Of a DNA stretch of 64,000 bases, positions 1-64,000 are shown piece by piece. Both the position numbers and the translations under genes were made by a program. Below the pieces are notes generated by a model. That model saw nothing but the letters and a program-made list of their open reading frames with translations. It made no database searches and was not told where the DNA came from. The DNA comes from Oculina patagonica (Eukaryota), in assembly GCF_052425735.1 (NCBI RefSeq), contig NC_135767.1, positions 14,570,001 through 14,634,000 of the forward strand, read 5' to 3'. Each line of letters opens with the position of its first letter. The stretch's first letter is position 1.

Positions 1-2022
1 ACTGTTTTTATTTCTCAAGGGATTACTTTCCGCTGTGGGTGATCACTTGCGATCTCGTGAAAAAAACGTGACTTGTCACATTTACAAACGTTATATAACA
101 ATTTTAAAAGTTACATGTCAGCTTTCTTATCTCAACGCACGTGTGTCTGAAAGGCGATCTATAAAAAGCGTCGCACAAACAATGGATTGCGTAACTAAAA
201 CACGAATAAATAATCATTAGCACTTACATCGTTTAAAAATTACAAACGTCAAAAATAAACCATACCAAAAAAACTCGCTCGTTTTATTGAAGTTAAAACA
301 AATGCAAGAGATGGGGGCCTTTTTTAGCTTAGGAGCGGTTAAAAATTAGGCCAAATTTGGTCGCTACATGTAAGCGCAACCCTATTTCGTCATCAGCCTA
401 GGTCGTTAGGGACGTGGTGACCTCGCGTTGACAGGGAATGACAGCAATGTTGCATGAATCGGCTTTACAACATGCGATCGTATCTACGCAGTTCGAGTGG
501 AATTTCAGTCAAAGACAGCAAAATTCTTTCGTATTTCATCTTCAAATATAATTCGAAAGCATTCACTGTATATATGGCTTTTGTTTAATCCTGGGTCTTG
601 ATATCCGACCCTCGCAGAGCCTAGACAAAACGCAGCTTGAGTGTAACGATTTGTTTACGCCCCAATTATATGCGCAATGTTTTCTCCGACAGTAGTCGGA
701 AATATCCGTATTTTTTTTCGTGCTTTTTCGTGGAGCAATCGTAACGATACGGCCTTCAACACATTGAACAGCGGTCTACCCGGCTATAACAATTCAAATA
801 TGGCGTCGCAAAAACAAAGCGTCGAACGCATATTTTGCTGTTTCATTTGCTAATTTCGCTGCCGTAATCGACTGCCTCGAAAGGTCCTTGCAATTTTAAA
901 GTATAGAATTGTCAGATCTCGGTGAAATTTGCACTGTTTATTTGTGTAATGTTAAGGAATATGTGTATAAATACCCGTCGCGGACAAGCCATTTTTGACA
1001 AAATTATATGGCTGCATTTCCTCCGCGAAGATAGGAAATTGTTAAACTAAACTACAAAGAAACTGTAATGATAAGTTCGAAGAACAATGCACAGGATAAA
1101 CCTTCGACTCATACTTCATGCAAAAACGTCGATATCTCGAAGAGACTTTGATATGGTATTGGCTTTCGAGAGCCTGTCTACAGTCCTATAAAAGGAAGAA
1201 GAGTGTAACTTTTATATCGAGTCAGAAATGGCCACACATATGTGACACTTATCCGCCGTGTGTGACAACTAGCGTGACTTTAAAATAAAAGCGTTAGCAT
1301 CCGCGCGTAGAAAATTTTTAAGCCGGATTCGCTTATACTCATCTAGTCGTGGCGTAAACAACACAAAACAAGCAAATAAACAAAAAAAAAAGAAAAAAAT
1401 AAAGAGAAAAGAGAGAGAAAATTGTATCTTGAGGCAAACCTTAATCAGACAAGACGTTTATCGCAAAGATCAGTAGATATAATTGTTTACTTCCGTACTT
1501 TTTACTATTGTGTCTAATGCGAAGCATCTACACCCTATGCTGAAAGGGAAACAAATCGGATAAATACTTAATGTAACCTTTAAAGTTGCCTACGGGAGTA
1601 TTTTTAACAGTGTAGCTGAACAAAACTAGAACGTTCATATAGTAAAAATAAAACCTAGAATTACCTAGACTGTTAAAAGTCATATGTTTGACCAGAGCAA
1701 GTTTTGCACGCCGGGACACACACTTTTCGCGATCCGCGTCTTGCCATAAGTAATTAAAGAGAAACATAAAACGACTGTTGGCAAGATTTTCCTGTTCATC
1801 TGCGCTAAAAATGACAAAAAATATCAATTTGCGGATTTTGTCGTCTACGTGCGAGGGAAAATAGATCTCGAAAAGTACATCGCCTTACGTGCAAATAAAC
1901 TCGCCCATTTTAATTTTAAGTGGAAAGATTTCTTTTAAATAATTATCACATCATCGGTAGCATGTCACTCTCTTTGTTGTTGTTGTTTTTTGTTTTTGTT
2001 TTGTTTTGTGTAGTATTTTAAT

Positions 2023-2167
2023 NNNNNNNNNNNNNNNNNNNNNNNNNNNNNNNNNNNNNNNNNNNNNNNNNNNNNNNNNNNNNNNNNNNNNNNNNNNNNN
2101 NNNNNNNNNNNNNNNNNNNNNNNNNNNNNNNNNNNNNNNNNNNNNNNNNNNNNNNNNNNNNNNNNNN
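2023..2167. other. Assembly gap (run of N)
   Basis: Run of n bases. Confidence 0.99.
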
Positions 2168-2576
2168 TGTTTTGTATTGTAAGCTATTAGGGATGAAGTG
2201 TCAGTAATCAAAGATGTAAAAAAATAAAGGAACCGTTGTACTAATAAGCTATGTATTTCAAGTTAGTTAGTAATTATTTAAAATGTGTCTCGTTGTATTA
2301 ATGTAATTAGCGTAATGTATTGTACTCTAGCGTTGTATTGTAAGTAAGAATTATATTTTAGAAGTAGTCATAATTAGTTATCCTTATAATTAACAATTAT
2401 TTATTTTTCCTTCTGAAAGTGTACATGTAAAAATTACGTCTCTTGTAAATAGCCCGTTGTAAATATGTATTTATCTTTAATCTGTAGTACTTATATAATT
2501 AGTGTTGTGTGTAAATAAAGTTGCATTATTTAAAAAATAAATAAATAAAAATAAAACGACTGTTTACGAAATGTTC

Positions 2577-3007
2577 TATCTTATTCTTACTAACTTTTGC
2601 GCGTACTTAATTTCGGAAGCTGACTTTCGCGGGTATGAATTTTCGCGATTGCAAGAAAAATTAGAGCAAAAGTGTATTAAATATCACGCTTTTACGAGTG
2701 TTTTATGGATTAGTTGTCATGGTCAAAGACTAAGGAACTACTGAAGCTATACGAAGGTCTGGCACCATGTATCTACCGGAAGCCACCAAGCCGAGTTTAG
2801 CCGAGTTTTAAGCAGAGGAAGGGTGCTAGTCAAAAACAAGACACCTTTTGAACAGTAGAAAATTGCAGTTCCAAACTTAAAACTTTTACTGATATGAAAT
2901 CAATATGGTATTAATTTTCGCGTGTTAAAACTACGCGCAATGTTTTTTTTCGCGTGCATTAAATTTAGCGATTATTTTGAAATCGCGAAAATTAGTAAGA
3001 AAAGGTA
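2577..3007. mobile_element. MITE (non-autonomous DNA transposon) with ~24-bp imperfect TIRs
   Basis: Left TATCTTATTCTTACTAACTTTTGCG vs reverse complement of right end TACCTTTTCTTACTAATTTTCGCG; internal TTTTCGCG/CGCGAAAA subrepeats. Confidence 0.6.
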
Positions 3008-4562
3008 GATACATTTCTTTGTAATCCCCGAAGTGTCTTAATGAAGCTTTAAAAGACAGATGATAGTGTTAAAAGGTAAACCGAGAACTCCAATAAAAAC
3101 TTCCTTAACGAGGAAGCGGGAGATTGGTTTAGAAAATCAATTTAAAGATGACAAAATGAGTACGTATGTTAAAACATCAAATAAAACTTTTTGATGAAGT
3201 CACTGATGTTTACAGCTGTATGTTAATGATCAAATATATAATTCAAACTTTTAAAAGGAAATTTTGCAGTCATTGCTTGTGATATTAAAGATTTGCCTCT
3301 GTTTTCAACACTGTGCATTAATTCGTGATACTATTGATATGGTTAAACATAAACTCGGACAAGAAATACGAAAACCAGTTATTTGAACTTAATGTGAAGC
3401 GTAAAAGTCAAACAGGCCAATTGATGGTTGCGCTTGCGTCCTCGCTGCAATTGGTTGGAAGCTAAGAAAAACCCATGAAAATTGTCAAACGAAGCATGTC
3501 ACAACGTCAATCAAGATCTTTAATTCGTAACTGATGTTTTCAGCTTGTTGACATTTAAGTTTAAAACAAAACGAACCTAGACGTCATTACGCATCCCGAT
3601 ATGTTGTTCGTTGTAGAAATAATATTTATCAGGTCTTTTTTAAAAAAAAAAAAAAAAAACGAATAGACGATTGTCTCTGTTATAACAATGTGATTTTCTT
3701 ATATTACTAAACAAGAACTTAGACAAGAAATGCGAGGACAACTAATTCCCTGAATTGAATGGCAATCATGATAGTCAAAGAGGCCGGTTTGAGTTTGCGT
3801 CATGCATCACCCTTTAATTGGCCAAGAGGCTTAGAAAAGCAATATAATCAAAGGTGCTTTGTTAGCCCACTCGTGAATGAGAATACTAAATGTATTGGTG
3901 TAGAGCTATGAAATGATTCTGTCTTTTTGTGAGCGGCATGTTAGTATAGAAGTTGTTTGAAGGGAGATATGATCACGTTGGTTCCTTGTGTTTACAGCGG
4001 ACGCGGGTAATCCATTCCTTTTTTTTTAGGACAATCTATTTTACAATTTTATACGACGTCTTTTTTTTTCTTCTCCTTTTTTATGAATCTATTAGGGATG
4101 CAAATCAAGTACTATACAGTATATTATTAAAAGGCAACAAAATTTGTCAGTTTGGCGAGCTTTTTGACGATAAATTATTTACGTATCATGACTATCGATT
4201 ATCGTACAATACGCTTGGAACTATAAAACATTCAGAGACTGCTAAAATTGGACTTTATTCATACAATTGTCCTGAAATCAACCTTTTAATACCCAACACA
4301 GTCGCAGTCCACAGTTCGTGCCTGCAAAATCTAAAAATTTCATGAAAACACGGAATATCACTAGTGCTTCGAAGATTTTCATATTTTCGCTAAGATTATT
4401 TCCTCTATTTGTCATGTGAAATTCTTAAGAGCTATAAATCGAGCCATTCGAATAGGTTTTATACATACAAGCCATTAAACTTTGAACCAACGGTATCGGT
4501 CAGTCGGATAAGAACATTACAAAGAAATCTATATGCTAATTTTCGGCGCAAATGACACGGAA

Positions 4563-4645
4563 GTCGAAGTGGTCTAGCGGTTAAGCGTTTGATCTTCAAA
4601 TCCACAGTTGATGTTAAGAGTCGCCGGTTCAAACCTCAGAGGGGT
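4563..4645 (+). pseudogene. tRNA-derived sequence, copy 1 (Pol III A and B boxes)
   Basis: A box TGGTCTAGCGG 4570-4580, B box GGTTCAAACC 4626-4635; acceptor and anticodon stems do not pair. Confidence 0.6.
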
Positions 4646-5196
4646 GAAGTTTTTTTTTTACGACAATCTTTTTTACAATTTTATACGACGTCTTTTTTTT
4701 TCTTTCTCCTTTTTTATGAATCTATTAGAGATGCAAATCAAGTACTATACAGTATATTATTAAAAGGCAACAAAATTCGTCAGTTTGGCGAGCTTTTTGA
4801 CGATAAATTATTTACGTATCATGACTATTGATTATCGTACAATACGCTTGGAACTATAAAACATTCAGAGACTGCTAAAATTGGACTTTATTCATACAAT
4901 TGTCCTGAAATCAACCTTTTAATACCCAACGCAGTCGCAGTCCACAGTTCGTGCCTGCAAAATCTAAAAATTTCATGAAAACACGGAATATCACTAGTGC
5001 TTCGAAGATTTTCATATTTTCTCTAAGATTATTTCTTCTATTTGTCATGTGAAATTCTTTAAGAGCTATAAATCGAGCCATTCGAATAGGTTTTATACAT
5101 ACAAGCCATAAAACTTTGAACCTACGGTATCGGTCAGTCGGATAAGAACATTACAAAGAAATCTATATGCTAATTTTCGGCGCAAATGACACGGAA

Positions 5197-5282
5197 GTCG
5201 AAGTGGTCTAGCGGTTAAGCGTTTGGTCTTCAAAACCAGGTAGTTGATGTTAGGAGTCGCCGGTTCAAACCTCAGAGGGGTG
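5197..5282 (+). pseudogene. tRNA-derived sequence, copy 2, with TTGGT-CTTCAAA-ACCAG anticodon-like arm
   Basis: A box 5204-5214, B box 5262-5271, 5-bp anticodon stem with a 7-nt loop; acceptor stem not formed. Confidence 0.6.
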
Positions 5283-5659
5283 AAACAAAAAGTTAATTTA
5301 TAATTTAAAGCATAAATTATTATTCATAAATTAAAGTTAACAGCCCATAATTTAATGGATAATTATTATTCATAAATTAAAGTTAACAGCCCATCGACCG
5401 ACCGACTGACCGAGTGAAAATTTGCATATCACTTTCCATAACCATACTCGTTTCATTACATTCACGAGTAAAAATGATCATACGGTCATCAAACTATGAC
5501 ATATGACATGTCATGAAGGCATGAACACTATTTTATTCATCGCCAGCCAAACGAAAAATCATTACCTATATCTCTTGAAGGTCTTAATATGGTTCAAATC
5601 GACCTCCAAATCGAGATGAATGGATGCGAAGAAGTCAATCAAGCGCCGATTGGTAATTA

Positions 5660-5983
5660 CGTCATCACTCCTTGATTGGCTGGAAGCTCGAGTAACCCAT
5701 TAAATGTCAAACCTGGCATGACGAAACATCGCTCAAAATCTTTATGGATTGACCGATGTTCTCATCCAGCTTTCATGAGTGTCAATTTAAAACAAGAAGA
5801 AATATGTGCGATAAAATAGACCGTTTTAAATGGGTCTTTGATCGCAGATTTTTTATAAAGTTAAAACTAGAACACTTTCTGTTATTGCTGATATGAAGGA
5901 TTTACGGCAACAAGTTATCTGACTTGGAGGCCTGCATATATAATGAATGCTGCACACTGTTTGCGTCATCACTGTTTGATTGG
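5660..5983 (+). promoter_or_regulatory. Two copies of a CRE half-site + CCAAT-box composite (CGTCA-N10-ATTGG) upstream of GPCR 1; recurs upstream of the other GPCRs
   Basis: CGTCATCACTCCTTGATTGG 5660-5679 and CGTCATCACTGTTTGATTGG 5964-5983; same spacing at 11292, 11560, 19132, 27075, 40867, 44894. Confidence 0.55.
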
Positions 5984-6320
5984 TTAGAAGAAAAGAAAAA
6001 CACTAAATAAGTCATACTCGTCGTGAAAACGTCAAATAAAAGTCATTATGAGGTGACTATTGTTTCTAGCTGTAGAAGATATTGCACCATTTTATTAGAG
6101 CTAATAACAACAAAAGTCTTGCTGATCAATGCGGATGTGGAAGATTGCCTTAGCTTTAAAAACGAATTCGAACAATGAGCGAATTTCTCTGCAAGACTAA
6201 CAGATGGCATCGACCGACATCACTTATTTACATAACAGTAGGAGCTTGTGCGTAGTTAGATGTCATTTGAATAAGTTAAGTTCCTAATAAAAATGGAACG
6301 ATGCATTATAATGAGTTGAG

Positions 6321-6338
6321 ACCAGATGGTTTATAAAA
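6321..6338 (+). promoter_or_regulatory. E-box (CAGATGG) abutting a TATA-like box ~110 bp upstream of the GPCR ATG
   Basis: ACCAGATGGTTTATAAAA; homologous at ~19502, ~27685, ~31747, ~41111, ~45174. Confidence 0.45.
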
Positions 6339-6443
6339 CAGCCTTTATATAAACAAGATAAAACAACGCGTTTTCGGTCTTTTGAAGTACTTGCTTCTAA
6401 CCATCATCGAGATATCTTGAACTCTCCACAGTGCTGCTGGAAT

Positions 6444-7265
6444 ATGGAAACCTGGTTCTGGATTCTCGGCTGGTTTCTTTCTATCCTAACGGTAGCTGGA
6501 AATGGATTTGTTATCTTTATTGCTTGCAGAAAACGGCAGCTTCGAACCAAAACCAACGCGTTCGTCGTTTCATTAGCAGTCGCTGATTTCTGTATGGGGA
6601 TGAGCTCAGTTCCTTCACAGTTCTTCTGCGAGATGGCGACTGGGTGCAACTCGCAAGGACTTCTAGCTGACGGTATTGACTATATAAGGTGGCTCTTCGC
6701 GTACGCATCCGTGGGAAATTTGTGCAGCTTAGTACTGGATCGCTACATGGCCGTTGTGAAACCATTACAATACTTGACTTTTATGAAGCGCCGCCGTGTC
6801 ATTGAAATGATCTCTTTATCTTGGGCAATCCCAGCTACTTTCGTTGTGCTCGTGTCATCACTCTGGTTTAGTTTGAAAAAGCCTATTATTAATACTATTT
6901 CTGGTTGGGTGTGTATGTTTTTCGAGTTACTATCGTTTGTTGTCATAATCTTTTGCTTTGCATCTATGTTATTAGTTGTTTGCAAGCACGATCGAGCTAC
7001 CCGCACCCTAGCAAAACAGCTACGCTTTAACCATCACGTTTTGTTCAAAGTTCAGGATAAGTCTGCAGTTAAAATGATGGCAGTTGTTATTGCTTTATTT
7101 CTTGTGAGTTACGGAATTGCTTTGCGTTGTAGTTTTGTTTATATCCTCAGTGACAACACACCATGTAATGATAACCAATTTAAAGTGCCTCTTCTGGTTT
7201 TAAACTCCGCTGTAAACCCTTTAGCTTACGCTGTCTTTAAGAGAGACATTAAGAAGGAGTCTTAA
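6444..7265 (+). CDS. Class A (rhodopsin-like) orphan GPCR, subfamily A; helix-8 nonsense codon removes the last 13 codons
   Basis: GN (TM1), SLAVADF, DRY, NSAVNPLAY; METW start shared with paralogs; frame continues past TAA as RLIYSVVFKNCN to 7304. Confidence 0.9.
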   Translation: METWFWILGWFLSILTVAGNGFVIFIACRKRQLRTKTNAFVVSLAVADFCMGMSSVPSQFFCEMATGCNSQGLLADGIDYIRWLFAYASVGNLCSLVLDRYMAVVKPLQYLTFMKRRRVIEMISLSWAIPATFVVLVSSLWFSLKKPIINTISGWVCMFFELLSFVVIIFCFASMLLVVCKHDRATRTLAKQLRFNHHVLFKVQDKSAVKMMAVVIALFLVSYGIALRCSFVYILSDNTPCNDNQFKVPLLVLNSAVNPLAYAVFKRDIKKES

Positions 7266-7505
7266 AGACTGATCTATTCTGTGGTCTTTAAAAATTGTAA
7301 TTAACTTGAACAATCTTAAATTATTCTAGTAGAATTGTATGTCTCATTACTAATCATGTGGAACACCAAATGTAAAAAAAGAAAACATTTACGTAAACTA
7401 TATCGAACATTAATATCGTAAAAAATGTTGTGGTTATTCATCGTGGTAGAGTGCAATAATAAATTATTTTTCGTTTGTCTCACGACGTAGTCACGTGTGA
7501 TGGAG

Positions 7506-7549
7506 ATCGCGTCGTTTCGACTGCACACTGCTAGTCTTCATCAGGCGAT
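7506..7549 (-). ncRNA. Minimal type I hammerhead ribozyme motif of the Penelope terminal repeat (cleavage triplet reads GAC)
   Basis: Minus strand ATCGC-CTGATGA-AGACT-loop-AGTC-GAAAC-GAC-GCGAT; stem I ATCGC/GCGAT, stem II GACT/AGTC. Confidence 0.75.
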
Positions 7550-8677
7550 AAGGTCGACTGGTTGTGTGTGAACTTATAAAGCACGCTGCTGCGCTGTGAT
7601 TGGTTGGTTTTCAACAGCTTTGATTGGTGCATTTCGATCCTCGCTGTTTCTGTGTCCTGTTGTTCCCTCAGCGGTCCGCTGTCGTACAATTCTCCTGTTG
7701 TTGTGTTTTTTGATCGTGGGCATCCATGCTTCAGGAATTTCAATTCCATTATCCCTGTTGATATTATTAGGGTGAAGTCTTATGTGAATTGTGTCTTTGA
7801 CCCTGCGTTTGTACCAGTTTGGGTCACGATCAATAAACTTTACCTCGCTCCAAAGCGGGTAGTGTCCGGTGTTGTTGGTGTGTGCTGCAACGGCGGAGGT
7901 CTGGGTACGGGCGAGTCGGATGTCCCGGTCGTGTTCTTTGATCCTGTCTTGCATAGGTCTTCCCGTCTCACCGATGTAAACTTTGCCACATTCACAGGGA
8001 ATCCTGTAAACAACGCCATCTTGCTTAGTGGAATCAACAGCGTCTTTCGGCCGTACTAGGTGTGATCGTAGTGTGGTTTCCGACTTGAAAACAGCCCGCA
8101 CGCCTTGTTGTTGTAGGCAGCGGCGAAGTTGTTCGGAAAGACCTTTGACGTAGGGCAAAACCGCAGTGGATTTAAACTCGGTCGCGGGTTCAGCATTGGT
8201 TCTCGGTTTTCTGGTCTTGGTGATCTTCTGCAAGAAAGAACAAGGATAACCATCGGTGAGACGGGAAGACCTATGCAAGACAGAATCAAAGAACACGACC
8301 GGGACATCCGACTCGCCCGTACCCAGACCTCCGCCGTTGCAGAACACACCAATAACACCGGACACTACCCCCTTTGGAACGAGGTAAAGTTTATTGATCG
8401 TGACCCAAAATGGTACAAACGCAGGGTCAAAGAGGCAATTCACATAAGACTTCACCCTAATAATATCAACAGGGATAATGGAGTTGAAATTCCTGAAGCA
8501 TGGATGCCCACGATCAAAAAACACAACAACAGGAGAACTGTACGACAGCGGACCGCTGAGGGAACAACAGGACACAGAAACAGCGAGGATCGAAATGCAC
8601 CAATCACAGCTGTTGAAAACCAACCAATCACAGCGCAGCAGCGTGCTTTATAAGTTCACACACAACCAGTCGACCTT

Positions 8678-8705
8678 ATCGCCTGATAAGGCGAAACGTC
8701 GCGAT
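8678..8705 (+). ncRNA. Degenerate hammerhead motif (stem II deleted, GTC triplet retained)
   Basis: ATCGC-CTGATAAG-GC-GAAAC-GTC-GCGAT. Confidence 0.6.
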
Positions 8706-9278
8706 CTCCATCACACGTGACTACGTCGTGAGACAAACGGAAAATAATTTATTATTATATCGACCCTTATAGTTTATATCTGAGTCACTGTATTTTTTTG
8801 CGCCATGCGACGCTCAAGTCGCTAATTAAAACATAACAAGCAAGAAGTTTAATATTCGAAAAAGAAATTTTATTTTGATTCGATTAATCATGGCTTGCTT
8901 AACCAATTAGGCAAGTAAGAATCTGACAGTTTCCTACTTTGCATGGGAATAAAGTGATCAACAACAGATGCCACCGTCTTTCTTCACTATTTCCTTTTTT
9001 AACCCTCTCAAAGTACTTAAACACCGTATTCCTGTGTTAGTATTGTGTTAGAAGTTATAAAAGAGTGGCTACCTGTTTTCCATATTATATCACGAAATTT
9101 GCAAATCACATGCATGAGTCGAGTCGCAAGTTGGATATGAGAATGTTCATACGAACAAAGCTCGTTCATCTGTCCACAACAATTGTATTTATGCCCAAGC
9201 TGATAACATGAACAGATAAAAAAGATAAGAAACTTTATTAACGTCTCAGTACCACATAGCTTGGGAAAATAAAATGCT

Positions 9279-9358
9279 AATAGGCCATTTCCGAGTTACT
9301 CTTTTCCTCTGTTTCAAAACGAGTCTACGTGCGAAACCATTCATATGAAAATGAGTTT
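9279..9358. mobile_element. Truncated end of a short interspersed repeat/MITE
   Basis: AATAGGCCATTTCCGAGTT...CATATGAAAATGAGTT abruptly joins the host 3' flank to the Crypton-like relic; resembles a common anthozoan repeat end (recalled, not searched). Confidence 0.4.
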
Positions 9359-9761
9359 CGTTGGGTTTGTTCCCTTTGCCTTCTTTTTTCAGTTGTTTGC
9401 TGCGAGCTTCCAGACATTTTCTAGCTTGATCAAACACAGTGTCTTCGATAATACTCGCTGAGTATTTGCTTTCTCTTAAATACCGGTTAAAACTTGAGAA
9501 CAACCCTCAAAGGCTCGATGGTTCATAGTCTTGGCCATCTTTTCTTTTCACACTAAGAATGAATTCACTAAGGTAACGGCTGAGCTCTTCTGGTTGGATT
9601 TTTTCAATTTCTCTTTGTTCGTTTTTCTACAGCAGAAATGTAGAAAGCAGCTTCACATCCCGCTGCGTTTTTGCTCGAGTGTTTTTGTTTTCCTGCTCAG
9701 TAATATATTCTTCGATGGGTTTACTTAATGGTTTAAACCTTCTGCCAGAACATTCAGCCAT
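9359..9761 (-). pseudogene. Crypton-type / DUF3504 (ZMYM-QRICH1-KCTD1-like) tyrosine-recombinase element, N-terminal relic
   Basis: One frame with two stops: MAECSGRRFKPL...ENKNTRAKTQRDVKLLSTFLL*KNEQREIEKIQPEELSRYLSEFILSVKRKDGQDYEPSSL*GLFSSFNRYL...LEARSKQLKKEGKGNKPN. Confidence 0.75.
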
Positions 9762-10040
9762 AGTCGTTAATGAGAACGTTTTAAACCGTCCACAAAAGTG
9801 CGAAAGGCCAAAAACTCTGCAAGAGATAACTTTCAAGCAGTGAAAAAGCTAGCGCCATCGACAAAGCTACCACGTTCATTGAAAATGTTGATGCGTTTTG
9901 ACAGCCGCTTTCTGATTGGACGAAACGGGTTTCTCACGTGTGAGGAAGTCGTTTCGCCGTTGTCATTGGCTGCGAGAATTTCCGAACCGTGTTTTTAACA
10001 GATCAATTCTAACTGTAAATCTCAGTATGTATGAAATAAT

Positions 10041-10403
10041 ATAATCTTCTGCTTTGCTGCAATGTTACGTGTTGTTTGCAAGCACGATCGATCTGCCCGC
10101 ACATTAGCCAAACAGTTACGTTTTAACCACCGAGTTTTCTTTAAACCTCAGGAAAAGTCTGCAGTAAAAATGATGGCAGTTGTTGTATGCTTTTTTCTTG
10201 TGTGTTACGGACTTTTACTCCGTTGTACTTTTGCGAATATGTTCGGTGATCAAAAATCATGTTTTAACTATATCCAATACGAAGTGCCCGTTTTGGTTTT
10301 AAACTCCGCCGTTAACCCTTTAGCTTACGCCGTCTTCAAAAGAGATATTAAAAAGGAGTTTAAAAGGCTGATCTATTCTGTGATCGCAACAGAGTGTAAG
10401 TAA
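10041..10403 (+). pseudogene. GPCR 3' half only (late TM5 to C-terminus), subfamily B
   Basis: IIFCFAAMLRVVCKHDRSARTLAKQLRFNH...NSAVNPLAY; upstream sequence is non-homologous. Confidence 0.9.
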
Positions 10404-12435
10404 TTTAAGCTGCACTATCTTTTGCCAAGGTAGGACAACTTTGATTCTGACGCGTTTGTCGAGCGAATCAAAAATGTCTTTGAATCAGTCATGGTATAAT
10501 AAATACGTTACATGGACATGGAACAGGAAATACTAAAAAAATGGGAGAAATGTATGGAAAATAATTTTGCTTTAATCTGAGTCAATAACATATCAAACGT
10601 GGCATAAAAGGCGAAAACAGCCTTTCTTGATAAGAATTTGTAGTCTACAAGAAAAATCTTTAAACTTCTAAATATACAATAATAAACGAATGTTGTATTC
10701 ATTGCTTGAGTAGACAAGACAAAAAGCTGACATTTATAGGGAGCGGTTTCAGAGCCACCTTAAATTTTCAAAAAAAAAATTATAAGGTGGCTCTGAGACC
10801 ACCTCGTAGAACTTTCTATCTTAACATGCTGATCAATGTTCAATAATAAAAAAAAATGGGGAAAAGATATCGATTTTGAGTTATAAGCAGTTAAAGTCAA
10901 AATTAAGGGTGTTTTCAACATGTTATACTGTTGCTATGGTGACCAGTGTCGTCAAGGAAAGAAACAGGCCCAACATATTCACCAATCATTGGGCATTCAT
11001 TTAATACCATTATTGTAGCATCAACTGATATAGATTTGTAGTACTGACAAAGGTCACAGACACCCCTCTGTAACAGACCCAGTGGATTATGAAAAGAATG
11101 ACTGTAAAAGAATCGTGCAAGGGGAGCCATGAAAAAAGATACAAGAGAATCTTGAAAAAAATCTTGCACAACCAGAAGGTAAAAAATATATATATCTTGC
11201 CGGAAAATTGCCCAACACCCATCAAAAAGTTATGATCCATTCCTTAATGCAAGGGAAGTGTAGAATTCGATCAAGCGCTAATTGATATTTACGTCATCAC
11301 TACTTGATTGGTTAGAAGCTCTAAAGACCCATTAAAACTCAGTATGTCGAAACTCCAATGAAATCTTTGTGGGATGACCGATGTTTTCAGCAATTTGCCA
11401 TAACCATCTTCGACAAAATAGACCGTTTGTAGTCTTTGCTCTTATTGCTGATATGAAGGATTTACCTCAGATGTATACTAATAATGTGTACAACCCAAAT
11501 AGAAACTTCGATAGCCTGGAGGCCGGCTTATCGAATTAACAATCTTGATCGGATGGTTGCGTCATCAATTTTTCATTGGTTAACAAAGCGGAAAAGCCGT
11601 CTCACTCGCCGTCTCAAAACGTCAAAACTTCATGGGGTGACAATAATGCTTTTAAATTGTAGATTTTATTTTTGGACTCATATTTGAAATAAAACTCATA
11701 AAAGTGGCAAATTGCAATTGAACGTAGCTAGATGCATTTGCATAAGTAAAGTTCTAAGCAAATAGCGTAAACATGCAGTGTCTATTAGACGGGGACAGAT
11801 GGTCGAAAGCCGCAACCTTTAAGTAAACCCGATAAAGTAACGCTTTTTCGATTTAGATCGTTAGAGATACCCTTTTGGGGTCAAATCATCTCCAGATTAA
11901 TAAAGCTGGGAAATGAAAGCCTAGTTCTGTATTCTAGGCTAGTCTATTTCAATCTCTTTAATGCGTCGATCTCTTTCAATACGTCATCCCTGTTTGTTTG
12001 GTTAGTTGAAAATAAAACTTGCGCCAAAAGAGTCATACTCGACATGTCAAAGCGTCAATCAATAATCTTTATTGAATGACTAAGGTTTTTAGCTTTATAA
12101 GATACTATATCATTTTTGTTTGAACAGATAACAAAAGTTTTGGCGATCAATACGGATGTGGATCATTTGTCTTAGCTTTTAAATCGAGATTTGAAAAAAA
12201 AAATAAGCGAATTTCCTGCAAGCCCAACTTATTGCATTAACCGAAATTGATACTTCTTTACATAGCAGTTGGAACTTATTTGGGTAAGTTCAGTAATGGG
12301 TAGAAATTGATCGATGCTTTTCAAGTAGTTGAAAACAGATGGTTGAAGGCAAAAGAACTTTTTGTCCGTCTTTTCAGTAAAACCCGCTCCTGATAATCAT
12401 CAAATCATTTTTACTCTCTGTATTGAAGCTGAAAA

Positions 12436-13296
12436 ATGGAAACCTGGTTCTGGATTCTCGGCTGGTTTCTTTCCATCCTGACGATGACTGGAAATGGATT
12501 TGTTATCTTCATTGTTTGCAGGAAAAGACAGCTTCGAACGAAAACCAACGCGTTCGTCGCTTCATTAGCAATAGCCGATTTCTGTGTGGGGATGAGCGCA
12601 GTGCCGCCACCGTTTTTGTGTAAGATGGCGAGTGGATGTGACTTAAAAGCGGTGTCTCAGTACAAAACGATAGCTACAGCCTTCACATGGGACGTGTTCG
12701 TGTACGCATCCGCCGTGAACTTGTGCAGTTTAGTACTGGATCGTTACATCGCCGTTGTGAAACCTTTAAGATACTTAACTTTTATGAGGCGACGCCGTGT
12801 CATTCTTATGATTTCCTTATCTTGGACAATCCCAGTTACTTTTACTGTGTTGGTAAGGTCACTCGAGTATAATTCAAAAGCCCTTTTTGTCATTAATATT
12901 GTCGGCTGGCTTTATACTGTTTTTGAGTTACTCTTGTGTGTTATTATAATCTTCTACGTTGCATCTATGTTACATATTGTTTGCAAGCACGGCCAATCTT
13001 CCCGCAGCCTAGCTAAACAGTTACGTTTTAACCATCGAGTTTTCTTTAAAACCCAGGAGAAGTCTGCGGTTAAGATGATGGCAGTTGTTGTTAGCTTGTT
13101 TCTTGTGTGTTTCGGACTTCTTTTGCACTGTAGTTTTGCGTCGTTATTTGGTTATCACAAAACATGTTTTAATTATATTCAATACAAATTCCTCCTTGTG
13201 GTTCTAAACTCCACCGTAAACCCTTTAGCTTACGCCGTCTTCAAGAGAGACATTAAGAGAGAATTGACAAGATTTATCTGTTCAGTGAGTCCGTAA
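12436..13296 (+). CDS. Class A orphan GPCR, subfamily B
   Basis: Intact 286-aa 7TM ORF with GN, SLAIADF, DRY, NPLAY. Confidence 0.92.
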   Translation: METWFWILGWFLSILTMTGNGFVIFIVCRKRQLRTKTNAFVASLAIADFCVGMSAVPPPFLCKMASGCDLKAVSQYKTIATAFTWDVFVYASAVNLCSLVLDRYIAVVKPLRYLTFMRRRRVILMISLSWTIPVTFTVLVRSLEYNSKALFVINIVGWLYTVFELLLCVIIIFYVASMLHIVCKHGQSSRSLAKQLRFNHRVFFKTQEKSAVKMMAVVVSLFLVCFGLLLHCSFASLFGYHKTCFNYIQYKFLLVVLNSTVNPLAYAVFKRDIKRELTRFICSVSP

Positions 13297-13721
13297 CTAA
13301 GTTTCAGTTATTTAAGAGGCAACATCTTGCTTGTTTTTGTGAAGGTAGCTTCACATCAAATCTAGCGAAACTTTTCTAGTGAATCGTCGCTGGAAATGGT
13401 CATGGTATGATAAATACTTTACATGGAAAATGAACAGAAAATACTAAAAAAATATCTAATGTAAAATATATTTGCTAGAACAAAGTCAAAAGCTTAAAAG
13501 GTAAAACAGTCGTTCTTTCCCAGGACTTTGTAAGTACTAGCTGGATAAGTATATTTGTGCTTCTAAATAAATGGCTTAAACAAATGTTGTATTCGATCTT
13601 TCCTTGAGTTTGCGCGACGTTTGTTTCTCCCAACGCCCACTTCTAGAAAGCTATACTTTTCATCCAAACACATTTTTTTTTTCACCACCATACCTCTTCC
13701 TCTCTTCAGTATAGCTGAAAT

Positions 13722-13969
13722 ATAAAACCTGGTTCTAGATTCTTGGCTGTTTTTTTTTTTTTCATTCTGACGATGACTGAAAATGGATCAATTGTCTTCC
13801 GATCGTATGCAGAAAACGGCAGCTTTGCACCGAAACCAACGCGTTCGTCGTTTCATTAGCAGTGGCTGATTTCTTTGTGGGCTTGAACGCAGTTCCTTCA
13901 CAGTTCTTCAACAAGATGGCGACTGGATGCAACTCGCAAGGACTACTAGCTGACGGTAATAACTATAAT
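13722..13969 (+). pseudogene. GPCR 5' fragment (TM1 to ECL1), subfamily A
   Basis: ATA in place of ATG, TAG stop, frameshifts; retains ACCAACGCGTTCGTCGTTTCATTAGCAGTGGCTGAT and CTAGCTGACGGT; followed by repeat sequence. Confidence 0.88.
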
Positions 13970-14806
13970 ATATAGATTAAGGCAAGCCTACAAACGGAGC
14001 TCCCCAGTCATTTGCCTTTTATACTTTTTAAACTGATTTTTATTCATGATATTTTCTTTATATAATATGCATCCCTTCTTACCATGAACAACAGCATCAG
14101 AGTTTAAAAAATGATCAATCAAAAACGGATTATCATCTAGCAGTTTGTGAATAACCTCCCAAATATAAACTATTAGTGTAATTTTACAGAGGTGAATTCA
14201 ATTCTGATTGGTCGAGAAACTCGGACTATGTCGCAATATTCACCGCGCTAGGCGGTGAATATAGCATCTCAAGGTTTGGCTACTAAGCCATGCCACGTTT
14301 GCCATTCAGGCCAGTGAACATGGCGGCATTTGCGGAATGTAAATTTCTCTCATTTAAAATAAATCACTCCAAATCCTGGATATTTGAAACATTGGGAATT
14401 TTGCAAATTTAGTACCAAGGCTTTTGGACCTAAAATATTTCAAGAGATGGTTTTCAAGGCATAAGAATTGATCGCAAACATGGTGGTTGTGGAGATCGCA
14501 CACGGCCATGTACTCAGTCAGATCGACTGTCAAAACATTATTTAGTTCTCTTCTCACTGGAGCTAGTAATTTCGAGAGGATTCACACAGTTGCTCAGAAT
14601 CCACCAACGATTAAAAAAAGGTACCGGATATCTATCTTTTTCGTAGTGTCTGTTTTGTTCCGTTTTATTGCTAAAACTTGAGTGTAAATTATGATTTCAA
14701 TCGATAAATTAGATTTGTTTGGACAGTTTTGGATTATTGTGCAAACATTTTTTCTTTAAAAAAAGAACGAAAGAAGTTAGCTTTTTTGCAGGGCCGTCGA
14801 TAAAAG

Positions 14807-14872
14807 CCGGAACATGAACATTCCGGAAAACCCCGGAACATTCCGGAACATCCGGGAAAATCCCGGAACATG
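14807..14872 (+). repeat. 10-bp minisatellite (CCGGAACATN-like) inside a ~285-bp insert flanked by ~70-bp direct repeats
   Basis: ttccggaaaa ccccggaaca ttccggaaca tccgggaaaa tcccggaaca; flanking repeats ~14720-14790 and ~15076-15147. Confidence 0.7.
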
Positions 14873-15602
14873 AAAAACTATATTAAAAATTTATATAACG
14901 ATCTATAAAAATTCCAGAAATATTGAAAGAAGTTAAAAAAAAAGTAACGAAAGAAATAACCAAAAAGAAAAAAAAAGAGAAAAGAGAATAATAGTGTGTT
15001 AAATAATTCCAGGTACCCTATGACTGCCACTCCCGATATGAATCCAGCACCGACTGAGGTTAATTAAATTTGCTTGGTCAGTTTTGGATTATTGTGCAAA
15101 CATTTTTTCTTTAAACAAAGAACGAAAAATGTTAACTTTTTTGCAGTGCAAAATTTCCTAACGAAACCATGTCCCTTGACTTTTGCTTTAATGCTTATAA
15201 CTCAAAAACGAGCTCTATGACTCTCTTTTTTATTATTAAGTAATGATGTAAAGATGTAACTTTTTGCAAAGTTAGAAAAAATCTCTACGGAGCGATTTCA
15301 GAGCCAGTTTAAAAAGCCATACTATATATTTTCCTTATGTTCAAACAACACATAATTACATCCGTTTTCCTGAGTGTTACGTAAATAGCGTCTTTCTATC
15401 GACATCCATCTTTGGACGTGCTGAAGAAACAAGCAGCTATTTTGACATGTTATGACGCAATTCATCGTCACTAAGGATTGACTCCATGATTAACATTGGC
15501 GTCAATTTATTCAACCTACAGAAAACCTCCAATAAAACTTAAGAAATGACAGGTCTAACCGGTAGATAAAGACATTAAAGAAGAAGGGATGCATGGCGGT
15601 TA

Positions 15603-15795
15603 GGGACGGACCATTATTTTCTTGGAGGGGGGGGGGGGGATGAAAAAGTTTTCCTCTGCAAACATTTTTTTTAGTTTATGCACCTCTTGCAAACATTTTT
15701 TTCGAAATTCTTACTATTTTTTGTTATACGTATCGTGCAAACAATTTTTTTCAATATTTTTCATCCCCTCCCTCCAAAAAAAAATGGTCCGTCCC
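15603..15795. mobile_element. PIF/Harbinger-type MITE
   Basis: TIR GGGACGGACCATT...AATGGTCCGTCCC, TTA target duplication. Confidence 0.85.
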
Positions 15796-16985
15796 TTACG
15801 TCATCACTGACTGCCTCGTCATAAGTTAAGAAAACCAATTAAAAGATGCCAAATTTTGTATGTCAAAACGTCAATCATATATTATTTTTATGGAAAGACT
15901 TTTTCATTTTTAGATGCCATTTAGTCCATTTAGTTTCATATGAAGAGATGTCACGCTTTGTTATTTTTTGTTCTAATGGATCAGTCGCTTCATTATTTCA
16001 AACACTTTAATCAAAAAAAAAAAAAAACACACAAATTGGCCAGCAATGCACAGACAATAAATAGCTATTATAATTATCCTTCGTCAAATTCGGTCATTGG
16101 AACACAAACAGGAACAAGTATTGGAGACCAGGTGCTGCTTAAAGCAATCCTCATATAAACTCGATAATGTGGTCTTCATGCATAATTATTATATTAGGCC
16201 AAAGCTCTGACCTCTAATAGAAAATTGAAAGCTTGTTTTGAATTTTCATTCGTTTCCTGTTACCTTAATAGAAAGTTAAATGAAAATAATCGGCGATGAC
16301 CAAAAAAGTAGCTGTTTGTTTGCTTAATGTCATTTACATATATGGTGAATAAGTCAAGAAAATTATAATATTAACAAGGCGTTTCAGCTGTAGACGTTAT
16401 ACAATTTTTTATTGAAATAATAACAAGAAAAAAGTTTCGCTAACGTTTGTTGTAATATGAAAAATTTGCCTCAGTTTCTCAACCACAAAGGAAAAATAAC
16501 CGAACTTTACCAGCAATGCCCAACTGACGAAAACGTGGTCAGACGACATTTACATAAGTGAGCAAAACGGAAATACGTTAATAAGACGACCAGATGGCAA
16601 AAATTAACCTTTATAAAAGCACGGTAAAATAACGCTTTTTCGTTGTTTTGAAATACATGTTCTTGACCATCATCAAGATAAGAAAAAAATCTCTCGTCAC
16701 CGAAGCTTGACGTAAAATCTTCACGAGGTGACAATGACGCTTTTTAGCTGTAATTGTTTTTGGACTCTTATTTGCAATCAGTCTCATGATAGCAGCAACA
16801 GGCAATTGAACGACGTTAAATGCATTTGCATAAGTAAAGTTCTTAACAAAAAGGGAAAGGAAGGGTCTAATAGATTGACCAGATGGTTTGAAGCAATCTT
16901 TAAATAAGTACGATAGAATACCGCTTTTTCGATCTTTAGGGATACCCATATTTATTCATCGTCATCTCTACAGTGTAGCTGGAAA

Positions 16986-17816
16986 ATGGAAACCTGGTTC
17001 TGGATTCTCGGCTGGTTTCTTTCCATCCTGACGATGACTGGAAACGGAATTATCATCTTCATTGTTTGCAGAAAACGGCAGCTTCGCACCAAAACCAACG
17101 CGTTCGTCGTTTCATTAGCAGTAGCTGATTTCTGTGTGGGGATGATCTCATTTCCGACACGGTTCTTCTGCGAGGTGTTTGGTGAGTGCAACTGGCCGAT
17201 ATATTTCTTCAGGGGGCTGTTTGTGTACGCATCCGCCACAAACTTGTGCAGTTTAGTACTGGATCGCTACATGGCCGTTGCAAAACCTTTAACTTACTTG
17301 ACTTTTATGAAACGCCGCCGTGTTATTCAAATGATTTCATTATCTTGGGTAATCCCAGTTGTTTTTAGTGTTCTTGTTACATCACGAGTCTGGTTTAACT
17401 TACATACACCAGTTATTGATAATATTGTCGGCTGGCTCTATACAGTATTTGAGTTACTCTTGTGTGCCATTGTTATCTTTTGCTTCGCATCAATGGTACA
17501 TGTTGTTTGCAAGCACGCCCGATCAGCCCGTATATTAGCCAAACAGTTACGTTTTAATCATCACGCTTTGCTTAAAACTCAGGACACGTCCGCGGTTAAA
17601 ATGATGGCAATTGTGGTAGGTTTGTTTCTCTTGTGTTACGGAATAGCTTTGCGCTGTAACTTTGTGTACTATCTTGGCAACCAGACACCATGTAATGATC
17701 TCCGATACAAGGTACCTATTCAGGTTTTGAACTCAGCCGTTAATCCGTTAGCTTACGCTATCTTTAAAAGAGATATTAAGAAAGAGTTCAAAAGACTTCT
17801 GTGGAAGAGTAACTAA
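16986..17816 (+). CDS. Class A orphan GPCR, subfamily C (short ECL1)
   Basis: Intact 276-aa ORF with DRY and NSAVNPLAY. Confidence 0.92.
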   Translation: METWFWILGWFLSILTMTGNGIIIFIVCRKRQLRTKTNAFVVSLAVADFCVGMISFPTRFFCEVFGECNWPIYFFRGLFVYASATNLCSLVLDRYMAVAKPLTYLTFMKRRRVIQMISLSWVIPVVFSVLVTSRVWFNLHTPVIDNIVGWLYTVFELLLCAIVIFCFASMVHVVCKHARSARILAKQLRFNHHALLKTQDTSAVKMMAIVVGLFLLCYGIALRCNFVYYLGNQTPCNDLRYKVPIQVLNSAVNPLAYAIFKRDIKKEFKRLLWKSN

Positions 17817-20550
17817 CTTATTAAGTATCGATTTAACATGTCGCAAATTGTTTTACTTAGCTTATCTAGGGAACTAGCGAACCTCTTGAGTTACTCGTAT
17901 GTATTTCCCAACTTCATCGTCATATTTAACTATTAAAAAAATAGAAAGAAAGAAAATTTAATCAATTAGGCATCACAGGCAGCGCAAAGAGTACTATGTG
18001 TGGGAATCGAAGTTGTGGATAGTCTATTTTACACATATCAAGTGTGTACTTTGCGAAACAAAACTGACGAGATCTTCTCCCCTTACTATTCGGTGGCCTA
18101 GCTCACCTTATTTTTAACTAACTGATCGATACGAGTCATTTGTGGTTCGCACTTAAAACACTCACGTGGACCGTAGTATTGAGTTTTACAACGGGCAGAT
18201 GAGTGACTGTATAACAGCCTATGTAATCATGGTGCTCTTAGGTGTTCCAGAAAAACTTATTTGAAACTCCATAGTGCCTTTAAAAGAATGCAATGCTGTG
18301 TAATTCCATAATCGAAAGATAATATGGCATTAAATAAAATATTAAAATGAAATGACTGATCATGATGTTTACAGCTTCAGACGTAACAAACAAATATATT
18401 AGATTTCAAGCTTAAAATATTGCAGTCATTGATTGAAATGAGAAGAATTAACCTCTGTTTTCAACAATGTACATTAATTTGTGACACTAGAATTCAGACA
18501 AGAAATGCAAAGACAAATTACCCGAATTGAATGGCAGGCGTGAAAGTCAAAGTGGCTGCGTCTTGCATCACTCTTTAATTGGCCATAAAAGAAAACCATT
18601 AAAAAGATGTCATTTTTAAATCAAGATATGACACATGACATGACATGAAAACATGATCCGTTCATTGCCATAAGAGGGATCATTGCCTATCTCTTAATTG
18701 TTGGTATTGATATGGTTCAAACAGACCTCCAATTGGAAATATCGAAATGAATGAGGGGCGTAAAAGTGAATCAAGCGCTAATTTGTAGTTACGCCATAAC
18801 CTCTTGATTGGTTAGAAGCTCTGAAAACCCATTAAATGTCAAACTCGGCATGTCAAAGCGCCACTATAAATCTTTATCGCCTGACTGATGTTCTCAGCTA
18901 ATTTTATTTCAGTTAAAGACAACAAGGGCAAATGAGAAGCAACTTTTTTTTCAAAAATAACCATCTGCGACAAGAAATGCTTTTAAACGGTGTTTGGTCG
19001 CGAATTTTATAGTTAAAAAAGGAAACCTTGCTCGTATTAATGATATGAAGGATTTACCTCAGATTTAACTAACAGTGCGTGTAAAACAAAAAGAAACGCC
19101 GGCATGGAGTTATCTGACTTGGCCTGGAGGGCGTCATCGCTGTTTGATTGGTTAAAAGAAAAAACCCTACTAAGACAGTCATACTCTTCATGTCAGAACG
19201 TCACTCAAATGTCTTTATGGGGCGACTTATGTTTTTAGATTTTAAAGATACTTTACCATTTTTATTTGAATTAAAAAGAACGGAAGTTTTACCGAGCAAT
19301 GTGGATGTGAAAAATTTGCCATAGCTTTTAATATGTGATTCGAAAAATGAGCTAATATTTCTGCAAGCCCATTACTGATGACATCGACCGATATCACTTA
19401 ATTATTTACATACAAGTGGAGCGTGTGCGTAGTTAGATGATATTTTAATAAGTTAAGTTCGTAATAAGTAAAAATTAAACAATGCATTACAATTAGTTGA
19501 GACCAGATGGTTATAAAACAACATTTATATAAAAATGATAAAACGACGCCTCGACGCTCTTTTGAAATACGCGTTCCTGTTCATCATCAAGATAACTTGA
19601 AATCACTACAGTGTAGCTGAAAAATGGAATCCTGGTTCTGGATTCTCAGTTGGTCTCTTTCCATTCTGACGATGACTGGAAATGGATTTGTTATTTTTAC
19701 TGTTTGCAGGAAGCGAAAGCTTCGAACGAAAACCAACGCGTTCATCGTTTCATTAGCTGTGGCTGATATCTGTGTGGGCACGAGCTTGGTTCCGTCGCTG
19801 TTCTTCTGCGAGAAAAGTGGGTACAACTCACAAGGTGTATTTTACAAAGTGGCATTCTCCATATGTGAGTTGTTTACGTTCGAATCCGCTGTTAACTTGT
19901 GCAGTTTAGTACTGGATCGCTACATGGCTGTTGTGAAACCTTTTAAATACCTGACTTTTATAAAGCGCTGCCGTGTTGTTCAAACGATTTCCTTTTCTTA
20001 GACAACTTCTGCTACTTTTACTGTGTTTGTTAAGTCACGCTAGGATTTTTCCCGCCTTTTCCGGCCAGAAATCTGTCCACATTCCTTTTCGACGCCATAT
20101 TGGCCGAGTAACAACCCAATAAGGGGACTGGTGAGGAGCAGAAATGAAGGCCCTTTGAGGCTTCTGGGTAGCTCATAGCGCGGTAAAATTAGAATAAACA
20201 GACCAAGCTCCTCGAAAGCTTTTTTTGATACCAAACTTGCCATAGTTGTCGAACAAATTTTTTTCAAGTCTCGGGAAAGACAAGCATACTTGGCGTTATT
20301 TTGGGACCGATTTTGACTCTGTTTGTAAGATTAAACGTAAAGGAGAGCGAACAACAGCAAGGAAAGAAGCCATATATATTTTTGTAATGGTAAGGATTGT
20401 TCGATTCATTTTTAATTTCTGCTCTTTTTGATGAAATTAATTTTTTTCTGTCTACTTCCGACCGTGATCGGTTCGATGCGTTGCAAGGCACTCCTCATTC
20501 ATACAGACATGGGATGCCTGATAAAATGAATAAATGAGAAAATCACCACG

Positions 20551-22900
20551 ATGGGTCGAAGAAAAGGACAAAATCGTCGATTCCTAAATTGTAAAAGAAA
20601 AGCGCCGGAAAGAAAAAGTTAAAGCAGAAGTGAAGCGACTCCAGTAGGTAGGATAAACACCTAATTATATATTATATAATTATTTTACTTTTTTAGATTT
20701 TTTTTTTTAATCGTTTTATCCTAAAGGTTAACGGGTTGTGATCAAGAGCCAAGGTTAGCCAATATATTTTTAGTTCTCTTGAATTTTATTTTGCTACAAG
20801 TCCACTAAAGTGATTGGTTTTTTTTTTTTTTTATTGTTTTTTTTTGTCCTCTTTACAATTAGGGTATGAGAATAATTCGTTTATAAAAGGAAGGAATCCA
20901 ACCGACCGAAGTGAGAATCTGGCCCTGACCGCAGTTCCAGAAGGAGGTGTAAGAGACCCTTAAGGTTGCCCAAGCCCCATGGAGCCCTGACAACAGCTTC
21001 CTGCCTATGAAGGCATCATGCTGCCCTTAATACAAACTGTCAGTTCCAGAATTAACCAATATGATTAAGAAATGCCCCAAGTTTGTGAAGGTTACCAAGG
21101 GTTGTGAAAGATAAAAAAGTGAAGAGTGATGCAATTTATTAATTTTGTACAGGGGGAAGAAGTAAACAAAAATACATTCAATTAGTCATCCCTCTCAATG
21201 TGTGAATGAAACTGGCAAGGGGAGAAAGCACATAGAGTTTATGAAGAGCATTCAGTTCCTAGATTGCTTTCTTATCAGAAATTAATGGAAAGGGTTAACA
21301 AAATTGATATTGTGAATTAATGATGTGCAGAAATTCTTTTTATGGGCTTGATGAAGAAGACAAGGTAGATGGGAATTTAGGAGCCTTATTCAACTTTTTA
21401 AGAATGGCTAGTTTTTACCTTAAGGCAAACAAATACAGAGTAGATAAGCTTGACTGGTTTGGGGAGGGTGTGGTTCATTCAAAGTTGCTATTGGGGGAGA
21501 TGGAGCACATTTGGTAAGGATGACCAAGCTATAGCTTGGCTAGTCAGTTTTCTCAATTGTAGGAAGCGTTTGTAGCCCTGCAGAAAATTTTTTTTGTTTG
21601 GGGCAAATTGCTCTGAAGACTGTGAACCTCTTCGTAGATATGTAATTCTGCTGAGGGAGGAAATGACTGCCATTGAGGGGACTTCATACCCTTTAGAAGT
21701 AGACGGAAAACAGGTGAGTGTTTCCTCAGTTTGAACTACTTCCCAATGATATGAAATATGGCATTTCTGGGGGTGAACTTACCATTTCTGCATTGTATTT
21801 TTCTCCCTTTGCAAATGTCTGCAAGAGTGAAATTAACTATCTCCAGGGAACTTTTGGTCTTACACCTGACAAGAAATGGAAACCTTGGAAATACAGTGAT
21901 CGGTTGAAAGTAGCTGATGCAGTGGCCAAAAAGAAAGAGGAATTAGTTAATTCACCATTAAGGCCCAGTACAAAACGAGATAAGATCACTTCTCTTATTT
22001 CCCAGAAAAAATCCAGGCAAGAGTTTCCTCCCCTTGTTGGTAAATTCATTGACAAATCCAAAGCAGAGCCACTCCACCTGAAAAATAATGCTTGGCAGCA
22101 CTGGAATTTATCTTGTTGAAGTATGCACTGTATGTAGTAACCTTGGCAGTTGTCAGTCAATTCTTGATGTTCCTGCCAACAGTTGTTTTGGTAAGTATTA
22201 TCATAGTATACGATTTGTATGAAAGCAACAAGGTTGGCAAAAAAGGTGAGGAAATGGTTTGCTGATGGGAGAGATAAAAACAAAGATCTGGACTATAGAT
22301 TTACAGGTAAGGAGTCTCGCCTCTTTTGTCATTACTTTATGTCAATTATTCAAAGTCTTAGGACTGACTCAGACCAACAGAGTCATACATTTCAGTTGCA
22401 TGTTTTGCCTTCACAGCAATAAATCTCAGAGATGCAGTTTCCCTTTTTAGCAGGGTTTCTCTCTCAAATGAACAGGTTCAGAGCCTTCAGCAAGTTTGCT
22501 CTAACTACTTCAGAGCTACAGCACTCTTTATGACCAGTAAGCCAACCACCTGGACAATTGTCATGTTGTTCCCCTTCATGCCAAAATTCACCAAAAGCTG
22601 GGGAGGGTTGAAATACCATGGAGGGAAGAGAGGCCAAAATGTTACCTTGTAAATTTACTCATAACACCCAGTTTAGTAAAGGTGGAAAAGTAAAATGAGT
22701 TTCTATTTTTGTTAGGGAGAATGGTGGAAAATTTCATAAGGACACAGTGGGGTTTATGTACCTAAAAGGTGTAGTACACCAAATTTTGTATGTGGGGAAC
22801 CAAAAGGTTGCTAGCAAAATGATTTTTTGTGACCCACTTAGGGGCATATTTAAATGTAGTGGAAGGGAAAATAAGTATGCAGCAAAAGGAGTGTTAGTTA
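20551..22900 (+). pseudogene. Frameshifted DDE transposase, RAG1/Transib-like; 5' part probably intron-containing; boundaries approximate
   Basis: Motifs across frames: KVAIGGDGA (D at 21499), WLVSFLN, FGANCSE, ELLPNDMK (D at 21748), AEPLHLKNNAW, RFTGKESR, WTI(G)HVVPLH, NTMEGREAK (E at 22630); basic N-terminus MGRRKGQNRRF followed by GT..AG intron-like AT-rich blocks. Confidence 0.7.
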
Positions 22901-23638
22901 TTAAAATAAGGTTTTTTATATTTACGCCAGTTTCAGCAGTCAATATTTTTTTTAGTCAAAATTTTTTGACAATTAATAATAAGTAACAGAATAAGCCAAT
23001 TTTTTTATTTATTTTTAATATTTTTTTTGTTTAAAAAACTCCTTGAAGGCAGTTTCCATTTTATTAAAGGAATAAGAGAATATGCAGGCATGTAATAAGA
23101 GCCAGGCTGGGAGGAAAAAAATGAAATCAAGTTGCCCATTGGGCCAGTAATTACTAGCCAAATAGGTGTGCAATGTTCATGCCTTACAACTATATATTTA
23201 CTAGGTGAAGTTATCATGATCATATGATAGTGATAGACTATAAAAGTGGACAAAGCATGCTTGGATTTAAATTAATCCATGCTTTCAACTCATTTTTTCT
23301 CATTGCAGTTATAAGTTTTGAAATAATTTTTATTGAAATTATCACTAACAAGACTACTGAGGCAAATTTCATTGCATTTTAACTTCCCAAACTTACTTTC
23401 AAATTTACTTTCCCAGCCAATCGGAAATAGGTTTTTTTCCTACCCTGCCAAGAGTTGAAATTTTTTATTATTATTATAAGAACTGGAAATGAATGTATTA
23501 ATCAATTCTACAGAGGGATATAGTTGTACATTTCATACACTGATATTAAATGAAATAAACAATAGGGGGCTTTGCATCCCTTCAATGATGATATAGCAAA
23601 CAAATAAAGTTATTATTATGCTGACAACATGTGTAAAT

Positions 23639-24265
23639 TCATTGATGCTGGGGCCAACCATGCTCATTCCAAAATCCATAGTAAAAGTCAATGGTTATGA
23701 TCTCCTTGACATAGGAATACTTTATCCCAAATTGCTTTTCCTCGGAAATGATCGCTTCTACCCGCTTGTCGCCCTTTATCTTGCGAGCTAAGAAATTTTC
23801 TTTTACGAGCTGTTGGTCAGTTAGGTCGTTAAACACCTTTCTCACGCGCCTTTCTTTGGTAAAAGCAAATACACAGTTCTTTCTTGTCTTCACAGTGATA
23901 AGGCCAAAACTTGTACGGCTTACCAAACTCTCTAACACATTAAAGAGCTCCATTGGCAATCTATCTTCCACTATGACTTGCCATGGATGCTTTACAGCAC
24001 ATCTCGGGGTCATCCGACGCCGGAACTGTTTTATCCAGCACATCGCTTGCCTTCGGACAAGTGGAAACAAATCGCCAACAATGTGCTTCAAACCGATTTG
24101 GCCGCGGCTTAAATAGCGCTTCGAAACCGGTTCTGCCAAAATTTTCATTTCTTCAAAAGCATCCTTAATGTCTTTCTGGTCGATTCCTTGTGCTCTGAGT
24201 TCAGCTTCGGCAATTTCTAAAGCATTTCTTACAGTGTCTACAAATATGTTCATTTTGTCCGCCAT
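23639..24265 (-). CDS. Transposon-borne hypothetical protein, 208 aa, convergent with the transposase
   Basis: Uninterrupted ATG-initiated ORF with protein-like composition; start context CCAAGATGGCGG, 105 bp inside the right terminus. Confidence 0.7.
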   Translation of the reverse strand: MADKMNIFVDTVRNALEIAEAELRAQGIDQKDIKDAFEEMKILAEPVSKRYLSRGQIGLKHIVGDLFPLVRRQAMCWIKQFRRRMTPRCAVKHPWQVIVEDRLPMELFNVLESLVSRTSFGLITVKTRKNCVFAFTKERRVRKVFNDLTDQQLVKENFLARKIKGDKRVEAIISEEKQFGIKYSYVKEIITIDFYYGFWNEHGWPQHQ

Positions 24266-24947
24266 CTTGGTTCAGGTTTGTTTAGCTTTGGGGCTAGGCC
24301 GCTGACCCAAGTCACCCAACCCTTGCGCCTGCTGTCGTGGCCGGATTTGACCTATTTTTTTCCCAGCGTGGTCACGCGAGTATAGTTCAGAAAAGTATCC
24401 TATCATTAATATTGTCAACTGGTTTTATGTCGTTTTTGAGTTATTTTTATGTTTTGTTGTTACCTTGTGCTTCGCATCCATGTTAAGCATTGTTTGCAAG
24501 CACGATCGATCTGCCCGCGCCCTAGCCAAACAGTTACGTTTTAATCATCACGTTTTGTTTAAAACTCAGGAGAAGTCTGCAGTCAAAATGATGGCGGTTG
24601 TTGTATGTTTGTTTCTTGTGTGTTATGGCGTCTTCTTGCGTTGTAGTTTTGTTTATATTTTTAGTGATCACAAATCATGCAATAATCCCCAATACAGGGT
24701 ACCTATTCAGGTTTTGAAATCCGCATGTAACCCGTTAGCTTACGCCGTGTTCAAGAGAGACATTAAGAAAGAGTTTAAAAAGCTGATCTGTCATAAAAAA
24801 ATGAAAAAAAATCAGTAGCTTTCATAAAGAGATAATGTTTATTTGTCAATATGGCATGTTTGACTCCAATCTAATTAGCCTTAGTTATATCTGGTCTTGA
24901 ATGGGACTTATTAATATTCATGAAAAAATTGGGACCAGAGAAGGAAG

Positions 24948-25004
24948 TCCGGATAATCGAGAAATCCGGATAATCGAGGTCCGGATAATCGAGGTTCGAC
25001 TGTA
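24948..25004 (-). mobile_element. Tc1/mariner-type (Tigger-like) MITE terminus
   Basis: Three TCCGGATAATCGAG repeats ending GGTTCGACTGTA (reverse complement TACAGTCGAACC); flanked by duplicated AATATTCATGAAAAA. Confidence 0.55.
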
Positions 25005-25958
25005 CTGGGAATATTCATGAAAAATTGAACGGAAAATCAAAGAGATAAAGATTAAGGAAAACTAATATAAATTAATCACCTTGTGTTCGAGTCATTAGAC
25101 ATAAAAGCGTAGCATAAAATGTGAAAACAAACGTTCTTGATGAAGATTTGTAATGTACTGGAGAAATCCATTTGTACTTCTAAATAAACGGCATAAACAA
25201 ACGTTGTGTTCATTCCTTTAGTTTACAGAACCTTGTAGAGAGGTTTACAGAATCTTGTAGACTAAGCTAACGGCGTTATGCTCAGTGCAAAATAATTTCC
25301 ATGCGTCTTAACAGAACGAAAACCATGGGGAGGAGTTCCGTCCACCCCCCCCCCCCCTCCCCCTTTGTACCACGATGGGGATATGAATTTGCTTGTACGT
25401 CCGAGGGTTAACATCATTCATTACCATTAAAATTAAAAAAAAAGAAGAACAAGAAGAAATAAAAAATTAATGACATGTTATCTGACGAAAGAGACGGGGA
25501 AGAAAGGGAAAGGATCGAATTAACACTGTTTGATACGTTAGGAAGTTTGGCAAATCAATTTCAGGATGTCAAATTGGGAGCGTAATTTAAAACATCAAAG
25601 AAAAATTGATGAAGTCACTGATGTTTACAGCTGTATGTAAATACTGAAATAAGTAATTCAAACCCTTGAAGGAAATTTTGCAGTCATTGTTTACGATATA
25701 AAGGATTTGCCTCTGTTTTCAATATTGTGCATCAATCGATTTGGTTGAACTCTATCTCAGACAAGAAATACAAAAGCAAGTCATACGAATTGAATGGGAG
25801 GTGTGAACATCGAAAAAGCCAATTGATGCTAGCATCATTACTGTGGTTGGAAGTTAAAAGAAAACCCATAAAAACGTCAAACTCAACATGTTAAAACGTC
25901 AATCAAAATCGTTAACTCGTCACTGATGTTTTCAGCTTGTTGGTATTTATAGACTTAA

Positions 25959-26902
25959 GGTCGCGGGGGATACCTACAGCATGAATAAATTCATGAAGGG
26001 AAATTTTGCTTGACCTGCATCTTTTAAAACGCTTATTTCTCAGCTGTTATGGGTGCGATTAAGCTCAAATTTTACAGAGACATAAAGAATTGATGAAAGA
26101 TTGTGAATGTCGTCTTTTATCTGGTAGATTGCATTTAACGTCGATGTTATAGCCTCGTGAGTGCCAAATTGGGAAAAACATGGTTTTGTGGCAGAGTTTG
26201 CGGAACGAGTAGAAGACAGCACACTGGGATCTTGTCAAAAACTAATCAGTCAATACCTCTAGAGTGTCATAACAGAAGCGGATTTTTAAATTTAAAGTTT
26301 GCCAGCAAATTACGGCGGTTTAAGTGAGCAAATTTGAATTTAATGTCTTCTACCTCTTTCTAAAAGCGCTCTTTTAAAATTCCGCTTCTGTTATGACACA
26401 TTACAGTATTCATAGTTTACCTATCTGCAGTGACAAGTCATGAAGTTCTGTATCCGTGCTGTATTCTCTGCCACAAAATTGTCGGAAAAGTCAAAACTTT
26501 GAGATTTCCGAAGGTGTCCCGACCTAAATACGATCATTTTGCCAAGGAGAGATGTAATTATGGTAATTATATTCCACGCTTTTACAGCGAGAACAATGCG
26601 TTTTTTAATAGGACACGATTGTTTATGCCGAATATTTTTGTGATTAGTCTGAGTTGCAGAAATATTCAAATTTAAATGAAAATAAGCTCAAAGACTTCCT
26701 ACAATCTATATGAACGTATATCGCTAAGTGTTGTTTAAATTGGTTAAAATATCAAAGAAACAGGAATTTTTTACAAATCACGCGCACGCGCCCATATTTT
26801 TATCCATAAATATCTCGTTAAGTTGTCGATGTCAGTCGTTGTACTTCGTGCATACGCTTTAAATAAATGCATAATGATGAGCCTAAGGTGTCCCCCGCGA
26901 CC
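25959..26902. mobile_element. Non-autonomous DNA transposon with TTAA TSD, Kolobok-like (GG..CC termini)
   Basis: TIR GGTCGCGGGGGA(T/C)ACCT; TTAA on both sides; internal inverted repeat 26264-26399; empty site in the paralogous module near 3555. Confidence 0.82.
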
Positions 26903-27806
26903 TTAAAACAAGAGAACTTGACGTCTTTGCGCATCCCGACATAATGGTGAAGACTGTTTTATCCATTCATTGCTGGCGATACGTTTATCACTTGATGGTT
27001 CAAACAGACCTCCAATTACAAATATTGAGACGAATGTAGGGCGTAAATATCAATCAAGAGCTGTTGGGTAATTACGTTATCACTGCTTGATTGGTTAGAG
27101 GCTCAGTAAGCCGATAAAATTAATATGTCAAACTCTGCACGTCAAAACTATAATTTCAATTTAAAATGAGAAGTTACGAATGGGAAGTATATTTTTAAAG
27201 ACACTTAACTAAAAGCATCTGCGGCAAAATAGACTGTTTCAATAAATAGACAGCAAAATAGACCGTCTTTGGTGGCAGATTTTATAGTAGAAACAAGAAA
27301 AACTGCTGATATTGCTGATGTGAAGGATTTACCTCAGATTTAACTAAAAACGTGTATGACCTGAATAGAAACTTAGACAACAAGTCGCATAACTTGGAGG
27401 CCGGCATATCGAAAAAACGCTGCATAGAGCTTGGGTCATAACAGTTTACTTGGTTAGGAGAAAAGAAAACCACTGAAAAAGTCGTACTCGTCTGTCAAAA
27501 CGTCAATTGAAAATCTTTTTGAGGAGACTTATGTTTTTACCTTTAGACGATATCTACCAGTGTGGATGTGGAAAATTTGCAAGCGCAACTGATGACATCG
27601 CCTGATATCAATTATTTACACAACGTTAGGAACTTGTGCGTAGTTAGATGTCATTTGAAAAACGATGCATTATAATTAGTTGAGACCAGATGGTTTATAA
27701 AAACAACCTTTACACAAACAGGATAAAACAACACTTTTTCCGTCTTTCTTTCGCCTTCGGTGGTCATCAAGACAACTTGAACTCTTTTCTAAAGTGTAGC
27801 GGGAAA

Positions 27807-28652
27807 ATGAAAACATGGTTCTGGATTCTTGGCTGGTTTCTTTCCATCCTGACGATGACTGGAAATGGATTTGTTATCTTAATTGTTTGCAGGAAGCGGG
27901 AGCTTCGCACCAAAACCAACGCGTTCATCGTTTCATTAGCAGTAGCTGATTTCTGCGTGGGTATGAGCTCAGTTCCTTCGCTGTTCTTTTGCGAAATGGT
28001 GAGTGGGTGCAACACGCAACGTCTGCTAGCTGATGGTATTGACTTTATAAGGTGGCTATTCTTGTACCCATCCGCAGCGAACTTGTGCAGCTTAGTACTG
28101 GATCGCTACATCGCCGTCGTAAAACCTTTACGATACTTGATTTTTATGAAGCGCCGTCGTGTCATTCAAATGATTTCCTTATCTTGGGCAATCCCAGTTG
28201 CTTTTGTTGTGTTTGTATCATCACTGTGGCTTAGTATAAAAATACCTCTTATCTTTCATATTATCGGTTGGTTGTGTATGCTTCTAGAGCTACCCTTATG
28301 TGTTATTTTAATATTTTTCTTTGCCTCCATGTTGCATGTTATTTACAAGCACGCCCTATCTGTCCGTACCCTAGCTAAGCAGTTACGTTTTAACCATAGA
28401 GTTTTCGTTAAAGCTCAAGAGACGTCTGCAGTTAAAATGATGGCAGTTGTTATAGGTTTGTTTCTGCTGTGCTACGGATTGCTTTTGCGTTGTAGTTTTG
28501 TAATGATTCTTAGTGATTACAAGCCTTGCAATGATCTACAATATAAAGTACCTATTCTGCTTTTAAACTCTGCCGTTAACCCGATAGCTTACGCCGTCTT
28601 CAAGAGAGACATAAAGATGGAGTTTAAAAGACTGATAAATTTTGTGAAATAA
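27807..28652 (+). CDS. Class A orphan GPCR, subfamily A-like
   Basis: MKTWFWILGW start is homologous to the paralogs (the ORF extension to 27690 reads through the promoter module); DRY, NPIAY. Confidence 0.9.
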   Translation: MKTWFWILGWFLSILTMTGNGFVILIVCRKRELRTKTNAFIVSLAVADFCVGMSSVPSLFFCEMVSGCNTQRLLADGIDFIRWLFLYPSAANLCSLVLDRYIAVVKPLRYLIFMKRRRVIQMISLSWAIPVAFVVFVSSLWLSIKIPLIFHIIGWLCMLLELPLCVILIFFFASMLHVIYKHALSVRTLAKQLRFNHRVFVKAQETSAVKMMAVVIGLFLLCYGLLLRCSFVMILSDYKPCNDLQYKVPILLLNSAVNPIAYAVFKRDIKMEFKRLINFVK

Positions 28653-29044
28653 AAAAAGTGTAACTTATAAGAAACAGTCATACAACCTGTAAATTGTTTT
28701 GATGAAGGAGACAATCGAGTATTCCAACATCACCAATAAAAATGGTATCAAACAACTTTAATAGTGAATGGTATCAAACAAATTTAAAAAGCAATAGATT
28801 GTTAGTCAGATTACTGACACTACATATGTAACAGGAGAATAAGATGTTAAAAATATATATTGAAACGGCTGAACTGAAATAATATTTCCTTGTCTTGAGT
28901 ATAAAAGAAAATACATCTGTCCTTTTCGCGATATGCGACGCATGAAGCCTCAATATATAACTCAACAAGCGAGATATAAAAAGGGAATTCCGATTTTGTA
29001 AACTGTGAATCGCTCTTTACGATGGTTTGTTATCTGCAAGTAAG

Positions 29045-29205
29045 CTCTCTCCACCCAGGTGTATAAATGCTGCAGGGAGGGGGGAGGGGGGACCCTGCGA
29101 TGGACTAGCATCCCATTCAGGGGGGAGTAGAAATATTCCTAGCCGCTTAATGCTACGGAAACCGGGATAAGCTCTGGCAGTGTGGGCCGCATGGCTCGTG
29201 GCTTC
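29045..29205 (+). mobile_element. SINE fragment (V-domain-like core)
   Basis: CACCCAGGTGTATAAATG..CCCTGCGATGGACTAGCATCCCATTCAGGGGGGAGTAG..GGAAACCGGGATAAGCTC resembles the V-SINE central domain (recalled consensus). Confidence 0.6.
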
Positions 29206-29662
29206 CCCTTTATTATCCCTTAGTATATCTTAAAAAACGATTTTCACATTCGTTAAGTTGACATGGCAAATGTTTCGTCCCTCGTTCAATTTGTCCTTCC
29301 AAATCTTCACACGAATATGCGCACTTTGCTGTGAAACAAGGAAATGTATTAAGACCATTCCCTTAATTGGTTGTTTTGGCGAAATTAACTATTTGATTTC
29401 GGTATCTACCTAGAGTGAAATAATAATAATATTAAAAAAATCAGTTCTATAAATAGGGGGAGTCTGGAACTACAAGGCCAGGTTTTCTAGCATCAAGACG
29501 TTGATACAAAGTCAGCATGGAGCAGATGGAGGAAGATATGATCCAAGGCATCGAAATAAATCAAAACAGATACATGCTAAAGAGGTGTGATTAGAAAACA
29601 GAGAAGAGTTTTTGAGTCCAATAGCAATGTCTTACCATTATGGGAAATGTTATTGTACTCAT

Positions 29663-30700
29663 TATAACATAGAGGGCAAAATTACTGAATGCTGGTTGGC
29701 TGAGACAGAGGGCATTTTTCCTAAATTTTGGTAATTGCCACGGGCAAAAATTCTTGATCGTGATTGGACGAACAGGAAAATTGCTCGTTTCTGATTGGCT
29801 GAGCGCGCTGTACTTCGTTGGCTTCAAGACGGCGGGATTTTGAGCAGAATTTTCAAACACAGCGCTCGCTTGTACATCGATCTTTTCGAAATTTGACTTC
29901 AGTTTCCGCAGATATCTGATGAAAATGGAATGGAAACGGGGTGATAGCTTGAAACGAAGATCCGAAAGCTGAAACAGAAGATTATTACAGTTGAAAACGG
30001 AACAAAAATTGCATCAGACACTTGAGAGTGTGCGACGATTCAAACTCATTCATAGCGGCCGGCAACTGACATCTCCTTTTCACTTCTGTCAACTCTAAGC
30101 CTCATCACTAACAACCCAGGATATAAAGGAGGACATATAAAGTTTGTTCTGTGAAAGAAGGTCAAATTTACCGGACACATTATTTCTACAAGTTTGTTTG
30201 GGGTCGTCGATTGCCTATTTCTATGTCGAGGACTGACATGCGAAGCCGCTCGCAGAGGAAAGCTTCAAAACGTGCAAACAGGTGAATAAAATTAAGCTTA
30301 CGTTTATATTGAGTGTTCGCTTTTTCAGTTGTTAATAGCTTTTTTTTATTATTTTCACGACTTTCATTCAATTCATTGCATACAACTGTCAGCGTTATTC
30401 TCTTCCGAACGTCAAGATTTGCTCGATTATGAGGAACGTTTTCGTTTCGCAAGCAAAATTAAGCTTCGCGCTGTACATAAGTTAATTATAAGCATCGACA
30501 ATTTTCAGAAAATTTTGCCCTCTATGTCATAAACAAGTAATCACATGTTTCCTCGTATAATTAAGGATTAATATCACACGTGTTTTCAGAAGTTGTGGAA
30601 ATTGCCCTCGTCGCTGCGCGACTCGGGAAATTTCTACAACTTCTGAAAACACGTGTGATATTAATCCTTAATTTTACTCGGCCCCATGCGATTACCTATA
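29663..30700. mobile_element. Interspersed repeat with a long subterminal hairpin; boundaries approximate
   Basis: ~35-bp stem ATCACACGTGTTTTCAGAAGTTGTGGAAATT..AATTTCTACAACTTCTGAAAACACGTGTGAT at ~30573-30659; several CTGATTGG motifs at the left end. Confidence 0.5.
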
Positions 30701-31868
30701 CGAAACATCTTTGTTGCCATCGCTCTATTCAAAATTTGCACGTTTGCCCGGTCAGACACAGGAAATTCGACAAAGTGTCCCACTTAGGTAAACTGAGGCA
30801 ACGAGAAACTCGTGGTTGCTGGTTGGCATTTCTTCAGAAACTGACAACAGTAACACATTAAAGGCAAGACAAAAAAGCCTTGAAAAGAGATCTTGAGACC
30901 TTCATTTTAGTGACTGTAAATTTTTGGTTAATATTTTCTACGGCTAAAGGTTAAAAAAATTTCAATTTGTACGCCAAACGGGGACATTTTTGGCAGTTTT
31001 AGGGCTAACGGGTAACCCCATTGAGACCCTCCTAAAGGGGTCATTACTTGCGGTGTCAAAAAGTCAAATCTTCATTGGGTGACAATAATGCTTTTTCGGT
31101 GTGTATATTTTTCAGGACTCAAACTTGTTATAAGTCTCATAACGGCAGCAACATGCAATTGAACGTCGTTAAAGGCATTTGCATAAAGTTCTTAACAAAA
31201 AGGGAAAGACGTGTCTAATAACTGAGACCAGATGGTCTAAAGCAATTGCGATAAAATAACGCTTTTTAGATAATTGTAGATACCCATTTTTTGTTAATCA
31301 TTATCGTCTATACAGTGTAGCTGGAAAATGAAAAACTGACTCTGGATTCTAGTCTAGTCTCCTCTTTATCTCCTTGAATTCGTCTATTTCAATACGCCAT
31401 CGTTGTTTGCTTGGTTTTATCGAAGAAAAAAAAACACATGTCAAAACATCAGTCACAAATCTTAATTGGATGACTATATTTTAACTTTATAAATAACTTA
31501 ATCATTTTTATTTGAACGAAAAAGAAAAAAAAGGTTTTGGGAGGTTGTGGAACATTTGCCTTAGATAGCTTTTAAAGTAAGATATTTATTTATTTTTTTT
31601 AAAAAAACGTATTTTCCTGCAAGCCCAACTGATTGTATCGACCGTTATTACTTCTTTACTTAACTGTATTAGCTTGTGCGTAGTTTATTTGAATAAGTCA
31701 AATTCGTAATCAGTAAAAATTAAGCCATGCATTATAATCAGTTGAGACCAGATGGTTATAAAACAAGCTTTGATACAAACACGATAAAACGACACTATTC
31801 CGTTCTTTTGAAATAACCGCCCTGCTTATCATCAAGATAACTGGAAATCTCTACAGTGTAGCTGGAAT

Positions 31869-32738
31869 ATGGAAACCTGGTTCTGGATTCTCGGCTGGTT
31901 TCTTTCCATTTTGACAATGTCTGGAAATGGAATTGTTATCTTCATTATTTCCACGAAACGACATCTCCGAACGAAAACCAACGCGTTCGTCGTTTCATTA
32001 GCCGTGGTTGATTTTTGTGTGGGGATGAGCTTTGTTCCCTTGCAGTTCTTCTGCGATAAAGTGAGTAGGTGCGATTCCCAAGGAATGTCTTTCAAGGTGG
32101 TAATCTTATTGTCGGAGCTGTTCTTGTACGCTTCAGCGGTCAACTTGTGCAGTTTAGTACTGGATCGCTACATGGCCGTTGTGAAACCTTTAAAATACTT
32201 GACTTTTATGAAGCGACGCCGTGTTGTTCAAATGATTTCCTTGTCCTGGACAATTTCAGCTACTTTTATTGTATCTGTTAGATCACTCAAGGATAGTTCA
32301 AAAATACCTAAGCCTCATATTATTAACATCATCGGCTGGTGTTATGTAGTTTTTGAGTTACTCTTGTGTGCTATTTTAATGTTTTGTTTCACGTCCATGT
32401 TAATTGTTGTTTGTAAACACGGCCGATCTGCCCGCACATTAGCCAAGCAGTTACGTTTTAATCACCGAGTTCTCTTTAAAACTCAGGAAACGTCTGCAGT
32501 TAAAATGATGGCAGTTGTTGTGTGCTTGTTTCTTGTGTCCTACGGGCTTTTTTTGCGTTGTAGTTTAATGCATATTTTTGGTGATCGCATTGTGTGTAAC
32601 AGTGATATGCAATACAAAGTGCCTATTGTTGTTTTAAACTCAGCTGTAAACCCTTTTGCTTACGCCGTCTTCAAGAGAGACATTAAGAAGGAGTTTAAAA
32701 AACTGATCCATTCTGTGGCCTTAACATTTTGTAAGTAA
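31869..32738 (+). CDS. Class A orphan GPCR, subfamily B
   Basis: Intact 289-aa ORF with DRY and NPFAY. Confidence 0.92.
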   Translation: METWFWILGWFLSILTMSGNGIVIFIISTKRHLRTKTNAFVVSLAVVDFCVGMSFVPLQFFCDKVSRCDSQGMSFKVVILLSELFLYASAVNLCSLVLDRYMAVVKPLKYLTFMKRRRVVQMISLSWTISATFIVSVRSLKDSSKIPKPHIINIIGWCYVVFELLLCAILMFCFTSMLIVVCKHGRSARTLAKQLRFNHRVLFKTQETSAVKMMAVVVCLFLVSYGLFLRCSLMHIFGDRIVCNSDMQYKVPIVVLNSAVNPFAYAVFKRDIKKEFKKLIHSVALTFCK

Positions 32739-33369
32739 TTTAAGCTGAAATATTCTAGCTTGTCAAGAGGAAATCATCTTCAAATCTAACAAAGTTCTTC
32801 GAGTGAATCTTTTGTCCTTGAATCAGTTATGGTATACGGCACTACATGGGCATTGCCCACGAAAGATATATTATAAAACGAAAGGAAACTAATGGATCTA
32901 ATAGAAAATATTTTTTACCTTTGTTCGAGTCAATAACATAACAGAAGTCGGAAACAATCGGTCCTTGCTTCATGAAGATTTGTAATCTACTAGATAAATC
33001 TGTTTGTACTTAAAATAAACGACTTAAACCTTGTAGTTTTGCCTTGTAATTAGTTTCATTTGAGTACTTCCCTTAAACCACTCCATGTGACGAAAGCCTT
33101 CTCTCGAAAAATAATTTATTTATTTTTCTGTTGTTGTTTTCTTCCATTATTTCACAACTTACATCTTTTTCTTTATGCGTTTTTGTTCAAAACACATACT
33201 TTCTTGTCTATTAATTATCATGCACCGTGCTCTTAGATGTTCTTGAAAAAATCGATATCCTTGGAACTTTGTAGCGTCGCAGTGTCTTTAACAGTACGCA
33301 GTGCAGTGTAACTCTATGACTGAAAGGTAATGTTCCAGACTGGTATTAAATGGTAAGGCTTGAACTCAA

Positions 33370-35040
33370 CGGTGAGGGTAAAAGGCGGAATGAGTTTGCG
33401 GAATGGCATGTGGCATGAGTTGCGGAATGGCATAATTATGCGGAATGTAATTTACGCGGAATGATTCATTGACATAAATTATACTAAAAAGCGCGCCAAA
33501 TTTTAAAAGAGAAGCCGCCTTGTTAAATACTGCTGGCTTAAACAACAAAACAACAAAAGACTGAGCAGTATGGACTAGGAACTTCCATAGAACACCGTTG
33601 TAAAGATCATTTCACCGTTCAAATCACTGATTTACGCCGAACAGAAGAAGAGAAATTATTTTCGCTATTTGCCGTGACGCCTTCCGAGGATTTGAATTAT
33701 CGACTAGGTGGCGTTGGCTGAGTACAGAGTGAGTAGTTCTGTTAACGTGAATGAAAACTCTCGTCTATTTGCCTCAAAATACAGAACGATATTCGTTCTA
33801 AAGCTACGTACTTCAAGGCAAGACACACAACTGTCAAGTTCAACCCATTTGAAGAGAAGTTTTTAAAAAGACAACGCATTTAAGTGACGTGTTGTTAGTC
33901 GCCCGCGAAATAATGTGTGACCGTGTCACTGCCTTGTCCCAGGAATCGTTTCTTTCTAAATCAAAACTTGCTAGGGGTGGGAAAAAGCTAGTGGTTTCAT
34001 TGAAGACAACTACTTTTGGTATATTTCTAGCTTTTTATTACCGCGATGAAAAGATCGTGACACGGCTTCTCCGCTGGTGTGACACTATTTACACCGCAGT
34101 GGATGTGCGTCTCGTCTTTGCGGTAAAATAAAATGTATGTTTAGCGAATTATTTTCTTTTCCTAAGAGAAAGCCAAGTATTCACAACAAGTAGGCAGTGA
34201 TAATTAATCGCCGGATTCCTTATTTGCCTTATCGGTAAATCTGCAATGCGACTGAGCTAGATTTGAAATACGATAGCTTGTTTTTACCGTGCAGTGATTA
34301 TAGTCACTATATGAAAGTTTCGCTCTACTCGTTCGGCGGTCGGTTGCCGCTTTTTTAAGTTAATGGTCAAGTCTTCCACTGAGTTTATATAGTCTTCATA
34401 CTGGGAGGCGAAAAGCTAGTCTCCTTCGCAGCCCGGCACTCGAGCCGAACCGGGAGCGTTGTGTCATTTCAGCCCGAGCGGCTGCGAAGGAGACTAACGA
34501 AAAGCAGGGCTAGTAGACTTCTAATGAAACAAATATGCCGTAGTGTTCGTAATCTCTCTGCTTTGTACCCTCTACTTACTGAGGCTGAGATGACATCCGC
34601 CAAAACTGGACTTTCTGTCTCGATGTTTTGTTTAACTTATACAGTATTTATAATAACCGCTACATGAATATTAATACAAAGATGTATCCGAGGCATAAAG
34701 ATCTACGGTCGGATGCTTTTCCGTCGCTGTTTTTATCTTTTGACTAAAAGCGATAAACCGTCCACAGAACAACAGAATGGGAAATCCTTAGCATTGGGGA
34801 AACACTAGCCGCCGAAATATTTTTCTTAGAATCCGTGAAGAACGCTATCTTCAATCGATTGTCATCATTTATAAGCCCGCAGTATTTAATAAAGCGTCTG
34901 CTCTTTAAAAATTGGCGCGCTCTTCAGTAAATTTATGTCAATGAGTCATCCCGCGTAAATTACATTCCGCATAATTATGCCATTCCGCAAGTCATGCCAC
35001 ATGCCATTCCGCAAACTCATTCCGCCTTTTACCCTCACCG
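33370..35040. mobile_element. Non-autonomous Mutator/MuDR-like element
   Basis: ~170-bp TIRs starting CGGTGAGGGTAAAAGGCGGAATG; perfect 9-bp TSD TGAACTCAA (33361-69, 35041-49). Confidence 0.88.
34417..34496. mobile_element. 80-bp MITE nested in the MuDR-like element
   Basis: 17-bp TIR TAGTCTCCTTCGCAGCC; flanks GCGAAAAGC / ACGAAAAGC. Confidence 0.75.
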
Positions 35041-35490
35041 TGAACTCAAGTATAAACTTTGATAAAAAAAATTATCTGACGAAGAGGCGGAGATGGATGT
35101 GAGATGATCAAATTAAGGCTGTTTGATTAGAAAAGAATTTTAGAAAATCAATTTATGGAAGTCGAACTCAGGCAAGAAATACGAAAACAGGTTTTTCGAA
35201 TTGAGTGAAGTGAAGGTCAAAGAAGCCAATCTAATAGTTACATCATTACTATGATTGATTGGAAGCCACGGAAACCCCAAAAGTGTCAAACTCGGCTTGT
35301 CAAAACTTCAATCAAACTCTATCCCGTCAACAAGTTGGCATTGGCTGACTTGAAATTTAAAAACCTGACGTCATTATCCATCGTGCTATGTTGTTTTCGG
35401 TTGTATTAATATCAATTAATTTTCTTGCTTCTACTTGTCCCCGCTACACGTCCTCTCAGTGTGAACAACGCATTATTTTGTCGTTGCTAC

Positions 35491-38400
35491 ATTGACCACA
35501 CCCGTATTTTTCAGACAACCCTAGTCAGAAGTAGTTGGAACGCTTACGCTAAGAAGATAAAAAATGCGGATACTTGACGCTTAAACTTTCTCAATGGTGC
35601 ATACAAACATTTTAAAAGCCCCCCTCCCCCCTTTCAATGTTGAACCCATTGTGGCTAAGGATTGTCTGTGCAATATGTTCGGGAGCTCAACATTGAGAAG
35701 GGGAGGGGGGAGAGAAGGAATTAATTTGGTAATCGTGCCAACACTTCTGACGATGGTTTTCTGAAAACCTATACATTGAATTAATTGCTTATAAAACGAA
35801 AACGGTAATGCATATAGCCACCATATATTTCCTGGGGATTGCTTAGTTACTAGCCTTTTTAGTGGCAAGGTCATGACCCGTGACTGCAGAATTGACCAAT
35901 TGTATTAATTCGAAGAGAATGTCACATAATGGTTTGCGTGACTAATAATTTTCGTGTATCTTAAACGGAATAACGTGTTGCAAAGGTTCCTTTATAATAT
36001 ACATCTTTGAAAACTTTGTTAAATGTCTCCGTTTATACTATAGGCACATGTAAATTGCACTACAAACGTAATTTTCATGGAATGGAAGAACACTGACAAG
36101 TAAAAAGAACTTTGACGCGTGTTTCAATAGTATGTTTGTCATTGTGATCATAGGGCAAGTGTAAGTTAAGTCAATAGCATGTGCTGTATTTCAATTTCAT
36201 TCTTTCCCGACTATTTAAAAGACATTCCATAGCTTATGAATAAGTTATCGCACGTTGGCAACATATTTTCCTAAAAAAAACTTTTGGAAAACTCTTGTAT
36301 TGAGTGGTTATGCAATGGCGCTCGGCGTGTAAGCAAGGAGACGTCCTTCAATAAATTGTCCAGCTGCAGTCGGAATAAAAAGGTTTCCGAAATAACACGC
36401 AAACTGCTTTAAGGTCGTTGAAGTCGTAATTTAAAATGACGGGCTTAGCGCTTTTTAAAGGGTAAACAGCATTAATGGAGCTCACGAAGCTTAAAACTTA
36501 TTCTGCTTTTTGCGTGATCCCCTGCCTGTCGATCCGGTTAGGCATTAACATGACTTCCCTACGATACACCGTACAGTACACCACAAAGAAACGACGAAAA
36601 TTCATAATCTCCATGGCAAATGAATGCATTTTCATCAGAAACCTATAAAGAAATTTATTATCTTGGAATTATGGCAATATTCATCTTACCAGCTATAGAA
36701 TTTTCCTTGTTTTTCACAGTACACCATCATAAAACAGCAAGTAAAACCTTGTTTACAAATTAACCTTTAATTTGTATCGGTAATGTGGTGTACTGTGCTT
36801 ATTTTCCTCAAATAAAACAGAAAAACCTCAATGTCAATTTCGGTATGATTGTTACTGTACAAAGATTAATTCAAGCCAGTATTGTGCCTTGTAGAGCCTT
36901 TAAACAATCCCAATTTTGACATTTGGAATGGTGTACTGTCGTGGTGTACTGTCTATGTGAGTTATTAACCGGCACTGCGTCTCCGTTTACAAAGGAGTTG
37001 AATTAATGAAACTTGTAAGTCAATAAACTGTTATAAGAAAACTACCGGCATCCAGTAGAGCGCCAAAGGTGACAAGCAAATGAACTCTGTACATTGGGGG
37101 ATTAGTTCCCAATTAGCAACCAGAAATTTCACATTCATTGCCCTTTTATCTGTATGGCAGTTCGTCTACGTATGATTTCGAATGGCATAAGAAGAGTTTA
37201 AGCACAGTGGGTATCCAAAGCCTGGACCTCACCACATGTAGCAGAGATTGATACATGCATATGTTAGAATTTATTAACCTACGAACTTTTATTTCGCTGT
37301 AGCTAATTTATAGATTAGCGGACCACTTTTCCACTCCTTACAAATTTTGAAACTCTGCTTATCCTTTCTTTAGCTCGCGTTTTTGTTATGATTATGACAA
37401 AAATTATAGTGCTTTGAGCATATATCCCCTCCAATTTCATTAGAAAACCATTATTATAATTCATAAAACGAAATAGGGTTTACGGACGCCCCTTAATTAC
37501 GATCACTAACAAGAAACCGTAATTGACCACACCCGTATTTTTCAGACAACCCTAGTCAGAAGTAGTTGGAACGCTTACGCTAAGAAGATAAAAAATGCGG
37601 ATACTTGACGCTTAAACTTTCTCAATGGTGCATACAAACATTTTAAAAGCCCCCCTCCCCCCTTTCAATGTTGAACCCATTGTGGCTAAGGATTGTCTGT
37701 GCAATATGTTCGGGAGCTCAACATTGAGAAGGGGAGGGGGGAGAGAAGGAATTAATTTGGTAATCGTGCCAACACTTCTGACGATGGTTTTCTGAAAACC
37801 TATACATTGAATTAATTGCTTATAAAACGAAAACGGTAATGCATATAGCCACCATATATTTCCTGGGGATTGCTTAGTTACTAGCCTTTTTAGTGGCAAG
37901 GTCATGACCCGTGACTGCAGAATTGACCAATTGTATTAATTCGAAGAGAATGTCACATAATGGTTTGCGTGACTAATAATTTTCGTGTATCTTAAACGGA
38001 ATAACGTGTTGCAAAGGTTCCTTTATAATATACATCTTTGAAAACTTTGTTAAATGTCTCCGTTTATACTATAGGCACATGTAAATTGCACTACAAACGT
38101 AATTTTCATGGAATGGAAGAACACTGACATGTAAAAAGAACTTTGACGCGTGTTTCAATAGTATGTTTGTCATTGTGATCATAGGGCAAGTGTAAGTTAA
38201 GTCAATAGCATGTGCTGTATTTCAATTTCATTCTTTCCCGACTATTTAAAAGACATTCCATAGCTTATGAATAAGTTATCGCACGTTGGCAACATATTTT
38301 CCTAAAAAAAACTTTTGGAAAACTCTTGTATTGAGTGGTTATGCAATGGCGCTCGGCGTGTAAGCAAGGAGACGTCCTTCAATAAATTGTCCAGCTGCAG

Positions 38401-39820
38401 TCGGAATAAAAAGGTTTCCGAAATAACACGCAAACTGCTTTAAGGTCGTTGAAGTCGTAATTTAAAATGACGGGCTTAGCGCTTTTTAAAGGGTAAACAG
38501 CATTAATGGAGCTCACGAAGCTTAAAACTTATTCTGCTTTTTGCGTGATCCCCTGCCTGTCGATCCGGTTAGGCATTAACATGACTTCCCTACGATACAC
38601 CGTACAGTACACCACAAAGAAACGACGAAAATTCATAATCTCCATGGCAAATGAATGCATTTTCATCAGAAACCTATAAAGAAATTTATTATCTTGGAAT
38701 TATGGCAATATTCATCTTACCAGCTATAGAATTTTCCTTGTTTTTCACAGTACACCATCATAAAACAGCAAGTAAAACCTTGTTTACAAATTAACCTTTA
38801 ATTTGTATCGGTAATGTGGTGTACTGTGCTTATTTTCCTCAAATAAAACAGAAAAACCTCAATGTCAATTTCGGTATGATTGTTACTGTACAAAGATTAA
38901 TTCCAGCCAGTATTGTGCCTTGTAGAGCCTTTAAACAATCCCAATTTTGACATTTGGAATGGTGTACTGTCGTGGTGTACTGTCTATGTGAGTTATTAAC
39001 CGGCACTGCGTCTCCGTTTACAAAGGAGTTGAATTAATGAAACTTGTAAGTCAATAAACTGTTATAAGAAAACTACCGGCATCCAGTAGAGCGCCAAAGG
39101 TGACAAGCAAATGAACTCTGTACATTGGGGGATTAGTTCCCAATTAGCAACCAGAAATTTCACATTCATTGCCCTTTTATCTGTATGGCAGTTCGTCTAC
39201 GTATGATTTCGAATGGCATAAGAAGAGTTTAAGCACAGTGGGTATCCAAAGCCTGGACCTCACCACATGTAGCAGAGATTGATACATGCATATGTTAGAA
39301 TTTATTAACCTACGAACTTTTATTTCGCTGTAGCTAATTTATAGATTAGCGGACCACTTTTCCACTCCTTACAAATTTTGAAACTCTGCTTATCCTTTCT
39401 TTAGCTCGCGTTTTTGTTATGATTATGACAAAAATTATAGTGCTTTGAGCATATATCCCCTCCAATTTCATTAGAAAACCATTATTATAATTCATAAAAC
39501 GAAATAGGGTTTACGGACGCCCCTTAATTACGATCACTAACAAGAAACCGTAATTGACCACACCCGTATTTTTCAGACAACCCTAGTCAGAAGTAGTTGG
39601 AACGCTTACGCTAAGAAGATAAAAAATGCGGATACTTGACGCTTAAACTTTCTCAATGGTGCATACAAACATTTTAAAAGCCCCCCTCCCCCCCTTTCAA
39701 TGTTGAACCCATTGTGGCTAAGGATTGTCTGTGCAATATGTTCGGGAGCTCAACATTGAGAAGGGGAGGGGGGAGAGAAGGAATTAATTTGGTAATCGTG
39801 CCAACACTTCTGACGATGGT
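35491..39820. repeat. Near-perfect tandem repeat, period 2031 bp, ~2.13 copies
   Basis: ATTGACCACACCCG starts at 35491, 37522 and 39553; identical ORFs at 35581 and 37612. Confidence 0.97.
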
Positions 39821-40392
39821 TGTAGCATAATATTATTATGGCGACAAACAACGAACCCTGATAAACAGAAACAAAGAAAATTGATCGAAATCTATCAATC
39901 ACAATCGAGAGATATGACCTTTTGAACCGGTTCAAGCGAACTTCTGTTTCCTGAGAGGTCCGCTTAGATGATTGAAGGCAGCGACGGAACTGTTAACCAT
40001 GGAAACCCGTTAATTGAACGGAGTTCGTATGTTACTGAAAGGGGAAGTAATATGGTTAAACCAGACCTTTAATTAGAAATATCGCAAAGTAAATATAAAT
40101 AGAGGCGTAGAAAATCGTTCAAGTGCTAATTGATAGTTACGTCCGGATCACCTCTTGATTGATTAGAAGCCAGGAAAAGCCTTTTAAAGTCAAACTCCCA
40201 ATGTCAAATATTTTTTAAACTCTCAGGAGACTAACCGATGTTCACAGCTTCCTTTTAAGGCACTTCACTAAAACTTTCGACAAAATGGACCGTTTAAAAT
40301 GACCTTTGTTCGCAGATTTTGTAGTTGAAAATCAAGAAATCTTCCTTTCATTACTGTTATAAAGAATTTACCTCAGATTTAACTAACAATGT

Positions 40393-40784
40393 CAGGGGCA
40401 CCCAACGGAATATTTCGTTAAAATATGTGTTCGGAAAACGATTTGAGATCTAGAATTTTCGAAACATTCATTGTAAATTTTTTTGCTTGCGTGCCTTTCC
40501 TAGGATTTTCAAATATCTAAAAAATGGTATAATTGTTCATTTTTAACGGATTTTTTACTCTAAAAAGGTCACCTAGAATTTTCGGGAGCCTTTCTCTGGC
40601 TGGAATTTTCGAAAAGGTAAGTTTTGATCCCTATAACTTTCGGATCACTAGACTTTCAGCTAGGAAATCCGAACAAATTTTTAGGGGATGAAAATATGCC
40701 TATATCTACCGTTTAAATACTAAAATACGTTCAACGGTGCTATCTTTAAGTGGTTTTGAACTATATTCTCGATGGGTGCCCCTG
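40393..40784. mobile_element. MITE with CAGGGGCACCCA TIRs and a 7-bp TSD (P-element-like)
   Basis: ACAATGT duplicated at 40386-92 and 40785-91; related terminus near 58496. Confidence 0.82.
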
Positions 40785-41435
40785 ACAATGTATGTAACCC
40801 AACCAGCAAGTCATCTGACCGGGCCTGATGACAAGCATTTCGAATTTACGCTACATATAGTGTTTGCGTCATCACTGTTTGATTGGTTAGAAAGTAACAA
40901 AAAAAAAAAACACTAAAAAGTCATATACGTCAGTTCACAACGTCAATCAAAACTCTACACGGGGTGACTAATGTTTTCAGTTTACAAGATATTTAACATT
41001 TCTTGAGCTAATAGCAAGAGACGTTTAGCTAGAAGAAGATGAAAAGAGCAAAAAAAAAAAGCAAATTTTCCTGCAAGCCCATTTGAACGATGCATTAAAA
41101 TTTGAGGAGACCAGATGGTTTATAATGCAGCCTTTATACATAAACACAATAAGACATCGCTTTTTCGGTCTTTTGAAATACCCGTTCCTGATCTAAGTAA
41201 TGATTAGGATAACTGGCTATTTTACAAAATAGCTGGTGGCTACTCTTGAGAAATATGTCATGACGTGAGTAAAATGCGTAACAATAATAGAAGGACGCCT
41301 ATAGGACGACCAGATGGCTCAAAACAGCCTTTATAAACACGATGACATGACGAATTTTCAGTCTTTCTAAATACCATTGGTCATCGTCTAGATATCAAAA
41401 AAAATCGCTCGCTCTTTCGTCAGTGCAGCTGAAAA

Positions 41436-42296
41436 ATGGAAACCTGGTTTTGGATTCTTGGCTGGTTTATTTCCATCCTGACGATAACTGGAAATGGATT
41501 TACTGTCTTCATCGTATGCAGAAAACGACATCTTCGTACAAAGACCAATGCTTTCGTCGTTTCATTAGCAGTGGCTGATTTTTTTATGGGGATGAGCTCA
41601 GTTCCTTCACAATTTTTCTGCGAGATGGCGACTTGGTGCAACTCGCGAGGACTTCTAGCTGACGGCATTGACTATATAAGGTGGCTGTTCGCGTACGCAT
41701 CAGTGGGAAATTTATGCAGCTTAGTACTGGATCGCTACATGGCCGTGGTGAAACCATTACAATACTTGACTTTTATGAAGCGCCGCCGTGTCATTGAAAT
41801 GATAACTTTGTCTTGGGTAATACCAGTTACTTTTGTTGTGTCCGTATCATCACTGTGGTTTAGTTTGAAAAAGCCTATTATTAATACCATTTCTGGTTGG
41901 GTGTGTATGTTTTTCGAGTTACTGTCGTTTGTTGTCATAATCTTTTGCTTTGCATCTATGTTATTTGTTGTTTGCAAGCACGATCGAGCTACCCGGACCC
42001 TAGCAAAACAGCTACGTTTTAACCATCACGTTTTGGTCAAAGTTCAGGATAAGTCTGAAGTTAAAATGATGGCAGTTGTTATTATTTTATTTCTTGTGAG
42101 TTACGGAATTGCTTTGCGTTGTAGTTTTGTTTATATCCTCAGTGACAACACACCATGTAATGATAACCAATTTTAAGTGCCCCTTCTGGTTTTAAACTCC
42201 GCTGTAAACCCTTTAGCTTATGCTGTCTTCAAGAGAGACATTAAGAAGGCGTCTAAAAGACTGATCTATTCTGTGATCTTTAGAAATTGTAATTAA
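41436..42296 (+). pseudogene. Subfamily A GPCR with a premature TAA (42174-76) before TM7
   Basis: CAA TTT TAA GTG vs CAA TTT AAA GTG in paralogs; frame continues VPLLVLNSAVNPLAY..RNCN. Confidence 0.88.
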
Positions 42297-43294
42297 CTTG
42301 AACAACCTTAAAATCTTCTAGTAGAATTGAATGTCACATTACTAATCACGTGGAACACGAAATGTAGAAAAATAAACAGTTTCCGTAAATTATATTGAAC
42401 AATATAGTTTGTATTTGAGTTACTGTCTTTTTTTGTGCCATGCGACGCTCAACTCGCTAATTAAAACTAGAAGAAGAAGTTCAATATTCAAAAAGAGATT
42501 TAATTTTAACTGGATTAATCATGGCTGGCTTAACCAATTAGACAAGTGAGAATATGACAGTTTCCCTCTTTGCATGGGAATAAAATGATTAACAACAGAT
42601 GCCACTGTCTTTCTTCACTATTTGCTTTTTCAAGCCTCTCAAAGTACTTAAACACCTTTTTCCTGTGTCAGTATTGTGTGTGAGAGAGGTTATAAAAGAG
42701 TGGCTACCTGTTTTTCATATTATGTCACGAAAGTTTCAATTCAAATGCATGAGTCGCAAGTTGTAACTGAGAATTTTTTATACTAACAAAGGCTGTGCTT
42801 CTGTCTACAATAATTAATGCCCAAGTTGATAACAAGAAAAGATAAACTTGAAAAGAAATGTGTTCTATTGGAAATCAGCGAATCTGATTGGTTGATTTTC
42901 CGCTTTAAAGTACATTAAATTGTGGAATTTGGACTGCAATCCTTTAGAGTTTCTACTAAAAGAACATGACAACTAGCTCTCATTTCCTTGCTTTGGGCGA
43001 TATTCAACTCGGCTGCGCCTCGTTGACTATGCACTCATAAAAACTCGTGATCATTTTCTAATTGCCAATTAGTTGTGTATTTTGTTTTTGGATCTTATTT
43101 GCAATTAGTTTCATAATAGTAGCGACTTGCAATTGCATGTATTTAGACGCATTTGTATAAGTTGAGTTCTTAACAGAGCACTTATGTTTAGGATTGAACG
43201 CAAGTATTTACTTCGTGTCTGACTGGGTTATTTGAAATTTCCATATTACTTCATATTTGACAGAATTTGGTTTGTTTTGGTAAACTTTTATTAA

Positions 43295-43868
43295 CCCTAT
43301 TCAGACCGGGCTTTTTTGGATCTTTTCAGACCGGGGGGGGGGGATTACCCCCTCCGTAACTTCCAGAATATTTAAGCAATCACAATGAAACTTACAGGAT
43401 ATATAGTATGTCCAAAAATCTATGTTTTGGTATACGTCACGTGGGATGATGACGTCACATCATGTGACAATGACATCATAATGCAAAAACAGCCGCCATC
43501 TTGGATTTCGAAATATTTTTAAAACGTCAGAAAACCGCCCAAAATTACTGGAAAGTACTCAAAATCAATAAAAGTGTGCTTAAAACCCGTAAAAAGGTGA
43601 AAATAATTGCATTTAAGTTATTTTTCATTAATAGAAACACAAAAATTTCAAATTTGGGAAAACATGCCTGTCAAAATGTCGTTGTCATGGTGACGTCAAG
43701 TTCCTGACAGAGCAACTGATCCTACCGAATTATTTCCAGATAAATTTTAGATAAAGTCGGAAAGTTTGGCAGCGTTTGGTTGAATATTGAAAAAGTTTTT
43801 AGCGTTCAAATTCAGCGCGGGCACTTTCCGCCCCCCCCCCCCCCCCCCCCCCCCCGGTCTGGATAGGG
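43295..43868. mobile_element. piggyBac-type MITE
   Basis: TTAA-CCCTATTCAGACCGGG ... CCCGGTCTGGATAGGG-TTAA. Confidence 0.85.
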
Positions 43869-45299
43869 TTAATTAGGACACTTTGTGATGCTTGTCATAA
43901 AGAACGTGCATCTAATTAGCGTTCAAACTGGACATATCTGTAACAGGAAGGGAAAGAGTGTTCTAATAGATATAGTAAGAAGCATATCACCTAGATGCGT
44001 CCAACTTACCTTTATGACCTAGCTTGGAACAATGCTGGGGATTATTAGCTAACCAATGAGAAACGCGGATTTTTTTGCCCTTGTATGGAATCACGTGCTG
44101 CTTTAAAAACAATGGCTGCTGCTTTGGGAAACCCACAAAGAAGTCAATTAGGATGGTCTCAAAAAATTAAAGCAACGATTTAGGCGATTCTTGCGGTTAG
44201 CCAAGCAGGAGAGACTAAGGCAGAAGAGGATATGTTTGAAATGGACTGCAGGGAGGTCACGGACGCGTTTGAGGTTTAATTTGGAGCATTATCTTTTTTA
44301 CTTATTTTTCGAAAAGGTAAAAGGAAACTCAGACAGGTATTCAAGGTTGCAGGTAAGGTTTAACGAGTTTGAGCAGCAGTGATGTAGGTCATCTTCGAGA
44401 TGAACCGTTTGAAGTCGTTCATGTTTTGTTACCTGCATGAAGAGTTTGTTCAGTGTTAGTTGAGGCACATCAACACGTACGTTGAAGAGGACGATGCTCC
44501 TTTTCTAAAACTAGGTTTTGTCTCCGTGCGTATTAAAATAAATGAGGGGAATGAGAGGCGAAGAAGTCAGTCAATAGCTGTTTTGGTAGTTACAACATCA
44601 CTTCTTGATTGGTTAGAAGCTAAAAAAAAAAAACTATTAAATGTCAAATTTGGAATGTGAAAACGTCCCGCACTCAAAATCTATATGGGTTGACCAATGT
44701 TTTTAGCTTACATGAATTTTAATTTAAAACAAGAAAAAATGTCTGCGAGAAAATAGACGGTTTTTAAAAATGGTCGTTGATCGCCGATTGTTATTGATAA
44801 TTATTATGATTGTAGTAGTGATTTGAAGGATTTACGGCAGCCAGGTATCTGATTTAGGGGACGGCATGTCTACTTAATGCTGCACACTGTTGGCGTCATC
44901 ACTGATTGATTGGTTAGAAAAACACCAAATAATTCATACTCGTCATGTCCAAAATTCAATCAAATATTTAACCATTTTTATTTCAATTAGTAAGAATGTT
45001 TTGCTGATCAATGCTGATGTGGAAATTTGACTATTAAAACGCAATTCGAAAAATAAGTGAGTTTTCCTGCAAGATGAACTGATCGCATCGACAGACATCA
45101 CTTGTTTACTTAACAGTAAGAGCTTGTGGGTAGTTACACGTCATTTAAAATTGATGCATTATAATTAGTCGAGACCAGATGGTTTATAAAGAAACCACAT
45201 TTATATCAACAGGATAAAACAACGCTGTTTCGGTCTTTTGAAATACCCGCTGCTGTTAGTCATCAAAATAACTCGAGCTCTGCACAACATTGCCTGAAT

Positions 45300-46109
45300 A
45301 TGGAAACCTGGTTCTGGATTCTCGGATGGTTTCTTTCCATTCTGACGATGACTGGAAACGGATTTGTTATCTTCATTGTTTGCAGAAAACGACAGCTTCG
45401 CACCAAAACCAATGCCTTTATCGTTTCATTAGCTGTGGCTGACTTCTGTGTGGGGCAAAACGCAGTCCCTTCGCTGTTCTTTTGTGAGATGGTGGGTCGC
45501 TGCCATTGGATATTAACTTATCTAAGGGGGCTGTTCGTGTACGCATCTGCCACAAACTTGTGTAGCCTAGTACTGGATCGCTACATCGCACTTGCGAAAC
45601 CTTTGTCATACTTGACTTTTTTGAAGCGCCGCCGAGTCTTGCAAATGATTTTCCTGTCATGGACAATCCCTGTTGCTTTCACTGTCTTTGTCGTGTCGTC
45701 GCTGTGGTTTTATCGCTCGAAAACACCAGTTATCTTTAAAATTCTTGGTTGGCTGTATTTAGCTTTTGAGGTGTTGTCATGTGCTATCGTAATCTTCTGT
45801 TTTACCGCTATGCTACGTGTGGTTTGCAACCACGCAAGATCTGCCCGTACGTTAGCCAAAAAGTTACGTTTTAATCATCGGGTTTTGCATAAAACTCAGG
45901 ACACGTCTGCGGTTAAAATGATGGCAATTGTTATTTGCATGTTTCTTGTATGCTATTGGATATTTTTGCGATGTAACTTTGTTTTAATTTTTATCGATCA
46001 AAAACAATGTAACGATCTTCAATACAAGGTACCTATTCTGGTTTTGAACTCCGCCGAAAACCCTTTAGCTTACGCCATCTTCAAGAGAGACATAAAGAGA
46101 GAGTTTTAA
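45300..46109 (+). CDS. Class A orphan GPCR, subfamily C; helix-8 nonsense codon and NSAENP variant
   Basis: 269-aa 7TM ORF; frame continues past TAA as RLIYLVMIKKCN. Confidence 0.85.
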   Translation: METWFWILGWFLSILTMTGNGFVIFIVCRKRQLRTKTNAFIVSLAVADFCVGQNAVPSLFFCEMVGRCHWILTYLRGLFVYASATNLCSLVLDRYIALAKPLSYLTFLKRRRVLQMIFLSWTIPVAFTVFVVSSLWFYRSKTPVIFKILGWLYLAFEVLSCAIVIFCFTAMLRVVCNHARSARTLAKKLRFNHRVLHKTQDTSAVKMMAIVICMFLVCYWIFLRCNFVLIFIDQKQCNDLQYKVPILVLNSAENPLAYAIFKRDIKREF

Positions 46110-46731
46110 AGACTGATCTATCTTGTGATGATAAAAAAGTGTAACCAGCTTTAACATTTTTTTTTTAAATAAAAATTTGCTTTAATTAAGGTAGATAACG
46201 ATTACTTCGCGTAACTAAAGTTCTTTTAATGTTGTGCGAAAACTGAAAGTTTAAGGTAGGGACAGAATTTTGGGAAAAAAAAAATAATTCTTGACAAGGA
46301 TTTGTAATGCATCCCAAATATTAACCTTTTTTTTCTCTCATATCCGATAAAATAAAATGATTTGAAGTTTTTTTTTTGTATTCATTCGACGATTTGAAAT
46401 GGCAGATGTTTCCATTCTCCTTTGGTCTCTCCAACGCCTGAAACATCCATTCAATCGAAACTGACACGATTTATATCTCGAATTTTGATTGGATTAACAG
46501 CGCCTAGCTTGACATGTCAGCGATGAGAATTTAAGAAATTCCTAATATTTGCAAGGGAATACGTAAAATGATCGACAGCAATTTTCGCAGGGAGGTTTCA
46601 CAGTTTCTATTCATATTTTTCTTTGCTTTTTTCAATCTTCTCAAAATACCAAAAAGCCTAACTGCTACTTTAGAATAGCGAAAGTGTCGCAAAGAGAGTA
46701 GAACAGTTAGTAAAAAGATATTTTTTTTTTT

Positions 46732-46962
46732 TTAACCCTTGGGATTTAAAAAGATGGCGTATCCAAGATGGCGGCTGTTTTGACATCACGATGTAATTAT
46801 CACGTGATGTGACGTCATAATCCCACGTGACGTATACCAAAAGAAATATTTTCGGACATACTATATATCCTATAAGTTTCATTGTGATTGCTTAAATATT
46901 CTGGAAGTTACATAGGGGGCTTCCCCCGGTCAGAGAAGGTCCAAAAAAGCCCTGTCTGAATA
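46732..46962 (-). mobile_element. Deleted, inverted copy of the piggyBac-type MITE at 43295
   Basis: Reverse-complement match to ~43298-43505 (GGACATACTATATATCCT..TTTCATTGTGATTGCTTAAATATTCTGGAAGTTAC). Confidence 0.8.
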
Positions 46963-47422
46963 GTTCAAGATTCACGTTGAAAGGTCCACGGCCCTGTACA
47001 TCTTTTGTTTTGTGCTCATACACTATGCATGGATTACGTAATCGCAATGTTTCTATGGGCTAGTTACAATAAAAAATACGTAGCCACCTATTGTATTTTG
47101 TCAGATTTTGTACAGGGTCAACCTCAAAATGGCAAACAAAAACATACAACAAAGAACTTTGCCGGGTTTCCTAACCATTTGCCTTTATTAACATGTCCTC
47201 ACGAGCCTGTCACGTGAACATACGTTCAGAATTTGACAAATTTGATCCGAATTCCATCCTGAGCACTTGTTGGAATCTTTATTGAAGGGTACAGGGAGGA
47301 GTAAAACTCAAAAATAAAATTAAACTTCCACTATAGTGTTTTTTGTTTGTTTGTTTGTTTGTTTTTGTTTTTGTTTTTTTATCAATTTAATTATGAGAAG
47401 TTACAATTGACCATTTTTTTGT

Positions 47423-47605
47423 CAATGTCGACCCGGACTATGGCCAAGTCCGATTTATAAGTCTGCCATTTACGGACTTCCGGTCGCTTATGCTCAAATC
47501 CGATTAGCTGATAAGAAACACTCTGCACATGCTCAAAATACGTACTTTTCCAAAGTCCGCGTTCTTACTGCTGACCAAAAAAAGCGGGCTCTGTTGACGA
47601 GATTG
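47423..47605. mobile_element. Short MITE (CAAT..ATTG termini, ~8-bp TSD)
   Basis: CAATGTCGAC.. / ..GACGAGATTG; flanks TTTTTTGT / ATTTTTGT. Confidence 0.5.
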
Positions 47606-48837
47606 ATTTTTGTAAGTCAACAGTATCGATCGATCCTTTGCACTTCGGCTTCGTTATCCGTTTTCCATGTGATAGTGCTCAATCTTTCAAGTTCACATGT
47701 ACACGAATGTGCCAATTGTATCTGAGGATTTTCTTACTGACAACGAGTTAACTTCTATCCCGGCGGTTTAAAGTACTAACCCAAACGGGAAATTTATTGA
47801 TACAAACGACACATTTATATCCTGAAAATCTTTTTGCTCGCAGTCCTGGCATTGCGTGTTCATCCGAAAGGACAATCATTACAAAATTTATTTCAATGAA
47901 ATCCTGTGTGAAAACGAGACATTTTTTTTTTCTTTCCAGACAAAACAAGACGTGGCCAATCTCCTCACCTTTTTCGTATAACGGCCCGGGTTGTAAATAA
48001 CGACTGACATTGACGTTAATTTGTTAAAATCACCAAAGAATGTCTATGAAGCGTCTTCAATAACAGGTTTTCCGACGGGTTGAGACATAAAGAAGAAGCA
48101 ATCAATCATGTTTACGTCATCACTGCTGTTTGGCCAAGAAGTTAAAAAAGATGTCAAACGTTAATTAACTCTGTATCTCAAAACGTCAGTCAATGTTTTT
48201 TTTATGAAGTGAGTGATGTTTTCATCTAAATATACCATTTAGTTATTTTCACTAAAGATATTTAAAGCTTTGCTATTTTTCTGGTACTTTTGGATAATTC
48301 TGTTTTCGTTTTCAACCATTTTAATTACAAAATTTGACCAGCAATGCAAAAACAATTAATTAAATGAAATTATATATTCGTCGATGACAGAAGAAAAAAT
48401 TGTTTGTTATCTTAATGTGACTTATAATATATTAAGTACATGGTGCATAAATTAGGCTAGGTTATAATATCGAACGTTATCTTTCTATTTTTAAATTTAA
48501 TAGATAGCAAGAAAAAGTTTTCGCAAGCCTCAACTGGAAAAATAAACGATTTTTTTAGTTTTGTCCAACTAACGGGAACGTACAATCAGAAGTATCGCTT
48601 CCTGCTCTAGGATCATTTTTTAAAAACATAAAATTGAAAAACTACAGGTACGTAGTTTGATGTTATAACGTGAGTAACGTTTGTAATAAAAACGGAAAGA
48701 TGTCAAAAGGACAACCAGGTGGTTTAAAACAGCCTTTATTAAAACACGATGAAATACTCCTTTTCGGTCTTTAAAATACCTGTTTTTGCTCATCATCAAA
48801 ATAAAAAGTTCTTTCTTTTTTGCAGTGTCGCTGGAAT

Positions 48838-49698
48838 ATGGAAACCTGGTTCTGGATTCTCGGCTGGTTTCTTTCCATCCTGACAATCACTGGAAATGGA
48901 TTCATCATCTTCATTGTATGCAGAAAACGGCAGCTTCGCACTAAAACCAACGCGTTCGTCGTTTCATTAGCAATAGCTGATTTCTTTATGGGGACGAGCG
49001 CGGTTCCTTCACTGTTCTTTTGTGAGATTGCGAATGGTTGCAACACGCAACGTCTGCTAGCTGACGGTATAGACTATATAAGGTGGCTGTTCATGTACGC
49101 ATCCACCGCGAACCTGTGTAGTTTAGTATTAGATCGCTTTATGGCTGTTGTGAAACCTTTACAGTACTTAACTTTTATGAAACGCCGCCGTGTCATTGAA
49201 ATGATCTCTTTATCTTGGGCAATCCCAGTTACCTTTGTCGTGTTCGTGTCATCACTTTGGCTTAGTTCAAAAAAGCCTACTATAAATACCATTTCTGGTT
49301 GGGTGTGTATGTTTTTTGAGTTTTTATCGTTTGGCGTTATAATCTTCTGCTTTGCATCTATGTTATTTGTTGTTTGCAAGCACGATCGATTCACCCGTAC
49401 TCTAGCCAAACAGCTACGCTTTAACCATCATGTTTTGATAAAAACTCAGGATAAGTCTGCAGTTAAAATGATGGCAGTTGTTATTGGTCTATTTCTTGTG
49501 AGCTACGGAATTGCTTTGCGTTGTAGTTTTGTTTATATCCTCAGTGATAATACACCATGTAATGATAACCAATTTAAAGTGCCCCTTTTGGTTTTTAACT
49601 CCGCTGTAAACCCTTTAGCTTATGCTGTCTTTAAGAGAGACATTAAGAAGGAGTTAAAAAGACTGATCTATTCTGTGACCTTTAAAAAGTGTAATTGA
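48838..49698 (+). CDS. Class A orphan GPCR, subfamily A (DRF variant)
   Basis: Intact ORF from METW; NSAVNPLAY; complete tail ending KKCN. Confidence 0.92.
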   Translation: METWFWILGWFLSILTITGNGFIIFIVCRKRQLRTKTNAFVVSLAIADFFMGTSAVPSLFFCEIANGCNTQRLLADGIDYIRWLFMYASTANLCSLVLDRFMAVVKPLQYLTFMKRRRVIEMISLSWAIPVTFVVFVSSLWLSSKKPTINTISGWVCMFFEFLSFGVIIFCFASMLFVVCKHDRFTRTLAKQLRFNHHVLIKTQDKSAVKMMAVVIGLFLVSYGIALRCSFVYILSDNTPCNDNQFKVPLLVFNSAVNPLAYAVFKRDIKKELKRLIYSVTFKKCN

Positions 49699-49985
49699 CT
49701 TGAACAACGTTAAATGTAAAACAAATTCGATCTTGTAGCAGAATTGTACGTCAGATTACTAATCAATTGGAACACCAAATGTAGAAAAAAAAAACAGTTT
49801 ACGTAAACTATATCGAACATTATAGCTTATATTTAAGTCACTGTCTTTTTTTTGCGCCATGCGACACTTAAGTCGCTAATTTAAACATAACAAGCGAGAA
49901 GTTTAATATTAAAAAAGAGATAGCAAGTCAGAATCTGACATATTCCTTTCTTTGCATGGGAATCAAAGTGATTAAATCAAAGTGA

Positions 49986-50104
49986 CTTTTTTACTTTAAT
50001 TTGTTTTATTTTACACAGGGCCCCCGTTGATACCAGTCCTGCGACTGAAGGGGTCACCCTGTTAAAATATCGATTATTATTTTTATTATTATTATTATTA
50101 TTAA
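49986..50104 (+). mobile_element. 3' end of an L2-like LINE/SINE (stem-loop + (ATT)n tail)
   Basis: CAGGGCCCCCGTTGATACCAGT..ACTGAAGGGGTCACCCTGTTAAAATATCG(ATT)n; absent at paralogous sites ~8955 and ~42585. Confidence 0.5.
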
Positions 50105-52540
50105 TGGCATGACTCGCTCTACCAGCAAATCGATGGCGATATGATACGCGAGGCGGCGTTACGAACAAAAGGCTCCGGTGGTCCCTCAGGCGTCGATGCA
50201 AACGGTTTCAAGCGAATTCTTGCTTGCAAATCATTCAAGAACTCGAGTGCAAACCTATGCGATGCCTTAGCTAAAATGGCAAGGAGGCTCAACACAGACT
50301 TTGTCGACCCTCGAACCATTGAGCCATTTCTAGCCAACAGGCTCATCCCTCTAGACAAAGGCGAAGGCGCGGTCCGCCCCATCGGTGTTGGTGAAGTCAT
50401 CAGGAGAGTGATTGGGAAATGTGTCATGAAGGTGACCAAACAAGATGTGATCGAGGCTAGTGGTTCGCTACAAGTCTGCGCAGGCCTCAAGAGTGGAAGC
50501 GAAGCCGCAGTCCACGCCATACACTCTATATTCGAAGCTGATGAGACGGATGCTGTACTCCTGATTGACGCCTCAAATGCATTCAATGCACTAAACAGAG
50601 CTGCTGCCCTCCACAATATTAGAGTACTCTGCCCACCTATTGCAACGTACGCTATCAATACGTATCGAGAACCAGCAAGATTATTCATAATCGGAGGGAA
50701 GGAGATCAAGTCTGCAGAGGGTACAACGCAAGGAGATCCTCTAGCGATGGGAATTTACGCCATCAGTCTACAACCTCTGATTACTCGTTTGGGGATTTCG
50801 AACGATTTGAAGCAGTGCTGGTTTGCCGATGACGCGAGTGGTGCAGGTTCATTGGAAGATATCAAGCGATGGTGGGATGTGCTGACTGAGGCAGGACCTG
50901 ATTTGGGGTATTACCCTAACGCCAAAAAGTGCTGGCTTATTACGAAACCCAACAAGAAGGACCATGCTAAAGCTATCTTCGAGGGGACTGCGATAAACAT
51001 CTCTACGCAGGGACAAAAACATCTAGGCGCCGCTCTAGGCTCTCGAGCTTATCTCGAAGAGTATGTCGATGGAAAGGTTGAGGAGTGGGTGAGCCAGGTG
51101 GTAAAGCTAGCCGAGTATGCCACATCAAACCCACAGGCGTGCTATGCGGCATTTACCTTCGGACTACGCCACCGCTGGACATATTTTCTCAGAACACTTC
51201 CTGATATAGAAGATCTATTAGAGCCCCTGGAGCGTGCTATTGCAGATTTACTAATACCATCAATCACTGATCACCACTGCACAAAAGAAGAGAGGGACCT
51301 AGTGGCACTTCCAGTGCGGCTAGGGGGGCTTGGACTTATTAATCCAAGCCAGGATGCAGCTTCCCAATTCAAGGTGTCAACCAAGATCACAGCGCCCCTA
51401 GTCGAGAAAATAATCGCACAGGATCATGAAACACCGGCTGATACTGCTGTCAAGACACTACAGCAGTGCGTGCGAAGAGAAACCAACGAAGCGCTTCAGA
51501 CTAGGCTTGGCAATGTCAGGGAGTCTCTACCTCAGAAGACACAACGAGCCATTGATCTCGCAACCGAGAAAGGTGCTTCTAACTGGCTCACGGTCCTCCC
51601 ATTAAAGGACATGGGCTACAACCTGAATAAAGGCGAGTTCCGAGATGCTGTAAAGCTCAGGTACGACTGGGAAATTGACGACAAGCCGACAGTGTGCGTG
51701 TGCGGTGACGCCTTTACAATCGATCATGCAATGATTTGTAGGAGAGGCGGATTCATAATTCAGCGCCATAATGAACTCCGTGACCTCGAGGCTGACTTGC
51801 TTAAGATGGTCTGTAATGATGTCGAAATAAAGCCCGTCCTTCAAGAACTGACTGGAGAGAGGCTACCAAGCGGCGCTAACACAACGCCAGATGCTCGCCT
51901 AGATATACATGCCCGGGGGTTTTGGGAGAAGCAGAGATCCGCGTTCTTTGATGTGAGGGTGTGTCACCCCAACGCGGATTCCTACATTGACCAAACCCCC
52001 AAGCAGATATACCGTAACCATGAGAATGAGAAGAAGAGGGCTTACGCAGACAGGGTTCTTCAAGTAGAACAGGGAACTTTCACTCCATTGGTGTTTACAT
52101 CCACCGGAGGAATGGGCGAGGAGTGCAAGAGGTATCACAGTAGGCTTGCAGAACTAATCGCCGCAAAGAAAGGGGAGGATTACGCAACAACGGTGTCTTG
52201 GATCAGATCAAAAGTCTCATTTGCGATCCTCCGATCCGCCTTAATCTGCCTAAGGGGATCAAGAACTGTAAAGAGAAACAGGAACATTGACATTTATGAT
52301 ATGGACTTTCAAGTAGAGAATTCTCGTACTGCAATTTAGATCGAATATTTTTTTTTTTTAATATATAGTTCTTCTTTTATTATTGCTCTCGAAGTCGCTT
52401 TTACTATTTTTCTACATTTTTAAAGACACTGTTTTTATTATTATGTAAATAATATGTTTATATATAAAGTTCTTATTCGAATAGTCAAATCATTGTAATT
52501 CTTTTAGAAATTGGTTAATAAAGTGTTTATAATAATTTAA
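50105..52540 (+). mobile_element. 5'-truncated CRE-clade non-LTR retrotransposon
   Basis: RT + CCHC + restriction-like endonuclease ORF; 3' UTR with AATAAA near 52517; flanked by TTTTT(ATT)nAA on both sides. Confidence 0.88.
50141..52339 (+). CDS. Reverse transcriptase with zinc knuckle and restriction-like endonuclease (N-terminally truncated)
   Basis: [70 protein letters not shown]. Confidence 0.93.

Positions 52541-52544
<4 letters not shown>

Positions 52545-52603
<59 letters not shown>
52545..52603. repeat. (ATT)n microsatellite
   Basis: About 19 ATT units. Confidence 0.95.
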
Positions 52604-52605
<2 letters not shown>

Positions 52606-52996
52606 AACAGATGCCACCGTCTTTCTTCACTATTTCCTTTTTCAACCCTCTCAAAGTACTTAAACACATTATTCCTGTGTTAGAATTGTGTGAGAAGTTA
52701 TAAAAGAGTGGCTACTTGTTTTCCACATTATGTCACGAAACTTTCAGTTCACATGCATTAGGCGCAAGCTGCATATCAGAATTTTCATACGAGCAATTTT
52801 TTTGATGCCACTCGACGCTTTTCTTGTTGATAACAAGAAAGTATAAAAAAAGATAAGAAGCTTTATTAACGTGTCAATACCACATAGCTTGGGAAAATCC
52901 CATACACAAAATAAATAGTTCCAAAAAACATAGTTAATAGAGGGAAATGGTTATGAAGCCCGGCAAAGTTCTTTGTTATAGGTTTTGTTCGTTATT

Positions 52997-53293
52997 AGCC
53001 GTTTTTATACTATAGACGAGTTACCCGTCTGGACGAACTGCGGCAATTTTTTTTTTGCTCGTCTGGTTATGCGTCTCTAGTATAAAGACGGGCACAAGAC
53101 GAGTTACCCGTGTAGGAGAGCTACTTTTCGAAATACGTCTTGAAAGACGGATAACGAAAGGAAGCTCGTCTAGACGGGTACAGTAACTCGTCTTGTGCCC
53201 GTCTTTATACTAGAGACGCATAACCAGACGAGCAACAAAATTCTTGCCGAATCTGGTCTAGACGGATAGCTCGTCTCCAGTATAAAAACGGCC
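52997..53293. mobile_element. Harbinger-like MITE with internal palindromes
   Basis: TIR GCCGTTTTTATACT..AGTATAAAAACGGC; ATT on both sides; empty site in the inverted homolog near 47125. Confidence 0.72.
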
Positions 53294-54300
53294 ATTTTAG
53301 GGATTGATAGTGCACAAAACCTGACAGAATACAACAGGTGGCTACGTTTGTTTATGCAGCTAACCAATAAAAACATTGCGATGACATAACTAATGCATAG
53401 TGTATAATATGAGCGCAAAACGGAAGATGTTCACCGTCATGGACCTTCAAAACCTAAACCTTGGCTTATTTCTTTGCTTTTTTGATATTTACCGGGCTTC
53501 CTAACCACTTCCCTCTATTAACTATGCTTAAAAGACTATTAAAAAATATTAAAACTGTGTAAAATATCAAATAATAATATAAAAAAACTAACACAAATCT
53601 TACTAATAACAAGGTCTTTGCAAGTGATTGGTGGCCCGCCATTACTGCACATGAACACCAAATTCAATTTAGCGTACATCCGGCGGATCAGTAATAATAA
53701 TATAATTTCAAAATCGACTAATGTGAAATTATCTTAGCTTGTTTTTGAGTTAATAACATCAAACATCGGCCCTTTTGCCTCGATGGCTAATGGCTTGTTT
53801 GAAATTCGAATTGGTATTTATAAAAAAAAGTTGTTCTTGACAATAGTCTGTAGTGTACGCCAAAGATGAAATAGAGAGATTTGATGTAATGTTGTATTCA
53901 TTCGACGAGTTCACATGGCAGATGTTTTCCCCTTGTCTTTACAACGCCTCAAATCGATCCAAGTTTTTTACGAACTAAAAGTCAAATTTTGATTCAATGC
54001 CTAGTTTGACATTTCAGTGACGTGCGAACCAAAGAGATACCCAATATTTGCATGGTAATACGTAAAAATGAAATGATCGACAGCAGGTTTATTTACTCAG
54101 GTAGGTTTCGCCGTTTCCAATCATCTTTTTATGTTTTCTCCCCTTCCTCCCATTAACACATGACTCAATGCTGCATGTCCTGAAGCTAGTTTGCTGGGCC
54201 CCAATACCCTAACCGAACACAACACACCAATGTTGGAATTTAATGGCTATGAACAAAGGCCCATAACCGCTTCAATAAAATCATTGTTTTGAAATCATTT

Positions 54301-54704
54301 TTTTGTTGCATTACGGGTTGCGTGACATCATCCGGGAATATGCTGAGGAGTCATGGGACTAAATCAGAGGTCACCCTCTCTTGGGGCATGCGTTACTACA
54401 GTATCACACAGTTGGAACATGGAATAAAAGCAATATTTTTTTCTGGCCCAGTAAAGGTGAGGGCACTCAAAAACGAAGCCGCATAACAACAACCCAAAGC
54501 ATCGCTGAGAAGCCAAAAAGAGGGAAGGGTTTGGTGGGAAAAAAACACTCTTCACCGAGCAAATCAAAGAATGGAATGACGTGACAGCAATCGACTGTGT
54601 GATACTGTAGTAACGCATGCCCCAAGAGGAGGTGACCTCTGATTTAGTCCCATGACTCCTCAGCATATGCCCGGATGATGTCACGCAACCCGTAATGCAA
54701 CAAA
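54301..54704. repeat. Inverted repeat, ~110-bp arms with a ~180-bp spacer
   Basis: TTTGTTGCATTACGGGTTGCGTGACATCATCCGGG..CACACAGT vs ACTGTGTG..CCCGTAATGCAACAAAA. Confidence 0.9.
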
Positions 54705-56169
54705 ATAATTTACATGAGAATGGAAGGGAAAAAAACATAAAAATCCTATTCGCAAGCAAATATTCCATTTCTTCGTCTTTTTCAACTCTCTCAGAACACC
54801 ACAAAGCCCAACTCCTGCTGTAGTTTAGCGAGAGAAGCTAAGGAAGTGTTGCAAAATAAGAACAATTGAGTAATAAGTATTGTGCTACGATTGTGCAAAC
54901 GTTCTTTTTAATACATCGGTCCTTATTAGCAATAAATTGCCTCGTGGCATTGTCTAAGAGCTGTTGTTTAGCGTCCGAGAAGTGAAGCTGACAGATGCAC
55001 ATGGCAAAATAATATGACGTCAATGGTTTGAACACATCACGAGACTGGCAAACGATATTGGCTCTACGTACATTCTCGGCGCCAAAAATCACCGTTAGGC
55101 AGGCACATGGGAGGCGTTATCGTGTTAATGTTGCCATATTTTGTATAGATCATTTATTGCGAGATTTAGTGAAAACAGCAGGGCTGGTGCCGAAATTTTT
55201 GCATTGATTCCATCGGCCATGGTAAAGCACAAGTCTTTAGTAGAAAAGTTACTATTTTGAAAACAGCGGCCCGTTTATCGGTCTTAAAAGTTTTCGCACC
55301 CGAAAAGCCATGACAAAATCTCAAACTTTATTATTACAGAGCTGACTTTAATCTACATATTTTAAAAATGAACATAGGCTCCCATCATCCAGAGTCTCAG
55401 GTTTTGTTCACTTCTCTCCGTTTAAAGATAAAGATAAAGCCCGAAAAGTGTCCGAAAAGTGTCCGAGGTTTCGATAAACTGGACTCAGTACTTGTTCCTG
55501 GACCGTCCTCTCTTTTTTCTGAGTTTAAGGAATCGCAACATTTTTTTTGAGGCAGTGGACACTAAATTAACCGCTACCGAGATATACTAATGAACGAGGA
55601 GAAAAATCCAAATATACAAGTTTTGCTTATAATTGGGTGCACACTTCCTGTTCGGTCTTCCGTTGCCGAATATTCATTCTCCGACTTGCAAAAAATCAAG
55701 TCATATCTGATTTGCACTTGTGCACTTGCATCATGATCCCATATTGATGATGTCTGCTCAACCTTTGTTACAAACACAAAGAGAGGATGATCCAAGGGTG
55801 CATCCTCCTTGAACACTTGAATTAACGTACATGGTAAAAGGCCAATGAAATTGAAATTAAATCACGGTTATAATGTACAACTGCGACTGGTGGGGGAAGG
55901 GTTTGAGAACTATGCGGGGGAAGAAAATTTCAACAGTGTTTCCTGAATGAAAACAGTCTGGACACCCCCTCCCCACCCCCAAACCACAACCACAACCACA
56001 ACCTACATCCGCCTGGACCCGTAACTGTTTCCTTTTCCATGTGCATGCCACGTATTTATTACACGATGCAGTTCGACAACATTTTTTAATTGCCAAAAGG
56101 TGCCTGGTTAGATTCCAAGTTAAGCGTGCTTTTTTAATATAAATTAATAAGACAAGGATAGGGGCTAAA

Positions 56170-57033
56170 CTACTTGCATTTTTTTAAAATCACAAAATAG
56201 ATCAGTCTTTTACACTCTTTCTTTATGTCTCTCTTGAAGATGGCGTAAGCTAAAGGGTTGACAGCTGAGTTTAAAAGTACAATGGGCGTTTTATAATGAC
56301 GGTCATTACATGATTTCTGATTATGACTAGAAATGTGAACAAAAGAACAACGGAGTAGAAGTCCGTAACAAACAAGAAACAAGAATACAACAACTGCCAT
56401 CATTTTTACCGCAGATTTCCCACGAGGTCTAAAGAACACTTGGTGGTTGAAACGTAACTGTTTGGCTAATGTGCGGGCGGATTGATCGTGCTTGCAAACA
56501 ACAATTAACATGGATGTAAAGCAGAAGATTACAATAACACACAAGAGTAACTCAAAAGCTACATATAACCAGCCGTGAATATTCATGTCAAAAAGTGTTT
56601 TGGAAATATACTTTAGTGAGGATACAAGCACAGTAAATGTAATTGCAAAGGCCCAAGAGAAGAAAATCATTTGAATCACGCGGCGGCGTTTCATAAAAGT
56701 TAAGTATGTTAAAGGTCTCACAACGGCGATGTAGCGATCAAGTACTAAACTGCACAAGTTAATAGCAGATGCGTACGTAACCAACTCCAGCATAAAGGTT
56801 ATCACTTTGTAAAGTACACTCTTTAAGTTACATCCACTCCCCATGTTGCAGGAGAACAATAAAGGGACCAAGCTCATCCCAACACAGAAATCAGCCACTG
56901 CTAATGAAACGACGAACGCGTTAGTTTTGGTGCGAAGGAGACGATTTCTGCACACGATGAAAATAACAAATCCATTATCAGCCATCGTCAGGATGGAAAG
57001 AAACAAGCCAAGAATCCAGAACCAGGTTTCCAT
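56170..57033 (-). CDS. Class A orphan GPCR, subfamily B, inverted relative to the array (TM1 GN>DN)
   Basis: Intact 287-aa ORF with DRY and NSAVNPLAY. Confidence 0.92.
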   Translation of the reverse strand: METWFWILGLFLSILTMADNGFVIFIVCRNRLLRTKTNAFVVSLAVADFCVGMSLVPLLFSCNMGSGCNLKSVLYKVITFMLELVTYASAINLCSLVLDRYIAVVRPLTYLTFMKRRRVIQMIFFSWAFAITFTVLVSSLKYISKTLFDMNIHGWLYVAFELLLCVIVIFCFTSMLIVVCKHDQSARTLAKQLRFNHQVFFRPRGKSAVKMMAVVVFLFLVCYGLLLRCSFVHISSHNQKSCNDRHYKTPIVLLNSAVNPLAYAIFKRDIKKECKRLIYFVILKKCK

Positions 57034-59034
57034 ATCCCAACTACGCTGACGAGGGAAATCTTTTTTTCTATAGAAACAGGTACTTCAAGAGACCGAAAAA
57101 GCGTTATTTCATCGTGCTTTAATAAAAGCACTTTTGAGTTATCTCGTCCTATTGACGTCTTTCCAATTTTATTGCAAATTCTACCCACGTCTAGACCTCT
57201 AACTCAAGTGTTACTGTGAGTTGTTATGTAAAATAGCCATTTCATCAATTAACTGTCATCTGGGCATTGCCGGTCTAATTCGCATATTTCTTTACAAACA
57301 TAATAGAAACCTGAGGCAAATTCTTTAATTCTACATCGTTGGCAATTTTATTTCTTGTTTTTACCTCGAATAAAATGACACCTTTACACCTGAAAGGCAA
57401 ACAACCAACTACCTTCTTGGTCCTCACCGATCAATTTCGTTTTATTTTCTTATTATTTAAAAAGTACAAATTCTAAACTTAAAAGAAAAAAGGCACCTGG
57501 TGTACACTTTTATTTCCTGTTTGTATTCCAACGACAACATTTGACGACAGGTAATTAAAAAGGCCATTAATTGTTTCCTCTCTGGTTAAACTTTGTTATT
57601 TTTGTAGCGAAAATGTTTTTAAATCTGAAGCGAATCCCCATTAGACTGAAATTATAGCAAATGTTACATTTTTTAGTGAAAAAACTAAAAGATGTCAATA
57701 AAAGAGCAGTCTAATCAAACGTTGATCGATGTTTTGCGTTTCGAGATTGACATCTTTTGAACCGCTTTCTCGTCCTCTAGATCTTGGCCAATCATCTTTT
57801 GATGGTACATCCATCATGGATAGCTTTTTCTTTTATGACTGTATCTCAGTAACGGTGAGAGTATTTGTTATTGTAACAAACTGTCGCCGTTTTTAATGAA
57901 TCAGTCTTTATAAACAATAAATTGCGTCATCACATTGTCAAAAAGTTACAACTTCACGTCCGAGAGGGGAAGATGACAGACGCACGACAAATGTAAGCAA
58001 GTTGATTCTTTCGTCTCTTCTTTCCTCTTTTCTCTTTGTTCCTTTTCTTTAAATAACTTTTTCTTCTTTTCTTTTTTAGTTTTGTGTAGGTGACTAGACC
58101 CGAAAAAAGTTCCACTCAGCCAAATGGTCAGCGGGACTTCGAATCACGCAACCTGCGATGTTTCTTCCTATAAGCTATTGAAACATTAACCTACTCAAAA
58201 TTGTACGAATATTCTACACTTTATTAAGTATGAAATATATTGTCTTTTCCTGTTAGTAAAGCATTTAATTCGAAGCGAGTATTGAATACATAAAAAAGGA
58301 TTACGTCATTCATCGAACGTGTCGACTTCGCAACTTTCTCTTTGGCAGGGTGATAAATAAGATTCTGCTTCTTTTGAAATGTCATTTCGCCAGGAGCGAC
58401 AGCCAAGTCAGCCATCTTACTTGAAGCTATGACCAGTTAAAGGGTCTAACCACAAGGTAGACATAAGTATATCTGTTGTCTGTTCGGTATACATGCAGGG
58501 GCACCCAACGAACGATTTATGGCAAAATGCATTATATTACCCAAATGAATGAAAACAAATGATATAAAAGCATTTCTAGTTGTTTTTCGTTGCTGCTGGA
58601 AAAATATTTATCTGTTCCTTTTTCCCAGCGCGAGGCAGCATAAGGAATTTCCCAGCCAGCTGGATAGTAATTATGTTTCCCAGCCAAGAATGTTAAAAAA
58701 CAATTAATTAATTTTGATAATAAATACTGCTAATACCAATTATAATTTACAACTGGGTTCTTCAGAACTAGTCAGACATTGATGGAGAACCAGTCAAATC
58801 TTGTGTTTGTATGATTTTGGGCATATTCTGCTTCCTTGGGAACTATGTAGATTCTCCTTTCTTAGGCAATAATGACCGTAAAATCATTGCTGTTTCTCAG
58901 TCAGCGATGTGGGCCCAAATCATAATTACCAGCAACATGTATTAATTAAAATCAATAATAAAATTTCTTTATAGGATACACATAGGTGGTCTAACATGGG
59001 TAGTGCAAAAAATATACATATTTTCACATTTTTA

Positions 59035-59525
59035 TTATATAAACATCAATGAAATACCACCAAATCTTTCGAGCGAAAAAATCATATCTTCACACATGAG
59101 AATAACATGTTATCTTCACATGTGAAGATATCGATTTCGAAATGTTGTCTGACAAGTTTGCCCTGTTTCAATGCTGAATGAGCCAAAGTAAATCGATATT
59201 AATTCGAAACATCTTCGGATCTTTCTGGGCAATCTTCGGATATCTTCGGAATTTTTCGGCAAAGTTCGGGAATGTTCGGAAACATTCGTACGACCTTCGG
59301 ACAACATTTTGCAAATCTTCGGAAATCTTCGGAAAAACGTCAAAAACATCGTAGTTAGTAGGTTTATATAATAAACAGAATATTACATGGTTGCTTGGAG
59401 ATATGAAATTTATCTTCTCGTGTTCAAATCGATATCTCACGATATCGATTTGAACACTCGAAGATAAATTTCGAACACTCGAAGATAAATTTCATATCTC
59501 TGCGCAACCATGTAATATCCTCTAT
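59035..59525. mobile_element. Interspersed repeat with a TCTTCGGAAA-like 10-bp minisatellite and terminal hairpin
   Basis: 10-bp periodic TTCGGA units 59210-59335; ATATGAAATTTATCTT..AAGATAAATTTCATAT inverted repeat 59401-59497. Confidence 0.55.
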
Positions 59526-61744
59526 TTATTGACCACTTAAGATCCAATTTAAATGTTTACATCACTTCTTTGAATATGTGCCACCACAAGCTAGAATTAA
59601 AAATCAAAAATGCCGAATTTACAAATCATTGATTGATCAGTAACGGCAGCTTGATTTGGCCAAACAAAATGGAGAAAAAAAGTGTTACAAGATCCAAAGT
59701 ATAAAGCAGAATTACAATGCAAAGACGTGAACATTTCCGTTGTATCTATTTAAGCACAACTTTTCCCGGGCGTTATTAATATAATACATATCACCAAGTA
59801 AAGGTCAAGAGTAATGTAATGATCACTAATTGAGAGCATTTGCTTTTAACTTTCAACGAAGTTTCCCTACAAACGGCAACAAAATTAAATAAAGAACAAA
59901 CAGGAGTTGAATGTTTCCATTGAGACTTTAAGGATGCGAAAAGGCTAATAAATCCAGGCAATGCTTTAACTTAAAGAAATTGCTATGCTCTAAGAATCTG
60001 GAAAAAGACTGCGAAAACGCTCAGCTTAGCATTGATGAGGCGCGACAGAAGTGTGGCCTTTTAGCTTTAAAGAGGCTGATGACGAAGTCTCAATCTGCAG
60101 CGTTGAAAAGAGGACCGAAACAAATTAGAAAAAAAAAAAACGTCGAAGAGCGACGACGAGCGTAGATGACAAAGTGCTGCTGGCCAGGAACAGTAAAAGG
60201 ATTCAACTGAACACTGAAAATGTAACTTTTTGGTGTTTGAATGTTTCGAATGAGTAGGTAACAGAACGAAATGCACTGCTTCAGAATTCTGAGAAAGCAA
60301 ACGTCGAGGCAAGAGTTCAGGAATGCAATTCTCGTGTTTTCAATTTAAGCAACTGCTCAGTGGTATTAAAAATGTAACAACAGTCTAGGTAAAATAAATG
60401 TAACGCAATCAAAGTATAGTTTTGTTTGTCAGTGCGATGCGATGCGTATGGGTGTACTGCAAGGTGAATATTACCTTAATATTCCCCTAGGGGATTATCA
60501 ACTCTAATATTCCCCTAGGGGAATATTAAAATATCAGCCTCGTTCTCCCCTGTTACAATCAATGCCGCTCCCAGCTTTTCAGACAGTTGCTAATTAGCGG
60601 GGTTTAGTCAATATAATCAACCTGGAAGAACAAAAGAAGACGAGCCATGTGAAAAATAATTTTATATAGCCTCGTGTTTATGTTGCCACACAAAAATTAT
60701 TCTAATGTATCGTACTTTTTGCATTTTTGGCGTATTTCGCCAGAATTCAATTAAGCGATTTTGTTTCGGTGAGAAAAACGTAACAGATTTCAGTGCTTGA
60801 GACAAACTGAATCATGCTAAATAAGCCAAATAACCAAAAAGCCAAATAATTGTTTCTTCTACATATACAAAATTCACTGCATTAAATTTTGCGACACAAA
60901 ATTGAACTAATACACGTTACACGCAATATAACATTCTTATTATTATTTTTTTTTTTTTTGCTTACCTTGCAAAATAGGACAAATTTTGTTATATTCGGAA
61001 ATTACTGAAGCAATTAATTTTCTGGCGAAAACTAAATACCGCAATAAATAATTGCCTGAACGTAAAACTCCTGTGAACATCACGTTACTTCTTATGTTAC
61101 CTCGGGTAGTTCCGAGTGTTCTTTTTTTGCAGGAAATGGTGGTTGCAATGATGTACGTCCCCACAAATGGAATGACGGCCTTAAATTTGTACTTTAGTAA
61201 TTGAGTAAAGGCGGGTATTCTTAAGGCAAAGGTTAACATGTAACCATCACCAATCATAAGAAATAATATGAGAAGAGGATAAATAAAGGCTGATAATTAA
61301 AACAGTTTCTCATTTATCAAAACAGCCCTCATTTGGTGTCCAGTTAAGTTGCTGAAGAAAACAAGCTCTGGGAAACTCAAGTGTTCCAAATTTGCTTAGT
61401 TATTCCATAAAGCCATACAGTTTAAAGGGGTTAGGTCACGGTATTTTAGGTAATTCTAAATAGTTTCGTTAATTAAGAGCTCTAAAGTTCAAATTGGCAG
61501 AGCAAAAGTCTTTTATTGGCAAGATCACTGCCACATAACAAACAATGATGATTTCCGAGCATTGTACTGAAATGAAACTTTCATACAAATTGAGACAAAC
61601 TTGAAAAAGGTCGGGTCGACGTTTTTCAAGTTTACCCGAACGCAATCAAAATACCCGACCGTCTTCCCCCAGCTCCAATTCTAAAAACCCTCAGTTTTTA
61701 AAGATCCTACAAGTGCTCCCTTCTATAGTTCTAAAACTGAAAAG

Positions 61745-62911
61745 CTAGGCGCCATTTTTTATTTCCCAGTCTTCAAAACGCCTTCGATTGCATGGTATAG
61801 GTTTAAGACCACCCTTGTGTTCTCGCCCTTGTGAAAGTGCCACACAGATTTGGCAATACATTGGATACTTTGGCATCCAGAAGTCTCCAATAGTAGTTCC
61901 ACTAATATTTCCATACCCTTTCCACTTCCATTCTAGATATTTGTTATACTCATTCTCATTATTACTGAGATATTTCAGGTAATCGGCAAGAAGTTGTGGA
62001 GTCTTAAAATCACGTACTTTTATGACTGAGTGATTAAGATATGGACCAGGCAGGAACTCATCAAGTTTGCTTGTAGCCATCACTACAGGAACTGAGCCAG
62101 CGTCCCATGCATGGTGTAGTTGAGCATCAACAAAATAATCACAGTCTTGGTTAAAAAACACCAAGGTGAACTTGTATTGTCTGGCCAGAATAGATTTGAG
62201 ATCCCTGAAATCTTTACCATCATCTTTACCATACCTACGAACCAGTCCTTGTTTGTTCCGAAGACAGGCTCCGTAAGAATCAACCTGTACAAATTTCATC
62301 AACTGCCTCATGTATTCCGTCCGAACCTTCTCACAATTTGACAATGCTGCCATAATAAGCCCAGTTTTATTCTTAAAAGGAAGTGGTGGTGTTAAATTTG
62401 GCAACAAAACTGAAGGATCAGGGAAGTCTGAATCCAAGCGATAACTTTTTAATAAGTTGAACTTCGACATGAACGCAGCATCGTTTAATCTTGGTGTATA
62501 CACTGGATTTTCTCGTATTTGCAGAATCCATGGCTTAGATTCTATAGGAGGATATGGCCCTGGAGCCCTAGCATGGAAAACAAAGCCATCTGCCTCTTTT
62601 GCTCGGGATATATCACTGGTTAACTCGCATGGTACTGGGCATTCACCTTTTGCCCACTTTTCATGTAGATCTAGTCGTCTTCCAAGATATTTTGACCAGT
62701 AAACCACAAGCCAGGTCTTTTCTGTGTGGTTCTCTAGACTTTTGTGATGGCCAACATTTCCTCTCCGTGCTATGTGTACATTCTTTATGGCAGGTTTCTT
62801 AAATGAAACAAGTTCATTTGAAACGTAAATTAACTCAAGTTGCCATAATAACACCACCAGGAACATCACGCAAGCCGGTAGACATTTTAGCAAAAGCGAA
62901 GCGGCTCCCAT
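61745..62911 (-). CDS. Alpha-1,3-fucosyltransferase-like protein (GT10 family), type II membrane
   Basis: N-terminal TM; C.LTSD..ADGFVFH, RENP, SYRLDSD, SNC..R..Y..QL..VDSYGAC, YKF.L.F.N...DY, PVV, DF..P..LA.YL..L, Y..Y..W; upstream acceptor TTTAACAG near 62942. Confidence 0.9.
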   Translation of the reverse strand: MGAASLLLKCLPACVMFLVVLLWQLELIYVSNELVSFKKPAIKNVHIARRGNVGHHKSLENHTEKTWLVVYWSKYLGRRLDLHEKWAKGECPVPCELTSDISRAKEADGFVFHARAPGPYPPIESKPWILQIRENPVYTPRLNDAAFMSKFNLLKSYRLDSDFPDPSVLLPNLTPPLPFKNKTGLIMAALSNCEKVRTEYMRQLMKFVQVDSYGACLRNKQGLVRRYGKDDGKDFRDLKSILARQYKFTLVFFNQDCDYFVDAQLHHAWDAGSVPVVMATSKLDEFLPGPYLNHSVIKVRDFKTPQLLADYLKYLSNNENEYNKYLEWKWKGYGNISGTTIGDFWMPKYPMYCQICVALSQGREHKGGLKPIPCNRRRFEDWEIKNGA

Positions 62912-63029
62912 GGCTTCCTTCTCGGGAGTCTTCTGGTGTACCTGTTAAACAATTGCGAAGGCAGATAGTAAAAATATTTTAACAGTTTATTGAACCCTTT
63001 TATAAACTTCCAAGAGACACCAATACTGA

Positions 63030-63190
63030 TGGGCGCTCTAACCAACTGAGCTACTAGAGACTCGTTGTGAGCTGGGCCATTTTAAAAGGTTGATATGTGA
63101 CACGCGTCCTGCATACTGTTAGGATCAGCAATGTCGAAATCATCAAGTTTGTAGTAAATAATAAAGATGGTAAATTTTAAGCTCGGTAAT
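63030..63190 (-). mobile_element. tRNA-derived SINE-like repeat fragment
   Basis: Minus strand TAGCTCAGTTGGTTAGAGCGCCC (A box); B box absent. Confidence 0.5.
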
Positions 63191-63236
63191 AAAGCTCGGT
63201 AAAAAAATGATATGATTTTCGCATGATATCGTGAAC

Positions 63237-63310
63237 TATCAAAACCTCGTGTCTGTGTTATCTGCCTCAGCCTTCGGCTCAGGCAGATAACACAGACCTC
63301 GGTTTTGATA
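63237..63310. repeat. Long hairpin with a TTCG loop (end of an interspersed repeat)
   Basis: TATCAAAACC..GTCTGTGTTATCTGCCT.AGCC-TTCG-GCTCAGGCAGATAACACAGAC..GGTTTTGATA. Confidence 0.75.
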
Positions 63311-64000
63311 ATTCGCGATATCATGCTCAACCTCATCCAATAATTGCTAAATATCAGCTCCTTACAATCATAAATACAAACTACGTATTGGCCAAATATG
63401 GCAGATTGAAAAACAAACAATGTCATTTTCAGTAATATGGTAAAACGATTAGTTGAAAGCCGGTAAAATAGTCGGGTGATACTTTCGCAGCCTAGAAACC
63501 TAATTCACGTTTTCGTCAACGTGTGTACTATGATAAATTATCAGCACTGACTATGTGGGAAACGCTAGCAAGGCAGGGTAGCGGGATTCCCCACGAATCT
63601 CACAAAAAGGCAAACAATTCAGTGCAAGAAATGATACTCACAGGTTTACGTCGTTTATTGGCTTGAAGTCGCGGTCACTTTCACAATCACGGAATTCTCA
63701 GTTTAAAAAGGCGTAACTGGTCAAAGACTCAACTCAACTCAACAGGTCAACAGATCAACTAAATTCGAAAAACTAACTGTATTCCTCTTATACAAGCATT
63801 ACGTGCAGACGGGCTAATTATGAATTTCCGGCCTTGACACATTCTGACACATATCTTTATCGGTTCGTCCTACGAAACACTCATTGACATTACATAATCT
63901 GATACCCCACGTGGGATTCCTAAATAAAACATCCACTCAAGTAAAGTCACGCAATCACTATTTGATATCTACGGTATCATCCTGTTTATGGTATTATCCT

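Follow-up and report, generated by a model that had tools for sequence, protein, structure and literature searches.

A 4335-bp element in the genome of Oculina patagonica is very probably an old copy, now immobile, of a two-gene DNA transposon of the cut-and-paste type within the CMCT clade, in which a RAG1-fold transposase is accompanied by a DUF8238 protein that would serve as an accessory subunit. The element occupies positions 20036-24370 of the window that we analyzed, a 64,000-nt stretch of the forward strand (NC_135767.1:14,570,001-14,634,000, assembly GCF_052425735.1) whose positions are used as coordinates below. The family is common in cnidarians and occurs in one nemertean as well. 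The original prediction had proposed that, within the RAG/Transib/CMC group, the element may represent an uncharacterized two-component branch whose transposase is RAG1-like and whose partner is not of the kelch type; the transposase fold and the conserved pairing of the two open reading frames (ORFs) support it.

Limits, termini and target-site duplications

The element begins with CACGCT and ends with AGCGTG, and its limits coincide with the homology breakpoints to three other copies. When copies in other assemblies were compared, homology to L001 broke off precisely at 20036 and 24370, homology to L004 ended at the matching terminal sequences, and homology to L025-L028 ended at the 24370 side, together with 2 coincident flank bases. 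The element is flanked by the two halves of a rhodopsin-type G protein-coupled receptor (GPCR) pseudogene. The 5' half (19624-20035, plus strand) matches Pfam 7tm_1 with an E value of 4.6e-20 over profile positions 1-107 and carries a stop codon (TGG>TAG) at 19999-20001; the 3' half (24371-24818, plus strand) matches profile positions 167-260. The alignment to the paralog at 12436-13296 runs to residue 141 in the left piece and resumes, in frame, at residue 142 in the right one. The element splits the receptor exactly between these two adjacent residues. Both the copy breakpoints and the paralog thus bear out the earlier claim of a 4335-bp CAC..GTG element that precisely interrupts a GPCR.

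Each end carries two boxes: CACGCTRGGA is followed, after 14 or 15 nt, by TCCGGCCA. The left terminal signal (20036-20067, plus strand), which starts at the L001 breakpoint, reads CACGCTAGGA, a 14-nt spacer and TCCGGCCA; the right one (24338-24370), read on the minus strand, is CACGCTGGGA, a 15-nt spacer and TCCGGCCA. In the 64 kb, where 0 occurrences were expected, the combined pattern is found twice, once at each end of the element. The termini of L001 have the identical two boxes and the same 14- and 15-nt spacers. TTGGCCA or GCGGCCA variants of the second box occur in L004, L005-7, L002 and L014, and spacers in other coral subfamilies measure 14-17 nt. All copies end in CACGCY...RGCGTG. 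We found no subterminal repeat families inside the element and no second copy within the 64-kb window.

The window copy is flanked by a 2-bp target-site duplication (TSD), GT, at 20034-20035 and 24371-24372. The original prediction had given this length; it holds for the window copy but not for the family, in which 3 bp is usual. Tabulated over nine copies, as had been proposed, TSDs measure 3 bp in five (L001, L006, L007, L017 and L023), 2 bp in two (the window copy and L004) and 4 bp in L005, and one is unreadable. Length therefore varies from 2 to 4 bp among only nine copies, and none has 5 bp. A 7-bp duplication (GTCACGC) with TAGG...GTG ends was also considered. It was ruled out: homology to L001, L004 and L025 begins at CACGCT, and their flanks differ.

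A damaged transposase gene with a RAG1-type fold

The transposase gene lies on the plus strand. A deletion-damaged remnant of exon 1 (20551-20645) encodes a basic N terminus, MGRRKGQNRRF..., and runs into a putative GTAGGA splice donor; it matches exon 1 of L001 (MVRRKGQNRRFPLN...KRLQSK/gtagga) and the N terminus of the full-length homolog P0055. The main exon (20888-22895), placed by tblastn and by nucleotide alignment to L001:8408-10633, is nonfunctional. Relative to the intact L001 coding sequence it has 64-73 small indels, 66 of them frameshifting and nearly all of them deletions of 1-8 nt. A natural intact relative stood in for a consensus of copies, and the fold described below is taken from it.

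Stitching the frames of the window copy yields all six motifs that had been listed earlier, GGDG, PNDMK, PLH, FTGKESR, HVVPLH and MEGREAK, and each falls on columns that are invariant or nearly so in an alignment of 37 family members. The catalytic triad D251, D336 and E636 is invariant in 37/37 sequences, with D251 at the end of beta1, D336 just past beta4 and E636 in a helix. In the window, the first Asp (GGDG) lies at ~21497, the second (PNDMK) at ~21745 and the Glu (MEGREAK) at ~22620.

The zinc site of RAG1 is a C2H2 site formed by C727, C730, H937 and H942. At the C(2)C position, all 37 family members read YFS[PST]F[AGS], with S355 and F357 invariant, so that the cysteines are replaced by S355-x-x-A358. 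The H-x4-H spacing is retained, but only H615 is invariant, residue 610 being H, N, K or Y. The YFSPF that had been remarked upon at this position is thus a family-wide loss of ligands. The N termini of full-length homologs (MPPKGK.../MPPRKGQKNRFP..., then a coiled coil) show no Cys/His pattern, and Pfam gives them just weak matches of the coiled-coil type.

The best solved structural matches to the model of the intact relative are RAG1, BbRAG1L and HzTransib, at a structure-based identity to BbRAG1L/RAG1 of 10-13%. In that model the transposase has the RAG1-core architecture, comprising DDBD, pre-RNase H, RNase H, Zn-binding and C-terminal domains. To our knowledge, no CMC transposase structure has been solved. 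Since the PDB holds none, the top rank of RAG1 is partly an effect of the library. An ESM-Atlas shape search gave TM-scores of 0.57-0.58 to RAG1 clusters and 0.56-0.57 to Transposase_21 (PF02992) clusters, which we treat as equal. By protein-language-model features, Transib-like and RAG1 clusters were among the nearest named neighbors (0.95-0.89), and no Transposase_21 cluster was listed.

At the sequence level, neither Pfam nor the PDB sequences gave a tie to a named transposase family. Neither the window ORF pieces nor any of the 37 members matched a Pfam transposase family, the RAG1 families and PF02992 included, even at E<=10. Searching all PDB sequences with the family profile returned no RAG1, RAG1L or Transib chain, and phmmer/hmmsearch searches of PDB sequences with a 133-aa piece gave nothing meaningful. 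The family itself is large, with 3184 representative proteins at E<=1e-3. A single bacterial candidate, in an "Anaerolineae" metagenome-assembled genome, was set aside: with 40.6% GC and hardly any ORFs, its locus looks like a mis-binned eukaryotic contig. No viral sequences matched.

The convergent DUF8238 gene

A second ORF had been predicted to face the transposase tail to tail. We found it intact on the minus strand at 23639-24265 (208 aa, no frameshift or stop); between the two convergent 3' ends lies an A+T-rich spacer (22896-23638) that is poorly conserved (62-71% identity to L001). DUF8238 (PF26709) is the only Pfam match of this ORF2, and no kelch match was obtained, as the description of a non-kelch partner had anticipated. 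At 205-250 aa, partners of this family are too short to form a six-blade propeller. The AF2 model of DUF8238, with three helices and a few strands predicted, is of low confidence (pLDDT 55.6). An ESM-Atlas feature search with DUF8238 returned only noise (scores up to 0.60), a comparison of its profile with PDB sequences gave nothing meaningful, and our literature search found no paper mentioning it.

ORF2 is under constraint. Its dN/dS is 0.08-0.13 against relatives, 0.08-0.27 over all pairs with measurable dS and ~0.07 on the window-specific branch. The contrast within the element is odd: a heavily deleted transposase with a low dN/dS (0.16 despite ~65 small deletions) stands beside an undamaged ORF2 (dN/dS about 0.1). 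A global assembly error was rejected as the source of the deletions, since no frameshift occurs in the flanking GPCR or in nine paralogous GPCR ORFs; a local assembly error may have produced the pattern.

Might ORF2 instead be a gene of the host, captured or domesticated, and maintained by host-level selection rather than as a transposition factor? Its integrity beside the decayed transposase and its dN/dS on the window branch would fit, as would L003 and L009-L016, which keep ORF2 with most of the transposase lost; in eight Tara samples, L009-L016 are fixed next to a BAR/SH3 gene. However, L003 and L009 were located with intact ORF2 proteins as queries, an ascertainment bias. Moreover, ORF2 is present and convergent with the transposase in all complete copies examined (L001, L004, L005-7, L017, L023 from Nematostella vectensis and L024 from the nemertean Lineus longissimus), whereas an absence from other copies would have told against the two-gene reading. 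The arrangement, inside the terminal inverted repeats (TIRs), thus spans Scleractinia, Actiniaria and Nemertea, at 25-30% protein identity. A convergent position kept across phyla is what a co-inherited gene of the element would show, and a host-gene origin is quite improbable. Secondary domestication of individual copies may nonetheless have occurred and is compatible with a two-gene transposon.

Placement among RAG1-fold transposons

The CMCT clade (CACTA/EnSpm, Mirage, Chapaev and Transib) is defined by 5'-CA..TG-3' termini and TSDs of 2-5 bp, and HHpred connects its ESTA lineage to RAG1 (Kojima 2025; PMC12730594). The family resembles this clade in its CACGCY...RGCGTG ends, its 2-4 bp TSDs and a DDE transposase that is structurally similar to RAG1. 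It differs in having S-x-x-A where, according to Kojima, every CMCT lineage has C(2)C (PMC12730594) and in the variable first His of H(4)H.

Could the element be a true member of the RAGL/Transib lineage, a direct cousin of ProtoRAG in which RAG2L has given way to the partner found here? The solved structures and language-model neighbors that it matches best would suit this reading, as would the convergent layout and the bipartite terminal signal. Yet the structural identity to RAG1 is well below the ~26% between RAG1L and Transib (PMC9435367), Pfam RAG1 models match none of the 37 members, no TSD among the nine copies reaches 5 bp, the zinc site lacks its C2 half, and Transposase_21 clusters fit the model equally well. 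ProtoRAG/RAGL elements (BbRAGL, PDB 6b40) share the convergent two-gene layout and the RAG1 fold but have a kelch-propeller RAG2L where this family has a short protein of unknown fold, 5-bp TSDs, and a 12/23-type asymmetry that the 14/15-nt spacers lack. Transib (HzTransib, PDB 6pqx, 6pqn) is a single gene with 5-bp TSDs, as opposed to two genes and mostly 3-bp TSDs here, and it retains both C(2)C and H(3-4)H (PMC12730594). Every defining RAGL/Transib feature other than the fold failed when tested, and membership in that lineage is highly improbable. Of the "ProtoRAG-like" label given earlier, only the layout stands; TSD, spacers, partner, Pfam RAG1 match and zinc ligands do not.

The CMC group (EnSpm/CACTA, Mirage, Chapaev) appears to be closer. 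The family shares with it CAC...GTG termini, mostly 3-bp TSDs like those of EnSpm, a very long insertion that separates the second D from the E, and the superposition of Transposase_21 clusters on its model. Because no CMC structure has been solved, the case for putting the family closer to CMC than to Transib relies on TSD length and on the equal TM-scores. Plant CACTA elements, too, make use of a second protein that they encode, TnpA; TnpA is an alternative splice product, whereas the partner here is a separate convergent gene.

It is possible, if unlikely, that the element belongs to a family already catalogued in Repbase/Dfam, most plausibly an EnSpm/CACTA or Chapaev family of Nematostella, Hydra or Acropora. 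Repbase assigns elements with 3-bp TSDs and CAC...GTG ends to EnSpm (PMC12730594), a clean copy (L023) lies in Nematostella vectensis, whose repeats were heavily curated, and the partner already has a Pfam entry. Against this, DUF8238 is absent from the literature that we searched, and neither Transposase_21 nor RAG1 models match any of the 37 members. From EnSpm/CACTA the family also differs in termini that read CACGC rather than CACTA and in the lack of subterminal repeat arrays; the 3-bp TSD, in five of nine copies, is the one EnSpm trait shared in part. Chapaev/Chapaev3 have an N-terminal Chapa zinc-finger domain (PMC4411706; bioRxiv 10.64898/2026.01.24.700457), but full-length homologs here have a basic N terminus and a coiled coil instead. 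Were the family already catalogued, only its structural description would be new. Taken together, the data fit a family within the CMCT assemblage but outside the RAGL/Transib branch, apparently an unstudied lineage.

We propose the following model for such a two-gene CMCT transposon. Gene 1, in three exons, encodes a transposase of ~740-800 aa with a basic N terminus, a short coiled coil, a RAG1-type core (a DDBD-like domain, a pre-RNase H domain, an RNase H domain carrying the D-D-E triad, a long helical insertion, and lastly a C-terminal domain) and a C-terminal Cys4 cluster. Gene 2, convergent with it, encodes the DUF8238 protein of ~205-250 aa. The transposase would recognize the CACGCYRG termini and, in coral subfamilies, probably also the second GGCCA box ~25 nt inside the end. 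It would pair the two ends and cut beside CAC through its DDE site, perhaps, as RAG1 and Transib do, by a nick followed by a hairpin on the flank, and the integration stagger would usually leave a 3-bp duplication. Because the DUF8238 model is poor, we can only infer the role of this protein: it may be an accessory subunit that the transposase cannot do without, acting in DNA binding, synapsis or nuclear import, a counterpart without homology of RAG2 for RAG1L or of TnpA for CACTA TnpD.

A broader reading is speculative and rather unlikely: RAG1-fold transposases would generally be two-subunit enzymes, this family would be an independent, animal-wide case with DUF8238 in the role of RAG2, and in the window the partner would have outlived its transposase under purifying selection. 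If so, DUF8238 would act preferentially in cis on nonautonomous copies, or its domestication by this coral would have begun. For V(D)J recombination, one question of origin is how RAG1 became dependent on RAG2; another is whether the convergent pair of genes is an ancestral or an acquired arrangement. The family offers a natural comparison, a RAG1 fold in a tail-to-tail pair, from cnidarians to nemerteans, with a different partner and no C2H2 zinc site. Since natural intact copies exist (L001, L006/L007 and L017), the cofactor question is directly testable. Should cleavage or the pairing of ends prove to need DUF8238, dependence on an accessory subunit would be recurrent or ancient in this fold and not a peculiarity of RAG. 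The family also fills an annotation gap, as thousands of unannotated proteins from assemblies of cnidarians and other marine invertebrates are its members.

Limits of the element and the gene it interrupts

The element inserted at window 20036-24370 is 4335 bp long, beginning CACGCTAGGA... and ending ...TCCCAGCGTG. With L001, a copy from another coral assembly (ENA ERZ25067872) whose flanking sequence is unrelated, nucleotide homology spans precisely 20036 to 24370. The terminal sequences are also present in a further copy, L004, and the 24370 end is supported by loci L025-L028. Hence, the limits are set by homology breakpoints with other copies as well as by the short inverted repeat. Both ends carry CACGCTRGGA, then a 14- or 15-nt spacer, then TCCGGCCA. 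This composite pattern matches twice in the 64-kb window, both times at the element ends, and never in 100 shuffles.

The interrupted gene encodes a rhodopsin-type GPCR and has no introns; its flanks cover Pfam 7tm_1 positions 1-107 (left) and 167-260 (right). In an alignment with the 12436-13296 paralog, residue 141 is the last one matched on the left and residue 142 the first on the right, all in a single reading frame, so the insertion is precise. Breakpoints, 7tm_1 halves and paralog alignment together confirm the original prediction of a CAC..GTG element precisely interrupting a GPCR. Besides the insertion, the gene carries one TGG>TAG stop.

Elsewhere in the window, intronless ORFs, GPCR paralogs among them, form a tandem array (12436-13296, 16986-17816, 27690-28652, 31869-32738, 41436-42176, 45300-46109, 48820-49698 and 56170-57033). 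Those starting at 12436, 16986, 27690, 31869, 41436 and 45300 show 62-72% protein identity to the interrupted GPCR, and 7tm_1 was confirmed in those at 27690 and 56170. An intact plus-strand ORF of 732 aa (50141-52339) matches RVT_1, a reverse transcriptase domain (E 5.5e-7), and is probably a retroelement ORF. A minus-strand ORF of 388 aa (61745-62911) has both fucosyltransferase (GT10) domains, and a run of 145 Ns lies at 2023-2167.

A transposase family with a RAG1 fold

In the window copy, the transposase is reduced to heavily broken plus-strand coding remnants at 20888-22895 and an exon-1 remnant near 20551. The main exon of L001 is intact (740 aa; DNA identity to the window copy, 82%), and in full-length homologs, P0055 and P0081 among them, two short upstream exons code for a basic N-terminal region (MPPRKGQKNRFP...) and for a coiled coil. 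A word-limited search gave a family of 246 proteins; when 1.84 billion representatives were searched with a profile, 3184 members passed E<=1e-3, of which 663 passed E<=1e-30. The family has named members in Acropora, Porites, Exaiptasia, Nematostella, Actinia, Dendronephthya and the nemertean Lineus longissimus. None of 37 family members matched Pfam, even at E<=10, and the family profile found no PDB chain by sequence. One homolog (43% identity to the family) lies at 3001-5133 of L029, a contig of an 'Anaerolineae bacterium' MAG (CBDAUV010000034.1). With a GC content of 40.6% and just four ORFs reaching 90 aa in 8 kb at this locus, the contig looks like eukaryotic sequence mis-binned into a bacterial MAG rather than a gene transfer.

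The AlphaFold2 model built from the 37-sequence alignment was confident (pLDDT 89.1, pTM 0.82). Searched against the PDB with Foldseek, it placed 43 RAG1 chains on top (best E 3.3e-14), followed by HzTransib (3.9e-7) and BbRAGL (5.5e-7), and only then the P element transposase (1.2e-2). The Swiss-Prot AlphaFold models gave RAG1 from eight vertebrates (3e-14 to 4e-13). The RAG1/Transib likeness first proposed from motifs thus stands for the transposase of intact relatives, and the motifs picked by eye (GGDG, PNDMK, PLH, TGKESR, H-x4-H and MEGREAK) proved to be invariant blocks of the family. The catalytic triad is invariant: D251 is at the end of strand beta1, D336 comes after beta4 and E636 is part of a helix. 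Motif order and secondary structure suggest that these residues are equivalent to RAG1 D600, D708 and E962.

We know of no CACTA, Mirage or Chapaev structure in the PDB, so the top rank of RAG1 is partly a library effect. An ESM-Atlas shape search found equally good matches to two kinds of cluster, scoring Transposase_21 clusters (PF02992, CACTA-type) at a TM by query of 0.56-0.57 and RAG1 clusters at 0.57-0.58. Language-model features pointed in the opposite direction: the closest named clusters were DUF1280 (0.97) and Transib-like (0.95), then RAG1.

The partner gene and the broken transposase

ORF2, the intact minus-strand ORF at 23639-24265, is a member of Pfam DUF8238. Within the terminal inverted repeats, a DUF8238 gene lies convergent with the transposase in L001, L004 and L005-L007 (close copies from corals), in L017 (from a subfamily whose transposase is ~42% identical), in Nematostella L023 (9595-10062, minus strand, by tblastn) and in Lineus longissimus L024. 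The tail-to-tail arrangement noticed in the window is therefore a recurrent pairing. DUF8238 has only about nine invariant positions across corals, Nematostella and the nemertean, some of them in a C-terminal G-x-W-N...H motif; conservation does not extend to the Cys residues. Pairwise dN/dS is 0.08-0.27. AlphaFold2 modeled the protein poorly (pLDDT 55.6), as three N-terminal helices plus a small alpha/beta part, and its length falls far short of a kelch propeller, in line with the original prediction of a partner that is not kelch-like. We found no further domain or PDB relative of DUF8238, and a literature search for it returned no paper. Co-inheritance with the transposase across phyla argues that DUF8238 is an element gene, probably one needed for transposition.

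At loci L003 and L009-L016, ORF2 is retained but most of the transposase is gone; these loci, however, were found with intact ORF2 proteins as queries and so are biased evidence. Six long Tara Pacific scaffolds (L009-L014) encode an identical 207-aa DUF8238 protein beside a BAR/SH3 gene, and two short Logan contigs in this set encode the same protein. In L009, the gene (7001-7624) neighbors a truncated, stop-ridden transposase remnant. L009-L016 could be a fixed copy with the partner gene as sole survivor.

How did the window transposase break? Aligned to the L001 CDS, it has between 64 and 73 gap events, according to the gap penalties chosen. With two exceptions these are deletions of 1-8 nt on the window side, and 66 are frameshifting. 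L004 shows a single gap event and L002, though much more divergent, shows five, so the small deletions are specific to the window lineage. Neutral pseudogene decay should raise dN/dS and bring stop codons. Yet on the window-specific branch dN is 0.050 and dS 0.307, a ratio (0.16) equal to that of the intact L001 branch, and the ancestral frame is free of stops in both gap-free sets (630 and 620 codons). Ordinary neutral decay therefore fails for the window transposase.

By our own count from the deletion contexts, 10 of 33 single-base deletions fall in homopolymers, where they are no commoner than elsewhere. The events are patchy: dense at 20286-21786 and 22536-23536, sparse at 21786-22536, with none between 23786 and the right end. 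Around the ORF2 3' end there is a single 15-nt deletion. ORF2 (627 nt) would be expected to carry ~19 events at average density and ~5 at the lowest regional density (P ~0.005), but no frameshifting indel was observed in ORF2 or the right end, and its dN/dS on the window-specific branch, derived from pairwise distances, is ~0.07. Candidate explanations are a locally unpolished stretch of the assembly, small deletions arising in a burst, and selection on ORF2, or its conversion, once the transposase was dead.

Placement among CMCT transposons

The element had been called ProtoRAG-like, a label that holds for layout and fold and no further. Structure-based identity between RAG1 and the family is 10-13%, compared with ~26% between RAG1L and Transib (PMC9435367). 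The two terminal spacers differ by only 1 nt, so there is no 12/23-type asymmetry. Target-site duplications are 2 bp in the window copy (GT) and L004 (AT), 3 bp in L001 (CGG), L006 (TAT), L007 (CTA), L017 (TGG) and Nematostella L023 (TAA), and 4 bp in L005 (ATGG); none was readable in L002. The 2-bp duplication first noticed is thus correct for the window copy but is not the family rule, 5 of the 9 copies having 3 bp, and none of the duplications read is 5 bp. The YFSPF noticed in place of the RAG1 zinc ligands is a family-wide trait: the position of C727-x-x-C730 reads S-x-F-[AGS] throughout, and of the RAG1 H-x4-H pair the second His alone is invariant. Instead, a near-invariant C-x-C...C-x-x-C cluster lies at the C-terminus. 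By duplications, spacers, identity and zinc ligands, the element is neither RAGL nor Transib.

The CMCT clade is marked by 5'-CA..TG-3' termini, 2-5 bp duplications and the motifs C(2)C and H(3-4)H; within the clade, the ESTA lineage resembles RAG1 by HHpred (PMC12730594). Our family shares the termini, duplication range and fold but lacks C(2)C. Also absent are the Chapa zinc finger, the Chapaev marker (PMC4411706), and the Transposase_21 signature and subterminal repeats of CACTA. On these grounds we place it as a separate CMCT lineage, nearest EnSpm by its insertion marks. The suggestion of a two-component branch of the RAG/Transib/CMC group is thereby supported by the fold, the CMCT-type ends and duplications, and the conserved gene pair. 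We conclude that the window element is dead but comes from a real and widespread lineage of two-gene RAG1-fold (CMCT) transposons, one that has apparently gone unstudied so far.
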